A DNA stretch of 64,000 nt from Thermoanaerobaculia bacterium (GTDB lineage Bacteria > Acidobacteriota > Thermoanaerobaculia > UBA5066 > Gp7-AA6): the NCBI GenBank assembly GCA_035506175.1, contig DATJPZ010000049.1, positions 13,356 through 77,355 on the forward strand. The letters are read 5' to 3'. The notes beneath the pieces were generated by a model. That model was not told the DNA's origin, made no database searches, and was given only the letters and a program-made list of their open reading frames with translations. This document shows, in pieces, positions 1-64,000 of the stretch (positions within the stretch are counted from its first letter, which is position 1; every line of letters begins with the position of its first letter). Position numbers and translations under genes: made by a program.

Positions 1-1
1 G

Positions 2-556
2 CAGGAGCTCTACGACGTCGCGCCGGATCTGACGACGCTCGGCAAGATACTCGGCGGCGGGCTGCCCGTGGGGGCTTACGGCGGTCGGCGGGACCTCATG
101 GAGAGGATGGCGCCGGTCGGGCCCGTCTATCAGGCCGGCACGCTCTCGGGCAATCCGCTCGCGATGGCGGCCGGCATCGCGATGCTCGACGAGATCGCGC
201 GCCGGCCTCCGTACGCGGATCTGGAGAAGAAAGGCGCGCTCCTCGAGGGCCTCCTGCGCGCGGAGATCGGCAAGCGCGGGCTCGAGGGCCGGCTCTGCCT
301 GACACGACTCGGCTCGCTGCTGACGCTCTTCTTCACGGCCGGCCCCGTGAACGATTTCGCCGACGCGAAGCGCTCCGACACCGCGTCCTACGCGAAGTTC
401 TTTCACGCGATGCGGGAGCGGGGGATCTTTCTCGCGCCGGCGCAGTTCGAAGCCTGGTTCGTGTCCACGGCGCACGCGGAAGGCGACCTGCGCCGCGCGG
501 CCCGCATGGCCGGCGAGAGCCTGGACGTCGCCTTCGCTGACGGCGCGAATCATTAG
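2..556 (+). CDS. hemL: Glutamate-1-semialdehyde 2,1-aminomutase, C-terminal part (5' truncated by window edge)
   Basis: Frame from pos 2 reads QELYDVAPDLTTLGKILGGGLPVGAYGG, then the ORF 68..556 shows the typical HemL C-terminus (SGNPLAMAAG, FFTAGPV). Confidence 0.85.
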   Translation, partial: QELYDVAPDLTTLGKILGGGLPVGAYGGRRDLMERMAPVGPVYQAGTLSGNPLAMAAGIAMLDEIARRPPYADLEKKGALLEGLLRAEIGKRGLEGRLCLTRLGSLLTLFFTAGPVNDFADAKRSDTASYAKFFHAMRERGIFLAPAQFEAWFVSTAHAEGDLRRAARMAGESLDVAFADGANH

Positions 557-595
557 GCGGGACAGGGGTTCTCTGGTAGCCTCGCCGGCGCCTTC

Positions 596-1900
596 ATGAG
601 CCGAGAAGCCGTTCCCTCCACGGCGCACGCCAGCGCGCCGGCCCGGCATCCGCGCGGGCTCTACGTCCTCTTCGCGACCGAGATGTGGGAGCGCTTCAGC
701 TTCTACACGATGCTGGCGCTCTTCACGCTCTACCTGCAGGACAAGGCGGAGGGGTTCGGCTGGACCGCGGCCCAGGCCACGACCCTGCGCGCGAACTATC
801 TCGGCGCGGTCTTCTTCAGCCCCATCATCGGCGGCTGGCTCGCGGACCGGTTCCTCGGGTATCGCCGCGCCGTGATGATCGGCGGGTTCTTCTTCATCGC
901 GGGGCACGTGCTCCTCGCGTTTCCGTCGATCGGGGTCGTGTACGCGGCGCTCCTCTGCCTCGTGATCGGCAACGGCCTGTTCAAGCCGAACGTCTCGACG
1001 ATCGTCGGCAACCTCTACCCGAAGGGGAGCCACCTCCGCGACCGCGGCTACAACATCTTCTACATGGGGATCAATCTCGGCGCGACGGTCGGGCCGATCG
1101 TCGTCGAGTTCGTTCACCGCTACTACGGGTTCCACCCGTCCTTCGCGGTCGCGGCGGTCGGCATGGCGATCTCGGTCCTGACCGTGATCGTCTTCCGCAA
1201 GGACATCGAGCCGGGCGACCGCCGGAAGGGCCACGAGGACGTCGAAGACGCGAGCCCGCCGACGGCGATCGACGCGGTGCCGGCCGGCCGGCGGATCGGG
1301 GCCCTGGTCGTGATCTACCTGATCTCGGTGGTGTTCTGGATGCTCTTCTTCCAGAACGGCTCGACGCTGACGTACTTCGCCAACGACAACACGGACTGGA
1401 ACTTCTCGGGGATCATCTCGAACGCCATCGAGCCCTTCTTCGTCATCGCCTTCTCGCTGCCGCTCGTGTGGCTCTGGAAGAAGCTCGACGAGATCGGGAA
1501 GGAACCCTCGACGACCAGCAAGATCGCGATCGGCATGTTCCTCATGGCGTTCGCCTATTTCGTCATGTACTTCGCCGGGAAGGCCGGCGGCGACACGGGC
1601 AAGGTCTCGCCATGGTGGCTCGTGAGCTGCTACGCGCTGATGGGGCTCGCCGAGATCACCCTCTCGCCGATGGCGCTTTCGCTGGTCTCGAAGGTCGCGC
1701 CGGCGCGGGTGCGGGGACTCATGATGGGCCTGTGGTTCGTCGCCACGGGCCTCGGCGGCAAGCTCACGCAGATCGGCGTCTACTGGACCGAATGGAAGCA
1801 CTCGACCTTCTTCGCGGTGCTCGGCGGGATGTCGCTCGCGACGGCGTTGCTCCTCGTCGCCGTGCTGAAGCCGCTCAAGCGCGCGATGCCCGGCGTCTGA
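596..1900 (+). CDS. POT/PTR2 family proton-dependent oligopeptide transporter
   Basis: 434 aa multi-TM protein with the PTR2 signature ERFSFYTM...LYLQD and GGWLADRFLG. Confidence 0.8.
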   Translation: MSREAVPSTAHASAPARHPRGLYVLFATEMWERFSFYTMLALFTLYLQDKAEGFGWTAAQATTLRANYLGAVFFSPIIGGWLADRFLGYRRAVMIGGFFFIAGHVLLAFPSIGVVYAALLCLVIGNGLFKPNVSTIVGNLYPKGSHLRDRGYNIFYMGINLGATVGPIVVEFVHRYYGFHPSFAVAAVGMAISVLTVIVFRKDIEPGDRRKGHEDVEDASPPTAIDAVPAGRRIGALVVIYLISVVFWMLFFQNGSTLTYFANDNTDWNFSGIISNAIEPFFVIAFSLPLVWLWKKLDEIGKEPSTTSKIAIGMFLMAFAYFVMYFAGKAGGDTGKVSPWWLVSCYALMGLAEITLSPMALSLVSKVAPARVRGLMMGLWFVATGLGGKLTQIGVYWTEWKHSTFFAVLGGMSLATALLLVAVLKPLKRAMPGV

Positions 1901-1908
1901 CGCCGACC

Positions 1909-2793
1909 GTGCGCCTCGGCCGGCGAGTCCGGGCCGCGCTCCTGGCGGGGGCGGCGCTCGCCGCGTGCGCCCGGGCGTCTTCCGGCGCCGATCCCCTCGC
2001 GGCGCTGAAGGCGGCGCTCGAGAGGGGCGACCTCCCCGCGGCGGTGCGCGCCGGCGAGGCCGCGGTGGCGGCGGATCCGCAGAGCTCGGAGGCCAACGAC
2101 CTGCTCGGGCGGGCCTACGGCCTGACGGCCCGGGACGCGCGGCTGCTCGAGCAGATGCATCTGGCCCGGAAGGCCCGCGTCTGTTTCGCGCGCGCGGTCG
2201 AGCTCGACCCGCGCAACGTCGCGGCGCTTTCCGACCTCGCCCGGTACGACATGCGCGCGCCGGGGATTCTGGGCGGCGGCAGGAAGAAGGCGCGGGAAGC
2301 GATCGCCCGGGTCGCCGCCCTCGACCCGGTGCGGGGGCACGTTCTGGCGGGGGAGCTCGCGGAGGCGGAGAAGGAACCCGCGCGGGCCGAAGCCGAGTAC
2401 CGGGCGGCGGTCGCGGCGGACCCGGCGTCCTCCCGGGGGCGCGTCGCGCTCTCCGCGTTCTTCGTGACGCGCCAGGATTACGGGCAGGCGCGGCGCGTCT
2501 GGAGCGAGGCGGGCGAGCCGCAGGCGTCGAGCACGCTCGCGGCCTACGAGCTCGGGGGCATCGCCCTCGCGTCGGGGCAGTGGCTTCCCGAAGCCGCGGA
2601 ACGGCTCGAGGGCGCGCTCGGCCATCCCGATCCGACCGAGGACCCGTCACCGGCCGTCTGCCACGAGCGTCTCGCCGCGATCTACGAGAAGCTCGGCAAG
2701 AAACGGGAGGCCGCCGTGCAGCTCGAGGCGGCCCTGCACCTGGAGCCGGCCCGCGCGGACTGGCGCGAGCGGCTCGACCGGCTGGAGAAGTGA
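1909..2793 (+). CDS. TPR-repeat protein, probable lipoprotein/secreted
   Basis: GTG start just after the transporter stop; N-terminus VRLGRRVRAALLAGAALAACA (signal with Cys); TPR-like repeats; this is the real C-terminal part of track ORF 685..2793. Confidence 0.55.
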   Translation: MRLGRRVRAALLAGAALAACARASSGADPLAALKAALERGDLPAAVRAGEAAVAADPQSSEANDLLGRAYGLTARDARLLEQMHLARKARVCFARAVELDPRNVAALSDLARYDMRAPGILGGGRKKAREAIARVAALDPVRGHVLAGELAEAEKEPARAEAEYRAAVAADPASSRGRVALSAFFVTRQDYGQARRVWSEAGEPQASSTLAAYELGGIALASGQWLPEAAERLEGALGHPDPTEDPSPAVCHERLAAIYEKLGKKREAAVQLEAALHLEPARADWRERLDRLEK

Positions 2794-2800
2794 GCGGGCG

Positions 2801-3964
2801 ATGAGCGGCGCCGCGGTTTCGACGCCGCGGACCGACGAGACCGGCGCGGCGCCGATCCCGGAGCTCGACGGCGTGCGCGGGGTCGCCATCCTGCTCGTGC
2901 TCCTGTTCCACTTCCAGGGCGCCCGGCCTCCCGGTTTTCCGAAGCTGCTGACGTACCCGATGATCCTCGGCTGGTCGGGCGTCGACCTGTTCTTCGTCCT
3001 CTCCGGGTTCCTGATCACGCGGATCCTGATCTCCACGCGCCGCGCCGCCAACTACTTCTCGGCGTTCTACGCGCGCCGGGTGCTCCGGATCTTTCCGCTC
3101 TACTTCGTCGCGGTATTCCTCTTCTTTCGCGTGGCCCTGCCGCTCGCGGCGCGCTGCGGCTGGGACCTTCAGACCGACCCGGGGCTCGAGCCCTGGTTCT
3201 GGTTCCACTTGTCCAACGGCCCGTCTTCCTTTGGACGCGACGCGCGGCCGCTGTCGCACTTCTGGTCGCTCTCGATCGAGGAGCAGTTCTACCTGGTGTG
3301 GCCGGCCGTCGTGCGCGCGGTGTCGCCCCGGTGGCTGGGCGCGGTGTGCGCCGGGGCAGCGGCGCTCGCCGGCGGGCTGCGGGTGGCCGCGGCGGCGCGA
3401 GGCGTGACCCCGGAGGCCCTCCACCGGCTGACGTTCTTCCGCATGGACGCGCTGGCGCTCGGCGGGCTCGTCGCGTGGATCGCGGTGGATCCCGTTCGGC
3501 GGGCCCTGTTGCGGCGCCGGCTCCCGACGGCCTGGACCGCGAGCGGCCTGATCCTCGCCGGCCTGTGCGTCGTCGGGCGCGGCGCCGTCTCTCCCGTGAT
3601 GACGCGCTTCGGCTACACGGCCTTCGCCCTCTTCTATGCCGGGCTCGTCTTTGCCGCGTTCGACCGCGCGGGTTCGCCGGGGGTTCTTTCGCGGACGCTG
3701 CGGTGGCCGTGGCTGCGCGCCTTCGGCAAGTACAGCTACGCGATGTACGTCTTTCACTATCCCGTGGCGCTGGTCGTGGATCGACTCGCTCCGGGCGCGG
3801 GCCTCTCCGGCCTCGCGCGGACCGTCGCCTGGCTCGCTTCGGTGATCGGCGGCATCGCCGTGTCGTTCCTCTTCGCGCTCGTCTCCTGGAACGTTCTCGA
3901 AAAGCGATTCCTCGTCTTCAAGGGCCGGTTCGTGGCACGGCCGGTTCCGGCGGCCGCGCGGTGA
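2801..3964 (+). CDS. Acyltransferase family 3 (OafA/YrhL-like) membrane protein
   Basis: 387 aa; motifs VRGVAILLVLLFH, DLFFVLSGFLIT, LYFVAVFLFF. Confidence 0.8.
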   Translation: MSGAAVSTPRTDETGAAPIPELDGVRGVAILLVLLFHFQGARPPGFPKLLTYPMILGWSGVDLFFVLSGFLITRILISTRRAANYFSAFYARRVLRIFPLYFVAVFLFFRVALPLAARCGWDLQTDPGLEPWFWFHLSNGPSSFGRDARPLSHFWSLSIEEQFYLVWPAVVRAVSPRWLGAVCAGAAALAGGLRVAAAARGVTPEALHRLTFFRMDALALGGLVAWIAVDPVRRALLRRRLPTAWTASGLILAGLCVVGRGAVSPVMTRFGYTAFALFYAGLVFAAFDRAGSPGVLSRTLRWPWLRAFGKYSYAMYVFHYPVALVVDRLAPGAGLSGLARTVAWLASVIGGIAVSFLFALVSWNVLEKRFLVFKGRFVARPVPAAAR

Positions 3965-5445
3965 CCGGGCTCGCCGAGGCGCCCAACCGCGTCGAGCGCG
4001 CGGCCACCGCGGCGGCCATCGTTCTCGGCCTCGCCGTCGTCGCGCGGCTCTGGGCGATGCCCCTGCCGTCGAGTCTCTGGCTGGACGAGTTCGGCACCGT
4101 CTGGGTCACGGACGCCGGCCTCGGCCAGATTCTCGAGCGCTCGCGCCTCTTTCCCCAGTCGATCCCATACGCCGCCGTCGTCGCCGGGACTCGCGCCGTG
4201 CTCGGGTCGAGCGAAGCGGCGCTCCGCCTCCCCTCGCTTCTGGCGATGCTCGTTGCCGTCCGGGTCCTGTTCCGGATGGTTCGGGACTCCCTCGGCAGGA
4301 GCGCCGGCCTTCTGGCCGCCGGAACCTGGCTTCTGTTTCCCCAGGTCGAGTTCGCGGCCGGCGACGCTCGCCCGTACGCCTTCGCGGTTCTTTTCGCGGC
4401 CCTTGCCTCGTGGTCGCTCTGGCGCTGGCAGGAGCGCGGCCGGTTCGGCGACGCCGCGGCGTACGCGGCGTGCGCGGCCGCGACGGTCTACTTCCAGTAC
4501 CTCTTCGCGACGCTGCTCGCGGCGCATGGCCTGTACGTTCTCTGGCGGCGGCGGCGCGGATCGCCGGTTTCGTGGCGGCCGATCGCGGCCACCGGATCGG
4601 CCCTCGTCGTCTTGCTCCTGCCGGCTGCCCGGCTCGTGGTCGAGATCGGCGGGAATCGAGCGCGGCACGCCTTCGGCACGCCCCCGGGCGCCGGCGAGCT
4701 CTTCCAGGCGCTCGTCCCGACGCGCGTGCTCGGCCTGCTCGCGCCGGCGCTGCTCGTCGTTTTCGCCACCCGGCTCGCCCGGGGCTGGCGCGTTCAGCGG
4801 CCGGCGGCGTCCGGGCTCGATGCGATCGTCCTGTTCGTCCTGTCGGCGGCCATCCCCCCGCTCGTTCTCTTCGGCATCGCCCGGGTCGCCGCGACGCCGG
4901 TCTTCGACGGCCGCTATCTGATCGTCACGGCTCCCGCGTGGGCCGCGCTCTTCGGCTGGCTTCTCGATGCGGTGGAGCCGCCGGCGGGGCGCGCCGCCAC
5001 GATCGCCGTTGCTCTCGCGTTGGCACTCGTGTTGCGGGGCGACTTCGGGCGCCGCGGGATCGTCCACGGGCGGGAGGACTGGCGTGGCGCGGTGGCGGCC
5101 CTGGACGCTGCCGCCGGGCCGACGCCCGTCTTTCTTTCAGGGACCTTCGCCGAGTCGAAGGATCCCGGGCTGCTCTCCGACCCCCGCCATCGGGATTACC
5201 TGGCGGCTCCGCTCGAGTACTACCGTCCGCTCGGCCCGGTGCAATTGCTGCCGCTGCGGGCGGTAGAGGGGGCGGAGGCATACGCGCCGGGGCCGACGAC
5301 CGCTCGGTTCGCCGTCGTCGAGAGGTCCTCGCGCTACCCGTCGTGGACGCCTTGGCTGGAGAACCGGGGCTGGACGGCCCGCGAGGTGTTCCGGAGCCCG
5401 GCGCTCTCGGTCCGCGTGTTCGAGCGCCGGAACGCCGGCGGCTGA
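3961..5445 (+). CDS. GT-C fold glycosyltransferase, family 39/ArnT-PMT-like
   Basis: GTG start overlapping the upstream stop (GTGA); multi-TM N-terminus with a DE motif in the first loop (LWLDEFGTVWVTD); large C-terminal soluble domain. Confidence 0.6.
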   Translation: MTGLAEAPNRVERAATAAAIVLGLAVVARLWAMPLPSSLWLDEFGTVWVTDAGLGQILERSRLFPQSIPYAAVVAGTRAVLGSSEAALRLPSLLAMLVAVRVLFRMVRDSLGRSAGLLAAGTWLLFPQVEFAAGDARPYAFAVLFAALASWSLWRWQERGRFGDAAAYAACAAATVYFQYLFATLLAAHGLYVLWRRRRGSPVSWRPIAATGSALVVLLLPAARLVVEIGGNRARHAFGTPPGAGELFQALVPTRVLGLLAPALLVVFATRLARGWRVQRPAASGLDAIVLFVLSAAIPPLVLFGIARVAATPVFDGRYLIVTAPAWAALFGWLLDAVEPPAGRAATIAVALALALVLRGDFGRRGIVHGREDWRGAVAALDAAAGPTPVFLSGTFAESKDPGLLSDPRHRDYLAAPLEYYRPLGPVQLLPLRAVEGAEAYAPGPTTARFAVVERSSRYPSWTPWLENRGWTAREVFRSPALSVRVFERRNAGG

Positions 5446-5451
5446 GGCCCT

Positions 5452-5688
5452 TCAGCCGATCGAGCGGCCGAGCGCCGCTTCGCTCGCGCTGGCGCTCACG
5501 ACGGCGCAGGAGTCGATCGGCTCGACGAGCATGCCCGCCGACTCGATCTCGGAGCCCTCGACGTGAACGCAGCGGCGCTGGCGGATGTCGAGCGCGCCGC
5601 GGCGCCGACAGATGGGGCAGCGGACGATCGGTCGCGCCTGAGACACCATCGCTCCCAGGGGCAGCTTCGTGAAATCCTCGGTCAGCAT
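5452..5688 (-). CDS. Hypothetical small protein with CxxC...CxH motif (possible zinc ribbon)
   Basis: 78-aa ORF downstream of purA on the same strand; GGAGAGGAG SD-like sequence 9 nt upstream of ATG; no recognisable family. Confidence 0.3.
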   Translation of the reverse strand: MLTEDFTKLPLGAMVSQARPIVRCPICRRRGALDIRQRRCVHVEGSEIESAGMLVEPIDSCAVVSASASEAALGRSIG

Positions 5689-5770
5689 CGAAGGGACTCC
5701 TCTCCGGGCACGTGTCGGCGCCTCCGCCGAACCCCTTCTTCAAGAATCGGACCAGCGGGGTGAGGGAGCG

Positions 5771-7087
5771 CTAGCGGGAAAGGGGTTCCGGGAGCGCGGC
5801 GGCGAGCGGTTGATCCGGCCGGAGGATCGTTTCTTCGCGCCGCGGGCCGGTCGAGACGAGGACGGCCGGCGCGCCGACCGCCTGCTCGAGGCGCGCGACG
5901 TAGGCACGAGCCTCCCTGGGCAGGTCCTCGTACCGTGTCACGCCGGTCGTGGTCGTGCGCCAGCCGGGGAGTCGCTCGTAGACGGGCTCGAGACGCGCGA
6001 CGTCCTCCGCGATCGGCGGCAGGTCGGAAAGCGGCTTGCCGTCGAGGCGGTAGCCGACGGCGATCGGGATTTCCGCGAGGTCGTCGAGGCAGTCGAGCTT
6101 CGTGAGGGCGATGGCGGCCGCGCCCGAAAGCTCGACGGCCGTGCGCACCACCACGGCGTCGAACCAGCCGGTGCGGCGCGGGCGGCCGGTGGAGGTCCCG
6201 AACTCGTTGCCGCGCCTGCGCAGGAACTCGCCGGTCGCGTCGTGCAGCTCCGTCGGAAACGGACCCGAGCCGACGCGCGTGGTGTAAGCCTTCACGACCA
6301 GAACGCTCGCGTCGAGGGCGCGCGGCGCGATGGCCAGCCCCGAAGCGACCGCGGCCGAGGTGCAGGCCGAGGACGTGACGAACGGGTAGGTGCCCGCCGA
6401 CAGGTCCAGCATGGCGCCGTGCGCGCCCTCGGCGAGCAGCGTGTCGCCGGCCGCGAGACGATCGCGGAGATACCGGCCCGTGTCGGCCACGTGGGGCTCG
6501 ATCCGCGCGGCGACGGAGCGCAGGGCCGCGACGACCGTCTCCGGGGCCGGCACGTCGCGTTCGCCGAGGGCGGTCAGGAGCGCTCCGGTTTCCGCGTGGG
6601 CGGCCGCCACGCGGACGGCGAGGACGTCGGGGCGGTAGAGCTCGGCGACGCGGACGGCCCGGCGCGCGGCCAGAGCTTCGTAAGCGGGACCGATGCCCCG
6701 AAGCGTCGTCCCGAGCTTCGCGCTGCCCGCCACGCGCTCGCGCGCGGCGTCGAGCAGTCGGTGGTAGGGGAGGATCACGGGCGCGCGGTCCGAGAGCCTC
6801 AGGTTGTCCCCGATGGCGACCCCGGCCGCCCGCACCTGCTCGATCTCGGCGAGAAGGGCCTGCAGGTCGACGACGACGCCGGGACCGATGACCGAGGCCC
6901 GCCCGCGGATGATTCCCGCGGGCAGCAGGTGCAGAGCGAAGTGCTGCGTCCCGAATTTGACCGTGTGCCCGGCGTTGTGGCCGCCGTGATAGCGGGCGAC
7001 GACGTCGAAACGATCGGCGAGCAGGTCCACGACCTTGCCCTTGCCCTCGTCGCCCCACTGTCCGCCCAGGACCGCGAGAACCTTCAC
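5771..7087 (-). CDS. purA: Adenylosuccinate synthetase
   Basis: QWGDEGKGKVVD P-loop, GGHNAGHTV, GTTLRGIGPAYE, TTRVGSGPFPTE. Confidence 0.95.
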   Translation of the reverse strand: MKVLAVLGGQWGDEGKGKVVDLLADRFDVVARYHGGHNAGHTVKFGTQHFALHLLPAGIIRGRASVIGPGVVVDLQALLAEIEQVRAAGVAIGDNLRLSDRAPVILPYHRLLDAARERVAGSAKLGTTLRGIGPAYEALAARRAVRVAELYRPDVLAVRVAAAHAETGALLTALGERDVPAPETVVAALRSVAARIEPHVADTGRYLRDRLAAGDTLLAEGAHGAMLDLSAGTYPFVTSSACTSAAVASGLAIAPRALDASVLVVKAYTTRVGSGPFPTELHDATGEFLRRRGNEFGTSTGRPRRTGWFDAVVVRTAVELSGAAAIALTKLDCLDDLAEIPIAVGYRLDGKPLSDLPPIAEDVARLEPVYERLPGWRTTTTGVTRYEDLPREARAYVARLEQAVGAPAVLVSTGPRREETILRPDQPLAAALPEPLSR

Positions 7088-7160
7088 CGTCGCCCCTCCG
7101 GCTGCCGAAAAACAGCGCAGCCTAGCACACGGCCGCCGGCGCGGCCTGCGGGGCGGGGCT

Positions 7161-7166
7161 TAGAAT
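7161..7166 (+). promoter_or_regulatory. Putative -10 hexamer TAGAAT 9 nt upstream of the hutH ATG (leaderless or very short leader)
   Basis: Sequence gcTTAGAATgccgggcgcATG; the same GTAGAAT motif recurs at five other gene 5' ends. Confidence 0.35.
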
Positions 7167-7175
7167 GCCGGGCGC

Positions 7176-8696
7176 ATGAAGCGGCTGCGCCTGAGCGGGT
7201 CGGACCTCACGCTGGCGGATCTCGTCGCGGTATCCCGGCGCGAGGCCCGTGCGAGCCTCTCGCCCGCCGCGAGGCGCGCGATGGCCGCCTCCCGGCGCGT
7301 GGTGGACCAGGCGGTGCGCGGCGGCGCGAAAGTGTACGGCGTGACGACCGGCTTTGGAAAGTTCGCCGACGTCGCCATCCCGCGGGGCGAGCTCGAGACC
7401 CTGCAGAAGAACCTCGTCCGGAGCCATGCGGCGGGTGTCGGCGACCCGCTCGGCGAGCCGGCGGTTCGCGCGATGATGCTGCTGCGGGCGAACGCGCTGG
7501 CGCGGGGCAACTCCGGCATCCGCGTGACGACGGTCGAGACCCTGCTCGCCATGCTCGCCGCCGACATCCTGCCCGTCGTGCCGGCGCAGGGCTCGGTCGG
7601 CGCCTCGGGGGACCTCGCGCCGCTCTCGCACCTGGCGCTCGGGCTCCTCGGCGAAGGCCGGGTGCGCGTCGGCACACGGGAAACGTCCGCCGCGCAGGCG
7701 CTGCGGCGCGCCGGCATCCGGCCCGTCGCGCTGGCGGCGAAGGAAGGACTCGCGCTGATCAACGGCGTGCAGATGTCGGTCGCGGTCGGCGGCCTCGCGC
7801 TCGCGCGGGCGCTCGAGCTCTCCCGCGTGGCCGACGTGCTCGGCGCCGCCTCGCTCGACGCGTCGCGGGGCTCGGACACGGCGTTCGACCCTCGGATCGT
7901 CGCGGCCCGACCCCATCCGGGCGCCGCGGCCAGCGCCCGGAACCTGCGCTCCCTCCTGCGCGGCAGCGCGATCCGCGAGTCGCACCGGGGCTGCGGCCGC
8001 GTTCAGGACAATTACGCGCTGCGCTGCATGCCTCAGGTGCACGGGGCCGCCCGCGACGCCTTCGACCACGCGCGCGGCGTCCTCGAGCTCGAGATGAACA
8101 GCGCGACGGACAACCCGCTGGTCTTCGCCGGCCGCCGCGGCGACATTCTGTCGGGCGGCAACTTCCACGGGGCGCCCGTCGGCCTCGTCCTCGATTACGC
8201 GGCCATCGCGGCCACGGACCTCGCGTCGATCTCGGAGCGCCGGATCGAGAAGCTCGTGAACCCGGCGCTGTCGGAGCTGCCGGCCTTCCTGGTCCGGGAG
8301 GGCGGCCTCCACTCGGGCCTCATGATGGCGCAGGTCACCGCGGCCGCGCTCGTCTCGGAGTGCAAGGTCCTGGCACATCCCGCGTCGGCGGATTCGATCC
8401 CGACCTCGGCGGCGAAGGAGGACCACGTGTCGATGTCGCCGATCGCGGCGCGCAAGCTCGCGGCGATCGTGGCGAACCTCGAACGCGTCCTGGCGATCGA
8501 GGCGATCGCGGCGTTTCAGGCCATGGAGTTCCTGCGGCCGCTGACCTCGTCGGTGCCGCTCGAGGCGGTCCGGCGCGCGTTCCGCCGGGCGGTTCGCCCC
8601 TGGAACCGGGACCGGGAGATGCATCGCGACATCGAGGCGGCGCGCCGGTTCCTCGGCGGCGACGCGATGAGCCGGGCCATCGCGAGGCTCGCCTGA
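7176..8696 (+). CDS. hutH: Histidine ammonia-lyase
   Basis: GSVGASGDL (Ala-Ser-Gly MIO-forming triad), GVTTGFGKFA, NPLVF. Confidence 0.93.
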   Translation: MKRLRLSGSDLTLADLVAVSRREARASLSPAARRAMAASRRVVDQAVRGGAKVYGVTTGFGKFADVAIPRGELETLQKNLVRSHAAGVGDPLGEPAVRAMMLLRANALARGNSGIRVTTVETLLAMLAADILPVVPAQGSVGASGDLAPLSHLALGLLGEGRVRVGTRETSAAQALRRAGIRPVALAAKEGLALINGVQMSVAVGGLALARALELSRVADVLGAASLDASRGSDTAFDPRIVAARPHPGAAASARNLRSLLRGSAIRESHRGCGRVQDNYALRCMPQVHGAARDAFDHARGVLELEMNSATDNPLVFAGRRGDILSGGNFHGAPVGLVLDYAAIAATDLASISERRIEKLVNPALSELPAFLVREGGLHSGLMMAQVTAAALVSECKVLAHPASADSIPTSAAKEDHVSMSPIAARKLAAIVANLERVLAIEAIAAFQAMEFLRPLTSSVPLEAVRRAFRRAVRPWNRDREMHRDIEAARRFLGGDAMSRAIARLA

Positions 8697-8735
8697 CGCC
8701 CGGCGCCGGACGAGCCCGCGTCCTATAATCGCCCC

Positions 8736-10406
<1,671 letters not shown>

Positions 10407-10434
10407 CCGCCGCCAACCGGCGCATGGCCTGACG

Positions 10435-13400
10435 TTGCAACGCCGGTCGGTTCTCTTCGTCGCGTTCCTGCTCGCGCTGGCGTCTCTCCTCCGGGTTGAC
10501 GGCTGGATCGACTTCGCGCCGGCCCGCCCGCCGAGCGCGCCGCCGCCCGAGCTTTCGCGCCGGCTCGCCGAGGTCGCCGCCGACCTGACGCGGCGCGCTC
10601 AGGCCTTCGCGGCCGACGAGGAAGTGCGCCGGTCGCTCGAAGGCGGCGGCATCGCGCTTCGCCGGCAGGTCCTCTTCTCGGCGGCGCGCGACGTGATGGG
10701 GGACGCGGCGCCGGGGAGCTGGATCGCCCTGGCGGACCCGACCGGGAATCTGCTCGCCTGGTGGGGAGAAGCGCCGACGCGCATGCCGCCGGCGCCGGCC
10801 GACGGTCCGCTCGGCGTTCGCTGGTCGGCGACGCGCGTGGAGCTCGACTACTGGCGTCCGGCGGGCACCGACGCGTTCCCGGGGATCATCTGCGCCGCGC
10901 GCTCCGTGCCCGTCGAGGCCCCGGGCTTCGCCCGCGCCCTGGGTCTTGGTGGAGCGAGCGAGGTCTGGGAGCCCGTCGCTCCGCGGGGCGAGCTGCCGCT
11001 GGTACTCGCCGCGGGAACGCGGCCCCTCGTCGGGGCCCGCCGGGTCGAGGGCGAAGCGCCCCGGCGCTCGAAGACTGCGGGCGTCGCCGTCGCGGCGGCA
11101 GCCGCCCTGCCTTTGCTCGCTGCCGGATCGCTCTCCGTGGGCGCGGGGCTCGTCGTGCTCTTTTTCGCGGCCCTCGCCGCGGTCTCGCCCGGAGTCCACG
11201 TCTTCGCGTCGTGGGCGGTGTGGGCGCTCGCGCTCGGGCCGCTGCTCCTGCCGACCGGTCTGACGGCGCTCGCGCGTCGCGATCGGAAGCTCTCCGCGCC
11301 GGTGGCGATCGGCTACGCACTCCTCGCGGTCTCGATCGTCGTTGCGCGCCAGGCCGACGTGCCGGACCTCGTCCCGGGGCTCGCCGCCCGGAGCCCCGCG
11401 TTCGTCGAGCTCGCGGCTCTGACCGCGCTCTTCGGCGCCGCCCTCGCGATCGGCGCGTCGGCCGGCGATCGGGCGCGGCGCGGCGTGACCGGGCTGGCCG
11501 TCTTCGTGTCGGCCGCGGGCCTTCTCCTCGCCCTCGGCTTCGTCGGCGACTGGCCGCTGTTCCCGGTCGCCGTTGCCGCCGGCGCCGTGATCGCGTACGA
11601 GCTCTGGCGGCGCTCGATCGCCGGAGAGGGTCCGCGCGGCGCGCTCGGGCCCTTTCGGCTGACGGCGGCCGCGACGCTGCTCGTCGTCTTCGTGGCGGCT
11701 CCCTGCCGCGCTCACGACCGCATCGTGGCGGCCTATCGGACGGCGGCCGCGATTCGTCTGCCGGATGCCTCGAGGATCTCGGCCGCCGCGGTCGTCGCCG
11801 TGCGGCGCTCGGTCGAGCGCGTGGAACGCTTCGACCTCGCCCGCGACCTGCCGGCGCCCTGGCCCGAGGTCGATTTGTCGGACCTCGCCTACCGGCTCTG
11901 GCGGGAAGGGGAGGAAGAGGGTACGGCAGCGACGCTGATCGCCTACGAGGTGTACGACGGCTCGGGAGTCCTGCGCAGCCGTTTCTCCCTGATTCCGGAG
12001 GTCGATCTGGCCGGCCCCGCTCCCGAGGGAGCGGTGCTCATCGACCGGCACCGGGTCGCGGTCGTTCGGCGGCGCGCGGCGATTCTCGACGGCGGCTCGG
12101 CCTGGGGCCACGCGGTCGTCGCCGTGGCCGACTGGCCCTCGTGGGATCCGCTGCCCGCGCGCCTGGCGGTGTACCTGCGCCTGGTCGGCGGCGACACCGG
12201 CAGCGCCGAGGCGCGGCCGGTCCTCGCGCTCTACGGCCCCGACGGCGCCCGGCGCGAGGAAGGACCGGAGCTGCCGGAGGCGACGTTCGAGCGGACGCGC
12301 GCGGCGGCCGCGCCGCTGCCGATCCGCACCGCGTACCGGGGCGAGGAGCTCCACGGGGAGCTGCGCCCGCTCAAGGATGGATTCCAGCTGGTGGCGATCC
12401 CGGGTCCGGGATTCCTGGAACGGCTTCTGGCTTCGACGCAGCTCCTGCCGGCGGCGGCCGTTCTCTACGCCCTCGGCGCCGTCGTCGCCGCCTGGCGTCA
12501 CCTCATGCGACGACGGCCCCTGGCGCAGCTCGTTCCCGCGGCGTTCCGGAGCTTCCGCGGCCGGCTCCTCGCGCTCTTTCTCCTCTCGGTCATGGTTCCT
12601 CTGGCGGCCGTGACCGTCTTCCTGCGGTCCTCGATCGCGACGCGTTCGCGGCAGGACACGCTCGACCACGGGCGCACGGCCCTCGAGACGGCACGCCGCG
12701 TCCTCGACGACTACCTGCCGACGGCCGAGGCGGCGCTCGGCCGGTTGAACCTCGTGGACGACACGCTCCTGTCCTGGCTCGCCAACGCCGTCGGTTACGA
12801 CCTGTCGGTGTACTCGCCGGAAGCGCGGCTCGTCGCGACGTCGCGGCGGGACCTCTACGCGGCCGAGCTCCTCCCGCAGCGCGTTCCGGGCGCGACGTAC
12901 GCCGCGATCGGCCTCGGCGCGGCCCGGGAGCGGACGGACGCGCGCCTGATCGCCGGCAGCCGCTTCGAGGAGATCACGACCGAGCTCTCTTCGGTCCCGG
13001 GGGTCCCGGGCGTGCGCAGTCCCGGCCTGCTCTCGCTCCTGTTGCTGCCCCAGCAGCGCGTGGCCGAGGCCGAGGCCGCCCAGCTGACCGCGGCGGTCTC
13101 GGCGTTCAGCCTGCTCGTCTTTCTCGTGTCCGCGGCGGTCGCCGGACGGCTCGCGGTGCGCGTGGCGCGCCCGGTGGCGGATCTCGTCGAAGGCACGCGC
13201 GCGGTGGCCCGCGGCGACTTCTCGCCGCAGCTGGTCGAGCCGCCCGACGAGGAGTTGAAGGAGCTCGTGCGCGCCTTCCTCTACATGTCGCGAAGCCTCA
13301 AGCAGCAGACGGAAGCGCTCTCGCGCGAGAAGGAGAGGCTGGCGACGCTGCTCTCCCAGTTGACCGCCGGCGTCGTCGCCTACGACGACGAGGGCCGGGT

Positions 13401-14322
13401 CCTGCTCGCCAACCCCGCGGCGGCGAGGCTCGGCGGCGGCCGGGCCGACGGGGAGGACCTGGAAGACGTGTTCCCCGGGGAGGCGATGCGCCCGGTGCGC
13501 GCGGCGCTCGGCCGCCGCGACGCGCCGGCGACCACCTCGGACGAGCTCGAGCCGAGGGCGGGCGAGCGGTGGCGCGTCGTGACGGTGCCGTTGCCGCTCG
13601 GCGGCGCCGGCGCCCGCATGGCGGTCATCGAGGACGTTTCGGACGTCGTGCGCTCGAACCGCCTGGCGGCCTGGGCGGAGATGGCGCGCATCATCGCCCA
13701 CGAGATCAAGAACCCGTTGACTCCGATCCGGCTGTCGGTCGAACATCTGCGCGAGGTCTGGAAGCGGGGCTCGCCCGGCTTCGACCGCGTTCTCGAGGAG
13801 TGCGTGCAGAACGTGCTGCGTCAAACGGAATCCCTCCGGCACTCGGCGGCCGAGTTCTCCGACTACGCCCGCCTGCCGCGGCCCGAAATGCGGCCCCTGG
13901 ACGTCCGGGGACTCCTCGAGGAGGCGGCCGCGGCCTACGCGGCGGCGCCCGGAGTGCGTTTCGTGGTTTCGGCGCCCCCGGGCCTCGCGGCCCTGGGGGA
14001 CGCGCGGCTGCTCGCGCGGCTGCTCGCGAACCTTCTCGGCAATTCCGTCGAGGCGCTCGCGCAGGGCGGCGCGATTCGTCTCGAGGCAGCACCGGCGGAC
14101 GGACGGATCCGGGTCACGGTGGACGACGATGGTCCCGGGGTGACGGGGGACATCCTTCCGCGGCTGTTCGATCCGTACTTCTCCGCCAAGAGCGGGGGGA
14201 CGGGGCTCGGCCTCGCGATCGCGAAGAAGATCGTCGAGGAGCACGGCGGGGCGATCACCGCGCGCAATCGCGAGCCGTCGGGCTTGCGCGTCGAGTTCGA
14301 CCTGCCGGCGGTCCGGGCATGA
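10435..14322 (+). CDS. Large multi-TM sensor histidine kinase (HAMP-PAS-HisKA-HATPase_c)
   Basis: TTG start after the hutU stop (the only in-frame ATG lies inside hutU); about 9 TM helices; HAMP (AVARGDFSPQL), PAS, H-box IAHEIKNPLTPI, G-box GGTGLGLAI. Confidence 0.8.
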   Translation: MQRRSVLFVAFLLALASLLRVDGWIDFAPARPPSAPPPELSRRLAEVAADLTRRAQAFAADEEVRRSLEGGGIALRRQVLFSAARDVMGDAAPGSWIALADPTGNLLAWWGEAPTRMPPAPADGPLGVRWSATRVELDYWRPAGTDAFPGIICAARSVPVEAPGFARALGLGGASEVWEPVAPRGELPLVLAAGTRPLVGARRVEGEAPRRSKTAGVAVAAAAALPLLAAGSLSVGAGLVVLFFAALAAVSPGVHVFASWAVWALALGPLLLPTGLTALARRDRKLSAPVAIGYALLAVSIVVARQADVPDLVPGLAARSPAFVELAALTALFGAALAIGASAGDRARRGVTGLAVFVSAAGLLLALGFVGDWPLFPVAVAAGAVIAYELWRRSIAGEGPRGALGPFRLTAAATLLVVFVAAPCRAHDRIVAAYRTAAAIRLPDASRISAAAVVAVRRSVERVERFDLARDLPAPWPEVDLSDLAYRLWREGEEEGTAATLIAYEVYDGSGVLRSRFSLIPEVDLAGPAPEGAVLIDRHRVAVVRRRAAILDGGSAWGHAVVAVADWPSWDPLPARLAVYLRLVGGDTGSAEARPVLALYGPDGARREEGPELPEATFERTRAAAAPLPIRTAYRGEELHGELRPLKDGFQLVAIPGPGFLERLLASTQLLPAAAVLYALGAVVAAWRHLMRRRPLAQLVPAAFRSFRGRLLALFLLSVMVPLAAVTVFLRSSIATRSRQDTLDHGRTALETARRVLDDYLPTAEAALGRLNLVDDTLLSWLANAVGYDLSVYSPEARLVATSRRDLYAAELLPQRVPGATYAAIGLGAARERTDARLIAGSRFEEITTELSSVPGVPGVRSPGLLSLLLLPQQRVAEAEAAQLTAAVSAFSLLVFLVSAAVAGRLAVRVARPVADLVEGTRAVARGDFSPQLVEPPDEELKELVRAFLYMSRSLKQQTEALSREKERLATLLSQLTAGVVAYDDEGRVLLANPAAARLGGGRADGEDLEDVFPGEAMRPVRAALGRRDAPATTSDELEPRAGERWRVVTVPLPLGGAGARMAVIEDVSDVVRSNRLAAWAEMARIIAHEIKNPLTPIRLSVEHLREVWKRGSPGFDRVLEECVQNVLRQTESLRHSAAEFSDYARLPRPEMRPLDVRGLLEEAAAAYAAAPGVRFVVSAPPGLAALGDARLLARLLANLLGNSVEALAQGGAIRLEAAPADGRIRVTVDDDGPGVTGDILPRLFDPYFSAKSGGTGLGLAIAKKIVEEHGGAITARNREPSGLRVEFDLPAVRA

Positions 14323-15812
14323 GGGTTCGACGGGCGGCGGCGGTGTTCCTCGCGGTCGCCTCCGCCTGCCGACGGGCTCCGGCAAGCGCGGCGGCCGCGG
14401 TGGCGCCGAAGCCTCCGAAGGGCGACGTGCTGTGGCTCTCGGACCCGGCAGCCGCGGCCGACGCCGCGCTCGACGCTCAGGCCGAAAAGATCGGGGCCGC
14501 CGCGGTCTTTCTGGCGGCGGGCACTCTGGGGGCTCAACCCGGGCCCGGCGCCTTCGAGGCTGTGGCGCCGCCGCCGAAGCCGCTGACCCACGTTCCGGTC
14601 GTCCTCGTCGTGGCGCCGAGCGCGGCTCTGGCGGCCGCGCTCGCCAGCGGCGAAGGGCCCTCCGCCGCTCCGCTCGGGGCCGCGGGGGCCGCGGCGCTCG
14701 CCGCGGCGATTAGGGACGGGGCGTTCGGACGCGTGATCGGCGTCCACCTCGACTTTCCCTTCGGACCGAAGGCGGCCGCGCGCTACGCGGAGCTCGTCGG
14801 CGCGCTCCGGAAGGGGCTGCCGGCGGGTGTTTTCGTTTCGGTGTCGCTCAAGGCGCTGCCCGCGTCCGAGGACGACCGCAAAAAGGAGACGCCGCTCTAC
14901 GCGGCCGCCGACGCGCTCGTCGCCGTCGTCTTCGGCGTCGGGCCGCGCGTCGACCCGATCGCCACCGATGCCCTGCGCCGGCCCTGGTGGGCCGCCTACG
15001 ACACGCGAGCTGTCGGGGTTTTCACCGGGCCCGGCGGCGAGCCGCGGGGCGACGTGCCGGAGCGCCTGGCCGAGCCCCTTTCCGGAAACGCCCGCTTCCA
15101 ATTCGAGAACGACCTCTCGGTCAACGACGGGAGCGTCTGGGCCTTCACCCTCACGGCTCGCGCCCCGGTTCGACTGGAGGGGCTGGCCTTCGAGAGCGGC
15201 GACAGGGTCAACTTCCGGCTGCCCGCCGTCTCGGAGATGCTGTTCCAGCTCGGATCGAACCTGGCCGGCAAACGCTTCGCCCTCGGCCGCGCCCTCGTCT
15301 TCGGCGGCGCCACCGAAGCCGACCGGCTCTTCGACCTCGAGGCGATGGAAGACGTTCTGCTCGGGCGGGCGCTCGCGCCGCGGCTCGAGACCTCGGTCAG
15401 GCCGGCGGGCCGCAACGCCGTCGCCGTCGACCTCGCCAACCGTTCCGCGCATGCCTCGGTCGCCTCGCGCGTCGATAACTGGGTCGAGGTCGACGTCGCC
15501 CCCGCCCATCCCGCGGACGTCCAGGTCGGCGGCTTCGACCGCTACGAGGTGTTCGACCGCGCGGGCAAGGCGGTGACCCCCGGACGCGCCACCGTCGTGC
15601 GCTTCTACGAGACGCTGATCGCGCCCTTCGAGATCGTGACGCCCGCGCGCGTCGTCGTTCGCGGCAACCTCCCCGCGGCGTGCTGCCGGTACCGCGTCCA
15701 TGCCATGGCGGCGGCGGGACCCGAGGTGACGGAGGACTGGGTCGAGCCGCCCGCGCCGACGCCGAAGCCACGGCCGGAGGCGAAGAGGCCGCCTACGCGG
15801 AAGCGGGGCTGA
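14319..15812 (+). CDS. Hypothetical secreted/lipoprotein co-transcribed with the sensor kinase
   Basis: ATGA overlap with the kinase stop; N-terminus MRVRRAAAVFLAVASACRR (signal plus Cys); no known domain. Confidence 0.55.
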   Translation: MRVRRAAAVFLAVASACRRAPASAAAAVAPKPPKGDVLWLSDPAAAADAALDAQAEKIGAAAVFLAAGTLGAQPGPGAFEAVAPPPKPLTHVPVVLVVAPSAALAAALASGEGPSAAPLGAAGAAALAAAIRDGAFGRVIGVHLDFPFGPKAAARYAELVGALRKGLPAGVFVSVSLKALPASEDDRKKETPLYAAADALVAVVFGVGPRVDPIATDALRRPWWAAYDTRAVGVFTGPGGEPRGDVPERLAEPLSGNARFQFENDLSVNDGSVWAFTLTARAPVRLEGLAFESGDRVNFRLPAVSEMLFQLGSNLAGKRFALGRALVFGGATEADRLFDLEAMEDVLLGRALAPRLETSVRPAGRNAVAVDLANRSAHASVASRVDNWVEVDVAPAHPADVQVGGFDRYEVFDRAGKAVTPGRATVVRFYETLIAPFEIVTPARVVVRGNLPAACCRYRVHAMAAAGPEVTEDWVEPPAPTPKPRPEAKRPPTRKRG

Positions 15813-16539
15813 CCGGGTCCTTCCGGCGGAAGAGGCCGGCGATCTTGCCGACCGGCCCCGACACGACGAAGACGAGCGCGAGGGTCGCCAGCGCCATTTC
15901 CGGCCGGTAGGCGACGATGGCGAAGAAGAGCGCGATCGCCGGCAGGATCCAGGCGGGCCGGCGGCGCTTCAGGTCGAGGTCCTTGAAGGAGCGGTAGCGG
16001 ATCGTCGAGATCATCAGGAACGACAACAGGAACGTCAGCGCGAGCAGGCCTCCCATCCACATGCGGGACACGAGCCGCTCGGGTGTCGCGAGGACGATCG
16101 TCGCGACCGCGCCGGCCGCGGCCGGGATCGGCAGGCCGACGAAGTAGCGCTTGTCGACGATATGGGTCTGAATGTTGAAGCGGGCGAGCCGCATGGAGCC
16201 GCACACGACGAAGAGAAACGACGCCATCCAGCCGAGACGGTCGAAGTCGGCCAGCCCCCATGAATAGGCGAGCACGGCGGGAGCGACGCCGAAGGACACG
16301 AGGTCGGCCAGCGAGTCGTACTCCTCGCCGAATTCGGAAGTCGAGTGGGTCATCCGCGCGATGCGGCCGTCGAGCCCGTCGAGCACGCCGGCGGCGATGA
16401 TGAGGACGGCGGCGACCTCGAAGGTGCCGCGGATCGAGCACCAGAGGGAGAGGTACCCGCAGAAGAGGTTGCCGACCGTGAAGAGGGTCGGGAGGATGAA
16501 GAGGCCGCGCGACAGGCGCTCCCGGGAGAGGCGCGCCAC
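15793..16539 (-). CDS. pssA: CDP-diacylglycerol--serine O-phosphatidyltransferase
   Basis: CDP-alcohol phosphatidyltransferase motif DGLDGRIAR...FGEEYDSLADLVSFG. Confidence 0.9.
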   Translation of the reverse strand: MARLSRERLSRGLFILPTLFTVGNLFCGYLSLWCSIRGTFEVAAVLIIAAGVLDGLDGRIARMTHSTSEFGEEYDSLADLVSFGVAPAVLAYSWGLADFDRLGWMASFLFVVCGSMRLARFNIQTHIVDKRYFVGLPIPAAAGAVATIVLATPERLVSRMWMGGLLALTFLLSFLMISTIRYRSFKDLDLKRRRPAWILPAIALFFAIVAYRPEMALATLALVFVVSGPVGKIAGLFRRKDPVSPASA

Positions 16540-16540
16540 G

Positions 16541-17176
16541 TCAGGCGCCCCGGGGCCAGCGCGCGATCGCCGTCTGCCCGGCCTTGAGCTTGTCGCCCGG
16601 GCCGACGAGGACTTCGGCGCCGTCCGGCACGAAGAGGTCCACGCGGGAGCCGAAGCGGATCAGGCCGATGCGCTGCCCGCGGACCAGCGTGTCGCCGACC
16701 CGCGGATAGAAGATGATCCGGCGCGCGAGGGCACCCGCGATCTGCTTGAAGGTCACGCTGCCCGAGGGGGTGACGAGCGTGATGCGGTTCTGCTCGTTTT
16801 CCGCCGACGCCTTGTCGGAGAAGGCCGCCCCCTTCTGCCCGCGGACGTACGCGTAGTCGGCCAGACGGCCGGAGGCGGGAGCGCGGTTGACGTGGCAGTT
16901 GAAAACCGACATGAAGACCGACAGGCGCCGCCGAGCTCCCGGCGGGGCCTCGGGGGCCTCGGCGACGGAGAGGACGGTGCCGTCCGCGGGCGAGATCAGG
17001 GTGTCGTCGCCGCCCTCGGGCCGCCGCTCCGGATCCCGGAAGAACTGCACGAGAAAAAGCGTGGCGGCGCCCAAAACGGCTGCCGCCAGCGGGTGGCCGG
17101 TGAGGCCGGCCACGCCCCCGGCGGCGAGCGGCGGAACGATGAAGGCCCAGCCTTCGCGGGCGATCGGAACCCTCAG
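16541..17176 (-). CDS. psd: Phosphatidylserine decarboxylase (short/archaeal-type proenzyme), probable CTG start
   Basis: FGSRVD (GS pyruvoyl cleavage site) and FFRDPER; the conserved N-terminal IAREGWAFI is encoded upstream of the first canonical start (GTG 17113); CTG at 17176 has a GAGGAG SD 8 nt upstream and a CTGA overlap with the DUF465 stop. Confidence 0.75.
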   Translation of the reverse strand: MRVPIAREGWAFIVPPLAAGGVAGLTGHPLAAAVLGAATLFLVQFFRDPERRPEGGDDTLISPADGTVLSVAEAPEAPPGARRRLSVFMSVFNCHVNRAPASGRLADYAYVRGQKGAAFSDKASAENEQNRITLVTPSGSVTFKQIAGALARRIIFYPRVGDTLVRGQRIGLIRFGSRVDLFVPDGAEVLVGPGDKLKAGQTAIARWPRGA

Positions 17177-17397
17177 CTTGGGAGCTCCTCTCGGTGATGG
17201 CGGGCGATCGCTTCCATCCGGTCCTTGAGAAGGAGCTTTTCCTTCTTCAGGCGCTTTTCTTCCATCTCCTCGTCCTCGGAAAGGCGAGGCTTCCCGGCCA
17301 GCTCGTGGAGGCGCTGTTCGTGATGCCGGTGCTCTTCGCGCAGGCGGAGAAACTCCGGGTCGGACGCGGCAATCTCGCTGTTCCCGTGCTCCATCAT
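17173..17397 (-). CDS. DUF465 (YdcH-like) small protein
   Basis: 74 aa; HRHHEQRLHEL...LSEDEEMEEKRLKKEKLLLKDRM pattern typical of DUF465; AGGAGG SD 9 nt upstream of ATG. Confidence 0.7.
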   Translation of the reverse strand: MMEHGNSEIAASDPEFLRLREEHRHHEQRLHELAGKPRLSEDEEMEEKRLKKEKLLLKDRMEAIARHHREELPS

Positions 17398-17524
17398 CGG
17401 GTCAATCCTCCTTATCTTGTTCTCGAGAAAAGAGGGCGAGGCGGGTCACGAGTCCTAGTCTAGCCCCGGGTTCGGGGGGTTTCAACGGGGCGCGAAAGGC
17501 CCGCCGGGAGGGGGCTTTCCGCGT

Positions 17525-18013
17525 TCACCGGCCCTCCCCGTCGAGGGGCCGCACGAGGACGAGCGCGTCCTCGCCGTCCTGGTAGTACGCGCGCCGGCGG
17601 TACGCCTCCGTGAAGCCGTACGAGCCGTAAAACGTGCGCGCCGCGGCGTTGGAGATGCGCACCTCGAGGGTGATGGCCGTGGCGCCGATGAAACGCGCGC
17701 GGCCGAGGGCGTCCTCGAGGAGGACGCGGCCCCAGCCCTGGCGGCGCAGGCGCGCGTCGGTCGCGATCTTGTTGATGTGAAACTCCTCGTAGAGGGAGAC
17801 CGCGAACAGATAGCCGCCGATGCGGGGCGCGGCACCGTCCTCGCTCGCGAGGACGCGCAGGTAGCGGTGGGGCTCCACGAGCTCGCTCGCGAAGAAATCG
17901 CGCTTCCACGGCACCGGGAAGGATTCGGATTCGATCCGGGCGATCTCGTCGAGGTCGAAGGGGCTCGGCGGCCGGAGGCGGTACGGCCGCGGGCTCGGCT
18001 CACGCAGCGCCAT
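17525..18013 (-). CDS. rimI: Ribosomal-protein-alanine N-acetyltransferase (GNAT)
   Basis: GNAT motifs RRQGWGRVLLEDAL...FYGSYGF; 14-nt overlap with tsaB, as in rimI-tsaB operons. Confidence 0.8.
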   Translation of the reverse strand: MALREPSPRPYRLRPPSPFDLDEIARIESESFPVPWKRDFFASELVEPHRYLRVLASEDGAAPRIGGYLFAVSLYEEFHINKIATDARLRRQGWGRVLLEDALGRARFIGATAITLEVRISNAAARTFYGSYGFTEAYRRRAYYQDGEDALVLVRPLDGEGR

Positions 18014-18644
18014 GCTTCTCCTCGGCCGCGCTCGGCCGCGCGTAGATGCCGACCGGAGCGGCGGTCCCGGCCGACACCGTCCCCGACGCGCGCCGCACCG
18101 CGGCGGCCAGGGCGGCCGCCGGGGTCCCGGGGAGCGTTGACGCGGCGGGTTCGACGAGGGCCTCGGGCAGCGCGAAGAGGGGGTCGGCTCCCGCGCGTGC
18201 GCGGGCTTCGTTCGCGGCGACGAGCACCGGAGGGCCGAGCGAACGCGCGCGAGACCCCGTCAGGTCGAAACGCTCGAGCACCAGGTCGCCGCGCCCCGCG
18301 TCGAGCACGGCGACGGCGCGTCCGCCGGCCAGAGAACGCGCGGCCTCCGCGAGCGCTTCGAGCGTCGACACGGTTTCGAGCGCGGCGCCGGTCGCCCGCG
18401 CCAGGCCCCAGGCGGTGGCGAGGCCCACGCGCAGCCCGGTGAAGGATCCGGGCCCCGCGCAGACGGCGATCCGCGCGGTCTCGTCGAGCGCGACGCCGGC
18501 CCCGGCGAGGACGCGGCGGATCGCCGGAAGCAGCGCCTCCGATGCGCGGCGATCGAGCGGCAGGCGTTCTTCGTGAATCCCGTCGCGCGACAGCAGCGCG
18601 ACGGAGGGGCTCGGGCTGGCGGCGTCGAGGGCGAGGACGATCAT
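18000..18644 (-). CDS. tsaB: tRNA threonylcarbamoyladenosine biosynthesis protein TsaB (YeaZ)
   Basis: MIVLALDAASPSPSVAL...GPGSFTGLRVGLATA. Confidence 0.85.
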   Translation of the reverse strand: MIVLALDAASPSPSVALLSRDGIHEERLPLDRRASEALLPAIRRVLAGAGVALDETARIAVCAGPGSFTGLRVGLATAWGLARATGAALETVSTLEALAEAARSLAGGRAVAVLDAGRGDLVLERFDLTGSRARSLGPPVLVAANEARARAGADPLFALPEALVEPAASTLPGTPAAALAAAVRRASGTVSAGTAAPVGIYARPSAAEEKHGAA

Positions 18645-18696
18645 CGTTTCTCGGGGCGCGGCGGCCGCCGCGGCCTTGGGGCTATGCTAGCACCCC

Positions 18697-21252
18697 GTGA
18701 GCGCTCCGACCCCGCGCACGACCCCCATGCTCCGCCAGTACTTCGAGATGAAGAACCGCGTCCCGGACGCGATTCTGCTCTACCGCATGGGCGACTTCTA
18801 CGAGATGTTCTTCGACGACGCGCGGGACGCGGCACCCCTGCTCGGGATCGCGCTCACGCGCCGCCACCGCGACTCGGACATCGAAGCGCCGATGTGCGGC
18901 GTGCCGCACCAGAGCGTCGACCACCACGTCGCCAGGCTGGTCGCGGCCGGGCGCAAGGTGGCGATCTGCGACCAGCTCGAGGACGCCAGGGCCGCGAAGG
19001 GCCTGGTCAAACGCGACATCACGCGGATCGTCACGCCCGGGACGGTGCTGGATCCCGAGTCGCTCGTCCCCGGCGCGCCGTCGTACCTCGCGGCGATCTC
19101 GCCGGCGGAGGGCGACTGGGGCGTCGCGTTTCTCGACCTGTCGACCGGCCGCTTCCACGCGGGCACCCTCCGCCCCTCTCGTCTCGGCGACGCGTTCGCG
19201 CTCTTCCGCCCTCGCGAGATTCTCCTGCCGGACGACGCCGAGGCGGGGGAGTGGGAGGCGACGCTCACCCGGCGCCCGGCCGCCTGGTGGGAAGCCGCCC
19301 GCGATCGGCCTGCCGCGCCCGACTCCTTCGCGCCGCCGGCCCGGCGGGCCGCCGACGCGGCGCTCGCCTACGCGCACCAGATGCGGCCCGGAGGGCTCGA
19401 GCACGTCGTGCCGCCGGCGCCCCTCGCCTTCGACGCGCGGATGGGGCTCGACGCCGCCGCGGTCGCCACCCTCGAGCTGTTCGAGTCGAGCGAAGGCGCG
19501 AAGGATCGGAGTCTCCTCGCGCTCCTCGACCGCACGCGGACGCCCCTCGGCGCGCGGGCGCTGCGCGAGACGCTGGCGCACCCGTCCCTCGACCCGGTCG
19601 AGCTCGAGGCCCGGTGGGACGCCGTCGGCGAGCTCGCCGCGCATCCGGCGCCGGCGGACGCCCTGGGCGCCGCCCTCGCGGCGGTCGGCGATCTCGAGCG
19701 GCGGTTCGCGCGCGTGTCCGTCGGCACGGCCGGCCCGCGCGAGGTGGCCGCGCTCGGCGCGGGCCTGAAGGCCGTTTCGGACGTGCTCGCCGCGGCCTTG
19801 CCGCTCCGGGCCGCGCGGCTGCGTGCCCTCGCCGACTCGGTGCCCGGGACGGCCGACTGCGTCGAGCGGATCGAAACGACGCTCGCGGACGACCCGCCCG
19901 TTCTCGCCTCCGCCGGTTCCTTCGTGCGCGAGGGCGCCGACGCCGAGCTCGACCAGCTCCGGGCGCTGCGCCGCGACGCGCAGGGCGCGCTCCTCGCGAT
20001 CGAGGCCGAGGAGCGCCGGCGGTCCGGCATTTCGTCGGTGAAGGTCCGGTTCAACCGGGTCTTCGGGTACTCGCTCGAGGTCGGCAACGCGCATCGGGAG
20101 AAAGTTCCGTCGGATTGGATCCGGCGCCAGTCCCTCGCCAACGCCGAGCGGTTCGTGACACCGGCCCTGAAGGACCTCGAGGAAAGAATCCTGGGGGCCG
20201 AGGATCGCATCGCCGAGATCGAGGGAAGGATTTATCGCGAGCTCCTCGCGGGGCTCGCGCTCGCGGGCGACCGCGTGGCAAAGACGGCCCGCGCCATGGC
20301 GGACCTCGACGTCGCGCTCGCGCTCGCGGAAACGGCGCGCTCGGGCGCCTGGGTCCGTCCGACGCTCTCGGAGGCGCCGCGGCTCAGGATCGTGGGCGGC
20401 CGGCACCCGCTCGTCGAGCGGCTGCGCCGCGACGAAGTCTTCGTCCCGAACGACACCGACCTGGCCGGGGACCGGCGCATCCAGCTCGTGACGGGCCCGA
20501 ACATGGGCGGCAAGTCGACGTACCTGCGCCAGGTCGCGACGATCGTGCTGCTCGCGCAGTGCGGCTCTTTCGTCCCGGCCGAAGCCGCGGAGCTTTCGGT
20601 CGTCGACCGGATCTTCACGCGCGTGGGCGCGTCGGATCACCTGTCGCGCGGGGAGTCGACCTTCATGGTGGAGATGCTGGAGTCGGCGGCGATCCTCCGG
20701 GAGGCGACCGCGAAGAGCCTCGTCATCCTCGACGAGGTCGGCCGCGGCACGTCGACCTTCGACGGGCTTTCGATCGCGTGGGCCCTCCTCGAGCACCTGC
20801 ACGACACGCCCGCGCAGGCCGGGTTCGTGCTGTTCGCGACGCACTACCACGAGCTGACCGAGATCGCGCTCGTGCGGCCGGCCGTCGTCAACACGACAAT
20901 GGCGGTCAAGGAAGCGGGCGGCCGCGTCGTGTTCCTCCGCAAGGTGGTGCCGGGCGCCGCCGACCGCAGCTACGGGATCCACGTCGCCGAGCTCGCGGGA
21001 CTGCCCGCGGCGGTGACGGGGCGGGCGCGCGAGGTGCTCGCCAACCTCGAGAAGCAGGAGCTCGACGTGCAGGGCGCTCCGGTGCTCGCGCGCACGCAGG
21101 GACAGAGCGCCGGGACGGGGCAGTTCCTCCTGTTCTCGGCGGACGAGGAGCTCGCCCTGGAGAAACTCCGGGCGGTGGACGTCAACCAGCTCACGCCGAT
21201 CGCCGCGCTGTCGCTCCTGGCGGCGCTGCAGGAGCGGCTGAAGGGAAAGTGA
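18697..21252 (+). CDS. mutS: DNA mismatch repair protein MutS
   Basis: TPMLRQYFEMK, GDFYEMF, Walker A GPNMGGKST, DEVGRGTSTFDG. Confidence 0.95.
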   Translation: MSAPTPRTTPMLRQYFEMKNRVPDAILLYRMGDFYEMFFDDARDAAPLLGIALTRRHRDSDIEAPMCGVPHQSVDHHVARLVAAGRKVAICDQLEDARAAKGLVKRDITRIVTPGTVLDPESLVPGAPSYLAAISPAEGDWGVAFLDLSTGRFHAGTLRPSRLGDAFALFRPREILLPDDAEAGEWEATLTRRPAAWWEAARDRPAAPDSFAPPARRAADAALAYAHQMRPGGLEHVVPPAPLAFDARMGLDAAAVATLELFESSEGAKDRSLLALLDRTRTPLGARALRETLAHPSLDPVELEARWDAVGELAAHPAPADALGAALAAVGDLERRFARVSVGTAGPREVAALGAGLKAVSDVLAAALPLRAARLRALADSVPGTADCVERIETTLADDPPVLASAGSFVREGADAELDQLRALRRDAQGALLAIEAEERRRSGISSVKVRFNRVFGYSLEVGNAHREKVPSDWIRRQSLANAERFVTPALKDLEERILGAEDRIAEIEGRIYRELLAGLALAGDRVAKTARAMADLDVALALAETARSGAWVRPTLSEAPRLRIVGGRHPLVERLRRDEVFVPNDTDLAGDRRIQLVTGPNMGGKSTYLRQVATIVLLAQCGSFVPAEAAELSVVDRIFTRVGASDHLSRGESTFMVEMLESAAILREATAKSLVILDEVGRGTSTFDGLSIAWALLEHLHDTPAQAGFVLFATHYHELTEIALVRPAVVNTTMAVKEAGGRVVFLRKVVPGAADRSYGIHVAELAGLPAAVTGRAREVLANLEKQELDVQGAPVLARTQGQSAGTGQFLLFSADEELALEKLRAVDVNQLTPIAALSLLAALQERLKGK

Positions 21253-22244
21253 GCTCCCGGCTCTTCGTCGTGGGCCTCGGCGGACCGCGGCTCGACGCGG
21301 AGGAAAGCGCGATCCTGAGGGCCGCGCCCCCGTGGGGCGTGATCCTCTTCCGCCGGAACCTCGAGTCCCTCGAAGGCCTGGAGCGTCTCGTCGGGGAGGT
21401 GCGCCGTCAGGGCGTCGAGCACGTGCTGCTCGACCAGGAAGGCGGCCCGGTCGACCGGCTCCGCGACCTCGTCGCGCCGGCGCCGTCGCTGCGCCGCGTG
21501 ACCGGCGCGGGTACGGCGCGCCGCGCGGGCGCCGCGGCGGGCCGGATGCTCGCGCGGCTGGGGTTCGACGTCGATCTCGCCCCGGTGGTCGACCGCGCCG
21601 TCGACGGCGCGGGGTCACGGGTGCTGGGGGAGCGCTGCGCGTCGGCGGATCCGGAGGAAATCGTCCGCGGCGCCGGGGCATTTCTGGAGGGGCTGCACGA
21701 AGCGGGAGTGGGCGGTTGTCTCAAGCACTTCCCGGGCCTCGGGCGGGCCGCGCTCGACACCCACGCGAGGCTCCCGACGCTGGCGCGCGACGCGCGCGAA
21801 GAGGCGCTCGACCTCGAGCCGTTCCGCGCCCTGATGAGCCGCGCGCGGGCGGTCATGGTGTCCCATGCCGCGTTCCCGGACGGTGTCCCCGCTTCGCTGT
21901 CGCGGGCTGTCGCGTCGGAGCTTCTCCGGGGAGGCCTCGGGTTCGAGGGCGCCGCCCTCTCGGACGACCTCGAGATGGGGGCCCTCTCCGGGTTCGGCGA
22001 GCTTCCGGAGCTCTGCGTTCGCGCGAGCGACGCGGGCTGCGATCTGCTCCTCGTCTGCCGGCGGATCGAGGCGTATCCGGCTTGCTTGGAGGCCATCGAG
22101 GCCAGGGTGCCGGGACCCCGGCGCGCGGAGGCCGCGGGGAGGCTCGAGGGCTACGCCCGTCACCTCGCCGCACTCCGCCGCGCGGCCGGTACTGTCGAAA
22201 CGACGCTCGCCCAGGTTCGAACGGAGCTCGCCGCTCTCGCCTAG
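21249..22244 (+). CDS. nagZ: Beta-N-acetylhexosaminidase (GH3, NagZ-like)
   Basis: GTGA overlap with the mutS stop; GH3 motif KHFPGLGRAALDTHARLP. Confidence 0.8.
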   Translation: MSSRLFVVGLGGPRLDAEESAILRAAPPWGVILFRRNLESLEGLERLVGEVRRQGVEHVLLDQEGGPVDRLRDLVAPAPSLRRVTGAGTARRAGAAAGRMLARLGFDVDLAPVVDRAVDGAGSRVLGERCASADPEEIVRGAGAFLEGLHEAGVGGCLKHFPGLGRAALDTHARLPTLARDAREEALDLEPFRALMSRARAVMVSHAAFPDGVPASLSRAVASELLRGGLGFEGAALSDDLEMGALSGFGELPELCVRASDAGCDLLLVCRRIEAYPACLEAIEARVPGPRRAEAAGRLEGYARHLAALRRAAGTVETTLAQVRTELAALA

Positions 22245-22274
22245 AGGCGCGGCGCCGCGGTCGAACCCGGCGGT

Positions 22275-22709
22275 CTAGAACGGCACGTCGTCGTCGTAGC
22301 TCGTGGCCCCGGCCGTGGCCGGCTCGGGAGCTTCGGCGACTTCGCGTGCCGGGCCCGACGACCGGCCCATGCCATCCTCGCGGCGACCGAGCATCACGAC
22401 GTTGGACGCCTTGATCTCGGTCTTGTACCGCTTCTGCCCGTTCTGGTCTTCCCAGCTCCGGGTCTGGAGGCTGCCCTCGACGTAGACCTGCTTGCCTTTC
22501 TGCAGGTACTCGCCGCAGATCTGCGCGAGCTTCTCCCACGCCACGATGTCGTGCCACTCCGTCCGCTCCTGTTTGGCGCCCGAGGCGTCCTTCCAGGCGG
22601 TCGTGGTCGCGAGCGAGAAGCGCGCGAGCGTGGTGCCCTGGGGCGTCGTCCGAATCTCCGGGTCCTTGCCGAGGTTTCCGATCAAGATCACTTTGTTGAC
22701 GCTGGCCAT
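22275..22709 (-). CDS. ssb: Single-stranded DNA-binding protein
   Basis: VNKVILIGNLGKDPE OB-fold N-terminus, acidic tail DDDVPF; AGGAGG SD. Confidence 0.93.
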   Translation of the reverse strand: MASVNKVILIGNLGKDPEIRTTPQGTTLARFSLATTTAWKDASGAKQERTEWHDIVAWEKLAQICGEYLQKGKQVYVEGSLQTRSWEDQNGQKRYKTEIKASNVVMLGRREDGMGRSSGPAREVAEAPEPATAGATSYDDDVPF

Positions 22710-22802
22710 GTATTCGCCCTCCTTTCAGGTGCTGACACCATATTCCACTTTGGCGGGGACAAGTGATGTCCGGGCGGAGCCGGTTAAACTCTCCTGCAAC
22801 AC

Positions 22803-24383
22803 ATGCCGGCGACCGACAGCGACGAGGTCCGGGGGCGCCTGGTCCGGTCTGCATCCACGATCACGCCCCTGACGCTCCTGTCTCGCGTCACCGGGTACCT
22901 GCGCGAGAAGGTCATCGCGTTCACGCTCGGCGCCGGCATGCGCACGGACGCCTTCTTCGTCGCGTTCCGTATCCCCAACATGCTGCGCGAGATCATCGGC
23001 GAAGGCGCGATGTCGTCGGCGGTGATCCCCGTTTACGCCGAGGTGTCTCACCAGCGTGCCGAGGCGGAGGCCCGGGCGTTCGTCGGCCGCGTCGTCGGGA
23101 CCTTCACGCTTCTCCTGACGGGGATTACCGCGCTCGGCATCCTGGCGTCCCCGTGGCTCGTGCGCCTCCTGGCGGCCCCGTTCGAGGCCGACCCGGCGAA
23201 GTTCGCGCTGACGGTCCTGCTGAACCGCTGGATCTTTCCGTACATCCTGCTCGTCTCGCTCGCGGCGCTGTGTCAGGCGCTGCTGAACGCCCACCACCGA
23301 TTCGCGGCCGCGGCCGCCGCTCCGATCCTGCTGAACCTGTCCCTCATTCTCGCCGCCTGGCTCGTCGCGCCCCGCCTCGCCGAGCCGACGTACGCGCTGG
23401 CAGGCGGCGTGCTCGTCGGCGGTCTTCTCCAGATCGTCGTCCAGATTCCGCAGCTGCGGCGGCTCAAGGCGGTGGGCCGCCCGGCCCTCGGCTGGAGCGA
23501 CCCGGCGGTGCGCTCGGTCCTCCTGTTGATGTCCCCGCGGCTGCTCGCCTACGGCATCAACAGCGTCAACACCGTCGTCGCGACGCGCTTCGCGTCGAGC
23601 CTCGGCGACTCGAGCGTGTCCCACCTCTATTACGCGAACCGGCTCAAGGAGCTCGTCCTCGGCGGCTTCGCGGTTTCGGTCGCGACGGCGATCTTGCCGA
23701 CGCTCTCGAAGCAGGCGCTCGCGGCGGACCGCGGTCCGTTCAAGGACCATCTCGCGTTCGCGCTGCGGCTGATCGCGTTCGTGACCGTCCCGGCGAGCGT
23801 CGGCCTCGTGGCGCTGCAGGTGCCGATCGTGCGGGTCCTCTTCGAGGGCGGCCGCTTCGGGGCGGCCGATACGCGCGCGACGGCCGGGGCTCTGGCGACG
23901 CTCTCCCTCGGGCTCTTTTTCTTCGCGTCGGTGCGTGTCGTGGTTCCCGCGTTCTACGCGCTCAAGTCGACGGCGCTCCCGGTCGCGGCCGCGCTCGCGG
24001 ACGCGGCGGTCTTCGTGACGCTGTGCGCGCTCCTGACGAAGCCGCTGGGGCTGCCCGGGATCGGCGCCGCGAGCTCGGCAGCCGCGGCGGTCAACGTGTC
24101 GGTCCTGGTCCTCGTCCTGAGGCGCCGGGAGGGGCGCCTGCGCGGCCGGGCGCTCGCGTCCTCGCTCGCGCGGATCGTCGGCGCCTCGGCCGCCATGGGG
24201 GCGCTGCTCTGGGCGGCCGGCCGGGTCGTCCCGGAGGCGGCGTACCGGGGCTGGCGGGGCGCGGGCCTTCTCTTCGGGGTCATCGGGGCGGCGACGGCCG
24301 TGTACTGGGTCGCGGCGCACCTGCTCGGTTCCCCGGAACCGGGCGAGTTGAAGCGCCTGGCGGCGCGGAGACGCGCCGCTTGA
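22803..24383 (+). CDS. murJ: Lipid II flippase MurJ (MviN)
   Basis: 526 aa, 14-TM MOP-family protein; GAGMRTDAFFVAFRIPNMLR typical MurJ N-terminus. Confidence 0.9.
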   Translation: MPATDSDEVRGRLVRSASTITPLTLLSRVTGYLREKVIAFTLGAGMRTDAFFVAFRIPNMLREIIGEGAMSSAVIPVYAEVSHQRAEAEARAFVGRVVGTFTLLLTGITALGILASPWLVRLLAAPFEADPAKFALTVLLNRWIFPYILLVSLAALCQALLNAHHRFAAAAAAPILLNLSLILAAWLVAPRLAEPTYALAGGVLVGGLLQIVVQIPQLRRLKAVGRPALGWSDPAVRSVLLLMSPRLLAYGINSVNTVVATRFASSLGDSSVSHLYYANRLKELVLGGFAVSVATAILPTLSKQALAADRGPFKDHLAFALRLIAFVTVPASVGLVALQVPIVRVLFEGGRFGAADTRATAGALATLSLGLFFFASVRVVVPAFYALKSTALPVAAALADAAVFVTLCALLTKPLGLPGIGAASSAAAAVNVSVLVLVLRRREGRLRGRALASSLARIVGASAAMGALLWAAGRVVPEAAYRGWRGAGLLFGVIGAATAVYWVAAHLLGSPEPGELKRLAARRRAA

Positions 24384-24853
24384 AAGCCGTCCTGCAGCGC
24401 GTCCGGCGCGCGTCGGTCCGCGTCGGCGGGGAGACCGTCGGTGCGATCGAGCGGGGATTCCTCGTGCTGGTCGGCGCCGAGGTCGGCGACACGCCCGCGG
24501 CGGCCGACGAGATCGCCCGGAAAGTCGCCGGCCTCCGCGTTTTCGACGACGCCGCCGGGAAGATGAACCTCGCGCTCGCCGACGTCGGCGGCGCCGTGCT
24601 CGCCGTCTCGCAGTTCACGCTCGCGGCGGATCTCTCGCGCGGCCGGCGCCCGGGGTTCGAGAAGGCCCTGCGCGGGCCGGAGGCCCAGCCCCTCTACGAG
24701 CGGTTCGTGGCCGCCCTTCGCGGCGCGGGCGTGCGCGTCGAGACCGGCCGCTTCGGCGCGTCCATGGACGTCGAGCTCGTCAACGAAGGGCCTGCGACGT
24801 TCCTGATCGAGGCGTCTCGGGCAAATCCGGATTCCGAATCGGCGTCAGGCTGA
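24380..24853 (+). CDS. dtd: D-aminoacyl-tRNA deacylase
   Basis: TTG start (TTGA overlap with the murJ stop); MKAVLQRV...VSQFTLAAD...SMDVELVNEGPATF (SQFTL and NxGP motifs). Confidence 0.85.
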   Translation: MKAVLQRVRRASVRVGGETVGAIERGFLVLVGAEVGDTPAAADEIARKVAGLRVFDDAAGKMNLALADVGGAVLAVSQFTLAADLSRGRRPGFEKALRGPEAQPLYERFVAALRGAGVRVETGRFGASMDVELVNEGPATFLIEASRANPDSESASG

Positions 24854-25745
24854 AGCAAACCAGAAACACGCCGACACAGAGGAGCGCGACGAGCTTGCGC
24901 CCGAAGTCGAGCGGTTCGTCGTCGTCGTCGACGGGCGGATGCGAGAGTCCCATGACGAACGTCATGAGCAGCGGCAGGACGATCCAGACGAGCGAGCTGG
25001 TGACGCCGGCGACGAGGCAGAGGCCCAGGATCACCAGGGAAATGCGCGGCTGAAGCTTGCCCGCGGCGGCGCGCAGGACGTGGCCGCCGTCGAGCTGCCC
25101 GATCGGAAGGAGGTTCAGGCACGTGACCAGAAGCCCGAACCACGCGGCCATGAACGTCGGGTGCTCGTGGACCGTCGCGCTCGTGTACGGCCCGACGTGC
25201 ATCCAGTGCTGCGCCCAGCGCACGATCATCGGATAGTCGAAGAGCGTCGTGTCGGCGGTCAACGGCTCCGACGAGGGGCGCGGATGCGCGACGCCGTAGA
25301 GAAGAAACGGGAGCGCCGTGAAGAACCCGGCGAGCGGGCCGGCCGCGCCGACGTCCACGAGCTGCTTCTTGGTGCGGATGGGCTCCTTGATCTGGATCAC
25401 CGCCCCGAACGTCCCGGCCGGCACGAGAAAGGGCGGGATGAGGAACGGCGACGGGATGAAGTACGGCAGGGTGGCGGCGATGCCGTAGCGGCGGCACATG
25501 AGGTAGTGGCCGAGCTCGTGGACGCCGAGGATCGTCAGCAGCGGAACCGAGAAGGCGAAACCGTCGGAGAATCGTCCCTTCGCGAGAAACCCGCCCGTCG
25601 TCGTGAAGGCGAGCCCGCCGGCGAGCGTCGCGGTGACGAAGGTCAGGGCCAGAAGAGCCAGGTGAAAGAGGGGGTGCTCGCGGGGCAGCGTGCGCCGGAC
25701 CGGCGGGGGAGCCGGAGCCAGCGGATCGGGAGCCGGACCGTCCAC
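24780..25745 (-). CDS. Site-2 protease family (peptidase M50) membrane metalloprotease
   Basis: HELGHY HExxH motif in a TM helix; multi-TM; directly abuts the upstream MshEN-domain gene. Confidence 0.8.
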   Translation of the reverse strand: MDGPAPDPLAPAPPPVRRTLPREHPLFHLALLALTFVTATLAGGLAFTTTGGFLAKGRFSDGFAFSVPLLTILGVHELGHYLMCRRYGIAATLPYFIPSPFLIPPFLVPAGTFGAVIQIKEPIRTKKQLVDVGAAGPLAGFFTALPFLLYGVAHPRPSSEPLTADTTLFDYPMIVRWAQHWMHVGPYTSATVHEHPTFMAAWFGLLVTCLNLLPIGQLDGGHVLRAAAGKLQPRISLVILGLCLVAGVTSSLVWIVLPLLMTFVMGLSHPPVDDDDEPLDFGRKLVALLCVGVFLVCFSLTPIRNPDLPETPRSGTSQALR

Positions 25746-27020
25746 TTAGGACGGAACGGCGCGCCGCAGCTCGAGGAGGAGCCGGGCGAGCGAGCTGCCG
25801 AGCGCGCTCGCCGCGATCTCGAGGGCGCGGTAGTCGTCGTCGGAGACGGGCGCGCCGAGGCGGTCGGCGTAGAGGAACGCGACGAGGCGGTCCTTGATCC
25901 GCACCGGATAGACCGCGCACGAGGCGGCGGCCTTGTCGCCGAGCAGCGCCGCGAGCTTCGGCGGCATCAGGATCCGCGAGAGCGCGCCGCGATGCGGCGA
26001 GCCCGAGAGCTTCACGAAGGCGAAAATGGACGGCTCGCCCCAGGGCAAACGAATGCCCGACACCTGGTCTCGCGTCAACCCGGAACCGCGCGCCGTCCAG
26101 CCGCGGATGCCGTCCTGAGCCGACGTCAGGAGCATCGCCCGCGGGAGGCGTCCGCACACGGTCTCGAGCGTCGACTCCGCGAGACGATCCCGACCGGGTC
26201 CGCGCGGATCGGGCGCGGCCGCCTCGGCCGCCTCCGCCCGCGGCGCCCACATCTCGCTGACCGCGGCATCCTCGGATTCCGCCGGCTTCCACATCCGGTC
26301 GGCGAGCTCGTCCGGCGTCAGCGGGTGCGGCGGTTCGAAATCCGGCAGCAGATCGGGGGCATCGGCGATCTCGCTCGACGCGTGCTCGGCCGAAAGGAAC
26401 GGCGCGGCGTAGCTGACCGAAACGGGCGGCCCGGCGGCGCCGGCGCCCGGGGAAATCGGAATCGGCCGCCCGCGGAAATTGACGAAGCGCCCCTGCAGCG
26501 ACGCCGGCTGCGTCGCCCGGGCCCGGTAGAGGCGCCGCTCTTCGTTGCGCTCGAGCTTATGGAGGACGCCGCGGAACTCGATCGGGATCGGGCGTCCGTA
26601 GAAGAGGTGAAACGCCTGGAGCAGTCGCACCTCGGAGATCACGGCGGGGATGACGGGGCGGCTCGTCACCGCGGAGATCTCGTCGACGGCGGCGAGGTTC
26701 GACGGATTCTTGAACGCGACGCGCACGCCGCGACCCTCGAGCGCGTAGGGCACGGCCGCGAGCCGCACGGCCGCGCGCTCGGGCAGGAGACGGACGACCT
26801 GCGGCGGCGCCTTGAGGATGTCCGACCACGAGACGTAGTCGCAGCGATGGATCGCGGAGAGCGCGCGCAGAAGATTCTCTTCGCCGAGCAGATCGCGGTC
26901 GAGCAGGATGGTGCCGAGGCGGAACGGCTCGCCCGTGTGTCGCTGGAATCCGAGGGCGCTCTGGACCGCCGTTTCGGACACGACGCCGTCGGCCACGAGG
27001 AGCTCGCCGATGCGCGGCAT
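25746..27020 (-). CDS. MshEN/T2SSE_N (GspE N-terminal) domain protein, paralog 1
   Basis: N-terminal about 140 aa match the GspE/MshE N-terminal domain (IGELLVADGVVSETAVQSAL...CDYVSWSDI...RVAFKNPSNLAAVDEI); Pro-rich linker; conserved C-terminal domain shared with paralog 2. Confidence 0.65.
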   Translation of the reverse strand: MPRIGELLVADGVVSETAVQSALGFQRHTGEPFRLGTILLDRDLLGEENLLRALSAIHRCDYVSWSDILKAPPQVVRLLPERAAVRLAAVPYALEGRGVRVAFKNPSNLAAVDEISAVTSRPVIPAVISEVRLLQAFHLFYGRPIPIEFRGVLHKLERNEERRLYRARATQPASLQGRFVNFRGRPIPISPGAGAAGPPVSVSYAAPFLSAEHASSEIADAPDLLPDFEPPHPLTPDELADRMWKPAESEDAAVSEMWAPRAEAAEAAAPDPRGPGRDRLAESTLETVCGRLPRAMLLTSAQDGIRGWTARGSGLTRDQVSGIRLPWGEPSIFAFVKLSGSPHRGALSRILMPPKLAALLGDKAAASCAVYPVRIKDRLVAFLYADRLGAPVSDDDYRALEIAASALGSSLARLLLELRRAVPS

Positions 27021-27049
27021 GTCGGGATTCTACTTTTTTTCGAAATCCC

Positions 27050-27319
27050 CTACGGAAGGTCGCGCAGGTCCTTTCCCGGTTTGAAGCGGATCGTGTTGCC
27101 CGGGGGGATGGAGACCTCGACGCCGGTCTTGGGGTTGCGGCCGATGCCGCGCTTGCGGCGCTTGACCTGGAAAACGCCGAAGCCCCTCAACTCGATTCGA
27201 TCCCCGGCGCCGAGCGCCGAGCGCATCGCTTCGATCACCGTCTCCACGGCCGTCGCGGCCTTGGCGCGCGGGATCTGGGCGAGGTCGACCACCCGGTCCA
27301 CGATGTCCGCTTTGATCAT
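27050..27319 (-). CDS. IHF/HU family DNA-binding protein
   Basis: GFGVFQVKRRKRGIGRNPKTGVEVSIPPGNTIRFKPGKDL. Confidence 0.9.
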   Translation of the reverse strand: MIKADIVDRVVDLAQIPRAKAATAVETVIEAMRSALGAGDRIELRGFGVFQVKRRKRGIGRNPKTGVEVSIPPGNTIRFKPGKDLRDLP

Positions 27320-27341
27320 GCTCCCTCCGGGATTGGGAGAA

Positions 27342-28673
27342 TTATATAACCTGCTTTTTCTTCAATCGGATGGACGCCGCGAGGGCCGCGGCCGCCGCCC
27401 CGGCCAGCTCCCGCAGGTAGGTCAGGTCGGCCGGGCTTGCGCCCTGGGCCCCGGCGCATTCGGCATACAAAAAGGCTACGGTTTTTTCGCGCATGCGCAC
27501 GGGTTGGACGACGCATTCGGCCGGCCATCCGCCGAGCGCAGCGGCCAGAGCGTCGTGGCGTGGCAAAGGCGGCAGGGGCCCCAGGTAAAAGGCCTGTCCC
27601 ATCTTGATGTTGAGGAAGACGGAGGGTTCCGACCAGGGGATTTCGAGTTCCCGAATCGCCCGGATGTCGACGCGTTCTCCGGCCCCGCTCCAGCCCGCGA
27701 CCGAGTCGGGCCGGGAGGCAAAGACGGCGCTGCGGGCAAAACGCCGCCGGAGCGCCCGCAGGGCTGCGTCGAAGACGCCGTCGCGATCCCGCGCGGCCAG
27801 CATTTCGCCGAAGTCTGTCGGGGTGGGCATTCCGGAGGGGGGCGCCGACGCCTCGCGGGCCGGGGCGCTGCTGCGGCGCCACTGACCCGGCGCGCTCGGG
27901 GCGGGAACGGGACGCGGCGGCTCCGGCGAGGCCGGCACGGGTGAGGCGTGGGGCTCCGCCCCGGGCATCTCCTCCCACGGAATCGACTCCAGGTGCTCGT
28001 CCGTCGCCCCTTCGGCCGGCGGCGGCGGGAGCCCGCCCCAACCGACCGGAGGCAGGTCGGGCACGACCCAGGCCGGGGCGGATGGGCTCTCGCCCGTCTC
28101 GCGGGAAGCGGCGGGGGGAGGTTCTCCCGGCATCGGCGGCCCGACCGGGGCCGAGAAGTCGGGGGGTGGCGGCAAGGGCTTCCGCACGACCGCCGGGGCC
28201 ACCGGCCGGGACAACTTTTCAGCGAGGATCGCGAAACGAGGACTGCGCCGCTCTCCGTAACACTTTTCGAGGGCCTGGTAGATGCGCACCTCCGGGGCGA
28301 CCGCGGGAACGATCTTCTTGCCGGTGACGAAGAAGAGCTCGTCGAGGATTCGAAGGTTCGAGGGGTCGCGCAACGCGACCCGGACGAACCCCTCGCCGAC
28401 CTCGACCGGGACCGCGGAGTGGCGGATGGCGAACTTCGCCGGGAGCGACGCGACGACCGAGCTCGGGACGCCGCCGAGAATTTTCCAGGGGATGTAGTCG
28501 CAGCCGTGCTGTTCCGCCAGCGCTCTGCCGACGTCGTCTTCGGACACGGAGCCGCGCTCGAGCAGAAGCGTCCCCACGCGTCCGCCCGTGAAACCCTGAA
28601 CGGCGAGGGCGCGGTGCACGTTCTCTTCGCTGACGGCACCGGCCCGGACCAGAAGCACTCCGAGTCGCGGCAT
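27342..28673 (-). CDS. MshEN/T2SSE_N domain protein, paralog 2
   Basis: Start set at internal ATG 28673 (MPRLGVLLVRAG aligns with paralog 1 MPRIGELLVADG); the longer track ORF to 28841 adds a non-homologous basic leader; C-terminal domain homologous to paralog 1. Confidence 0.6.
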   Translation of the reverse strand: MPRLGVLLVRAGAVSEENVHRALAVQGFTGGRVGTLLLERGSVSEDDVGRALAEQHGCDYIPWKILGGVPSSVVASLPAKFAIRHSAVPVEVGEGFVRVALRDPSNLRILDELFFVTGKKIVPAVAPEVRIYQALEKCYGERRSPRFAILAEKLSRPVAPAVVRKPLPPPPDFSAPVGPPMPGEPPPAASRETGESPSAPAWVVPDLPPVGWGGLPPPPAEGATDEHLESIPWEEMPGAEPHASPVPASPEPPRPVPAPSAPGQWRRSSAPAREASAPPSGMPTPTDFGEMLAARDRDGVFDAALRALRRRFARSAVFASRPDSVAGWSGAGERVDIRAIRELEIPWSEPSVFLNIKMGQAFYLGPLPPLPRHDALAAALGGWPAECVVQPVRMREKTVAFLYAECAGAQGASPADLTYLRELAGAAAAALAASIRLKKKQVI

Positions 28674-28816
28674 GAACGTTTCGATTATCGCGTACCCGGC
28701 GCGGAAACGAGCCGCCGATCGGCGGGAGTGCTTCGCTTTCAACGGCTTCGCCGCGACGCTTACCGGCGCGACACGTGCGGCGGCCCGCGACCCGCGAACG
28801 AACGTGCTAAATTGCC

Positions 28817-30730
28817 GTGGTGACGCTGATCTGCGCGGCACTGCTCGCCGTCCTGCCGCTCGCCGGCCCCTCGGGAACCTCCACGAGCGACCCGATCATG
28901 GAGAGCCGGAAGGCTTTTCTGGCGGCACGCCTCGCCGTCGTCGACGGCCGCTATCAGGAGGCTCTGGCGCTCTATCGGAAGGTCCTGACCGTCCTTCCGA
29001 ACGATCCGATCGTGCACCTCGAGTACGCCCAGCTCCTGCGGGACCTGAATGTCGCCGAGGAGGCGACGCGCCAGGCCCGGGACGCGGTGCGGCTGGACCC
29101 CAACCTGGCCGAGGCGCGGCGGCTGCTCGGGACCCTCGAACTCGCCGCGGCGGACAAAGACCCGTCGCGACTACCCGCGGCCATCGACGAGCTCGCCGCG
29201 GCCCATCGACTGGCGCCGAACGACACGGGCACGTCCGTCGCCCTGGCGCGGGCCCTGCTCGCCGGCGACCGCGCGGCCGAAGCCGCGGCGATCCTCGACG
29301 AGCTGCCGGAGCTTTCCGGGCAGCCGGCGATCGAACGCCTCACCGCGGAGGCCAAGGCCAAGAGCGGTCAGTATCGCGAGGCCGAGGAGATCTACCGCGC
29401 GCTCTGGGAGGCCGACCCGGGAGACCGCGAGATCGCGGCGGCCCTGATCGACCTGTACGAGGACGAGGACAAGCTCGACGACGCGCTCGCCGTGCTCGAA
29501 ACGCTGGCGACGCGCGACCCGGAAAATCCCGCCGTGGCCGAGCGGATCGTTCTCGACCTGGCGCGCGCGGGACGCTTCCCGGAGTCCGAGCAGAAGGCGC
29601 GGCAGCTCGTCGCGAAGCGCCCGGAGAACCGGGCCGGGCAACGCCTCCTGGCGACGGTTCTCTTCGAGCGGGACAACCCCGCCGAAGGCGAGAAGATCCT
29701 CCGCGCGCTCCTGGAAGCGGATCCGGACGACCCGACGACGCGCCGGGCGCTCGCCGCGGAGCTCGTCCGCGAGCGGCGGTTCGACGAGGCTCGAGCGATG
29801 TACGAGGACCTGATCAAGCGGACCGGCGCCGACGGCGCGAAGGGGGCCGAAGTGGCCCAGTCCGCCAGCGTCGAGCTCGGCTTCATCGCCTACCTCCAGC
29901 GCGACTACGCCGGGGCGCGGCGCATCCTGACGCCGCTCGCGCTGTCGAACGGTCAGGTCCACGACCGGGCCGCCCGCATCCTGCTCGCCGCCGATCGCGA
30001 CGGGGAGGATTTCGCGGCGGGCATGGACAGCGCGAAGGCTTTCGCCGCGGCCAGGCCGTCGGATCCGGAGTGGGAGGCAGAAACGGCGGAGTTCCGTTTC
30101 CGGCTCGGCGAGACGGCCGCCGCGGCGGCCGCGCTCGACGCCCTCGGCGCGTCCGGCCAGCTCGAGAAGATGACGGCGGCCGCCGACGCGTACGCGCGGC
30201 TGAAGAAGTACGACGCCGCCGTCCGGATCTCGCGCGAGGCGGCGGCGAAGTTCCCCGAGTCGACCGACGCTCTGTTTCGCCTGGGGTCGAGCCTCGAGCG
30301 GGCGGGCGACGGCGCGCAGGCCGAGAAGGTTTTTCTGCAGCTGCTCGAGCTTCGCCCGAACGACGCCGCGACGCTGAACTACCTCGGCTACATGTGGGCG
30401 GACCAGGGCGTGCAGCTCGAACGGGCGCGGGAGATGCTCGAAAAAGCCGTCGCGCGCGAGCCGCGCAACGCCGCCTATCTGGACTCGCTCGGCTGGGCCT
30501 ACTTCCGGCTCGGCCAGATCCAGAGCGCGGAGAAAAACCTCCGCGAGGCGTACCGGCGCGAGCCCGCGGATCCGACGATCGAGGAGCACATCGGCGACCT
30601 CGAGGCGCGGCAGGGCAACGTCGAAGGCGCGATCCGTCACTGGGAGAAGGCTCTCGAGCTCAAGCACGAGGAGCCCGATCGCGTGCGCCAGAAGCTTCAG
30701 CACGCGCGGGCGCCCGTATCCCAGCGTTGA
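28817..30730 (+). CDS. TPR-repeat protein with N-terminal signal peptide
   Basis: 637 aa; multiple TPR units (AYLDSLGWAYFRLGQ etc.); signal VVTLICAALLAVLPLAG. Confidence 0.75.
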   Translation: MVTLICAALLAVLPLAGPSGTSTSDPIMESRKAFLAARLAVVDGRYQEALALYRKVLTVLPNDPIVHLEYAQLLRDLNVAEEATRQARDAVRLDPNLAEARRLLGTLELAAADKDPSRLPAAIDELAAAHRLAPNDTGTSVALARALLAGDRAAEAAAILDELPELSGQPAIERLTAEAKAKSGQYREAEEIYRALWEADPGDREIAAALIDLYEDEDKLDDALAVLETLATRDPENPAVAERIVLDLARAGRFPESEQKARQLVAKRPENRAGQRLLATVLFERDNPAEGEKILRALLEADPDDPTTRRALAAELVRERRFDEARAMYEDLIKRTGADGAKGAEVAQSASVELGFIAYLQRDYAGARRILTPLALSNGQVHDRAARILLAADRDGEDFAAGMDSAKAFAAARPSDPEWEAETAEFRFRLGETAAAAAALDALGASGQLEKMTAAADAYARLKKYDAAVRISREAAAKFPESTDALFRLGSSLERAGDGAQAEKVFLQLLELRPNDAATLNYLGYMWADQGVQLERAREMLEKAVAREPRNAAYLDSLGWAYFRLGQIQSAEKNLREAYRREPADPTIEEHIGDLEARQGNVEGAIRHWEKALELKHEEPDRVRQKLQHARAPVSQR

Positions 30731-31401
30731 CGGCCAGACCTCTCCGTCGCGCCGCCGCCCTTTCCTCCCTGATCGCCCTCGCCGCGTGCGCGACGAACCG
30801 TCCGTCGCGTCGTTTCGAGCCCGGGAACGCGGAGCAGGCGCACGACGCGCTCGCGGCGTGGGACGCCTCGCTCGCGCGGGCGACGTCGCTGCCGGCTTCG
30901 CGTCTGCTCTACGACGCGCGCGTCTCCTCGGGCGCGACCCCGGCGGTGCCGGGAACGCTCGCCGTGACCTATGACGGCAAAGCCGTGGTCACCGCGTCGC
31001 TCACGGGCCCCTTCGGGTCGCGGATCGCCGAGTATCGCGACGGGACGATCACCGGGGAGGATCGGTCGGCGCTGATCGTCGACCCGCAGGCGCTGCGCGC
31101 CGTGCTCACCGGCGCGTGGGACGCGCCGTCGTCGCCGGCCATCGAGGGGTTCGACGCGGGACAGTGTCAATTCGGGCTCGCGGCAGAAGGCGCGCGCGTG
31201 CGCGTCGTCCTCGACCTCGCGACCGCGAACCCGGTCTCGCTCGACGTCACGGGCAAGGGCGGCCACCTCGTCGTGGACTACACGGGCGAAGCGAGCCCGT
31301 GGCCGTCCCGGCTGACGGTGCGGGAGGAGTCGACGAAACGACGGCTCGGCCTGAAGCTCCTCGCCGTCGAGCCCGCGGGGACGGGGGAGACGGCCCGATG
31401 A
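30727..31401 (+). CDS. LolB-like outer-membrane lipoprotein (putative; DUF4292-like)
   Basis: TTGA overlap with the TPR stop; lipoprotein signal LSSLIALAAC; sits immediately upstream of ispE with ATGA overlap (conserved lolB-ispE synteny). Confidence 0.45.
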   Translation: MTARPLRRAAALSSLIALAACATNRPSRRFEPGNAEQAHDALAAWDASLARATSLPASRLLYDARVSSGATPAVPGTLAVTYDGKAVVTASLTGPFGSRIAEYRDGTITGEDRSALIVDPQALRAVLTGAWDAPSSPAIEGFDAGQCQFGLAAEGARVRVVLDLATANPVSLDVTGKGGHLVVDYTGEASPWPSRLTVREESTKRRLGLKLLAVEPAGTGETAR

Positions 31402-32258
31402 GGTGGACGGCCGAGGCGCCGGCCAAGGTGAATCGCGAGCTCCGGGTGGGGCGCCTGCGGTCCGACGGCTTTCACGAGGTGTTCTCGCGCATGGTCTCGA
31501 TCGACCTCGCGGACCGGATCACGGTCGAGCCGTCGGAGACTTTCGAGCTCTCGTGCGACGACCCGGCGGTTCCGTCCGGCCCGGAGAACCTCGTCGCCCG
31601 GGCCGCGCGCCTTCTCGCCGACCGCCTGGGCCTGCCGCCCCGCGGACGCGTCCGGCTCGAGAAGCGCACGCCGGCGGGCGGCGGACTGGGCGGCGGCAGC
31701 GCGGACGCGGCCGTCGCGTTGCGTCTCTTCGCGCGGCTCTGGGGAGTCGAAGCGGCCGCGCGCGGCGTCTTGCCGGAGCTCGCCGGGGCGCTCGGCAGCG
31801 ACGTGCCTTTCTTCCTGACCGGCGGCGAGGCGCAGGTTCGCGGCCGCGGCGAGATCGTCGAGACCGTCCCGGACGGGCCGCCGGCGTCGCTCCTGCTCCT
31901 GGTGCCCCCGTTCTCGGTTTCGACGGCGGCCGTCTACCGCGCCTACGCCGGCCGCGGCACGCTGCCCGAGCGGCTCGACGTCGAGATCCGGGGCACGGAT
32001 CGCTTTCTCGGGCCCAACGACCTGACGCCGGCCGTGCTAGAAGTGGAGCCCAGGATGGAGGCCTACCTCGCATCCGCCGCCCGCGTCAGCGCCGATTGCG
32101 CGATCAGCGGCTCGGGTTCCACCATCGTGCTCCGCGCGGAGCCGGGCGCCCGGGACGCACTGCTCCGGCGCCATCCCGAGGCCCGCGTTTACGCCTGCTC
32201 GACCCTCACCCGCGACGCCCACCAACGACGCATCGATCCCAACGGAGGTCCCCCGTGA
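31398..32258 (+). CDS. ispE: 4-diphosphocytidyl-2-C-methyl-D-erythritol kinase
   Basis: KVNRELRV, GHMP kinase motif PAGGGLGGGSADAA. Confidence 0.9.
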   Translation: MRWTAEAPAKVNRELRVGRLRSDGFHEVFSRMVSIDLADRITVEPSETFELSCDDPAVPSGPENLVARAARLLADRLGLPPRGRVRLEKRTPAGGGLGGGSADAAVALRLFARLWGVEAAARGVLPELAGALGSDVPFFLTGGEAQVRGRGEIVETVPDGPPASLLLLVPPFSVSTAAVYRAYAGRGTLPERLDVEIRGTDRFLGPNDLTPAVLEVEPRMEAYLASAARVSADCAISGSGSTIVLRAEPGARDALLRRHPEARVYACSTLTRDAHQRRIDPNGGPP

Positions 32259-32599
32259 ACATCACCCAGGTCAAGGTTTTTCCGGTCCAGGAGGAGAAGC
32301 TCAAGGCGTACGTCTCCATCGTCATCGACGGCTGTTTTCTCGTGTCGGACCTGAAGATCATCCAGGGCCCCAACGGTCTCTTCATCTCGATGCCGTCCAA
32401 GCGCAAGAAAAACGGGGAGTTCAAGGACGTGGCGCACCCGTTGAATCGCGAGACGCGCGAGCTCCTCGAGAAACACGTCCTCGGCGAATACGAGCGCGTG
32501 AAGGCGACGGCTCCCGCGCTCCCGCCCCCCGCGCCGCCGGAGACCGGATCAGCCGCGCCCTCGGCCGTCTCGCCCGGTCACGAGGAAGCCGGGGAGTAA
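32255..32599 (+). CDS. spoVG: Septation protein SpoVG
   Basis: GTGA overlap with ispE; ITQVKVFPVQEEKLKAYVSIVIDGCFLVSDLKIIQGPNGLFISMPS. Confidence 0.9.
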   Translation: MNITQVKVFPVQEEKLKAYVSIVIDGCFLVSDLKIIQGPNGLFISMPSKRKKNGEFKDVAHPLNRETRELLEKHVLGEYERVKATAPALPPPAPPETGSAAPSAVSPGHEEAGE

Positions 32600-32611
32600 A
32601 ATCGACGCCGA

Positions 32612-32687
32612 TGGGGCGTCGCCAAACTGGTAAGGCACCGGCCTTTGGAGCCGGCATTTCTAGGTTCGAATCCTAGCGCCCCAGCCA
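32612..32687 (+). tRNA. tRNA-Gln (anticodon UUG)
   Basis: Cloverleaf folded by hand: acceptor UGGGGCG/CGCCCCA, anticodon stem CCGGC/GCCGG, loop CUUUGGA, T-arm CTAGG-TTCGAAT-CCTAG, encoded CCA. Confidence 0.85.
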
Positions 32688-32763
32688 CGATCCGGCCCGA
32701 AGTGTGCTACCAATTCCTCCGAAGCTCGTTGCCCTCCAGGAAAGACGGACACAGGAGGTTCTG

Positions 32764-33456
32764 ATGCGTCGACCCGGTTCTCTTCCCACGCTTCTGGCCC
32801 TGGGAGGTTTCCTCGTCCTCTCGACCCTCGCCTTCGGCGGTGTCCAGGCCCCGGTCGCGAATTTCACGTACTCGCCGCACGACGTCAGCCCGAACCAGCT
32901 CGTTCAGTTTACCGACGTGTCGACGGGCTCGCCCACTTCCTGGACCTGGACCTTCGGCGACACGGCATCGGGCGCGGACAATACGTCGACGCTCCAGAAC
33001 CCGACCCACGTCTACACGGCCGTCGGCGACTACACGGTGACCCTGCTCGTGACGGGCGGCAGCACGGCGTCGCAGGTCGTTCACGTCGCCAAGGGCTCGG
33101 GCGCCTGTCAGACCGGGGCGGGGTTCCTCTGCCTCGACAACGGACGGTTCCAGGTCAACGCCAACTGGACGAAGCCGACGGGAGAGAACGGCGCCGGAAC
33201 GGCCGTCAAGCTCACCGATGACTCGGGCTACTTCTGGTTTTTCGACGAGGCCAACATCGAGATGGTCGTCAAGGTCCTCAACGGCTGCTCGCTCAACAAC
33301 GCCTACTGGGTGTTCGCCGCCGGCCTCACCAACGTTCAGGTCAACTGGGAGGTCGTCGACACGCAGACCGGCGCCACCTTCGTGCAGGTCAACCCGCTGG
33401 GGACGCCCTTCGCGCCGATTCAAGCGACGGACGCGTTCAAGACGTCCTGCCCCTGA
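32764..33456 (+). CDS. Secreted PKD-domain protein with conserved Cys-containing C-terminal domain of unknown function
   Basis: AGGAGG SD 6 nt before ATG; signal peptide; PKD motif (FTYSP...WTWTFGD...NPTHVY...GDYTVTLLVT); C-terminal CLDNGRF...GYFWFF...VKVLNGC...YWVFAAGLTNV domain. Confidence 0.65.
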   Translation: MRRPGSLPTLLALGGFLVLSTLAFGGVQAPVANFTYSPHDVSPNQLVQFTDVSTGSPTSWTWTFGDTASGADNTSTLQNPTHVYTAVGDYTVTLLVTGGSTASQVVHVAKGSGACQTGAGFLCLDNGRFQVNANWTKPTGENGAGTAVKLTDDSGYFWFFDEANIEMVVKVLNGCSLNNAYWVFAAGLTNVQVNWEVVDTQTGATFVQVNPLGTPFAPIQATDAFKTSCP

Positions 33457-33481
33457 ACCGGCGGCCCGGCGCGCCGCGAAC

Positions 33482-33510
33482 GGCCCCGAGCCCTCGGGGC
33501 CGTTTTTCTG
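33482..33510 (+). terminator. Rho-independent terminator downstream of the PKD gene
   Basis: GGCCCCGAG-cc-CTCGGGGCC hairpin followed by gTTTTTcTgTT. Confidence 0.7.
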
Positions 33511-33560
33511 TTCGGCGCGAGGTCGACGCGCGGCAGATTCCCGCGTAGAATCCCGCTCGC

Positions 33561-34520
33561 TTGACGTCGCACGCCTTCAACTACGGAGACCTCAAAATCT
33601 TCTCCGGCCGGGCGCACCCGGCCCTCGCGCGGGAGATCTGCGCATACCTGCAGATTCCGCTCGGCGAGCTGACGCTCTACAACTTCTCCGACGGCGAGGA
33701 CTACTGCCAGATCGACGAGAACGTCCGCGGCGCCGACGTCTTCGTCGTGCAGCCGACCTGCTCGCCGGTCAACGACCACGTCATGGAGCTGCTGATCCTC
33801 CTCGACGCCTTCCGGCGCTCGTCGGCGTCGCGGATCACGGCGGTGATGCCCTACTTCGGCTACGCGCGCCAGGACAAGAAGGACAAGCCGCGCGTGCCGA
33901 TCGCGGCCAAGCTCATGGCGGACCTGCTGACGGCGGCGGGCGCGGACCGCATTCTGACGATGGACCTGCACGCCGCCCAGATCCAGGGCTTCTTCAACAT
34001 TCCGGTCGACCATCTCTTCGCCGCGCCGGTCATCCTCGACGCGATCCGCAAGATGGACTTCGAGGACCTCGTGATCGTCTCGCCGGACGTCGGCGGCCTG
34101 ACCCGGGCACGCGCGATCGCCAAGCGGCTGGACGTGGCGCTCGCCGTCATCGACAAACGGCGCACGGGCAAGAACGAGACCGAGATCCTCAACGTCGTCG
34201 GCGAGGTCGAGGGTAAGGACGCGCTGATCCTCGACGACATCATCGACACCGCCGGCACGCTCGTCCAGGCCGAGGAGGCACTGCGCCGGCAGGGGGCGCG
34301 CCGGACCTACGCCGCGGCCGTGCACGGGGTCTTTTCCGGCCCCGCCCTCGAGCGCATCGAGGCCTCGGGGCTCCAGAGCCTCCTGGTCAGCAACACGATC
34401 CCGGTCGAGGCCGCCATGGCCCGCTGCCCGCGGATCCGGGCCCTGTCCGTGGCCCCCCTCCTGGGGGAGGCCATCCAGCGCATCCACGACGGGGCTTCCG
34501 TTTCCTCGCTTTTTGTGTAG
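33561..34520 (+). CDS. prs: Ribose-phosphate pyrophosphokinase
   Basis: TTG start 9 nt after TAGAAT; DLHAAQIQGFF, PRPP-binding loop LILDDIIDTAGT. Confidence 0.9.
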   Translation: MTSHAFNYGDLKIFSGRAHPALAREICAYLQIPLGELTLYNFSDGEDYCQIDENVRGADVFVVQPTCSPVNDHVMELLILLDAFRRSSASRITAVMPYFGYARQDKKDKPRVPIAAKLMADLLTAAGADRILTMDLHAAQIQGFFNIPVDHLFAAPVILDAIRKMDFEDLVIVSPDVGGLTRARAIAKRLDVALAVIDKRRTGKNETEILNVVGEVEGKDALILDDIIDTAGTLVQAEEALRRQGARRTYAAAVHGVFSGPALERIEASGLQSLLVSNTIPVEAAMARCPRIRALSVAPLLGEAIQRIHDGASVSSLFV

Positions 34521-34628
34521 AATCCGCCTCTTTGCGCGGGGGTGCCGCGCGGGTGACGCGGCGAGGGAACGACGCGTCGGAGCCGGGGCCGAGCAGCGAG
34601 GACCGGGCTCCGAGAAGAGGTGCAAGGA

Positions 34629-35330
34629 ATGAAGACCATCGAACTTTCGGTCGAGAAGCGCTCGACCATCGGCAAGAACGAGGCCCGCCGCGAGCGGGCC
34701 GCCGGCCGCATTCCGGCCGTGGTGTACGGCGCCGGCAAGCCCAACGTGCCCATCTCGGTGGACCGCAAGGCCCTGTCGGACGTGTTCCGCGAGGGCGCCG
34801 GGGAAAACGCGATCTTCCTGTTGAAGCTCTCCGGCTCGGACCAGAGCCGGCACGCGATGATCCGGGAGATGCAGCGGGATCCGGTGTCGCGCAGGCCGCT
34901 CCACATCGACTTCGTCCGCGTCCTGATGGACGTCAAGATCACGGTCAAGGTGCCGATCGAGGTCCTCGGCGTCGCGCGCGGCGTCAAGACGGACGGCGGC
35001 ATCCTGGACGTCGTCACCCGCGAGGTCGAGATCGAGTGTCTGCCCGGGAACATCCCGGCGCACCTGGGCGTGGACGTGGCCGACCTCGGGATCGGCGACG
35101 CCATCCGCGTCTCCCAGGTCACGGCCCCGGAGGGCGTGCGCATCGTCGACAACCCGGAGAAGGTCGTCGTCCACGTCGCGCATCCGACGCGCGAAGAGGA
35201 GCCGGTCGCCGCCGCGGAGGGCGCCGCCGAGCCCGCAGAGCCCGAAGTGCTCAAGAAGGGCAAGGCCGTCTCCGAGGAAGAGGGCGCCGAGGAGAAGGGC
35301 GAGAAGAAGGAGAAGGAAAAGGAGAAGTAG
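34629..35330 (+). CDS. rplY: 50S ribosomal protein L25 / general stress protein Ctc
   Basis: MKTIELSVEKR...IPAVVYG L25 N-domain, lysine/glutamate-rich C-tail; start could also be GTG 34620. Confidence 0.85.
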   Translation: MKTIELSVEKRSTIGKNEARRERAAGRIPAVVYGAGKPNVPISVDRKALSDVFREGAGENAIFLLKLSGSDQSRHAMIREMQRDPVSRRPLHIDFVRVLMDVKITVKVPIEVLGVARGVKTDGGILDVVTREVEIECLPGNIPAHLGVDVADLGIGDAIRVSQVTAPEGVRIVDNPEKVVVHVAHPTREEEPVAAAEGAAEPAEPEVLKKGKAVSEEEGAEEKGEKKEKEKEK

Positions 35331-35333
35331 CCT

Positions 35334-35930
35334 CTGCGCGTCATCGTCGGCCTGGGCAACCCCGGGGACGATTACGCGGAGACCCGTCACAACGCCGGGT
35401 TCCGCGTGGTCGAGGCGCTGGCGGCGGAGGAAGGAATCCGGATCCGCTCGCGCGAGTGTTCGTCGAGGGTGGGCCGGGGAAGGGTCGGCGGGGAACCGGT
35501 GCTGCTCGCCCTTCCGCAGACGTACATGAACGCCTCCGGCGAGGCCGTTTCGGCTCTTTGCCAGAAATACAGCGTCGAACCCACGGAGCTCTGCGTCGTC
35601 GTCGACGACATCGATCTCCCGGTCGGGGCGCTGCGCCTGCGGGCGCGCGGCTCGGCGGGAGGGCAGAAGGGCCTGAAGTCGATCATCGCGCATCTCGGGA
35701 CGACGGAGTTTCCGAGGCTGCGCGTCGGGATCCGCGGCGAGCGCTACTCGCGCGACCGCGACCTGGCCGACTACGTGCTGGAGCCGGTGGCGAAGGCCGA
35801 ACGCGAAGCCTTCGCCGACAGTGTCGGGAGAGCCGCCGAGGCGGTGCGGCTGTGGGTCACGCAAGGAATCGACGCCGCGATGCGGCGAGCGAACGTTTCC
35901 CCCTCTCCGGGCGATCACGACCCGGATTGA
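35334..35930 (+). CDS. pth: Peptidyl-tRNA hydrolase, probable CTG start
   Basis: VIVGLGNPG...ETRHNAGF catalytic N-terminus lies upstream of the first canonical start (GTG 35406); CTG 35334 is 3 nt after the rplY TAG with an AAGGAG SD 9 nt upstream. Confidence 0.8.
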   Translation: MRVIVGLGNPGDDYAETRHNAGFRVVEALAAEEGIRIRSRECSSRVGRGRVGGEPVLLALPQTYMNASGEAVSALCQKYSVEPTELCVVVDDIDLPVGALRLRARGSAGGQKGLKSIIAHLGTTEFPRLRVGIRGERYSRDRDLADYVLEPVAKAEREAFADSVGRAAEAVRLWVTQGIDAAMRRANVSPSPGDHDPD

Positions 35931-35948
35931 CATCCACGAGGAGGAGTC

Positions 35949-36359
35949 ATGAGGCTTTATGACATCGTCGTCCTGGTCACGCCCGACCTGAACGACGAGG
36001 ACGCGGCGAAAGTCGCGGCCGAATACAAGAAAGTGCTGACGGACGGCGGGGCGACCGTCGTGAAGGAAGAGCCGTGGGGCAAGCGCCGGCTCGCCTTCCC
36101 AATCCACCGCAAGCGCGACGCCCACTATTTCTACTGGCAGGTCGACGCCGCCCCGGCGGCGGTTGCCGAGGCCGAGCGCCGGATGGGGCTCTCGGACCAG
36201 GTGCTCCGCCACCTCGCCGTGCGGGTGGACGAGGAGCTGAAGCGGAGCGCCAAGATGGCCGAGCGCCTGCGCAAGAAGGCCGCCAAGCGGCCCCCGCGTC
36301 CGGCGCCGGCGACGCCGCCGGCCGAAAGCGGGTCTGCGGCCGAGAGGAGCGAATCATGA
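35949..36359 (+). CDS. rpsF: 30S ribosomal protein S6
   Basis: [14 protein letters not shown]...[10 protein letters not shown]. Confidence 0.92.
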
Positions 36360-36652
36360 GGATGGGAGGCGGAGGCGGCCGCTCGGGCGGCCGCGGCGGC
36401 GCGGGCCGCGACGGCAAGGGCGGACCGCGCAAGAAGTTCTTCGTCCGGCGGCGGAAGGTCTGCAAGTTCTGCGCGGAAAAGATCGAGTACATCGACTGGA
36501 AGGACATCAAACTGCTCCAGGGCTTCATCCCGGAGCGCGGCAAGATCCTTCCGCGCCGGATCTCGGGAACCTGCGCGCTGCACCAGCGCAAGCTCCAGAC
36601 GGCGATCAAGCGCGCCCGCTCGATCGCGCTGCTTCCGTACGCGACGGACTGA
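36356..36652 (+). CDS. rpsR: 30S ribosomal protein S18
   Basis: ATGA overlap with rpsF; [47 protein letters not shown]. Confidence 0.92.
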
Positions 36653-36680
36653 CCGGCACCCGGGGGACCGGTCCGAGGCG

Positions 36681-37670
36681 ATGACGGCTCCGGAGCCGGG
36701 GATCGAGCCGGCATCGCCGTCGGCCGGGCGCTGGGAGGTGCCGCTCGCGGCGCTCGCAGCGTCGGCGGCGCTGTCGGCAGCCTTCCTCGTCCCGATCGTC
36801 GGCGTCCTCGGCGTGCCCGTGGCCGCGGTCCCCGTGGTTCGGTTGGCGCACCGGCAGGGACTCGCCGCGGCGCTGACCGCGTGCGGGCTCGCCGCCGCCG
36901 CGTCGCTCGGCCTCGGGTGGGCGGGCGGGAGCCTCGGCGGGGGGATCGCGATCGCCCTGCTGACGCTCGCGGTGACCGCGCTTCCGGCGGCGTCGGTCGG
37001 CTTCGTCCGAGCCGGGGCCGACCCCTCACGGTGCTACGCGGGTCTGTGCCTCGCGGGGTGCCTGTTGCTGGCCGCGTGCTTCGCCGTGTCGGCCAGCGGT
37101 CCCGGGGCGACGCTGTCCGCCGAGGTCGGCGCGAGCTTCGACCGCATCATCCCGGCCGCCGTCGAGTCGTACGCGCACTCGGGTGCCGATGCGGACGCGG
37201 TGTCCCGGATGCGGCAGACGCTCGAGGCGGCTCGCGACTTCGCGATGGCTTGCCTCTGGGGAATCTTCGGAGCCCTCTGGGTCCTCGGCGGCGCCGTCGC
37301 GTTCTATGCCGGGGCGGCGGCGGCGAGGCCGGCGGGGACGGCCGAGGCCTCCCGGTTCGAGGCGTTGCGCGTCCCGGCCGCCGGGGCCGGCGTTTTCGTG
37401 GCCGCCGGCGCGGCCTTCGGCCTGCTTTCGGGGGAGGGGCGGCGGCTTGCGGGCAACTTGCTGCTGCCCCTCGTGGCCTTGTATTTCGTCGCCGGCCTCT
37501 CTATCATCTGCCACTTCTTCCGGAGGTGGTTCCGGGTCCGCATCCTGAGGATCGGCCTGTACACGCTGGCGTCGTACTTTCCGATCAACCTCGGGGTCGC
37601 CCTCCTGGGCCTGTTCGACTGGTACATGGATTTTCGCCGACGCGGCGAGGGAGTCATCGAGAAGTCATGA
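36681..37670 (+). CDS. DUF2232 (YybS-like) membrane protein
   Basis: Multi-TM protein between rpsR and rplI, the position occupied by yybS in Firmicutes-like operons. Confidence 0.6.
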   Translation: MTAPEPGIEPASPSAGRWEVPLAALAASAALSAAFLVPIVGVLGVPVAAVPVVRLAHRQGLAAALTACGLAAAASLGLGWAGGSLGGGIAIALLTLAVTALPAASVGFVRAGADPSRCYAGLCLAGCLLLAACFAVSASGPGATLSAEVGASFDRIIPAAVESYAHSGADADAVSRMRQTLEAARDFAMACLWGIFGALWVLGGAVAFYAGAAAARPAGTAEASRFEALRVPAAGAGVFVAAGAAFGLLSGEGRRLAGNLLLPLVALYFVAGLSIICHFFRRWFRVRILRIGLYTLASYFPINLGVALLGLFDWYMDFRRRGEGVIEKS

Positions 37671-38119
37671 AAGTCATTCTGGCCGACGACATCCGCGGGC
37701 TCGGGCACCGCGGTGACACCGTGACCGTCAAGCCGGGCTACGCTCGCAACTACCTCTTCCCGCAGGGCGTGGCGTACGAGGCGACCGACGCCAACGTGCG
37801 CCGCCTCTCGGAAGAGAAGCGCAAGTACGACGAGAAAATGCTCCGCGAGAAGGCCGTGGCCGCGGAAGCCGCGGCGCGGGTCGAAGGTCTCACGGTCACG
37901 ATCACGAAGAAGGCCGGCGAGGAAGGGCACCTCTACGGGTCGGTCACGGCTTCGGAGATCGCCGACGCCCTGGCCGCGAAGAACGTCGAGGTCGACCGCC
38001 GCCGCATCGAGCTCGCCGAGCCGATCCGCCGCGTCGGCCCCCACACCGTCCACGTGCGCCTCCACCGCGACGTCGTCGCGACGCTCACCGTGGACGTTCA
38101 CCCCCAGAGTCTTTCTTAG
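37667..38119 (+). CDS. rplI: 50S ribosomal protein L9
   Basis: ATGA overlap; MKVILADDIRGLGHRGDTVTVKPGYARNYLFPQG. Confidence 0.92.
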   Translation: MKVILADDIRGLGHRGDTVTVKPGYARNYLFPQGVAYEATDANVRRLSEEKRKYDEKMLREKAVAAEAAARVEGLTVTITKKAGEEGHLYGSVTASEIADALAAKNVEVDRRRIELAEPIRRVGPHTVHVRLHRDVVATLTVDVHPQSLS

Positions 38120-38185
38120 CGGACCGCGGCGCGGTCCCACCGGAGAGGGCGGGGACCGTCCCGCCGGGTCGTCTCCCGGGAATCC

Positions 38186-40579
38186 TCAGTGTTCCGCCTG
38201 CTCGTTCGGAGGCAGGGGGCCTTCCTCCGGGAGCTCGCCCTTCTTCGGTGTGTAGAAGGGCTGCTGCAGCGACCAGGGAAGTTTCGCGATCTCCTGCGAG
38301 CGCGCCGTCCATTCCTCGGTCGGCTGAGAACCCGCGACGAACGCCTCGAGAACGGGCAGGGGCGTGTCCGCCGTCGCCTTGAGGCCCGTGTCGTAGTCGA
38401 CCGGCATCAGGACGACGTTGGGCGGCGCCTCGAAGTCCTCCTGCGGGTCGATGCGGCCGTGATCCCGCATCTTCTCGAGAATCCGGATCCATATCGGCAG
38501 GGCGACGCGGGCCCCCTCGGCTCCCTTGCCGATCGAGAGCGTCTTCTGGTCGTTGCCGACCCAGACGCCGATCGTGTAGCGGGGCGTCATGCCGATGAAC
38601 CAGGCGTCGGTCCAGTCGTTGGTCGTCCCCGTCTTGCCGGCGATGTTGAGCTTCAGACCGGCGCGGGCGACGGCGGGCGCGGCCGTGCCGCGCTGGGTCA
38701 CGCCGCGCAGAATCTGCAGCAGCTGAAAGGAAGCCTGCGGGCTCGCGACCTCGCGCGGGTCGGGGTGGCTCTGCTCGAGGACGTCGCCGTTGGCGTCCGT
38801 CACGCGCTCGATGAGGTAGGGAGAAAACGCGAGGCCCTGGTTTGCGAAAACCATGTACGCGCCGGCGAGCTCGGTCAGCGTCACCTCGAAGGCGCCGAGA
38901 GCGAGCGAGGGATACGGCTCGAGAGTCTGGCGCACGCCGAGCCGGTGCGCCGTCTCGATGACACGGGGCAGCCCGACCATCTCGGCCACCCGGATCGCGG
39001 GGATGTTGTACGAGTGCTCGAGCGCCTTGCGGAAGGTCACGATGCCGTGGAACTTTCCGTCGTAGTTGCTCGGCCGGTAGGGCGGCTGGTGCGGGTCGAT
39101 CAGGATCGTGAGCGGACCGTCGAAGACCGTGTCTGCCCCGGTGTAGCCCTGCTCGAGCGCCGTCAGGTAGACGAACGGCTTGAACGCGGATCCGGCCTGC
39201 CGGAGGGCCTGCGTCGAGCGGTTGAACTTCGACTGTCCCCAGTCCGAGCCGCCGACCATCGCGCGGATCGCGCCGCTCGAGTTCTCGAGGATGAGCACGG
39301 CGCCCTGCTCGCGGGGCTCCTGGTCGAGCGCGGCAACGAGACCGCCGTCCTTCGCCTTCTCGAGCGTGACCGTGACGAGATCGCCGGGTCGGAGGATTTT
39401 CGCGGCCGAGCTCGCCCCGGTCCAGGCGACGGTGGCGTTGGGGAGAACGAAGACGCGCTTCCCGACGCGCACGTCGGCGCCGGCCGAGCCGGTCTTCGTC
39501 ACGACGGCGGGGAGGGCGGCACCGTCTTCGAGCTTCGCGTTCTCCCATGCCGGGTCGACGTAGACGTCGAGCGATTTGTAGCCGCTCTCGAAGAGGTTGC
39601 GCGGCCTGTGGAATCCGTGCCGGCGGGAGATCTGCCGGAGCCCCCAGCCGAGAGCCTCCTCGGACCAGGCCTGGAGGTCCGGATCCAACGTCGATTCGAC
39701 GCGCAGCCCGCGGCGGTAGAGGTCCTTCTCGCCGTACGTCTTCTCCAGGTACTGCCGGATCTCTTCCGAGAAATACGGACCGACGAGCGACTCCGGCAGC
39801 GAGGGGGCCTTCGGCAGCGGCTCCTGCTCGGCCGCCCGCTGCTCCGCGTCCGTGATGTAGCCCTCGGCGCGCATCCGGCGCAGCGCGGTCGCGCGCCGCG
39901 CGCGGGCGAGCGTCGGATTCCGGAACGGCGACTGGTCCTCGGGGCGCTGAACGATGCCGGAGAGGAGCGCGGCTTCGGCGAGCGAGACGTCCTTGACGCT
40001 CTTGCCGAAGTAGTAGCGGCTGGCGGCCTCGAAGCCGTAGTTGCCGTGGCCGAGGTAGATCTCGTTGGCGTACATCGTGAGGATCTGGTCCTTCGAGTAG
40101 CGCCGCTCGATTTCGAAGGAGACGAGTGCCTCGTTGACCTTGCGCGAGAGCGTCTTGCGGGGCGACAGGAAGATCGCGCGGGCGAGCTGCTGGGTCAGCG
40201 TCGAGCCGCCCTGCGCGTAGCCGCCCTGGCGCATGTTGGCGACGAGCGCGGAGAACGTGCGCCGAACGTCCACGCCGCCGTGTCGGAAGAAGTTCTTGTC
40301 TTCGGTGGCCACCAGGGCGTGCGTCAGGACGGCGGGGATGTCCGCGCGGGTGATCAGGGTCCGCCGCTCGATCGCGTACCGCGCGATCGTCGAGCCGTCG
40401 CGGGCGAAGATCTGGGTGACGATGTCCGGCCGGTACGTCGCGAGCTCCGAGACCCGCGGCACGCGGATGAAATTCGTGGCGAAGGACCCGACCACGGAAC
40501 CGAGAAACGCGATCAGCGCCAGGGGGAGCACGAGCGCGGCCGCACGGGCGAAGCCTTTCACGCTCCGATTGTGAGGCAT
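38186..40579 (-). CDS. mrcA: Penicillin-binding protein 1A (bifunctional transglycosylase/transpeptidase)
   Basis: GT51 motifs ([23 protein letters not shown]), transpeptidase [20 protein letters not shown]. Confidence 0.9.
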
Positions 40580-40613
40580 TCGCCGCGCTTATGCTATAAG
40601 CGGCGGTTCATCC

Positions 40614-42677
40614 ATGGCGCGCGTTTCCGAACCCGGGAGTCCCCGCTCCTCCGGCAAGCCCCCGAGCTACCTCGAGGCCCAGGCGAAGGCGACCGGGCGC
40701 TTCCAGCTCACGACCGAATTCACGCCGCAGGGCGACCAGGTCCAGGCGATCGAGAAGCTCGTCCGCGGCCTCGAGGAGGGGCGCCGCGACCAGGTGCTGC
40801 TCGGCGTGACGGGCTCGGGGAAGACGTTCACGATCGCGAAAGTCATCGAGGCCGTCAACCGGCCGACCCTCGTCCTGTCGCACAACAAGACGCTCGCCGC
40901 CCAGCTCTACCAGGAGTTCCGCGCGTTCTTTCCGCAGAACTCCGTCGAGTATTTCGTCTCGTACTACGACTACTACCAGCCGGAGGCTTACGTCCCGCAG
41001 ACGGACACCTACATCGAGAAAGAGACCTCCCGGAACGAGGAGATCGACAAGCTGCGCCTGGCGGCCTCGAAGGCCCTCTTCGAGAGGCGCGACGTCATCG
41101 TCGTGGCGTCGGTGTCCTGCATCTACGGCCTCGGCGCCCCCGACTCCTACTACGACATGCTGGCGTACCTCGAGGTCGGCGACACGCAGGGGATGCCGGC
41201 CCTTCTCGCCAAGCTGGTCGCGATGCAATACGAGCGCACCCACATGGACCTCGCCCGCGGAAGTTTCCGCGTGCGGGGCGACGTCCTGGAGATCCAGCCG
41301 GCCTACGAGGACACCGCGGTCCGGGTCGAGTTCTTCGGCGACGAGATCGAGAAGATCACCAGGACCGACCCGCTGCGCGGCACGCCCCTCCAGAAAGTGG
41401 ACCGGCTCGCGCTCTATCCCCGGACTTTCTACGCGACGCCGCGCGAGACGCTCGAGCGGGCGATCGGCACGATACGGGTCGAGCTCGACGAGAGACTGGC
41501 CCGGCTGACAGAGGACGGCAAGCTGCTCGAAGCGCAGCGCCTTCACCAGCGCACGATGTTCGACCTCGAGATGATCAAGGAGCTCGGCTATTGCAACGGC
41601 ATCGAGAACTACTCGCGGCACCTCTCGGGCCGCGCCGCGGGCGAGCCGCCGCCGACGCTCCTCGACTATTTCCCGAAGGACTTTCTCCTGGTCGTGGACG
41701 AGTCGCACGTCACGCTGCCGCAGGTGCGCGGCATGTACTTCGGCGACCGGTCCCGCAAGGAGGTGCTCGTCGAGTACGGGTTCCGCCTGCCCTCGGCCCT
41801 CGACAACCGGCCCCTGACGTACGACGAATTCCGCACCCGCATCCATCAGGTCATCGCGGTCAGCGCCACGCCGGGGCCGGAAGAGCTCGAACGCAGCGGG
41901 GGCGAGATCGTCGAGCAGGTCATCCGGCCCACGGGTCTCGTCGACCCGGCGATCGAGGTGCGGCCGGTCAAGGGCCAGGTGGACGACCTGCTGGCGGTCG
42001 TGCGACAGGCCGCCGCGGACGGCGAGCGCGTGCTCGTGACGACGCTGACCAAACGCATGGCCGAAGAGCTGACCAACTACTTCACGGAAGTCGGCGTCCG
42101 ATGCCGCTACCTCCACTCCGACATCGAGGTCATGGAGCGGGTCGCGATCCTGACGGACTTCCGCCGGGGGGTCTTCGACTGCCTCATCGGGATCAACCTG
42201 CTCCGCGAGGGATTGGACCTTCCCGAGGTCGCCGTCGTCGCGATCCTCGACGCCGACAAGGAGGGGTTCCTCCGCAGCGAAACCTCGCTCATCCAGACGG
42301 CCGGGCGCGCCGCACGGAATCTGAAGGGCCGCGTCCTCTTCTACGCCGACGCCGTGACCGATTCCATGCGCCGGGCGATGGAGGAGACGGCGCGGCGGCG
42401 GGCCCTGCAGGAGGCGTACAACCGGGAGCACGGCGTGGTGCCGGCCTCGATCGTCAAGCAGGTCAACTCGCCGCTCGTCCGGATGTCGAACCTCGACTAT
42501 TACGAGGCCCCGTCGATTCCGCGAGCGGACCTGCCCGATCCCGAGTCGCTCCGCCGGCGCACCGCGGAGCTCGAGAAGCAGATGCGGGCCGCCGCCAAGG
42601 AGCTCGACTTCGAGCGGGCCGCCGCGCTCCGGGACGAGCTTCGGGCGCTGCGCGAGCTCGAGATCTTCCGGGGCTAA
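40614..42677 (+). CDS. uvrB: Excinuclease ABC subunit B
   Basis: [10 protein letters not shown] Walker A, DESHVT, beta-hairpin region, C-terminal UVR domain [25 protein letters not shown]. Confidence 0.95.
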
Positions 42678-43045
42678 CCGGGTTTCTGCGCGTCCGGACT
42701 CGCGCCCGCGGGCCTCGCGCCGGCCGGCGTCGCGGCGGGTTTCGGGGTCGGAGTCCGGAGCCCGAGCGGGTTTTTCCGGAGGTAGAGCCGGGCCGCGCCC
42801 TCGACCGGGTCGCCCGAAACCGGCGACGCGATGAGCCTCGGCTTGAAGGCGTTGTCGACCCCGACGCTGACGAGGGCGTTTCCGAGCTGCGCGTCGGGCA
42901 GGTTGGCGACGGCATCCGCCGGGCGCAGGCCGTACGGGACGTTGCAGGGGTAGGCGGCGTGGCACCGCGCGAGCGGCACGAGCTGCGCCGTCGCGGGCGC
43001 CGCGACCGAGGCGAAGACGAGGCCGGCGAGGAGCGCGCGCTTCAT
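42674..43045 (-). CDS. Small secreted hypothetical protein (signal peptide, CHAAYPC pair)
   Basis: Start set at internal ATG 43045 ([21 protein letters not shown] signal) forming an ATGA overlap with the upstream zinc-ribbon gene; the longer ORF to 43243 would overlap that gene. Confidence 0.5.
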
Positions 43046-43257
43046 ATCCAGTGGCACGCGCGGGCGAGACCGGCGAGGACGAGAAGCAGGGCCGCGATCG
43101 CCGCTGCCCACACCGCGGTGCGCGACTTGGTCGGCAGCGGACGCTGCCGCGTGTAGAAGCCCGTCTGCCACCGCTCGAGCTCGCGGTTGCATTTCGGGCA
43201 GACCGGAGTGCCGGGCTCGACCGGGGTGTAGCAGTACGGGCACTCGTACATCGGCAT
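43042..43257 (-). CDS. Small zinc-ribbon membrane protein (CPYC...CPKC plus C-terminal TM helix)
   Basis: 71 aa; two CxxC pairs 13 residues apart, then hydrophobic helix AVWAAAIAALLLVLAGLA. Confidence 0.5.
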   Translation of the reverse strand: MPMYECPYCYTPVEPGTPVCPKCNRELERWQTGFYTRQRPLPTKSRTAVWAAAIAALLLVLAGLARACHWI

Positions 43258-43388
43258 GAGGCGATCATACCGCCGGGCTCCGGCGCGGCGTTCCCCCGCC
43301 GCGAATCTCTCCTTCGGCCCCGGCCCGACGGAGTCGGCCCGGGCTCCGGCGCGGCGTTCCGCCGCCGCGAATCGGGTACACTGACGTC

Positions 43389-45203
43389 GTGGTCGAGGCT
43401 CGCCGCGGACCGGAGAATCTGCCGGATTCCCCGGGTGTCTATCTCTTCCGCGGCGACAGGGGCAGGATCCTCTATGTCGGGAAAGCCCTGTCGCTGCGCA
43501 AGCGCGTGGGGTCCTACTTCAACCCCGCCTACGGCGGCGCGAAGGAGGAGGCCCTGCGCCGGCTCCACCGCGAGGTCGAGACCATCTCGACCCGGACGGA
43601 GCTCGAGGCCCTCCTCCTCGAGAACACCCTCATCAAGAAGCACCGTCCCCGGTACAACGTCTGCCTCCGCGACGACAAGACCTACCCCTACATCAAGGTC
43701 ACGACGGGGGAGGCCTGGCCGCGGGCGCTGGTCACCCGGCGGGTCGAGGAGGACGGCCACTCGTACTACGGGCCCTTCTGGGGAGGTCTCGCCCGCCGGA
43801 TCATGCGAATGATCACGCGGCATTTCCAGATCCGGACCTGCACGATCGAGATCGACGGCAACCTGCCGAGGCCCTGCCTCTACTACGACCTGCACGCGTG
43901 TCTCGGGCCCTGCGTCTCCGGGCTGACGACGAAAGCGGCCTACGACGCGGCGGTCGCCGACGTCGTCCTGTTTCTCGAGGGCCGCAACCGGGAGCTCGAG
44001 GCGAGCCTGACCGAGAAGATGCGCTCCGCCTCGCAGACCGAGAACTTCGAGATGGCGGCCGCTTACCGCGACGCCCTCCGGACCGTGCGCGACGTCTCCG
44101 AGCATCAGGTCGTCCAGTCCCTGAAGGGCGAGAACGTCGACGTCTTCGGTTTCTTCGAATCCGGACAGGACGTGGCGGTGTGCGTGCTCGTCGTGCGCGC
44201 CGGCGTGCTGCAGGACCGCCGGGACTTCTTTTTCGAGAAGGCCCAGGAGCTCGATCCGGCGGCGTTTCTCGAGGCGTTCCTGCCCCAGTTCTACGACGCC
44301 AATCCGTTCCTGCCCGCCGAGATTCACCTGCCCATCGGGATTCCGGGCGCGGCCCTCGTCGAGGGCTACATCGCCGAGCGCCGCGGCGTGAGGGTCGCCG
44401 TCCGGACGCCCCGCCGGGGCCCCGCCGTCGAACGCGTGAAGATGGCCGAGGCGAATGCGCGCGAGCGCCACCGGGTGCGCTTCCGCGGCGCCGGGGGCGA
44501 CGAGGCCGTCGCCGTCGAGCGCCTGGCGCGCGCGATCGGTCTCGGCGTGCCGCCGCGCCGCATCGAGGCCTTCGACATTTCCCACACCCAGGGCACCGAC
44601 AGCGTCGGCTCGCTCGTGGTCTTCGAGGAGGGGAAGCCGAAGAAGGCCGACTACCGGCTCTTCAACGTCGCGTCCCAGGGGCTGCTCGAGCCCGACGACT
44701 TCCGGAGCATGGCCGAGGTCGTGGACCGCCGGTACCGCCGCCTGAAGGCGGAAGAGAGCGCGATGCCCGACCTCGTCCTCGTGGACGGAGGGCGCGGGCA
44801 GCTGCAGGCCGCGCTGACGGCGCTCGATCGCCTCGGACTCGACCTGCCGGCGGTGGGGCTCGCCAAGCGCGAGGAGGAGATCTGGATGCCGGGGCGCCCG
44901 GACCCCGTGCGGTTGTCGCGGAAGGATCCGGCGCTGCAGCTCGTCCAGCGCGTGCGCGACGAAGCGCATCGGTTCGCGATCTCGCGACACCGGGCCCGGC
45001 GAGACAAGCGCATGCGCCAGACCGGCCTGACCGAGATTCCGGGCATCGGGCCGGTGAAGGCCCGCCTCTTGCTTCGGCGCTTCGGCTCGGTCAACGGGTT
45101 GCGCGGCGCCGACCCGACCGAGATCGCGGCCGCCGTCGGGCCGACGACCGCGCGGGCCGTGACGGCGTTTCTCGACTCGCCGGGAGGCTCGGCCGGCGCA
45201 TGA
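43389..45203 (+). CDS. uvrC: Excinuclease ABC subunit C
   Basis: GIY-YIG N-terminus (PGVYLFRGDRGRILYVGKA), UVR domain, EAFDISH, C-terminal HhH. Confidence 0.93.
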   Translation: MVEARRGPENLPDSPGVYLFRGDRGRILYVGKALSLRKRVGSYFNPAYGGAKEEALRRLHREVETISTRTELEALLLENTLIKKHRPRYNVCLRDDKTYPYIKVTTGEAWPRALVTRRVEEDGHSYYGPFWGGLARRIMRMITRHFQIRTCTIEIDGNLPRPCLYYDLHACLGPCVSGLTTKAAYDAAVADVVLFLEGRNRELEASLTEKMRSASQTENFEMAAAYRDALRTVRDVSEHQVVQSLKGENVDVFGFFESGQDVAVCVLVVRAGVLQDRRDFFFEKAQELDPAAFLEAFLPQFYDANPFLPAEIHLPIGIPGAALVEGYIAERRGVRVAVRTPRRGPAVERVKMAEANARERHRVRFRGAGGDEAVAVERLARAIGLGVPPRRIEAFDISHTQGTDSVGSLVVFEEGKPKKADYRLFNVASQGLLEPDDFRSMAEVVDRRYRRLKAEESAMPDLVLVDGGRGQLQAALTALDRLGLDLPAVGLAKREEEIWMPGRPDPVRLSRKDPALQLVQRVRDEAHRFAISRHRARRDKRMRQTGLTEIPGIGPVKARLLLRRFGSVNGLRGADPTEIAAAVGPTTARAVTAFLDSPGGSAGA

Positions 45204-47086
45204 GGGCGGCGTTCGACCACGAGGGCGATATCCGGGGAGTCGACCTCCTCGGGGCCCTCGTCGCCCTGTGGCGCGAAGGCGCCAGCGGCTCGCTCCAGTT
45301 CTCGCGCGCGGGCGCCACGGCGGGGTTCGAGGTCGTGGCGGGAGAGATCGTCGCGACGTCCTCGTCGGACCCGCGCTTCGAGACGGCGGCAATCCTCGTG
45401 CGGGCGGGCAAGCTCGACGCGCGGACCCTCGAGCGCCTGGCCGCGCCGGAGGGAGCCGACCGGGCGCTCCTCGCTCTGCAGGCCGGCGTCCTGACGCGCC
45501 GCGAGTGGCGCTGGGGCGAGAAGATCCGCGCCGTCGAAATCCTCTCGGACCTGCTGACGTGGCTCGAGGGCGAATACTGGTTCCTGCGGACCAACGAGGA
45601 CGGGCGCGAGACGACCGAGCCGCGTCTGCCCATTCCGCGACTCGTGCTCGAGCTGTTCCTGCGGTCCCGGGACCGGAGCCTCGTCCTGAAGCACCTCGGC
45701 GGCGCCGACGTTCCCCTCGCGCGCGCCCCCAGCTTCGACGCCGAGTTTGCGACGTTTGGCCTGACGGCCGACGCGGAGTCGGTCGTCCGGCTGATCGACG
45801 GCACGTCGACCGCCGAGCAGATCGCCAGCGAGGCGCCCGCCGAAGCCTTCGCGGTCGAGAAGCTTCTCGCGGCTCTCGTGACGCTCGGGCTCGTGCACCC
45901 GGAGTTCGGCGCCGGCGGGCGGGCGACGCGGGCGGCCGACGCGACGGACGGTGAGCTCGCCGCGCCCCACGAGGCGCCGGCGCAAGCCGTCGCGGAGGCG
46001 GCGGCCGGGGACGAGGAAGAATGGAAATCAGGGGACGAAGGGGAGGCCGAGGACGGGGACGAACCCTCCGACGACGCCCTGGAGGCCGGCGAGGAAGAGC
46101 CGGAGACCGACGATGAATCCGCCTCGGACATCGAGGAGGTCGAGATCCACGCCGTCGAGGAGGAGCTTCGGGCGTCGTCCGTGGACGAAGGACCGAGCGA
46201 GCTCGGCGACGACGCGGGATGGCGACGCGACCTGGGGTCGGCGCTGGACGAGGCGGCCCCGGGTGCACGGGCGATCCCCGCGGATCTCGAGTTGGCCGCG
46301 CTCCGGTCAGACGACGCCGCCGGCGGGGGCCGCCCGCGCGAGATCGAGATCGGCGGCTCGGCGGATGCCTTCGGCCGCCCGCTCGACTCCGCGACCGGCG
46401 TGGGCGAGCTCGAAAGGCCGAAGCCGCGTGGACTCTCGCCCCTCGTGTGGGTGCTCGCCGCCCTCGGCCTCGCGCTCGTCGTGACGTTGTGGCTCCGGAG
46501 CCGCGGCCCGTCCCCGCCGCCGACCGAGAGCGGCGCCGCCGTGCCGTCGCCCGCCGCAGAAACTCCCGCGGTCGCCGCACCCGAGCCCACGGCGGCCGCC
46601 ACGGTTGCGCCCCTGCCCGCGGCCGAAGCACCGGCGGCCCTGCCGGCGGCGCTCCCGACGACGGCACCGACACCGGTGCCCACGGCGCCACCGCCGCGCG
46701 GCAAACCCACCCCCAGGCCGGCCGTCGCGAAGGGGCCCGCGGCGCCACCCTCCGCGGCCGGATCGCCGCGCGAGGCGTCGTCGTCGCGCCAGCACTGGCT
46801 CGAGCGGGCCGCGCGCGACGCCCAGAAGCTCGCGGCGGACCGGAAGACGCACTACGCCATCCAGCTCGAGCTCGCCTGCGAGGTCCAGTCCCTCACCGAC
46901 GCCTTCCAGCACGACCGTCCGCCGGGCAGCATGTGGCTTCTCGCGACGCCGCATCAGGACAGGACCTGCTTCCGCGTTCTGTGGGGCCACTACCCGACCA
47001 TCGAAGCCGCGCGGCGGGGCCTGTCCGGCACGCCGCGATTCTTCTCGACACCGAAGAACCGGCCGGCCGTCACCGGGGTGCGCTGA
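45200..47086 (+). CDS. DUF4388 domain protein with acidic linker, TM helix, Pro/Ala-rich region and C-terminal SPOR-like domain
   Basis: ATGA overlap with uvrC; N-terminal DUF4388-like (DLLGALVALWREGASGSLQF...ILVRAGKLD); TM LSPLVWVLAALGLALVVTLWL; C-terminal YAIQLELACEV...FRVLWGHYPTIEAARRGL resembles a SPOR peptidoglycan-binding domain. Confidence 0.55.
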   Translation: MRAAFDHEGDIRGVDLLGALVALWREGASGSLQFSRAGATAGFEVVAGEIVATSSSDPRFETAAILVRAGKLDARTLERLAAPEGADRALLALQAGVLTRREWRWGEKIRAVEILSDLLTWLEGEYWFLRTNEDGRETTEPRLPIPRLVLELFLRSRDRSLVLKHLGGADVPLARAPSFDAEFATFGLTADAESVVRLIDGTSTAEQIASEAPAEAFAVEKLLAALVTLGLVHPEFGAGGRATRAADATDGELAAPHEAPAQAVAEAAAGDEEEWKSGDEGEAEDGDEPSDDALEAGEEEPETDDESASDIEEVEIHAVEEELRASSVDEGPSELGDDAGWRRDLGSALDEAAPGARAIPADLELAALRSDDAAGGGRPREIEIGGSADAFGRPLDSATGVGELERPKPRGLSPLVWVLAALGLALVVTLWLRSRGPSPPPTESGAAVPSPAAETPAVAAPEPTAAATVAPLPAAEAPAALPAALPTTAPTPVPTAPPPRGKPTPRPAVAKGPAAPPSAAGSPREASSSRQHWLERAARDAQKLAADRKTHYAIQLELACEVQSLTDAFQHDRPPGSMWLLATPHQDRTCFRVLWGHYPTIEAARRGLSGTPRFFSTPKNRPAVTGVR

Positions 47087-47143
47087 CGGGGCGGCGGCTT
47101 TCTGCTACCCTGAGGAACTCGGCCCACCGACCTTGACGCGCCC

Positions 47144-48769
47144 ATGAGCACACCAGCGGCTTCGGCCGGATTTCGCGGCTCTCTGTCGGAGACGCCGCTG
47201 CCGCAGGTGCTCCGCCGCATCTTTCTCGAGAGCCTGAAGGGAACGCTCTCCCTCGTCCACGGTGACGAGACCCGCCATCTCTTCTTCGAGAAGGGGGAGC
47301 TCCGCACCGCGACCTCGTCCCGCGAAGGCCAGCGCATCGGCGCGTTCCTGAAGCGCCGCGGCTGGATCACCGACACCGACCTGAACTGGGCTCTCGACAC
47401 GGTGGCCAAGCAGGGGCGCGCGCGGCTCGGCAAGATCCTCGTCGAGCGCGGCCTGGTCTCCCGCACCGTGCTCGACGCCGAGATGCGCCGGCTCGTCGAG
47501 GAGATCGTCTTCTCGACCTTCGCGTGGGACTCGGGCGAGTACCGCTACCAGGCCTCCGGCGGCGTCCTCGACCCGGACGTCGCCCTGACGCTCTCGACGG
47601 CGGCGATCATCGTCGAGGGCATTCGCCGGCTGCCGGAGAGCGAGGCGTTCCGCGAGCGGCTGGGCGACGGGCACCGCGTGCCCATGCTCGCCACCGATCC
47701 GATGTCGCGCTACCAGTACCTGCCGCTGGCCCCGCAGGAGGCGTATCTCCTGTCGCGGATCGACGGGATCCTCGACGTCGACTCGCTCTTGAAGATCGCG
47801 GGCACCTCCCGCGCGGCGATGGCGAAGATCCTCTATGCACTCGTCTCCTGCGGCATCGTCGAATGGAAACAGGACGGCGCCCAGCGTCCCGCCAGCGGCC
47901 GGGGCGGCTTCCACGGGTTGAACGTCGAAGTCTCGGCGGCGCCGGCGGACCGGTCGCCCGGCCACGCCGAGCTCGTCAAGAACACCTATCGCCGGATCGA
48001 CTGGCTGACGCACTACGAGCTGCTCGGCATCGTGCGCGACGCGCCGCCCGAAAAGGTCGCCGAGGCTTATTTCGAGCGCAGCCGGCTCTTCCATCCGGAT
48101 CTGCGGCACCGCGAGGACCTCGCGCGCTTCGAGAAGGAGCTGACGGCGGTATTCGAGCGGATGAAGAAGGCCTACGAGACGCTCTCCGATCCAGACAAGC
48201 GAGCGCTCTACGACCAGAGCCTCGACGCGGCGCCCGCGCCCGTCCTGACGGCCGAGGCCGACCCGGAGATGCGCAAGAAGCTCGCCACCCAGAACTTCCG
48301 CCGGGCACGGCAGCTGATCGAGGACAAGGACTACCACCCGGCCGTCGAAATGCTGCGCGAGGCGATCCGGTTCGTCCCGGACAACCCCGAGTACCGGTAC
48401 GTGCTCGCCCAGGTCGAGTTGAAGAATCCGAACTGGACCGACCAGGGGCTCGCGAACCTCAAGGAAGCCGCTCGTCTCGACAGCCGCCGCGTCGCCTATT
48501 CGCTCGAGGCGGCGCGCGCACTCCTCGAACACAAGCGCCCCCACGAAGCCGAGCCCTTCGCGCGCCGCGCGGTGTCGCTCGATCCGTCGCCGGAGAGCGA
48601 AGAGCTCCTGCAGCGGACGCTCGCCGCGCAGGCGGCTTCACCGATGCCGGCGGTTCCGGCCGAGCCCGGAGCCCCGTTGCCGGCCGGCGAGGCGACGCCG
48701 ACCGGGGAAGCGGCGTCGGCCCCGCAGCCCACCGGCCTTCTCTCCCGGCTCTTCCGGCACCGCGGTTGA
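47144..48769 (+). CDS. DUF4388 - J-domain (DnaJ) - TPR protein
   Basis: N-terminal LPQVLRRIFLESLKGTLSLVHGDETRHLFFEKGEL (DUF4388); J-domain with HPD motif (YELLGIVRDA...FHPDL...AYETLSDPDKRALYD); C-terminal TPR-like. Confidence 0.7.
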   Translation: MSTPAASAGFRGSLSETPLPQVLRRIFLESLKGTLSLVHGDETRHLFFEKGELRTATSSREGQRIGAFLKRRGWITDTDLNWALDTVAKQGRARLGKILVERGLVSRTVLDAEMRRLVEEIVFSTFAWDSGEYRYQASGGVLDPDVALTLSTAAIIVEGIRRLPESEAFRERLGDGHRVPMLATDPMSRYQYLPLAPQEAYLLSRIDGILDVDSLLKIAGTSRAAMAKILYALVSCGIVEWKQDGAQRPASGRGGFHGLNVEVSAAPADRSPGHAELVKNTYRRIDWLTHYELLGIVRDAPPEKVAEAYFERSRLFHPDLRHREDLARFEKELTAVFERMKKAYETLSDPDKRALYDQSLDAAPAPVLTAEADPEMRKKLATQNFRRARQLIEDKDYHPAVEMLREAIRFVPDNPEYRYVLAQVELKNPNWTDQGLANLKEAARLDSRRVAYSLEAARALLEHKRPHEAEPFARRAVSLDPSPESEELLQRTLAAQAASPMPAVPAEPGAPLPAGEATPTGEAASAPQPTGLLSRLFRHRG

Positions 48770-49365
48770 CCCCTCTTCTGACGGGCCTCGGCCTGTCCGC
48801 CGCCGCGGGACTGAACGCCTGGGCGATCCTCCTGCTCTTCAACGGCCTCTTTCTGCTTCTGCCTCAGGAGTTCCCCGGTCCCACGGCGGCGATCCTGTCG
48901 AGCCACTTCGCCGTGACCGCCGCGCTCGTGCTGTTCCTGACGGAGTTCGTCGCCGACAAGATTCCGGTCGTGGACCACCTGTGGAACCTGCTGCAGACCC
49001 TCCTGCGGCCCGTCGTCGGCGCCCTGCTCACGCTGGCGGCCGTACCCGAGACGACGCCTGCCGAGCGCGTCGGTCTCGCGCTCGCGGGCGCCGCCGCGAC
49101 CCTCGCCGCGCACCTCGTGAAGTCGACGACGCGGCTCACCTCCACCGCCGCCACGCGCGGCATGGCGCAGCTCGCCCTGTCCCTGGCCGAGGACGCGCTC
49201 GCGCTCGCTCTGGGCGCTCTCGTTTTCTTCGTGCCGTCGTTTACGTGGATCCTGATATTCGCCCTCGTCTTCCTCCTCGTGCTCGACCGCCGCCGAGTCG
49301 GCCACGCCCTGGGCGTCCTCTTCTTCCGTCTCAAGCATCCGAGGCGTCTTCTGCGGCAGTCGTGA
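48766..49365 (+). CDS. DUF4126 family membrane protein
   Basis: TTGA overlap with the upstream stop; LTPLLTGLGLSAAAGLNAWAILLLFNGL typical DUF4126 N-terminus; 4-5 TM. Confidence 0.6.
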   Translation: MTPLLTGLGLSAAAGLNAWAILLLFNGLFLLLPQEFPGPTAAILSSHFAVTAALVLFLTEFVADKIPVVDHLWNLLQTLLRPVVGALLTLAAVPETTPAERVGLALAGAAATLAAHLVKSTTRLTSTAATRGMAQLALSLAEDALALALGALVFFVPSFTWILIFALVFLLVLDRRRVGHALGVLFFRLKHPRRLLRQS

Positions 49366-49366
49366 C

Positions 49367-49810
49367 GTGCCGTATTTCCTCGACGGCAACAACCTGATCG
49401 GCCTGGTTCGCAAGACGGCGCGCCCGTCGCCGGCCGACCGCCAGGCGCTCGTCGGCGAGATCGCAGACCGGCTGCGGCGGACGCGCGCCCGGGCCACGAT
49501 CTTCTTCGACGGCGGCCCCGGCGAGCGACCGGCCTCGCTCGGCCCCCTCTCGGTGCGCGCCGCCGGCGGCAGCGCCGACGACGCGATCGTGCGCGCCGTG
49601 GAGCAGGCCCCGACACCGGCGGAAGCGATCGTGGTCACCGCCGACCGGGAGCTCTCGGCGCGCGTGCGATCGGCCGGCGGCAAAGTGGTCGCGCCGGAGA
49701 GGTTTTTCGAGCGCTTCGGCGCCGGGGAGGCGCCGGTTGCCGGGCCTGGCGCGGTCGACGTCGAGGAGTGGCTGCGGTACTTCGCGGACGAGAGCAATCG
49801 GGACGCTTGA
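49367..49810 (+). CDS. NYN/YacP-like (PIN-like) domain protein
   Basis: GTG start 1 nt after the DUF4126 stop; YFLDGNNLIG...IFFDGGPG...VVTADREL. Confidence 0.6.
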   Translation: MPYFLDGNNLIGLVRKTARPSPADRQALVGEIADRLRRTRARATIFFDGGPGERPASLGPLSVRAAGGSADDAIVRAVEQAPTPAEAIVVTADRELSARVRSAGGKVVAPERFFERFGAGEAPVAGPGAVDVEEWLRYFADESNRDA

Positions 49811-49915
49811 TGCAGCGGCAGATCATCCAAATCCCGGAGACGGGGGTCGGGGCGCACCGTCGTGAGCCCGGCCTCGACCCCGGCCCCCGCCGCCTTCACC
49901 CCGTGTAGAATGGGG

Positions 49916-50320
49916 GCGGCCCCGAGCGGGCCACGCGATCGCTCCGGTCTCCTTTCAACGAGGAGCCGGAGAGGAAAGTCCGAACTCCACACGGGCAGCA
50001 TGCCGGGTAACGCCCGGTCGCGGCGACGCGAAGGAAAGTGCCACAGAGAACAGACCGCCTTCCGAAAGGACGGCAAGGGTGAAACGGTGCGGTAAGAGCG
50101 CACCGCTCCGCCGGCAACGGCGGGGGCACGGTAAACCCCATGCGGAGCAAGGCCAAATAGGGAGGCAGCGGGCGCCCGTCCCGCCTCACCAAAAGTGAGC
50201 TGTCTCCGGGTCGGCTGCTCGAGCCCGAGGGCGACCTCGGGCCCAGAGGAATGATCGCGACCCCGGCCGGCACAACCGGCCGGGACACGGGATTCGGCTT
50301 ACCGGTCCGCTCGGGGCTTT
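49916..50320 (+). ncRNA. rnpB: RNase P RNA, bacterial type A
   Basis: Universal motifs GAGGAAAGUCCG and AGGGUGAAACGGUGCGGUAAGAGCGCACC, ACAGAACC..CGGCUUACCGG 3' region; P1 pairing 49919-49932 with 50304-50317; TAGAAT -10 at 49906-49911. Confidence 0.85.
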
Positions 50321-50390
50321 TCTGGATCGGTTTCGGGGTTTCCGGGTTTCCGGGACTGGGGTTGCGCTCGAGGACGGCGGTGGAGAGACC

Positions 50391-51323
50391 ATGAGCAGCC
50401 TGACTTGTCCCCCGCCGTTGAAGCGGGGCGCGACCGTCGGCGTGGCGGCGATCTCGGGGCCGGTCGACGAGGGCCGTCTCCAGTCCGGCGTCGCACACCT
50501 CGAGAGGCGCGGCTACCGCGTCGTGCTCGCGCCCAACGTCGGCCTCCGGCGCGGCTTCCTCGCCGGCACCGACGAGGAGCGCGCCGAGGGCTACCGGTCT
50601 CTCCTGCGCGATCCCTCGATTGATGCCATATTCTTCGCGCGCGGCGGCTACGGCGCCTCGCGGGTGCTGTCGCGGCTCGATCCGGCCGAGGCCGCGTCGC
50701 GGCCCCGCATCCACCTCGGCGGGTCTGACCTGACGGCGCTCTTCGCGTTTCTCGCCCGGCGCTGCGGCCTTGTCACCTACTACGGGCCGATGGTCGCGGT
50801 CGAGATGGCCAACGGCGAGGAACTCGACTGGGAGACCGTGCTCGCCGGGAACCCGCCGCCGCCCTATCGGATACCGCCCGCCCACGTGCTCGCGCCCGGC
50901 GCGGGGGAGGGGCCTCTCGTCGGCGGCTGCCTCTCGATCCTCGCCTCACTCTGCGGCACCCCGGACGCGATCGACGGCCGGGGTGCCGTCCTGTTCTGGG
51001 AAGACGTGGGCGAGGACACCTACCGGCTCGACCGAATGTTGACCCAACTGGAGCGGTCAGGTACATTCGATGGACTGCACGCCATGCTCATCGGCTCGAT
51101 TTCGCCCGGCCCGCGCGGCGGCGAGTCTCCTGAGATCGTCGGCGCCTGGCTCCGCGACTACTTCGCGGGAGCGCCGTTCCCGGTGGTCTCCGGGTTTCCG
51201 GCGGGCCACCTGCCCCGTCCCCGGACGATTCCGCTCGGCGCGCCGGTCCGGGTCGACGCGGGCTCCGGCCGGCTCGACTTTGGCGTGGCGACCGGGGCCG
51301 CGGGGGCGCCGTGCCCGGCGTGA
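50391..51323 (+). CDS. ldcA: LD-carboxypeptidase (muramoyltetrapeptide carboxypeptidase, peptidase S66)
   Basis: GGYGASR, nucleophile context GGSDLTAL, FWEDVGE, C-terminal His. Confidence 0.8.
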   Translation: MSSLTCPPPLKRGATVGVAAISGPVDEGRLQSGVAHLERRGYRVVLAPNVGLRRGFLAGTDEERAEGYRSLLRDPSIDAIFFARGGYGASRVLSRLDPAEAASRPRIHLGGSDLTALFAFLARRCGLVTYYGPMVAVEMANGEELDWETVLAGNPPPPYRIPPAHVLAPGAGEGPLVGGCLSILASLCGTPDAIDGRGAVLFWEDVGEDTYRLDRMLTQLERSGTFDGLHAMLIGSISPGPRGGESPEIVGAWLRDYFAGAPFPVVSGFPAGHLPRPRTIPLGAPVRVDAGSGRLDFGVATGAAGAPCPA

Positions 51324-52108
51324 AGGCCGTCTTCAAATCGGGGCCGGGGGGCGGCGGCAGGAATCCCTACGAGAAGTTTCTCGTCAGTCACCTGATGGGG
51401 GAGATCCTCTTTTCGGAAGGCGACATCGGCACCGACATGTACATCATTCAGTCGGGCACGGTGGAGCTGCTCAAGGCGATCGGCGGCGAGACCCGCGTCC
51501 TGTCGACCCTCGAGAAGGGCGACTTCTTCGGCGAGATGAGCGTCCTCGAGGACGTCCCCCGGTCGGCCTCCGCGCGCGCGAAGACCGACGTCGAGCTCGT
51601 GCGCATCAATGGCGCGACGTTCGACGCGATGTTGAAGAGCAACACCGAGATCGCCGTCCGGATGATGCGGAAGCTCTCGCGGCGCCTGCGCGAAGTCACG
51701 GCCATGCTCGAAGACGCCGTCGGCCGCCGGGTCCCCGAAGAAGAGAAGCCCGCCCCGCGCCGCGTCGAGCCAGAGCGCAACGCGTGCCGGCTCGTGTGCG
51801 ACGACCCGTCGGCCGAGTTCTACCTGAACCGGGAGGGCGACACCCTCGTCGGCCGGAGCGACCCCGTCACGGGAATCACCCCCGACGTGGACCTGACGCC
51901 GCTCGACCCGCAGCGCTCGACCTCGCGCCGCCACGCCAAGCTCTACCAGATGAGCGACACGTACTACGTCATGGAAGAGATCGGCGTGATGAACGGAACC
52001 TACGTCAACGGCAACCGGCTGACGACCGGCGTCCCGATTGCCGTGCAGAACGGCGACGTCCTGAAGTTCGGCCTGGTCTCGATGACCTTCCACGCCCCCG
52101 AGAGCTAG
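51311..52108 (+). CDS. Cyclic-nucleotide-binding domain + FHA domain protein
   Basis: GTG start overlapping the ldcA end by 13 nt; cNMP-binding motifs (GDIGTDMYIIQSGTVEL, FGEMSVL, RSASARA); C-terminal FHA (TLVGRSD...SRRHAKL...NGTYVNGNRL...GDVLKFG). Confidence 0.7.
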   Translation: MPGVKAVFKSGPGGGGRNPYEKFLVSHLMGEILFSEGDIGTDMYIIQSGTVELLKAIGGETRVLSTLEKGDFFGEMSVLEDVPRSASARAKTDVELVRINGATFDAMLKSNTEIAVRMMRKLSRRLREVTAMLEDAVGRRVPEEEKPAPRRVEPERNACRLVCDDPSAEFYLNREGDTLVGRSDPVTGITPDVDLTPLDPQRSTSRRHAKLYQMSDTYYVMEEIGVMNGTYVNGNRLTTGVPIAVQNGDVLKFGLVSMTFHAPES

Positions 52109-52177
52109 TTCATCGCCGAGCCCGCGTCCCCTCCGGCCCTCCTGAGTCTGCGCGACCCGGTCTCGAGGATTCCCGGC

Positions 52178-54136
52178 GTGGGCCCCGCGCGCGCCGAGAA
52201 GCTCGCGGCCGAGGGATTCCGGACGATCGGCGACTTCCTGCTCGCGTTGCCGTTCCGGTACGAGGACCGCCGGCGCTTCGCGACGATCGCCAGCCTCGAA
52301 TGGGACCGTCCGGCGACGGTCCTCGTGACCTTCCGGGGCGTGCGGTCGGTGCGGATGCGCCGCGGGCTGCTGCGCGTCGAGGCGCTCGCCGACGACGGCA
52401 CCGGGGCGGTCCGCGTCGTCTGGCACAACCGGTATCCATCCTTCGCGAAGGCGCTCGACGGCGCGCGGGCCGCGCTCTACGGCGCTCCGACGGCGTCGTC
52501 CAGGGGCGAGATGCGGATCGAGAACCCCGAGACCGAGTTCATCGCGGCGGGCGAGGAGGCGGACCCCGTCCACTCGGGGCGCGTCGTCGGCGTCTACCAT
52601 CGGGCGGCCGACGTCGGTACACGGCTCTGGCGCAGCCTCGTGCGGAGAACGCTCGACCGCCTGAGCCCGGGCTTCGCCAGCGCGGCGGCCGCCGCTCCCG
52701 CAATCCGCTCGGCGCTCGAGGAGGCGCACTTCCCGTCCTCGGAAGAGGCGGCGGGGGCCGCCCGGCGGCTGCTGGCGCAGGAGGAGCTCCTCGTCCTGGC
52801 CTCCGGCATCGAGGAGAAGCGGGCGCGCCTCCATGCGCGCCGCGGGATCCGGCTCGAAGCCAGCGACGCGTTGCGCCAGCGCACGCGCGAGGCCCTGCCG
52901 TTTTCGCTCACGGGCGCCCAGCGGCGCGCCGTGCGCGAGATCGCGGCCGACCTCGCCTCGGGACGCGCCATGGCCCGGCTCCTCCAGGGCGACGTCGGGT
53001 CGGGCAAGACGGTCGTGGCGGGACTCGCCCTGATGCTGGCCGCGGGCAACCGCGTCCAGGGGGCGCTCATGGCGCCCACCGAGATCCTCGCCGAGCAGCA
53101 CGCCGAGAGCCTCGCGTCGTGGCTGACCGGGGCCGGCGTGCGCCTGGCACTCCTGACCGGGCGCGTGCGCGGCGCCGCGCGCCGCCGCCTGCTCGAGGAG
53201 CTCGCCTCGGGACGAATCGACGTCCTCGTCGGCACGCACGCGCTCGCGGAGGCGCCGGTGACCTTCCGGCGGCTCGGCCTCGTGGTCGTGGACGAGCAGC
53301 ACCGCTTCGGCGTGGCGCACCGCGCGCGCCTGTTCCGGAAGGGCGACGCGCCCCACGTCCTCGTCATGACCGCGACGCCGATTCCCCGGTCCCTCGCGTG
53401 GGCGATCTACGGCGAGCTCGACGTCTCCGTCCTCGACGAAAAGCCCCCCGGGCGCGGCGAGATCGTCACGCGGGTGCGCGACGAGGAAGGGCGGGCGAAG
53501 GTCTACGCGTTCGCCGCCGAGCGGGTCGCGGCCGGCGAGCGGGTTTACGTCGTCGTCCCGGCAATCGAGGAGGGGGAACGCGAGGTGGCGGCCACGCGCG
53601 CGACGGCGCGGCGGCTCGCGGAGGCCCTCCCCGGCGTCCGCGTCGAGGTTCTCCACGGCCGGATGCCGGCGCCCGACCGCACCACCGTGCTGCGGGACTT
53701 CGCCAGCGGCCGCGCCCCGGTCCTCGTGTCGACGACGGTCGTCGAGGTCGGGGTGGACGTGCCCGAGGCGACGCTCATGGTCGTCGAAAACGCCGAGGTG
53801 TTCGGGCTCGCCCAGCTCCACCAGCTCCGCGGCCGCGTCGGCCGGAGCACGCGCGCATCCTGGTGCGCGCTGATCGCGGGGCCCGGGGCGACGCCGGAGG
53901 CCCGCCAGCGCCTCGCCGTCCTCGAGCAGACGTCGGACGGCTTCGCGATCGCCGAGCGCGACCTCGAGGCGCGAGGTCCGGGCGACCTGCTCGGCAGCCG
54001 CCAGTCCGGCCTGCCGGCAATGCGCGTGGCGGATCCCGTTCGGGACCTCGCGGCCCTCGGGGAGGCGCGGCGGCGGGTGGCGGCCCTTCGCGAGGCGGGA
54101 CAGGCGGTGCGGAGCGACCTGTTCGGGTATCCGTAG
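52178..54136 (+). CDS. recG: ATP-dependent DNA helicase RecG
   Basis: GVGPARAEKLAAEGFRTIGDFLLALPFRYEDR wedge region, Walker A GDVGSGKT, DEQHRFGV, QLRGRVGR; GTG start with AGGA 7 nt upstream. Confidence 0.92.
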   Translation: MGPARAEKLAAEGFRTIGDFLLALPFRYEDRRRFATIASLEWDRPATVLVTFRGVRSVRMRRGLLRVEALADDGTGAVRVVWHNRYPSFAKALDGARAALYGAPTASSRGEMRIENPETEFIAAGEEADPVHSGRVVGVYHRAADVGTRLWRSLVRRTLDRLSPGFASAAAAAPAIRSALEEAHFPSSEEAAGAARRLLAQEELLVLASGIEEKRARLHARRGIRLEASDALRQRTREALPFSLTGAQRRAVREIAADLASGRAMARLLQGDVGSGKTVVAGLALMLAAGNRVQGALMAPTEILAEQHAESLASWLTGAGVRLALLTGRVRGAARRRLLEELASGRIDVLVGTHALAEAPVTFRRLGLVVVDEQHRFGVAHRARLFRKGDAPHVLVMTATPIPRSLAWAIYGELDVSVLDEKPPGRGEIVTRVRDEEGRAKVYAFAAERVAAGERVYVVVPAIEEGEREVAATRATARRLAEALPGVRVEVLHGRMPAPDRTTVLRDFASGRAPVLVSTTVVEVGVDVPEATLMVVENAEVFGLAQLHQLRGRVGRSTRASWCALIAGPGATPEARQRLAVLEQTSDGFAIAERDLEARGPGDLLGSRQSGLPAMRVADPVRDLAALGEARRRVAALREAGQAVRSDLFGYP

Positions 54137-54192
54137 AATGCGCGTCGACGCCGCGGGGTCGGCGTGATAGAAGCCCGTGGATCGGAGGAGCA

Positions 54193-55176
54193 ATGAAGGT
54201 TCTCGTCACCGGCGGCACCGGTTTCGTCGGAACCCACCTCGTCAACCGCCTGTTGCGTGCCGGACACGCGGTCGCCGTGCTGGCGCGCGACCCGCGCCGG
54301 ACGCGGAACCGCTACAACCGCGAGGTCGAGACCGCCGAAGGCGACGTGCTCGACCGCGCCTCGCTCGAGGCGGCGGCGCACGGGCGCGACGCGGTCGTGC
54401 ACCTGGTCGGGATCATCAACGAGAAGGGCGCCCAGACGTTCGACCGGATGCACCGCGAGGCCACCGAGAACGCCGTCGCCGCGGCCGAGGCGGCCGGCGT
54501 GCGCCGCTACCTCCACATGAGCGCGATGGGAAGCGCCGAAGACTCCCCCTCCGAGTACGGCCGCACCAAGGCGGCGGGGGAGCGGGCGGTTCGGGCCTCG
54601 AAGCTCGACTGGACCATCTTCCGCCCCTCGATCGTCTTCGGGCCGGGAGACGGGTTCGTGTCGCTGCTGGCCCCGATCGTCCGGCACAACCCGGGGTTCA
54701 TTCCGGTCATCGGCGACGGCCGGACGAGGTTCCAGCCGGTCTCCGTCAGGGACGTCGCCCGGGTCTTCGCGGACGCGCTCGCCAGACCCGAGACGGTCCG
54801 GCACACGTTCGAGGTGGGGGGCCCCGAGGTGTTCACCCTCGACGCGATCTACCGCGAGATCGCCGCCGCGGTCGGGAAGCCGGGAAAGCCCCTCGTGCAT
54901 TTTCCCCTCTGGTACGGCCGGCTTCTCGCGGCCGCCTTCGAACGGCTCGCGCGGTACGGGCTGTTCGACGACCCGCCCCTGACGCGCGACCAGCTCAAGA
55001 GCCTCGGGCGCGATAACGTTGCCGACGTGTCGGCGACCGTCGCCGCCTTCGGCGGAGATTGGAAAACCTTCCGCCCGGGAATTCGCGAATACCTCTCCAC
55101 CGGGCTCCACGACCCGCGTTCCGGGACGGGCGAAGAGGTGGCGCTGGAACCCCGGGCGATCCTGCGGATCCGCTAG
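54193..55176 (+). CDS. NAD(P)-dependent epimerase/dehydratase-family (NmrA/complex-I NDUFA9-like SDR) protein
   Basis: GGAGGAG SD; MKVLVTGGTGFVGTHLV Rossmann N-terminus; YGRTK. Confidence 0.75.
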   Translation: MKVLVTGGTGFVGTHLVNRLLRAGHAVAVLARDPRRTRNRYNREVETAEGDVLDRASLEAAAHGRDAVVHLVGIINEKGAQTFDRMHREATENAVAAAEAAGVRRYLHMSAMGSAEDSPSEYGRTKAAGERAVRASKLDWTIFRPSIVFGPGDGFVSLLAPIVRHNPGFIPVIGDGRTRFQPVSVRDVARVFADALARPETVRHTFEVGGPEVFTLDAIYREIAAAVGKPGKPLVHFPLWYGRLLAAAFERLARYGLFDDPPLTRDQLKSLGRDNVADVSATVAAFGGDWKTFRPGIREYLSTGLHDPRSGTGEEVALEPRAILRIR

Positions 55177-55179
55177 AGG

Positions 55180-57174
55180 CTAGAGCGAGCCCCGGCGCAG
55201 GCGGATCGTTCCGGACGTGGTCCGAACGAGGATCTTCTCTCCGCCGCCGTTGAGGGTCAGCGTCGAGCGCTGCACGCCGTTGCGCCTGGACAGCGTGCTC
55301 TCGGGGAAGTCGGACCGAACGGCCGTCTCGTCCTCGTCGGCGCCCGTGACGACGAGCTCGACCTCGGCCTTGCAGTCGGCGGGCAGAGCGAGCGTGACGT
55401 CGCCCCCGTCGTTGCGGATCGTGACGCCGCCGCCCCGGGCGTCGCAGGCCGAGAGGCCGATGCGGATCTCGCCGCCGGCCGACGCCGCGCGGACGCCGCC
55501 GCCGACGCGCTGGACGCGGATGTCGCCGCCGGAGGTGCGCACGTCGAGGTTGCCGCCGACGCGGTCGATCCGGATGTCGCCGCCGTTGGTGTCGGCCAGC
55601 GCCGAGCCCGAGACCGACTCGACGACGATGTCGCCGGCGAGGGTCGAGGCCTTGAGGTCGCCCGTCACGGGGCCCACCACGATGTCCCCGCCGTAGGTCT
55701 TCAGCTCCGCGCCACCGCCGGCGCCTCCCACGCGGATCTCGCCTGACTGGCTCAGGATCTTGACGCGGCCGCTGACCTTGCCGATGTGGTAGTCGCCTCC
55801 CGAGGTCGAGAGGAAGTCGCCGCCCACGTCCCCGCGCACGATGTCGCCCTCGCCCAGGGGGGCGGGGGGCGCCGCGCGCGGGGCTCGAGACGCCGGCGGC
55901 GGCGGAGGTACGGGCGGCGCCGCGGGAGCGGGCGCCACGGCCACGGGCGGCACGTGAACGTGCACCGGCGGAACCGTCACGACGACGGAGCGCCGTTCGC
56001 TGACGAGGGGCCTGGCGTCCGCTTCTTTCGTGCCGGCCGCCAGCAGCAGGATCCGCCCGTTCAGCGTCTCCATGTGAACGTCGGGCCCGCCCTTGCCGAT
56101 CGAACCCGAGTATTCGCGCTGCGGGTTCGGAATCTCGATGTCCCGAAGCTGGCGTTCGACTTCGCGCATGTTCTTCTCGGCGTCGCGCATGCCGCGCTCG
56201 ACCTGGATCTCGACCTGCCGCATGGATTCCGCCAGCTGGTGGTTGAGCTCCTCGAGGTCGATCTCCTGACGGTTGCCGTCTTCGTCTTCGACCACGATGT
56301 CGGCGGACCCGTCCTTGCTCTTCGACTTGCCCTTGCCTTCGGCTTTGCCCGCCCCTTTGGTGACCCACCAGACCTTGGCCGGCGGCTGCGCGGGCAGAGG
56401 GAACGTCGAGGCGATCGTGCCGTTCATCGTGGACGCGGCGAACTCGAACCGGGCATCCTTCGGCAGCGTCAGCGTCACGTTGCCGTTGACCGACTGGAGC
56501 GAGACTTCCGAGTCTGCCGGAAGGGTCTGCGCCACGGCCTCGATGTGGCCGTTCACCGTCTGCAGGGAGATTCCGTGGCGCGCGCCTCGCGCCTCGATCG
56601 AGCCGTTCACCGACTGGAGATCGAGATCGCCGTCGAGGTCGTGGACGCGCACGTCGCCGTTGACGGTCTGCAGCTCGGCGGTGACGCCCGGCGGGACGAC
56701 GAGCTCGTAGCGGGCGGTGATCCGGCACTGTCCGCAGGGAGAACCGCCGTCGCTGTCGCCGCGGCGCCCCGAATGCGCCCCCGGGATCATCGTCTCGAGA
56801 CTCCAGCCGTCGTCGTCGTGCGAAGAGCGGATCTGGATCTTCCTGAGGATGTCGGCGGCTCTCTGCGGCGTCGCCGCCGTCACGCTCACCGTCACCACGG
56901 CGGAGAACTGTGCGCCGGGGGCGGCGATCACGTCGCCGGTGATGTTCTCGACGTGGATCGTCTGACCCGCGGCGAGGGTGCCATTGAACCGGTCGACGCG
57001 CGTCGCGGGCGCTTGCTCGGCTCTCGCCGCCGAGACGAGCATCAGCAGGAGCCCCAGCCCGAGCACGAGCCACAGCGCCAACCGATCCGCGGCGGCTGGC
57101 CGCGCCTCGGGGACGTCGACGCGTTCGCGCAATGTCGTGTCCTTCATCGTCAGAGAGAGACGTGCGGAAGTCAT
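55180..57174 (-). CDS. DUF4097 repeat (putative adhesin-like) protein with N-terminal TM anchor
   Basis: Repeated GGDI/VNG beta-strand units (SGGDIRVQRVGG, NGGDIRIDRVGG, VNGDVRVHDL) typical of DUF4097; downstream of the anti-sigma gene. Confidence 0.65.
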   Translation of the reverse strand: MTSARLSLTMKDTTLRERVDVPEARPAAADRLALWLVLGLGLLLMLVSAARAEQAPATRVDRFNGTLAAGQTIHVENITGDVIAAPGAQFSAVVTVSVTAATPQRAADILRKIQIRSSHDDDGWSLETMIPGAHSGRRGDSDGGSPCGQCRITARYELVVPPGVTAELQTVNGDVRVHDLDGDLDLQSVNGSIEARGARHGISLQTVNGHIEAVAQTLPADSEVSLQSVNGNVTLTLPKDARFEFAASTMNGTIASTFPLPAQPPAKVWWVTKGAGKAEGKGKSKSKDGSADIVVEDEDGNRQEIDLEELNHQLAESMRQVEIQVERGMRDAEKNMREVERQLRDIEIPNPQREYSGSIGKGGPDVHMETLNGRILLLAAGTKEADARPLVSERRSVVVTVPPVHVHVPPVAVAPAPAAPPVPPPPPASRAPRAAPPAPLGEGDIVRGDVGGDFLSTSGGDYHIGKVSGRVKILSQSGEIRVGGAGGGAELKTYGGDIVVGPVTGDLKASTLAGDIVVESVSGSALADTNGGDIRIDRVGGNLDVRTSGGDIRVQRVGGGVRAASAGGEIRIGLSACDARGGGVTIRNDGGDVTLALPADCKAEVELVVTGADEDETAVRSDFPESTLSRRNGVQRSTLTLNGGGEKILVRTTSGTIRLRRGSL

Positions 57175-57205
57175 CGGAGTTACGCCATCCTCGTCGAGGG
57201 CATCG

Positions 57206-58180
57206 TCAGAAGGACATCGCCTTCAGCGCCGACGCCGCCTTCGCGCGGACGAAGCCGTTTTCCTGCGGGTCGACCGCTTTCTCTTTGAGCGATTCGATCG
57301 TGCTCGCATCCGGCGACTGGCGCGCGGCGGCCGCCAGCGCGTCGATGGCCGCGAGCCTCACGGCGGGGTTCTTGTCCGACTTGAGCGCCTGGAGGAACGC
57401 CGCGCGGATTTCGGGCGTCGACTGGAACGACGCGAGCGTGTCGGCGGCCTTCTTGCGAACCCCGGGGTTGCCGTCGGCCCTGAGCGTCGAGGTCAGCGCG
57501 GCGACGATCTCGGGCGAGGCCGGCGCCGCGTTCGTCCCGTAGTGTTCGGAGACGACCTCGATCGCGCGCGACTTCTCCCCGGCGCTCTCGGAGTTGTGTG
57601 CCACGAGATAGGCGAGGAGCTTCGCGACCTCCGGGTCGTTCGGCTTGCCTTCGACTTCGCGGCGCGTCGTGACGTCGAACCCGATCGCGACGCGGCCGTC
57701 CTTGTCCGCCGGGCGATAGGAGACGTTGGCGAGGCGCGGGTTGCCGGCAAGCCCCGGAACTCCCGCCGCGCCGGGGGCCGTCGGCGTGACGGCGGCCACG
57801 GGCCAGGAAGGAGAGGCCGCGGGCGAGGCGGAGTCGCGGCCCGGAAGACCTCGCGCGAGGAGATAGCCGACGCCCGCGGCGGCGACGAGCGCCGCCGCCT
57901 GGAGGAGCGGGCGCCGGAACGTCGGCGTCGGCCGGAAGGCTTTGACGCGGCCTCGAATCATCTCCTCTTCGAGGAGCCCGAGCGTGCGGCGCCGGAACTC
58001 GGGCGTCACCTCGGGCTCGGGATCGCGGCCGAGCGTCGTCCAGAGCTCTTCGAGCCTTTCGAGGTCGCGGCGGCAGCTTTCGCAGGCGTCCACGTGAGCG
58101 TCGAGCTCGCGGCGCGAGGCCTCGGAGGCCTCGCCGGTCAGGCGTTCGATCCCAAGCGTCGTCAGGTCGCGGCAGTCCAT
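57206..58180 (-). CDS. Anti-sigma factor (ZAS zinc-finger H-x3-C-x2-C, one TM helix, periplasmic HEAT-like repeats)
   Basis: Start set at internal ATG 58180 (MDCRDLTT...ELDAHVDACESC); overlaps the sigma-gene end by 19 nt; HEAT-like repeats (NPGVRKKAADTLA, NPAVRLAAIDALA). Confidence 0.7.
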   Translation of the reverse strand: MDCRDLTTLGIERLTGEASEASRRELDAHVDACESCRRDLERLEELWTTLGRDPEPEVTPEFRRRTLGLLEEEMIRGRVKAFRPTPTFRRPLLQAAALVAAAGVGYLLARGLPGRDSASPAASPSWPVAAVTPTAPGAAGVPGLAGNPRLANVSYRPADKDGRVAIGFDVTTRREVEGKPNDPEVAKLLAYLVAHNSESAGEKSRAIEVVSEHYGTNAAPASPEIVAALTSTLRADGNPGVRKKAADTLASFQSTPEIRAAFLQALKSDKNPAVRLAAIDALAAAARQSPDASTIESLKEKAVDPQENGFVRAKAASALKAMSF

Positions 58181-58731
58181 GAGCTCTCTCCCTCGGAAAA
58201 ACGGGCCTTCAGGGTTTCGACGGCCCGGAAGATGCGGGTCTTGACGGCGCCGACCGAGATGCCGAGCGTCTTCGCGATCTCGGCGTACGGCATGCCGTGG
58301 TAGCGGGCGAGCACGAGGGCCTCGCGCTGTTCTTCGGAGAGCTCCGACAGCGCCTGGCGCACGGCGGCGCGCCGCTCGCGGGAGGCGATGACGGACTCGA
58401 CGCCCTCGGTCCGGGCGCGCGGCTCGGCGACCGACTCGAGGGGCACCACCGCGGCCCGGCGCTCGCGGCGCCGCCGGTCGCGGCACGCGTTGGCCGCGAT
58501 GGCGAAGAGCCACGACGCCACGCCGGCGCGTCCGTCGTACTGGTGCGCTCTCGAAATCACCTTGAGAAACACCTCCTGGGTCACTTCCTCGGCCGACGCC
58601 CTGTCCGACAGCATCCGGTCGGTGAATCGCAGGAGGGCCGGCGCATAGCGTTCGAAGAGCTCCGCCGCGCCGTCGGTGTCCCCACGGCGGATCCGCTCGA
58701 GGAGACCCGCGTCGTCGCTTCCCGCGTTCAT
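58162..58731 (-). CDS. RNA polymerase ECF (sigma-70 family group 4) sigma factor
   Basis: Region 2 (FERYAPALLRF..., EVTQEVFLKV) and region 4 (LSEEQREALVLARYHGMPYAEIAKTLGISVGAVKTRIFRA). Confidence 0.88.
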   Translation of the reverse strand: MNAGSDDAGLLERIRRGDTDGAAELFERYAPALLRFTDRMLSDRASAEEVTQEVFLKVISRAHQYDGRAGVASWLFAIAANACRDRRRRERRAAVVPLESVAEPRARTEGVESVIASRERRAAVRQALSELSEEQREALVLARYHGMPYAEIAKTLGISVGAVKTRIFRAVETLKARFSEGESSWTAAT

Positions 58732-58846
58732 CGGTTATCGGCCCGGCCATCTGGAGAGACGGCGGCCCGGGGGGAAGGTTTCGGCGTCACGAGGCACAAT
58801 CTACGGCTTTTTGACGCCTCGGAACCCCCTGTATAGTGCCGCCTGT

Positions 58847-59527
58847 TTGGAACACAAGGTCGTCGATTTCGCGATCCAACTCGCCGTCGTCCTCTTCGCC
58901 ATCTCCTTTCACGAGTCGGCCCACGCCTACGCCGCGCTCAAGTTCGGGGACACCACGGCACGGGACCTCGGCCGGATCAGCCTCAACCCGCTGCGCCACA
59001 TCGACCCGGTCGGAAGCATCCTCGTCCCGCTGATGCTCTATCTCTTCTCGGGGCTCATCTTCGGCGCCGCCAAGCCGACGCCGGTCGACCTGCGCAACAC
59101 GCGCGACCCCCGGCTGGCGAACCTCGTCGTGTCGGCCGCCGGGCCCGCCTCGAACTTCCTCCTGGCGGCGCTCGGCATCCTCGGTTTTGCCCTGATCCGC
59201 CGGCTGGACCCCTCCGCGATGGGGGACCTCCTCGAAGCCCTCCAGGGCAACCGCTTCGCCTCCGGGGCGCTCGCGCCGATCACGTACGTCCTCTTCTTCT
59301 TCGTGCTGGTCAACGTGATGCTCGGCGTCTTCAACCTCCTGCCCATCCCGCCGCTCGACGGCAGCGGCGTCCTGCTGTCCCTCGGCGGCGCCCCGGTCGC
59401 CCGCGTCTTCGCGGTCATCCGCCCGTTCGGCTTCCTGATCCTGATCCTGCTGATCGCGACGCCGGTTCTCGGCAATCTGTTCCGGCCGATCCAGGGCGTC
59501 GTGCTGCGTCTGATCTTCGGAGCCTGA
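58847..59527 (+). CDS. Site-2 protease family (peptidase M50B, YwhC-like) membrane protein
   Basis: FHESAHAYAALKFGD (HExxH in TM1) and LLPIPPLDGS; start TTG 58847 (alternative TTG 58811); a more upstream start would overlap the divergent sigma gene. Confidence 0.65.
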   Translation: MEHKVVDFAIQLAVVLFAISFHESAHAYAALKFGDTTARDLGRISLNPLRHIDPVGSILVPLMLYLFSGLIFGAAKPTPVDLRNTRDPRLANLVVSAAGPASNFLLAALGILGFALIRRLDPSAMGDLLEALQGNRFASGALAPITYVLFFFVLVNVMLGVFNLLPIPPLDGSGVLLSLGGAPVARVFAVIRPFGFLILILLIATPVLGNLFRPIQGVVLRLIFGA

Positions 59528-59529
59528 GC

Positions 59530-60534
59530 GTGAGCGTCGAGACCGTCCTCTCGGGACTGCGCCCGACCGGCCGCGTCCACCTCGGCAACTACTTCGGCGC
59601 CGTCAGGAACTGGGTCGGCCTGCAGGACTCGGGGAAGTACCGCTGTTATTTCTTCGTCGCGGATCTCCACGCCCTGACGACCGACTACGCCGACACCGCC
59701 GCGCTCGCCGGGAACACGCGGGAAGCCGTGCTCGACTGGCTCGCCGTCGGGCTCGATCCGGAGCGCTCGACGATCTTTCTCCAGTCGCGCGTGCCGCAGC
59801 ATGCCGAGCTCGCGCTCTACTTCTCCATGATCACGCCGCTCGGCTGGCTCGAGCGCGTGCCGACCTACAAGGACCAGATCGAACAGCTCCGCAGCCGGGA
59901 CCTCGGCACGCACGGATTTCTCGGGTACCCGGTCCTTCAGACGGCCGACATCGCCCTCTACCGGGCAACCCTCGTGCCGGTGGGGGAGGACCAGGCGAGC
60001 CATCTCGAGATCTGCCGCGAGATCGTGCGCCGCTTCAACGGCCTTTACGGCGAGGTGTTTCCGGAGCCGAGGGCGTTGTTCACCCCGACGCCCAAGGTCA
60101 ACGGGATCGACGGCCGCAAGATGTCGAAGTCGTACGGCAACACGATCGGCATCACCGAGGCCGCCGAGTCCGTCCGCGACAAGGTGATGGCCATGGTGAC
60201 GGACCCGGCGCGCGCGCGGCGCCAGGACCCGGGAAACCCCGACCACTGCAACCTCTTCCCGTTCCACGAGCTCTTTTCGCCGAAGGACGAGGTCGCGACG
60301 GTCGACCGGGAGTGCCGCACGGCCGCCCGCGGCTGCGTCGACTGCAAGAAGCACCTGATCGGGAACCTGAACGCCGCGCTCGAGCCGTTCCGTCAGAAGC
60401 GCGCGGCCCTGGTCGCTTCCCCGACCGACGTCGTGCGCGACGTGCTCCATGCCGGGGACACCCGCGCGCGGGCCTCGGCCGAAGAGACGATGGAGCGCGT
60501 GCGCGCCGCCGTGCGCCTCTCTCCGGAGCCGTGA
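59530..60534 (+). CDS. trpS: Tryptophan--tRNA ligase
   Basis: Class I HIGH-like region (PTGRVHLGNYFG), KMSKS. Confidence 0.93.
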   Translation: MSVETVLSGLRPTGRVHLGNYFGAVRNWVGLQDSGKYRCYFFVADLHALTTDYADTAALAGNTREAVLDWLAVGLDPERSTIFLQSRVPQHAELALYFSMITPLGWLERVPTYKDQIEQLRSRDLGTHGFLGYPVLQTADIALYRATLVPVGEDQASHLEICREIVRRFNGLYGEVFPEPRALFTPTPKVNGIDGRKMSKSYGNTIGITEAAESVRDKVMAMVTDPARARRQDPGNPDHCNLFPFHELFSPKDEVATVDRECRTAARGCVDCKKHLIGNLNAALEPFRQKRAALVASPTDVVRDVLHAGDTRARASAEETMERVRAAVRLSPEP

Positions 60535-61307
60535 TGCCGGACGAGACCCCGACCCGGGGGGCGCTCCCGCCCGTCGCCATCCCGGCCTTCAACGGCCCGC
60601 TCGACCTCCTGCTCCACCTGATCCGGGTCAACGAGGTCTCCATCACGGACATCCCGATCGCGGAGATCACGGAGCAGTACACGTCGTACCTCGACACGAT
60701 GCGCGAGCTCGACCTCGACGTCGCCTCGGAGTACGTGGCGCTCGCCGCGGAACTGATCTACATCAAGTCGAAGATGCTCCTGCCGAGGGTGCCGGGCGAA
60801 GAGGCGATCGACCCCCGGGCGGACCTCGCCCAGCGCCTGCTCGAGTACGAGAAGTTCAAGCGCTCGGCCGAGACGCTCCACGCCATCGACACCCTGCGCG
60901 GGGGGCTCTGGCCCCGGCCCGAGACCGAGGTGCCGAAGGCGGACGGCTCCGAGGAGACGCTCGAGGTCTCGCTCTTCGACATCATCGAGGCCTTCCGCGG
61001 GGTCACCGAGCGCTACCGCCTCGCCCATCCGCCGGCCCTGGCCATCCACCATCTGCGCTTTTCGGTCGCCGAGAAGATGATCGAGCTCCTCGAGCGCCTC
61101 GACGCGGCGCGGACCATGCCGCTCCTCGAGTTTCTCGGCCAGATGCGCTACCGCGCGGAGGCCGTCACCACCTTCCTCGCCTGTCTCGAGCTGATCCGTC
61201 TGGGCGTCGTGCGGGCGTTCCAGGTCCGCGCGTTCGCCGAGATTCACGCGTCGCGCACCGAAGTCCCGTTCACGGCCCAGCAGATACGCGATAATTACGC
61301 CGAGTGA
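60534..61307 (+). CDS. scpA: Segregation and condensation protein A
   Basis: FNGPLDLLLHLIRVNEVSITDIPIAEITEQY typical ScpA N-terminus. Confidence 0.88.
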   Translation: MPDETPTRGALPPVAIPAFNGPLDLLLHLIRVNEVSITDIPIAEITEQYTSYLDTMRELDLDVASEYVALAAELIYIKSKMLLPRVPGEEAIDPRADLAQRLLEYEKFKRSAETLHAIDTLRGGLWPRPETEVPKADGSEETLEVSLFDIIEAFRGVTERYRLAHPPALAIHHLRFSVAEKMIELLERLDAARTMPLLEFLGQMRYRAEAVTTFLACLELIRLGVVRAFQVRAFAEIHASRTEVPFTAQQIRDNYAE

Positions 61308-61314
61308 TGCCCGC

Positions 61315-62040
61315 ATGAGCGAGACCGAACCCGGAACCGGCGCCGTCGCGGTGGCCGAGAAGGAAGAGCGCCCCCCGCGCGAGACCTCGGGCGCCCGGAT
61401 CCTCGGCGCGGTCGAGGCGGTGCTCTTCTCGTCGCCGCGGCCGGTCCGCGAAAAGGACCTCGGGGAGCTGCTCGACGCGACGCCGGCGGCCGTCTCGGAG
61501 GCGCTCTCGATGCTGGGAACTCGCACCGACGGGGAAGACCGCGGCATCCGCCTCGAGAAGGTCGCCGGCGGCTGGCGCTTCGTGACGCGCCCGGAGTTCG
61601 ACGGGCTCCTGCGGCGGTTCCACGAAGTCACCGAGCGGAGCCGCCTGTCCCTCGCCGCCCTCGAGACGCTCGCCATCATCGCCTACCGCCAGCCGATCAC
61701 GCTGCCCGAAATCCAGGAGATCCGCGGCGTCAACTCCTCGAGCGTGCTGAAGACGCTGTTCGAGAAGAAGCTGATCACGACGGCCGGGAAGAAGGCCGTG
61801 GTGGGTTCCCCGTTTTTCTACCGCACGACGCCCGACTTCCTGATGCGCTTCGGGTTGAACGAGCTCGACGAGCTGCCGCGCCCCGAGGATCTCGATGCGG
61901 ACCTCGCGTCGACGCTGGAGGCGCGGGAGATTGCGGCGCCGACGGCCGCGGCGCCCTCCATCCACGTCGAGGTCGAGACGGGCGAGGACGCGCTCGACGA
62001 CGCGGACGCGCCGGGGCCCGAACCCGACGCGGAGGTCTGA
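61315..62040 (+). CDS. scpB: Segregation and condensation protein B
   Basis: ILGAVEAVLFSSPRPV...ETLAIIAYRQPITLPEIQEIRGV winged-helix repeats. Confidence 0.88.
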   Translation: MSETEPGTGAVAVAEKEERPPRETSGARILGAVEAVLFSSPRPVREKDLGELLDATPAAVSEALSMLGTRTDGEDRGIRLEKVAGGWRFVTRPEFDGLLRRFHEVTERSRLSLAALETLAIIAYRQPITLPEIQEIRGVNSSSVLKTLFEKKLITTAGKKAVVGSPFFYRTTPDFLMRFGLNELDELPRPEDLDADLASTLEAREIAAPTAAAPSIHVEVETGEDALDDADAPGPEPDAEV

Positions 62041-62041
62041 C

Positions 62042-62791
62042 CTGGCGCTCGTCCGCATCCAGAAAATCATCGCGTCGAGCGGCCTCGCCTCCCGCCGCGA
62101 AGCCGAGGAGTGGATCCGGCAAGGGCGGGTGCGCGTCAACGGCAAGCTCGCGAGCCTCGGCGACCGCGCCGACCCGGTCGCCGACTCGATCAAGGTCGAC
62201 GACCGCCGCGTCCGCGCCGCCTCGGGACCGCGGACGTACCTTCTCCTGAACAAGCCGAAAGGCTACGTCACGACGGTGAGCGATCCCGAGGGCCGCGACA
62301 CGGTGCTGCAGCTCCTGCCCGGGCGCCTGCGCCGGACGGTGAAGCCGGTCGGCCGCCTCGACGTGCAGACGGAGGGCCTGCTCCTCCTGACGGACGACGG
62401 CGACCTCGCGCGGCTCGTGACGCATCCGTCGACGGGTTGCCCCAAGGAGTACCTCGTGAAGGTCTCCGGCGAGCCGACGCCCGCGCAGCTCGAAAAGCTG
62501 CGGCGCGGCGTTTTTCTCGACGGCGAGCGGACGCGGCCCTGCGACATCGACCGCGTGTCGGGCACGCCGCGCCGCGAGGGGCAGGAAGGCAACACGTGGC
62601 TTCGGGTCACGCTCCGCGAGGGCCGAAGCCGGCAACTCCGCCGGATGTTCGCGGCGGTCGGCCACCCGGTGTCCAAGCTCCGCCGCGTCGCGATCGGGCC
62701 GGTGCGCGACGAGACCCTGTCGCCCGGGGCGAGCCGGCTCCTGAGCGCCGCCGAAGTCGCCGCCCTGAAGCGGCTCGGAAAACCGCAGTGA
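62042..62791 (+). CDS. rluB: 23S rRNA pseudouridine synthase (RluB/RsuA family), probable CTG start
   Basis: S4 domain (RIQKIIASSGLASRREAEEWIRQGRVRVNGK) plus catalytic GRLDVQTEGLLLLTDDG; no ATG/GTG/TTG between the scpB stop and the S4 domain except TTG 61931 deep inside scpB; CTG 62042 has a GGAGGT SD 5 nt upstream. Confidence 0.75.
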   Translation: MALVRIQKIIASSGLASRREAEEWIRQGRVRVNGKLASLGDRADPVADSIKVDDRRVRAASGPRTYLLLNKPKGYVTTVSDPEGRDTVLQLLPGRLRRTVKPVGRLDVQTEGLLLLTDDGDLARLVTHPSTGCPKEYLVKVSGEPTPAQLEKLRRGVFLDGERTRPCDIDRVSGTPRREGQEGNTWLRVTLREGRSRQLRRMFAAVGHPVSKLRRVAIGPVRDETLSPGASRLLSAAEVAALKRLGKPQ

Positions 62792-63465
62792 GCCCCCCGC
62801 TGATCGTGGCCATCGACGGCCCGTCGGGCGCCGGCAAGTCGTCGGCCGCGCGGGCGCTCGCGGCGCGGCTCGGGGTCCCGTACATCGACACGGGCGCGAT
62901 GTACCGGGCCGTCGGCCTCGCGGCCCGCGAGAGGGGCATCGCCCTGCCGATCGCCGACCCGGACGCCGTCGCCGCGCTCGTGTCCGGCGCCTCGATCGAG
63001 CTCGTGCCTTCGCCCGGGGGCAACCGCGTGCTGCTCGACGGCCGCGACGTCTCCGAGGCGATCCGGGAACCGGAGATCTCCCTCTACGCCTCCGCGGTGT
63101 CAGCCATCCCGGCGGTCCGGCGCTCGCTCGTCGCCGTCCAGCAGCGGCTCGGGAAGGAGCGGGGCGGGGTGATGGAGGGCCGGGACATCGGGACGCGTGT
63201 GTTCCCCGACACCCCCTACAAGTTCTTCCTGACGGCAGATCCCTCCGTCCGGGCACAACGGCGGACGCGCGAGCTCGAAGCCCGGGGGACCCCCCAGCCC
63301 TACGAAGACGTGCTCCGGGACATGGAAAAGCGCGACCGGGACGACGGGTCCCGGGCCGATTCCCCCCTGACCTACGACAGCCGGTACGTGCTGGTCGACT
63401 CGACCGGGAGGCCCCTGGAAGCCGTCGTGGACGAGATCGAGGGCCGGGTTCGCGAGGCCATTTGA
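62788..63465 (+). CDS. cmk: Cytidylate kinase
   Basis: GTGA overlap with rluB; IVAIDGPSGAGKSS P-loop, YIDTGAMYRA. Confidence 0.92.
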   Translation: MSPPLIVAIDGPSGAGKSSAARALAARLGVPYIDTGAMYRAVGLAARERGIALPIADPDAVAALVSGASIELVPSPGGNRVLLDGRDVSEAIREPEISLYASAVSAIPAVRRSLVAVQQRLGKERGGVMEGRDIGTRVFPDTPYKFFLTADPSVRAQRRTRELEARGTPQPYEDVLRDMEKRDRDDGSRADSPLTYDSRYVLVDSTGRPLEAVVDEIEGRVREAI

Positions 63466-63491
63466 CTCAGGCCGACGCGGCAACATAGGAT
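63462..63491 (+). promoter_or_regulatory. Putative sigma-70-type promoter for rpsA (TTGACT-18 nt-TAGGAT)
   Basis: Lower-GC intergenic stretch; the -35 overlaps the cmk stop. Confidence 0.3.
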
Positions 63492-63536
63492 ATTGCTTTG
63501 CGTCTCAGCGACTTATGAGAGGGGATCCCTTATCCG

Positions 63537-64000
63537 ATGGCGGGTGAAAATCGCAGAGAGGGAGGTCGGGAAACCGAGCCGATGGAAACCGAACAGGAAC
63601 TGACGCCGCAGGAGTATCAACACCTCCTGGCCCAGTACGAGAGCTCGTTCAAGAACTTGCAGGAGGGTCAGATCATCCGGGGGCGGGTTCTGTCGATCAC
63701 GCCGTCCGAAGTGATCGTCGACATCGGCTACAAGTCGGAGGGCATGATTCCGCTCTCCGAGTTCACCGACTTCTCCGGCCAGGTCACGATCAAGGCCGGC
63801 GACCCCGTCGACGTCCTTCTCGAGCGTACCGAGGACCAGAACGGCTACGTCGTCCTCTCGAAGGACAAGGCCGAGAAGATGAAGGTCTGGGACGAGGTCG
63901 AGAAGGCCTATCGCTCGGGCTCGACCGTCCGCGGACGGGTCATCGACCGCATCAAGGGCGGCCTGGCGGTGGACATCGGCGTCAAGGCATTCCTGCCGGG
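63537..64000 (+). CDS. rpsA: 30S ribosomal protein S1, N-terminal part (3' truncated by window edge)
   Basis: Open to the window end, so absent from the ORF track; S1 domain GQIIRGRVLSITPSEVIVDIGYKSEGMIPLSEF; conserved cmk-rpsA synteny. Confidence 0.85.
   Translation, partial: MAGENRREGGRETEPMETEQELTPQEYQHLLAQYESSFKNLQEGQIIRGRVLSITPSEVIVDIGYKSEGMIPLSEFTDFSGQVTIKAGDPVDVLLERTEDQNGYVVLSKDKAEKMKVWDEVEKAYRSGSTVRGRVIDRIKGGLAVDIGVKAFLP

Follow-up and report, generated by a model that had tools for sequence, protein, structure and literature searches.

Class III J-domain co-chaperones, among them the membrane-anchored DjlA, the Mycoplasma terminal-organelle J-protein TopJ and eukaryotic TPR-J proteins, combine a J-domain carrying the HPD motif with a module for targeting or client binding, and in this way bring Hsp70 to one cellular site. 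The Escherichia coli division proteins DamX, DedD and FtsN are bitopic: the N-terminus is cytoplasmic, one transmembrane (TM) helix follows, and an extended periplasmic spacer of low complexity leads to a SPOR fold at the C-terminus. Denuded glycan at the septum is what SPOR domains target (PMC6895207), and the SPOR domain of FtsN has an essential disulfide (bioRxiv 10.1101/2022.07.01.498525). The PATAN domain (DUF4388/PF14332), known from the cyanobacterial proteins PixE, PixG and PatA and from Myxococcus SgnC, is an output domain for protein–protein contacts; it operates at the inner membrane and binds PilB and PilC (bioRxiv 10.1101/2021.06.11.447907). In MshEN of Vibrio cholerae MshE, which is built from two tandem helical-hairpin motifs, the Gln at position 24 hydrogen bonds to the c-di-GMP ligand (PMC5013675). 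YneA of Bacillus subtilis, a small protein with one TM helix and a LysM peptidoglycan-binding domain, is an SOS-induced division inhibitor that is controlled by LexA and genetically tied to the DNA-damage response (PMC13396833).

Likenesses to each of these systems are found in a five-gene locus of a Thermoanaerobaculia bacterium from a soil lineage of the Acidobacteriota. The window, that is the whole stretch of DNA analysed, comprises 64,000 nt (assembly GCA_035506175.1, contig DATJPZ010000049.1, positions 13,356-77,355 of the forward strand). The genes lie in the order uvrC-g2-g3-g4-g5, all on the (+) strand, and the same five genes are present in an independent public gene call of the same genome. 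The cluster is genuine and is conserved within one lineage of the Thermoanaerobaculia. Our preferred reading, to which we give a probability of roughly 0.45, is that of a lineage-specific envelope module in which a PATAN protein anchored by SPOR would serve as the docking site for its paralogue, a J-domain co-chaperone bearing an MshEN-like clip, with two transcription units and no indicated role in repair. The features are as follows.

43377..43382, +, -10-like hexamer TACACT, 6 nt 5' of the uvrC GTG, putative transcription-unit start (footprint in relatives)
43389..45203, +, uvrC (604 aa), complete excinuclease C with GIY-YIG, UVR, two RNaseH-like and HhH domains (Pfam GIY-YIG, UVR, UvrC_RNaseH, UvrC_RNaseH_dom, HHH_5)
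45200..45203, +, ATGA start/stop overlap of uvrC and g2 (sequence)
45200..47086, +, g2 (628 aa), bitopic membrane protein, PATAN-acidic linker-TM-Pro/Ala spacer-SPOR (Pfam, profiles, AF2, hhalign)
45215..45907, +, g2 cytoplasmic PATAN (DUF4388) module, aa 6-236 (AF2 pLDDT 85.5)
45917..46414, +, g2 linker, acidic and of low complexity, aa ~240-405 (as many as 20 D/E in 40 aa)
46433..46495, +, g2 single TM helix, aa ~412-432 (hydropathy peak 2.34)
46502..46765, +, g2 Pro/Ala-rich periplasmic spacer, aa ~435-522 (24-25 A+P per 40 aa)
46769..47083, +, g2 C-terminal helix and divergent SPOR domain, aa 524-628 (DamX profile match, weak Pfam matches in homologues, AF2 fold)
47103..47111, +, extended -10-like element TGCTACCCT between g2 and g3, from which g3-g4-g5 are probably transcribed (footprint conservation)
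47144..48769, +, g3 (541 aa), soluble PATAN-J domain-TPR protein (Pfam; 67-96% identical across the clade)
47333..47494, +, g3 alpha-clip within PATAN, two tandem MshEN-like RLG..G..L..L motifs, aa 64-117 (NCBIfam NF053729, column conservation)
48008..48214, +, g3 J domain with HPD, aa 289-357 (Pfam DnaJ, 51.4 bits)
48296..48634, +, g3 TPR region, aa ~385-497 (Pfam TPR_16, TPR_14, TPR_19)
48766..49365, +, g4 (199 aa), DUF4126 polytopic membrane protein, start overlapping the g3 stop (Pfam, 120 bits)
49367..49810, +, g5 (147 aa), YacP/Rae1-type NYN (PIN-like) nuclease (Pfam NYN_YacP, 27.4 bits, cut-off 24.6)
49906..50317, +, downstream boundary: rnpB (RNase P RNA, 49923-50317; Rfam) with its own -10-like TAGAAT (49906-49911)

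The architecture of g2 resembles that of DamX, DedD and FtsN, and the acidic linker, TM helix and Ala/Pro stretch named in the original prediction agree with its composition and hydropathy. The linker is poorly conserved among homologues, and the TM helix is kept in the orthologues of L080, L081 and L084. The C-terminal domain is too divergent for a SPOR call by Pfam in g2 itself, where it falls below the cut-off, but weak Pfam SPOR matches were obtained in 22 of 33 homologues, and two homologues have been automatically named DamX by JGI. A profile of this domain has the DamX SPOR domain as its sole PDB match (E 0.005). The AF2 model (pLDDT 91.6) adopts a beta-alpha-beta-beta-alpha-beta fold, and its top three fold matches are the SPOR domains of DamX (the best), DedD and CwlC, at a Foldseek E of only 1.6e-3; the SPOR-like C-terminus that had been proposed is thus upheld. 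Two Cys residues (aa 560 and 590) are invariant in the homologue columns, which fits a periplasmic location and recalls the FtsN disulfide. By our reading of the alignment, g2 does not keep all of the residues that are reported to matter for septal targeting in DamX, and septal localisation is a prediction. Unlike its E. coli counterparts, g2 carries a 160-aa acidic linker and, as its cytoplasmic domain, a 235-aa PATAN module that we found in no characterised SPOR protein; it also differs from FtsN in having no FtsN-like essential domain.

Two consecutive DUF4388 proteins had been predicted, and this is borne out for both. The g3 domain scores 73 bits (Pfam), whilst that of g2 scores 23.5 bits against a cut-off of 25, with g2 orthologues reaching 30-36 bits. 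Over their N-terminal ~235 aa, g2 and g3 are paralogous: these modules align by hhalign over 229 columns with a probability of 99.5% (E 8e-23), and in neither protein is any other part as well conserved (at least 69% identity for g2 and at least 80% for g3 across the clade). Both share with PixE, PixG, PatA and SgnC a PATAN domain with an alpha-helical clip insertion. In g2 the clip is degenerate and, by column comparison, has lost the RLG signature, and the module ends in a winged-helix-like subdomain; the AF2 model of this N-terminal region gave no significant PDB match. The g3 clip scores 35.5 bits against NCBIfam NF053729, an MshE-related motif model, just under its curated cut-off of 38 (E 6e-9), and the model is matched by 12 of 14 distant homologues (E 1e-12 in homologues). 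As in MshEN, R-[LI]-G, G10, L17 and L21 are conserved (88-100%) in both tandem motifs of the g3 family; in contrast to MshEN, position 24 of both is Val or Leu rather than the conserved Gln, motif 1 has Lys at position 7, and the motifs are separated by 6 residues instead of 5, and ligand binding is only predicted. The remainder of g3 is as had been described, namely a J-domain with an intact HPD (LFHPD being kept in the family consensus) followed by TPRs. It has neither the Gly/Phe nor the zinc-finger region of DnaJ, and its NCBIfam matches to DnaJ, TopJ and CbpA cover the J-domain only and lie far below their cut-offs. It therefore resembles the class III co-chaperones in joining a J-domain to a targeting or client-binding module, with the same predicted logic of bringing Hsp70 to one site, and would differ in that targeting uses PATAN and a separate SPOR-anchored paralogue.

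From the paralogy and adjacency of the two proteins we infer that g2 and g3 interact. The SPOR domain would keep g2 on glycan strands that lack peptides, at the septum or the poles, and the g2 PATAN domain would dock g3, whether by direct contact between the paralogous modules or by way of a partner common to both. At this membrane site g3 might activate DnaK/Hsp70 on clients held by its TPRs; g4, the DUF4126 membrane protein coupled to g3 in translation, is likely to be a partner or client, and the MshEN-like clip of g3 may bring in c-di-GMP or a related input. The contribution of uvrC would be to give g2 a promoter and translational coupling.

The same PATAN and clip features can be read differently, with g3 and perhaps g2 responding to c-di-GMP by regulating the ATPase of a type IV pilus or secretion system, or else a polarity GTPase, and with the adjacency to uvrC irrelevant. 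Those PATAN domains that have been characterised control the polarity of pili and bind PilB and PilC (bioRxiv 10.1101/2021.06.11.447907), Myxococcus has PATAN proteins in the vicinity of MglA (PMC11580455), and the g3 clip matches a c-di-GMP-associated model; the window also encodes an MshEN-domain protein (25746-27020) and a cNMP-binding/FHA protein (51311-52108). We nevertheless consider this unlikely. No pilus, secretion-ATPase, MglA/MglB or chemosensory genes are present in the conserved block, the partner domains of PATAN here are not REC but SPOR (via a TM helix) and J with TPR, known PATAN pathways having no place for a SPOR or a J domain, and the Gln residues that contact c-di-GMP in MshEN (PMC5013675) are replaced by Val or Leu in g3.

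All four junctions are exactly as originally described: the g2 ATG (45200) overlaps the uvrC TGA (45201-45203), g2 (end 47086) and g3 (start 47144) are separated by 57 nt, the g4 TTG (48766) overlaps the g3 stop (48767-48769) as TTGA, and 1 nt separates g4 (end 49365) from the g5 GTG (49367). Although 4-nt overlaps are common in this genome (3 of ~11 co-directional pairs within +/-10 kb), those of uvrC-g2 and g3-g4 are conserved, being found in 52 of 65 and 67 of 75 species-level loci, respectively, and for uvrC-g2 also in the distant L080 and L081. The coupling of g2 to uvrC is thus tight, conserved and real, and is probably limited to g2. Upstream of uvrC, the hexamer TA[ACG]A[AC]T ends 5-7 nt 5' of the start codon in 59 of 63 related loci, against a background of 0.2% per 25-nt window, and its position implies a leaderless uvrC mRNA. 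In the g2-g3 gap, 72 of 76 loci have TGnTAnnnT or TAGAAT among the 60 nt that precede g3 (background 0.8%), with variation confined to the n positions, so that g3-g4-g5 probably have their own promoter. The single operon that had been proposed to run from uvrC through the J-domain gene is therefore disfavoured, and two adjacent transcription units, uvrC-g2 from the leaderless promoter and g3-g4-g5 from the extended -10 promoter, are most likely, judged from sequence footprints. Read-through from uvrC-g2 into g3 may occur, because no convincing terminator was found. Downstream, rnpB (Rfam RF00010, 274 bits), preceded by -10-like hexamers, holds the same position in 6 of 6 relatives.

The original prediction would have fallen had the gene order been conserved in no relative; instead, the order recurs in every checkable related Thermoanaerobaculia locus (76 species genomes, 80 metagenome contigs and three distant lineages with g3 identities of 46-62%), except that g5 is missing in three relatives (L002, L048 and L074). 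Each g2 homologue found has uvrC immediately upstream. In almost all relatives the surrounding 20 kb is also collinear; the collinear stretch takes in uvrB and recG, reaches to L9 and PBP1A on the upstream side and to scpB and rluB on the downstream side, and includes rnpB, LD-carboxypeptidase, scpAB and other housekeeping genes; the synteny with uvrC is therefore partly a matter of inheritance, or phylogenetic inertia.

These observations bear on the original proposal of a damage-to-division module. In such a module g2, made in stoichiometry with UvrC, would work at the septum by means of its SPOR domain and delay or license division during excision repair, as a functional analogue of YneA-like SOS-induced bitopic inhibitors, and g3/DnaK would control the activity or turnover of g2. 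The conserved overlap, the constant position of uvrC upstream of g2 and the presence of uvrB and recG in the same block speak for it, as does the precedent of YneA, with which g2 shares one TM helix and an extracytoplasmic peptidoglycan-binding domain; furthermore, filamentation in uropathogenic E. coli is affected by the level of DamX (PMC9233674). The comparison with YneA is limited by the SPOR domain of g2 and its large, conserved cytoplasmic domain; g2 as a whole is also large and strongly conserved, whereas known checkpoint inhibitors are small and fast-evolving, and g2 gives no sign of damage control. With the one LexA-type direct-repeat motif tested, no SOS-box-like element was found upstream of uvrC and matches across the window were at chance level; no conserved operator was seen between the divergent genes at the uvrC promoter in the related loci compared, and its footprint looks constitutive. 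A separate promoter-like element precedes g3-g5, the block is collinear as a whole, and more distant PATAN-J proteins have unrelated contexts and do not lie beside uvrC. No DNA-binding or DNA-repair domains appear among the domain assignments of g2-g5, and nothing beyond a predicted co-expression with uvrC links these genes to excision repair. In other bacteria, too, uvrC shares operons with unrelated genes, as in uvrY-uvrC of E. coli. We accordingly hold coupling of damage to division to be the most doubtful of the readings considered.

Collinearity from L9/PBP1A to scpB/rluB, together with the frequency of 4-nt overlaps and the dispensability of g5 in three relatives, could instead mean that g2, g3, g4 and g5 are unrelated housekeeping genes in a slowly rearranging core block, their short junctions reflecting genome compaction alone. 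This is improbable in our view, since g2 and g3 are paralogues and always adjacent, and, whereas the uvrB-uvrC and g5-ldc intervals both admit insertions, none is found within uvrC-g2-g3-g4; L080 retains the block despite a different upstream flank. The DUF4126 and YacP/NYN proteins were correctly anticipated after g3, and the link of g3 to the former is seen both in their conserved overlap and in one database protein (P0207) that fuses g3 to DUF4126.

Downstream of uvrC, this genome encodes two consecutive proteins with an N-terminal PATAN domain (PatA N-terminal domain or DUF4388, PF14332), the first ending in a divergent SPOR domain and the second carrying a J-domain and TPRs. The pair joins known domains in a new, lineage-specific way, and its link to uvrC is unusually stable. 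Acidobacteriota, an abundant soil group, have hardly been studied genetically, and little is known of their division and envelope-maintenance proteins. The finding is one of annotation, built from known domains, rather than a demonstrated new mechanism. The genes concerned, and the RNA gene that follows them, are:

43389-45203, + strand: uvrC, complete excinuclease C
45200-47086, + strand: g2, PATAN-TM-SPOR protein
47144-48769, + strand: g3, PATAN-J-TPR protein
48766-49365, + strand: g4, DUF4126 protein
49367-49810, + strand: g5, YacP-type NYN protein
49923-50317, + strand: rnpB, RNase P RNA (Rfam, 274 bits), 112 nt past g5

The coordinates of the five protein-coding genes agree with an independent public gene call for this genome, which is metagenome-assembled, and database entries under the name 'Thermoanaerobaculia bacterium' match proteins encoded in the window (G+C approximately 72%) exactly or almost exactly. 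The four junctions were read in the sequence as originally described, namely an ATGA overlap between uvrC and g2, a 57-nt gap before g3, a TTGA overlap between g3 and g4 and a 1-nt gap before g5; 4-nt overlaps are frequent locally, being found in 3 of ~11 co-directional pairs nearby.

The domain content first proposed for the chain (uvrC, two PATAN proteins, SPOR, J/TPR, DUF4126 and NYN) is supported by a combination of Pfam, profiles and models. The PATAN domain of g3 scores 73.2 bits, above the Pfam gathering score, and since residues 11-165 cover model positions 1-120 an insertion must lie within it. The J-domain (PF00226) scores 51.4 bits (cut-off 27.8) and retains an intact HPD motif, present as FHPD in the sequence and kept as LFHPD in the consensus of distant homologues; TPRs were also recognized by Pfam. 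The protein is not a canonical class I or II DnaJ/CbpA: only the J-domain segment aligns to the NCBIfam DnaJ and CbpA models (18-45 bits, where the cut-offs are 338-619), and neither DnaJ_C nor DnaJ_CXXCXGXG was found in g3 by Pfam search. The g4 product matches DUF4126 (PF13548) with 120 bits over model positions 1-171 of 175 and carries the several hydrophobic segments of a polytopic membrane protein, whilst g5 matches NYN_YacP (PF05991) with 27.4 bits (cut-off 24.6), as do its orthologues. Acidic residues are seen in the LDGNN, FFDGG, ADD and TAD segments of g5, for which we infer a catalytic role. None of g2-g5 was matched by the PADLOC models; an anti-phage defence system was dropped as a reading. 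The only PADLOC match, a generic one, was to Pycsar effectors and came from the cNMP domain of the cNMP/FHA protein encoded nearby.

The PATAN domain of g2 scores 23.5 bits against a Pfam cut-off of 25, with orthologues from more distant lineages reaching 30.5, 36.2 and 33.7 bits, and alignment of g2 residues 6-236 with g3 residues 9-243 (hhalign, probability 99.5%, E 8e-23) identifies a paralogous module of ~235 aa common to both proteins. This module is a PATAN domain with a helical insertion, the clip, followed by a C-terminal winged-helix-like part; the AF2 model of the g2 copy has a pLDDT of 85.5 and found no significant PDB counterpart with Foldseek (best E 0.17, GATOR1 subunits). At the other end of the protein, SPOR (PF05036) was not matched by g2 itself in Pfam at E<=0.1, but 22 of 33 homologous C-termini match it weakly (best E 0.0012), and a profile of all 33 has the DamX SPOR domain as its sole PDB match (E 0.005). 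The AF2 model of the g2 C-terminus (pLDDT 91.6) shows a helix and then a beta-alpha-beta-beta-alpha-beta order (E29-36, H39-46, E55-62, E65-75, H78-87, E100-103), with the SPOR domains of DamX, DedD and CwlC as the top three Foldseek matches and that of RlpA giving TM scores of 0.51/0.65. Because of the DamX profile match, the weak matches of homologues and the modelled fold, we conclude that g2 has a predicted, divergent SPOR domain. The protein has no N-terminal signal peptide; an acidic linker (up to 20 D/E per 40 residues), a single TM helix at residues ~412-432 and a Pro/Ala-rich spacer separate its two ends, which is the layout of an extracytoplasmic SPOR domain behind a TM anchor and recurs in distant orthologues. 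Two Cys residues are invariant in the SPOR domain, and the pair would fit a periplasmic location, by analogy with FtsN, whose SPOR domain has an essential disulfide. An NCBIfam match of g2 to GltJ (17.9 bits, cut-off 450), located in the low-complexity Pro/Ala stretch, was discounted.

Conservation of the gene order, on which the original prediction turned, is clear. When one genome per species was scanned, 77 Thermoanaerobaculia/Acidobacteriota loci were found (g3 identity 67-96%), and the order uvrB, uvrC, g2, g3, g4, (g5), LD-carboxypeptidase, cNMP-binding/FHA, recG is present in every locus with enough flanking sequence. The 4-nt overlap is kept between uvrC and g2 in 52 of 65 loci, one subclade instead having a gap of 132-161 nt, and between g3 and g4 in 67 of 75. 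Three further lineages share both the gene order and the g2 architecture at identities to the window of 46-62% for g3, 66-76% for uvrC and 42-56% for the g2 N-terminus; insertions there occur only outside uvrC-g2-g3-g4, and one of these lineages has a different upstream flank. In 80 metagenome contigs recovered with a g2 profile, uvrC lies directly before g2 wherever upstream sequence is present. Within the lineage the g2/g3 pair is conserved to the same degree as uvrC and recG, which argues for an important role. Collinearity nevertheless extends beyond the cluster, to L9 and a class A PBP upstream and an epimerase, an M50 peptidase, scpB and rluB downstream, so much of the synteny reflects common descent of a block of housekeeping genes that rearranges slowly, and it cannot serve as proof of function. 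These flanks are what would be expected if the genes formed no module at all, a reading that we regard as unlikely.

In the same block, the LD-carboxypeptidase gene (Peptidase_S66, 50391-51323, + strand) overlaps the cNMP-binding and FHA gene (51311-52108, + strand) by 13 nt and is followed by recG (52178-54136, + strand); every relative has this trio, and few proteins of the block are better conserved than the cNMP/FHA protein (up to 97% identity).

Outside this lineage no general association with repair was seen. PATAN-J-TPR proteins are widespread (277 clusters at E<1e-30), and none of the distant PATAN-J genes that could be placed lies next to uvrC. In a Myxococcales genome (locus L077, 113-5242, + strand), a DUF4388-J gene follows priA, which encodes the replication-restart helicase, and precedes fmt, a single case of another DNA-transaction gene adjoining the family; three other distant PATAN-J loci have unrelated gene contexts. 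In one lineage (locus L079), where the PATAN-J-TPR gene does not adjoin uvrC, the convergent neighbour of the distant g3 homologue P0246 encodes a different NYN protein (PF01936 with OST-HTH/LOTUS; 4821-5753, - strand), a second case, independent of the first, of a NYN nuclease gene beside a member of this J-protein family.

Promoter signals were sought by phylogenetic footprinting. In 59 of 63 loci (background 0.2%) a TA[CA]ACT hexamer precedes uvrC, ending 5-7 nt ahead of its start codon; this implies a leaderless uvrC mRNA with uvrC as the first gene of its unit. In the g2-g3 gap, TGnTAnnnT or TAGAAT is present in 72 of 76 loci (background 0.8%), the window form being TGCTACCCT at 47103-47111, and the element varies across loci at the 'n' positions only, as an extended -10 promoter would be expected to. 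The chain had been proposed as a single operon; this conserved internal element speaks against that, and on sequence grounds g3-g4-g5 probably have their own promoter, leaving g2 alone strictly coupled to uvrC. Read-through from uvrC-g2 into g3 is possible, as no convincing terminator was found: a scan gave 11 sites against 4.9 +/- 2.3 expected, weak and mostly intragenic, and a candidate at 47081-47096 overlaps the g2 stop codon and is not conserved as a hairpin. A second instance of the TGnTAnnnT type, TCTGGTAGCCT at 572-582 (+ strand), lies 13 nt before the start of a POT-family transporter gene (at 596), and its recurrence there and in the g2-g3 gap suggests that promoters of this form are common in the genome. 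The position of rnpB is kept in 6/6 relatives checked, two of them without g5; rnpB was rejected as the 3' end of the operon, since it appears to have its own -10-like hexamer (TAGAAT, 49906-49911), here and in relatives.

Upstream of uvrC, a 32-nt GC-rich direct repeat (43276-43307 and 43342-43373, + strand) lies within a tandem duplication of ~66 nt, each copy having a short inverted repeat (CGCGGCG...CGCCGCG) just before the -10-like box. Amongst 165 loci the repeat is unique to this genome, with a similar local duplication in one other (L002), and a regulatory role for it was rejected. Between uvrB and uvrC, on the - strand, are genes for a 71-aa Zn-ribbon protein (43042-43257) and a 123-aa protein (42674-43045); the former diverges from uvrC, and its ATG is closely preceded by a conserved ATCATAC (TATGAT when read on the gene's own strand), suggestive of a second leaderless promoter.

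These features can be assembled into a mechanism to which we assign a probability of about 0.45, everything beyond the architecture being inference. SPOR domains are known to target denuded glycan (PMC6895207), and g2 would be a bitopic protein in the style of DamX and DedD, held by its SPOR domain at denuded septal or polar glycan and exposing its PATAN module to the cytoplasm. PATAN has been described as a membrane-proximal protein-protein output domain (bioRxiv 10.1101/2021.06.11.447907); g3, with its paralogous module, would dock at g2, and its J-domain would activate DnaK on local clients. The g4 protein is a candidate partner of g3 on account of their translational coupling and of one g3-DUF4126 fusion in the databases. 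If true, the SPOR-anchored PATAN and PATAN-J pair would be a new route for bringing Hsp70 to a defined envelope site, and would extend the role of the PATAN domain past pilus control.

The clip of g3 bears on a different reading, in which the genes form a polarity or c-di-GMP module of the PATAN type with no relation to uvrC. Residues 64-117 match the NCBIfam model of an 'MshE-related c-di-GMP-binding' motif (E 6e-9, 35.5 bits, cut-off 38), as do 12 of 14 distant homologues (best E 1e-12), and in both 24-residue repeats R-[LI]-G, G10, L17 and L21 are 88-100% conserved. Position 7 of motif 1 is K, and position 24 is V or L in both repeats, where in MshEN a Gln contacts the ligand (PMC5013675). 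With the signature positions kept but this Gln replaced, the g3 clip may bind a ligand; the RLG signature is lost entirely in g2. Such a module is an unlikely account of the cluster. A candidate c-di-GMP receptor, a 424-aa MshEN-domain protein (PF05157, 47.6 bits; 25746-27020, - strand), is encoded in the same window.

The damage-to-division coupling raised by the original prediction fared less well than the architecture, finding only partial support. The link to uvrC is indeed unusually stable, and offers a concrete hypothesis of co-regulated repair and envelope functions; the collinear flanks, the distant PATAN-J genes away from uvrC and the promoter-like element of g3-g5 all count against a dedicated damage-to-division function. 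No GTTC-N7-GTTC SOS-type box was found upstream of uvrC (46 matches window-wide against ~50 expected, for a motif that may not be the LexA site of the host lineage), nor was a conserved palindrome seen in the uvrC upstream footprint. A repair-division checkpoint, for which YneA provides a precedent (PMC13396833), is distinctly unlikely. Very unlikely, too, is that g2 acts as a repair-linked division regulator, in which translational coupling would fix its ratio to UvrC, SPOR would place it at the septum and PATAN would recruit g3 and hence DnaK, possibly under c-di-GMP gating at the MshEN-like clip of g3, such that constriction was tuned to excision repair without a LexA circuit.

Two neighbourhood features remain to be described. 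The class A PBP gene (Transgly and Transpeptidase, 797 aa; 38186-40579, - strand) is divergent from uvrB, and synteny holds for it in most relatives; in E. coli, class A PBPs are stimulated by DamX and DedD, both SPOR proteins (PMC7642682), so a link between this enzyme and g2 is, by analogy, conceivable. Four repair genes, mutS (18697-21252), uvrB (40614-42677), uvrC and recG, lie within 36 kb, all on the + strand, with the housekeeping genes murJ, prs, L25, L9, scpB and rluB scattered among them.

Follow-up and report, generated by a model that had tools for sequence, protein, structure and literature searches.

At which codon does translation begin in the rluB-like gene that follows scpB in this Thermoanaerobaculia DNA? 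The first-pass annotation of the window, the whole stretch of 64,000 nucleotides analysed here, had placed the start at CTG 62042, directly after the scpB stop codon and behind a GGAGGT with a 5-nt spacer, and both of these signals are seen in the sequence. The upstream gene scpB (61315–62040, forward strand, as are all features of this locus) encodes subunit B of the SMC-ScpAB complex (PF04079, E=1.4e-51, residues 32–189; TIGR00281, 126 bits vs a cutoff of 89), and its product ends in an acidic, poorly conserved C-terminal tail. The Shine-Dalgarno (SD) sequence GGAGGT (62031–62036) sits within the last codons of scpB. It is followed by the spacer CTGAC (62037–62041), in which the scpB stop TGA (62038–62040) ends 1 nt 5′ of the proposed initiation codon CTG (62042–62044). 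This CTG is in frame with a pseudouridine synthase ORF that ends at 62791, where the GTG start of cmk (62788–62790; PF02224) overlaps the rluB stop as GTGA. In the trpS-scpA-scpB-rluB-cmk operon, every junction from trpS to cmk measures −4 to +7 nt, and the overlap at cmk suggests tight coupling along the whole operon. The SD-then-CTG motif alone is weak evidence, because a strong 5-mer SD is also found 4–9 nt upstream of 15 of the 750 internal in-frame CTG codons (2%); its position-specific conservation in relatives exceeds chance.

Read from CTG 62042, the product is L-ALVRIQKIIASSGLASRREAEEWIRQGRVRVNGK, a protein of 249 aa (62042–62791) that matches PF01479 and PF00849. The S4 RNA-binding domain spans 62051–62167 (PF01479, E=8.8e-13, residues 53–91 of the 298-aa ORF, profile positions 1–41) and the pseudouridine synthase catalytic domain spans 62237–62656 (PF00849, E=1.4e-22, residues 115–254); the GRLD motif with the conserved catalytic Asp is visible in the translation. 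The protein shares with the RluB/RsuA family the S4 plus PseudoU_synth_2 architecture with GRLD, an N-terminus of the form M-x-x-(R/K)-(I/L)-Q-K that enters S4 directly, and a gene position 3′ of scpA-scpB. It scores 163.8 bits against TIGR00093 (cutoff 109.3). Against NF007976, the NCBIfam equivalog model for RluB (the 23S rRNA psi2605 synthase), the score of 149.3 bits lies under the cutoff of 290, so the gene is best called RluB-like and is assigned no rRNA target position. Position 1 of the PF01479 profile aligns to the Val codon at 62051, three codons past the CTG, and position 4 of the NCBIfam RluB model aligns with Arg 62054. A start at the CTG therefore places the N-terminus within one residue of the family model. 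This bears out the earlier claims that the S4 domain begins directly after the scpB TGA and that the CTG yields an RluB-like N-terminus. Prodigal-type callers use GTG 62129 (62129–62131), the first canonical start downstream, and data from JGI, ENA and Logan call the gene from this codon, here and in many related sequences. It lies inside the S4 domain, and the resulting 220-aa enzyme would lack the first S4 helix. The 29 codons 5′ of this GTG form the S4 domain and show strong protein-level conservation across all relatives, no SD stands ahead of it, and three deposited 220-aa proteins (P0122–P0124, 99–100% identity) give no S4 Pfam match. We rejected this start, which deletes conserved S4 residues, and regard it as very improbable.

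The region around the CTG was compared in ten related contigs (78–95% protein identity). The block C-GGAGG-nn-TGA-n(n)-CTG is invariant in all ten, while the sequence upstream of it is highly variable and contains indels. The GGAGG core is unchanged in all 8 aligned sequences (the window and 7 relatives) and in 3 further contigs. Seven of the ten contigs (L002, L003, L085, L086, L087, L168 and L170) contain no ATG, GTG or TTG from the in-frame stop that opens the frame up to the S4 domain; the first canonical codon that follows is a GTG at +87 to +111, within S4. At the codon homologous to CTG 62042, more distant relatives carry TTG (L004, L006) or ATG (L007, L008, L010). Among 79 Acidobacteriota species representatives, a canonical start is absent only in the three closest (L001–L003). 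Codon changes 3′ of the CTG are synonymous (Ala GCG/GCT/GCC, Val GTC/GTT, Arg CGC/CGA/CGG), whereas the two codons 5′ of it vary non-synonymously (S/N/T/P/R at −2). By codon-usage log-odds, coding potential in the rluB frame has its 5′ edge at 62039, one codon before the CTG. The coding edge, the invariant block, the relatives devoid of canonical starts and the TTG and ATG homologues all support the CTG as the real start, as had been proposed. In this soil Acidobacteriota (Thermoanaerobaculia) genome, the gene for the RluB-like, rRNA-modifying enzyme very probably starts at a rare codon, CTG. The nearest relatives that do possess a canonical start (P0128, P0130, P0132, P0137, P0139, P0156 and L084) begin two codons upstream in an NTGA overlap. 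Because an internal Leu is retained in them at the place of CTG 62042, the conservation of the CTG could in part be that of a Leu residue. An equally good start candidate exists in L001, L087 and L169, a second CTG at −2 that is placed in a CTGA overlap. A conserved RNA hairpin that masks the SD and CUG at this junction, as in coupling of the unmasking type, found no support (Alifold −6.3 kcal/mol with a positive covariation term; single-sequence fold z-score −1.5).

Initiation could also take place at a canonical codon within scpB. The first-pass annotation had listed TTG 61931 (61931–61933) as the only canonical in-frame start, which is wrong, since ATG 61895 (61895–61897), 147 nt 5′ of the CTG, is likewise in frame with no stop in between. 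SD-like motifs precede both codons: for the ATG a GAGGA at a distance of 5 nt, for the TTG a GGAGG at 9 nt. A start at either would add an Arg-rich leader of 37–49 residues, read in the +1 frame of the acidic scpB tail. Similarly extended proteins were given by some gene callers in relatives (P0125–P0127, P0131, P0134, P0170), and real basic N-terminal extensions exist on some other Acidobacteriota RluB proteins. However, in seven close relatives this open frame has no canonical start at all, and the leaders of the relatives differ completely in length and sequence. Additionally, the alignment 5′ of the SD is variable and gapped, and the codon-usage log-odds favour the scpB frame up to 62038 and are negative for the rluB frame upstream of 62039. 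Neither codon is judged to be a functional start, and both were rejected as conserved starts because they are missing in seven relatives and the leader is unconserved. We consider initiation within scpB quite unlikely as the explanation of this gene, and some of it may occur in this particular genome.

A start slightly downstream of the CTG is implied by the NCBI record HTY41322.1, in which exactly the 244-aa product beginning with MQKIIASSG at ATC 62057 (62057–62059), five codons 3′ of the CTG, is deposited for the identical protein on a 155-kb Thermoanaerobaculia contig. In E. coli, weak initiation at the near-cognate codon ATC is documented, and the five residues lost correspond to just the first one or two S4 profile positions. 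On the other hand, the sole SD (GGAGG, 62031–62035) is 20–21 nt away from the ATC and the 20 nt that precede it contain no SD-like motif. L086, which has no canonical start, carries GTT at the homologous codon. The four codons from the CTG to the ATC evolve as coding sequence, with synonymous third-position changes and a strictly conserved Arg at S4 profile position 2, and no relative with a canonical start begins at the ATC codon; all of them start at the CTG position or 5′ of it. The SD distance, the GTT in L086 and the coding signature 5′ of the ATC led us to judge this start wrong and to reject it; it is unlikely, and the NCBI rluB record appears to be five codons off.

A ScpB-RluB fusion could arise from a prfB-like +1 frameshift at the UGA, in which case the GGAGG would stimulate frameshifting and would not signal initiation. 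The rluB frame is indeed +1 relative to scpB, and the GGAGG stands shortly 5′ of UGA-C, a poor termination context as in prfB. [quoted passage not shown] Here, the last sense codon of scpB differs among relatives (GTC, GAA, GAC, GAG, GCC or GCG) and none of these re-pairs in +1. The P-site codon is overlapped by the SD here, but in prfB the two are 3 nt apart with the SD upstream, and in one subgroup (L001, L087, L169, L084) the frames are in the opposite phase with an NTGA overlap. The two other CTG genes of the window would each require a different recoding event, the stop that precedes pth alternating between TAG and TAA. With no slippery codon, the wrong SD spacing and a phase that is not conserved among relatives, the similarity to prfB is a resemblance only, and the frameshift was rejected as extremely improbable.

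Our preferred reading, initiation at the CUG, is in line with two further genes. The rluB-like gene had been described as the third conserved gene in the window with a CTG-only start, and the other two are confirmed here as pth and a short phosphatidylserine decarboxylase gene. The peptidyl-tRNA hydrolase gene pth (35334–35930, forward strand) starts at CTG 35334, and position 1 of the PF01195 profile falls on residue 3 of its product. The in-frame stop of rplY/ctc (TAG, 35328–30) lies one codon 5′ of this CTG and AGGAG is found at 35320–35324. The junction is kept in three sequenced relatives (L081–L083) with TAG or TAA as the stop, and the CTG is implied in dozens of N-terminally truncated database calls. 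Read-through of the stop was rejected for two reasons: it is TAG in some sequences and TAA in others, and the codon that separates it from the CTG shows non-synonymous changes. The decarboxylase gene (16541–17176, reverse strand; PF02666, E=7.9e-38) starts at CTG 17176 in an overlap, CTGA, that also contains the stop of the DUF465 gene ahead of it (17173–17397), and AGGAG is found at 17185–17189. Of 31 metagenomic relatives, 28 keep this CTGA, the most divergent at 63% identity, and three distant ones have GTGA. For both genes, the exact CTG-start product is deposited at NCBI from an identical contig (HTY41297.1 for Pth, HTY41277.1 for the decarboxylase). Two other ORFs without an obvious start were dismissed: recG (52109–54136) has a plausible GTG at 52178 that fits the length of 653–660 aa in relatives, and the ORF at 30727–31401 has a plausible TTG 30727 in a TTGA overlap.

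CTG-only starts thus account for about 3 of the 57 genes in 64 kb, an unusual rate for this window. CTG initiation is known but rare, and in annotated model genomes CUG starts make up at most 0.05%. Each of the three CTG starts here follows a strong SD and is situated 0–3 nt from the upstream stop or overlaps it. A strong 5-mer SD is found at 3/3 CTG starts vs 10/55 canonical starts (Fisher p about 0.009) and 2% of internal CTG codons, and a distance of −4 to +3 nt from the upstream stop at 3/3 vs 19/57 genes overall (p about 0.04), the CTG group in these coupling statistics being three genes. Such an arrangement would fit SD-assisted, translationally coupled initiation. Coupling by termination-reinitiation, as at trpB-trpA and in a published survey (PMC10666635), likewise involves same-strand neighbours with stop-start distances of −4 to +3 nt and an SD that lies in the last part of the first gene. 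At the junctions described so far the start is ATG, GTG or TTG, whereas the window, which contains 12 NTGA overlaps, also uses C as the first base at junctions with predicted coupling: CTGA (decarboxylase), TGA-C-CTG (rluB) and TAG-CCT-CTG (pth). A literature match on reinitiation at non-canonical codons was eukaryotic and does not apply here. In E. coli K-12, hda and yfjD are also chromosomal housekeeping genes with a conserved N-terminus that can be reached only from CTG. Their starts were inferred, as here, from conservation and a suitable ribosome-binding site, and CUG initiation was then established experimentally by start-codon mutagenesis (PMC3531124). E. coli has these two verified cases genome-wide, compared to three predicted ones in 64 kb (about 57 genes) here. 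Unlike the E. coli cases, each of the three is conserved across many related genomes and each is located at a stop-start junction.

Taken together, we give a probability of roughly three in four to a reading in which the rluB-like gene is translated from CUG 62042 with the assistance of the SD, coupled to scpB and probably at a low output. As the fourth cistron of a tightly packed operon, the gene would be reached by ribosomes that complete scpB and terminate at UGA 62038–40. At this moment the invariant GGAGG (62031–35) would be free to pair with the anti-SD of 16S rRNA, which would set the CUG, 5–6 nt downstream, into the P site. Initiator fMet-tRNA would then read the CUG via a first-position mismatch to give M-ALVRIQK. 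In reporters, CUG reaches roughly 1–2% of AUG (bioRxiv 10.1101/063800). This intrinsic weakness may be offset by two features of the site, its strong SD and the many ribosomes that termination-reinitiation would make available locally. The CUG probably also keeps the amount of the low-abundance RluB-like enzyme far lower than that of the upstream product. The same layout, a strong SD and a CUG at most 3 nt from the upstream stop or overlapping it, would serve pth and the short phosphatidylserine decarboxylase gene. The conserved CTG and SD, the relatives without alternative starts and the coding signature that begins at the CTG are observations; the use of fMet-tRNA, the dependence on scpB translation and the role in tuning expression are inferred.

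The first-pass annotation had further argued for systematic CUG initiation as opposed to isolated errors. Recurrence is supported, since the CTGs of pth and the decarboxylase gene are conserved as well; "systematic" extends to three genes in 64 kb. Because these two other housekeeping genes of the window do likewise, the lineage appears to use CTG regularly as a start codon, and an error looks less likely. A broader proposal is that CUG serves as a regular fourth start codon in this Thermoanaerobaculia lineage, at the percent level genome-wide, with a preference for junctions of termination and reinitiation (NTGA, where N can be any base), and that this use is stable over long evolutionary times. 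We hold this as a tentative possibility, at somewhat less than even odds. The 20-kb loci of relatives scanned with the same pipeline contained no further CTG-only genes, and the extra flags in them were assembly frameshifts, such as a split uvrB. An initiator tRNA gene, sought for its anticodon stem, was not found in 167 loci, and the only tRNA gene in the window is tRNA-Gln. Literature searches returned no paper that describes an increased use of CTG starts for Thermoanaerobaculia or Acidobacteria. Should the proposal be true, it would point to a lineage-specific relaxation of start-codon discrimination (IF3, the anticodon stem of the initiator tRNA or 16S P-site contacts) or, alternatively, to a general rule that reinitiating ribosomes accept CUG.

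For annotation, the consequence is that gene callers restricted to ATG, GTG and TTG cut each of the three proteins short, to 220 (rluB), 174 (pth) and 190 aa (decarboxylase). These calls remove the S4 helix of the RluB-like enzyme, the catalytic N-terminus of Pth (GLGNPG...His) and the N-terminus of the decarboxylase. For dozens of related clusters, it is these shortened products that fill the public protein databases. For the biology of the lineage, three deeply conserved CUG starts in 64 kb, each with a strong SD at a stop-start junction, suggest that CUG is acceptable where upstream translation supplies the ribosomes, and perhaps even favoured by selection for its low output. The lineage may use CUG far more often than model bacteria. 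If this is true genome-wide, it would provide a natural system for the study of start-codon discrimination during reinitiation.

The window has a G+C content of 71.5%, and its closest relatives are Thermoanaerobaculia MAGs within the Acidobacteriota. The scpB gene (61315-62040, +; PF04079, E=1.4e-51) ends with TGA at 62038-40. A GGAGGT Shine-Dalgarno (SD) sequence (62031-36, +) is followed by the spacer CTGAC (62037-41, +) and the proposed rluB start codon CTG (62042-44, +), which is in frame with an S4 and PseudoU_synth_2 protein ending at 62791; SD, stop and CTG lie where the first-pass annotation had placed them. Position 1 of the Pfam S4 profile corresponds to codon 62051 and position 4 of the NCBIfam RluB model aligns with Arg 62054. 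Thus, the CTG start gives the family N-terminus within one residue. The first-pass annotation also named TTG 61931 as the only canonical (ATG, GTG or TTG) in-frame start, which is incorrect: ATG 61895, 147 nt upstream of CTG 62042 and preceded by GAGGA, is in frame too. The first canonical codon downstream is GTG 62129, within S4. An SD sequence followed by CTG is by itself nothing unusual in this genome, as 15 of the 750 internal in-frame CTG codons of the window have a strong 5-mer SD 4-9 nt upstream. Codon log-odds, modelled on 18 long ORFs of the window, indicated that coding potential in the rluB frame begins at 62039, one codon before CTG; upstream of it, the coding frame was that of scpB.

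Comparison of the junction among relatives is decisive and supports CTG as the rluB start. Ten related contigs (78-95% identical at protein level) supplied the junction; they were drawn from GTDB species representatives (L001-L003) and public assemblies (L085, L086, L087, L168, L169, L170). Six related contigs showed the window-like arrangement cGGAGG-nn-TGA-n-CTG and three showed GGAGGA-CTGA-nn-CTG. Aligned across the window and seven of these relatives, the C-GGAGG..TGA..CTG block was invariant, and the preceding 50 nt, which code for the acidic ScpB tail, were gapped and highly variable. The codons directly after CTG vary synonymously (Ala GCG/GCT/GCC, Val GTC/GTT, Arg CGC/CGA/CGG), and the two codons before it carry non-synonymous changes. 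In seven of the ten contigs, the upstream open frame back to the nearest stop (156-402 nt) contains no ATG, GTG or TTG, and the first canonical codon to follow is a GTG at +87 to +111, within S4. In more distant relatives, the codon homologous to CTG 62042 is TTG (L004, L006) or ATG (L007, L008, L010). Among 79 Acidobacteriota species representatives, one locus of which is interrupted by a contig end, a canonical start is missing only in the three closest; the others have one at most 15 codons away, or a longer N-terminal extension begun further upstream. The data gave no support for a prfB-like +1 frameshift that produces a ScpB-RluB fusion: scpB ends on a variable sense codon that is unable to re-pair and is overlapped by the SD, and relatives differ in the phase of scpB to rluB. 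No conserved RNA structure was detected at this junction.

In the nearest canonical-start relatives, the start lies two codons before the Leu that corresponds to CTG 62042; it is ATG (L084/P0130, P0137, P0139, P0156), GTG (P0128) or TTG (P0132), and these starts overlap the scpB stop as NTGA (4-nt overlap). Contigs L001, L087 and L169 carry CTGA at this place in addition to the second CTG, and the first CTG may serve as the start in this subgroup. The corresponding codon in the window's own subgroup is TCT, AAT, ACT, AGT, CCT or CGT; as these codons cannot initiate, CTG 62042 is the sole remaining candidate there. With either CTG, initiation at CUG is required in these genomes.

Public annotations of this gene differ. 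Prodigal-type callers begin the identical or near-identical protein (P0122-P0124) at GTG 62129, giving 220 aa and losing the S4 Pfam match. Many related clusters (78-94% identity) are likewise shortened to 220, 214 or 212 aa, and the CTG clade is therefore broad. Where an upstream ATG or GTG occurs by chance, callers give extended proteins whose leaders are unrelated Arg/Thr-rich strings, all converging on ...RR[STV][DE]-L-ALVRIQK. Read in the +1 frame, the acidic ScpB tail (61895-62040 in the window, alike in relatives) is open for 150-400 nt and Arg/Thr-rich, and a spurious RluB leader from it is seen in some calls (P0125-P0127, P0131, P0134, P0170). The protein of identical sequence in NCBI (HTY41322.1, on a 155-kb contig) has 244 aa and begins MQKIIASSG, corresponding to a start at ATC 62057. 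We judge this call to be wrong because 20 nt separate ATC from the sole SD, the codon is GTT in L086, the four codons upstream behave as coding sequence, and no canonical-start relative starts there. The 249-aa CTG-start product was absent from a collection of 15 billion proteins. Window proteins are 100% identical to those of the JGI metagenome contig L090 (Ga0335069_10002225, 30,119 bp; compared at 16541-17176 and 35334-35930) and of the 155-kb NCBI 'MAG TPA Thermoanaerobaculia' contig (HTY412xx-413xx proteins). Public databases therefore already contain this locus, with start calls of mixed quality.

The first-pass annotation counted rluB as the third CTG-only gene of the window, and the gene map confirms the other two. 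The pth gene (35334-35930, +) lies behind the L25/Ctc gene (rplY/ctc, 34629-35330), whose TAG is in frame one codon upstream of CTG 35334, with AGGAG 9 nt upstream. The Pfam Pth profile begins at residue 3 of the CTG-start product, and the next canonical start, GTG 35406, would remove the GLGNPG...His motif. Dozens of pth clusters (77-87% identical) found by protein search are called at 174-175 aa and cut at that GTG or an ATG; they fall 24 residues short and have lost the catalytic N-terminus. In three such clusters (L081-L083), the junction DNA reads AAGGAGAAG-TAG/TAA-CCT/TCT-CTG. Probably owing to assembly indel errors, L081 and L083 have a split or truncated L25/Ctc gene, and in L082 and L083 uvrB is divided among several gene calls; these assemblies are safe for substitution-level comparison, not for frame analysis. 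The short phosphatidylserine decarboxylase gene (16541-17176, -) has AGGAG 8 nt upstream of CTG 17176, which overlaps the stop of the DUF465 gene (17173-17397, -) as CTGA; the 225-nt open frame upstream contains no canonical start. CTGA and the gene pairing are kept in 28 of 31 metagenomic relatives (63-100% identity), and the remaining three, the most distant (54-58%), have GTGA. The NCBI records HTY41297.1 (198 aa) and HTY41277.1 (211 aa), from the identical contig, match the CTG-start pth and decarboxylase products exactly, so both starts are already annotated.

By approximate automated assignment, the window has ~26 ATG, 20 GTG, 8 TTG and 3 CTG starts. Across 79 model bacterial genome and plasmid sequences, ATG makes up 81.8%, GTG 13.8% and TTG 4.35% of annotated starts, which leaves ~0.05% for all others (bioRxiv 10.1101/063800). 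Two CTG starts are verified in E. coli K-12 (PMC3531124), compared with 3 among about 57, approximately assigned, in the window. A strong 5-mer SD lies 4-9 nt upstream of all three CTG starts versus 10/55 canonical starts in the window (Fisher p ~0.009), and all three lie -4 to +3 nt from a same-strand upstream stop versus 19/57 genes overall (p ~0.04). Every junction of the trpS-scpA-scpB-rluB-cmk string falls within -4 to +7 nt. With automated, approximate starts, the 12 NTGA overlaps of the window (3961, 21249, 24380, 30727, 31398, 32255, 37667, 45200, 48766, 60531, 62788, 17176) use all four nucleotides (5 GTGA, 3 TTGA, 3 ATGA, 1 CTGA), ATG accounting for only 3/12. The sole tRNA in the window is tRNA-Gln (anticodon TTG; 32612-32687, +). 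The suggestion of systematic CUG use holds for the three conserved genes of the 64-kb window; ~140 kb of relatives' loci, mostly orthologous to it, added no further CTG-only gene. The recG orthologue of L084 (L084:153-2096; 52178-54136 in the window) is called ~40 aa shorter than in other relatives and shows coding potential ~90 nt upstream of its first canonical start; an assembly error could explain this, as could a further non-canonical start.

Both CUG initiation and translational coupling are established mechanisms, and translation table 11 permits CTG. The rluB start is a well-supported new case that corrects existing public start calls. Less ordinary are the density of CTG starts, their depth of conservation and their constant placement at stop-start junctions, including the CTGA overlap. 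The literature searched held no description of such use in Thermoanaerobaculia or Acidobacteria. The lineage might have a genuinely relaxed start-codon rule. The most economical model is SD-anchored reinitiation, in which ribosomes would initiate at CUG directly after terminating translation of the upstream cistron (termination-reinitiation coupling; PMC10666635). Decoding of CUG by the initiator tRNA would involve a U36-C mismatch, structurally feasible but weak (PMC11497404). The weak codon would set output low relative to the upstream product, a plausible arrangement for Pth, encoded after ribosomal protein L25, and for catalytic enzymes that follow structural partners.
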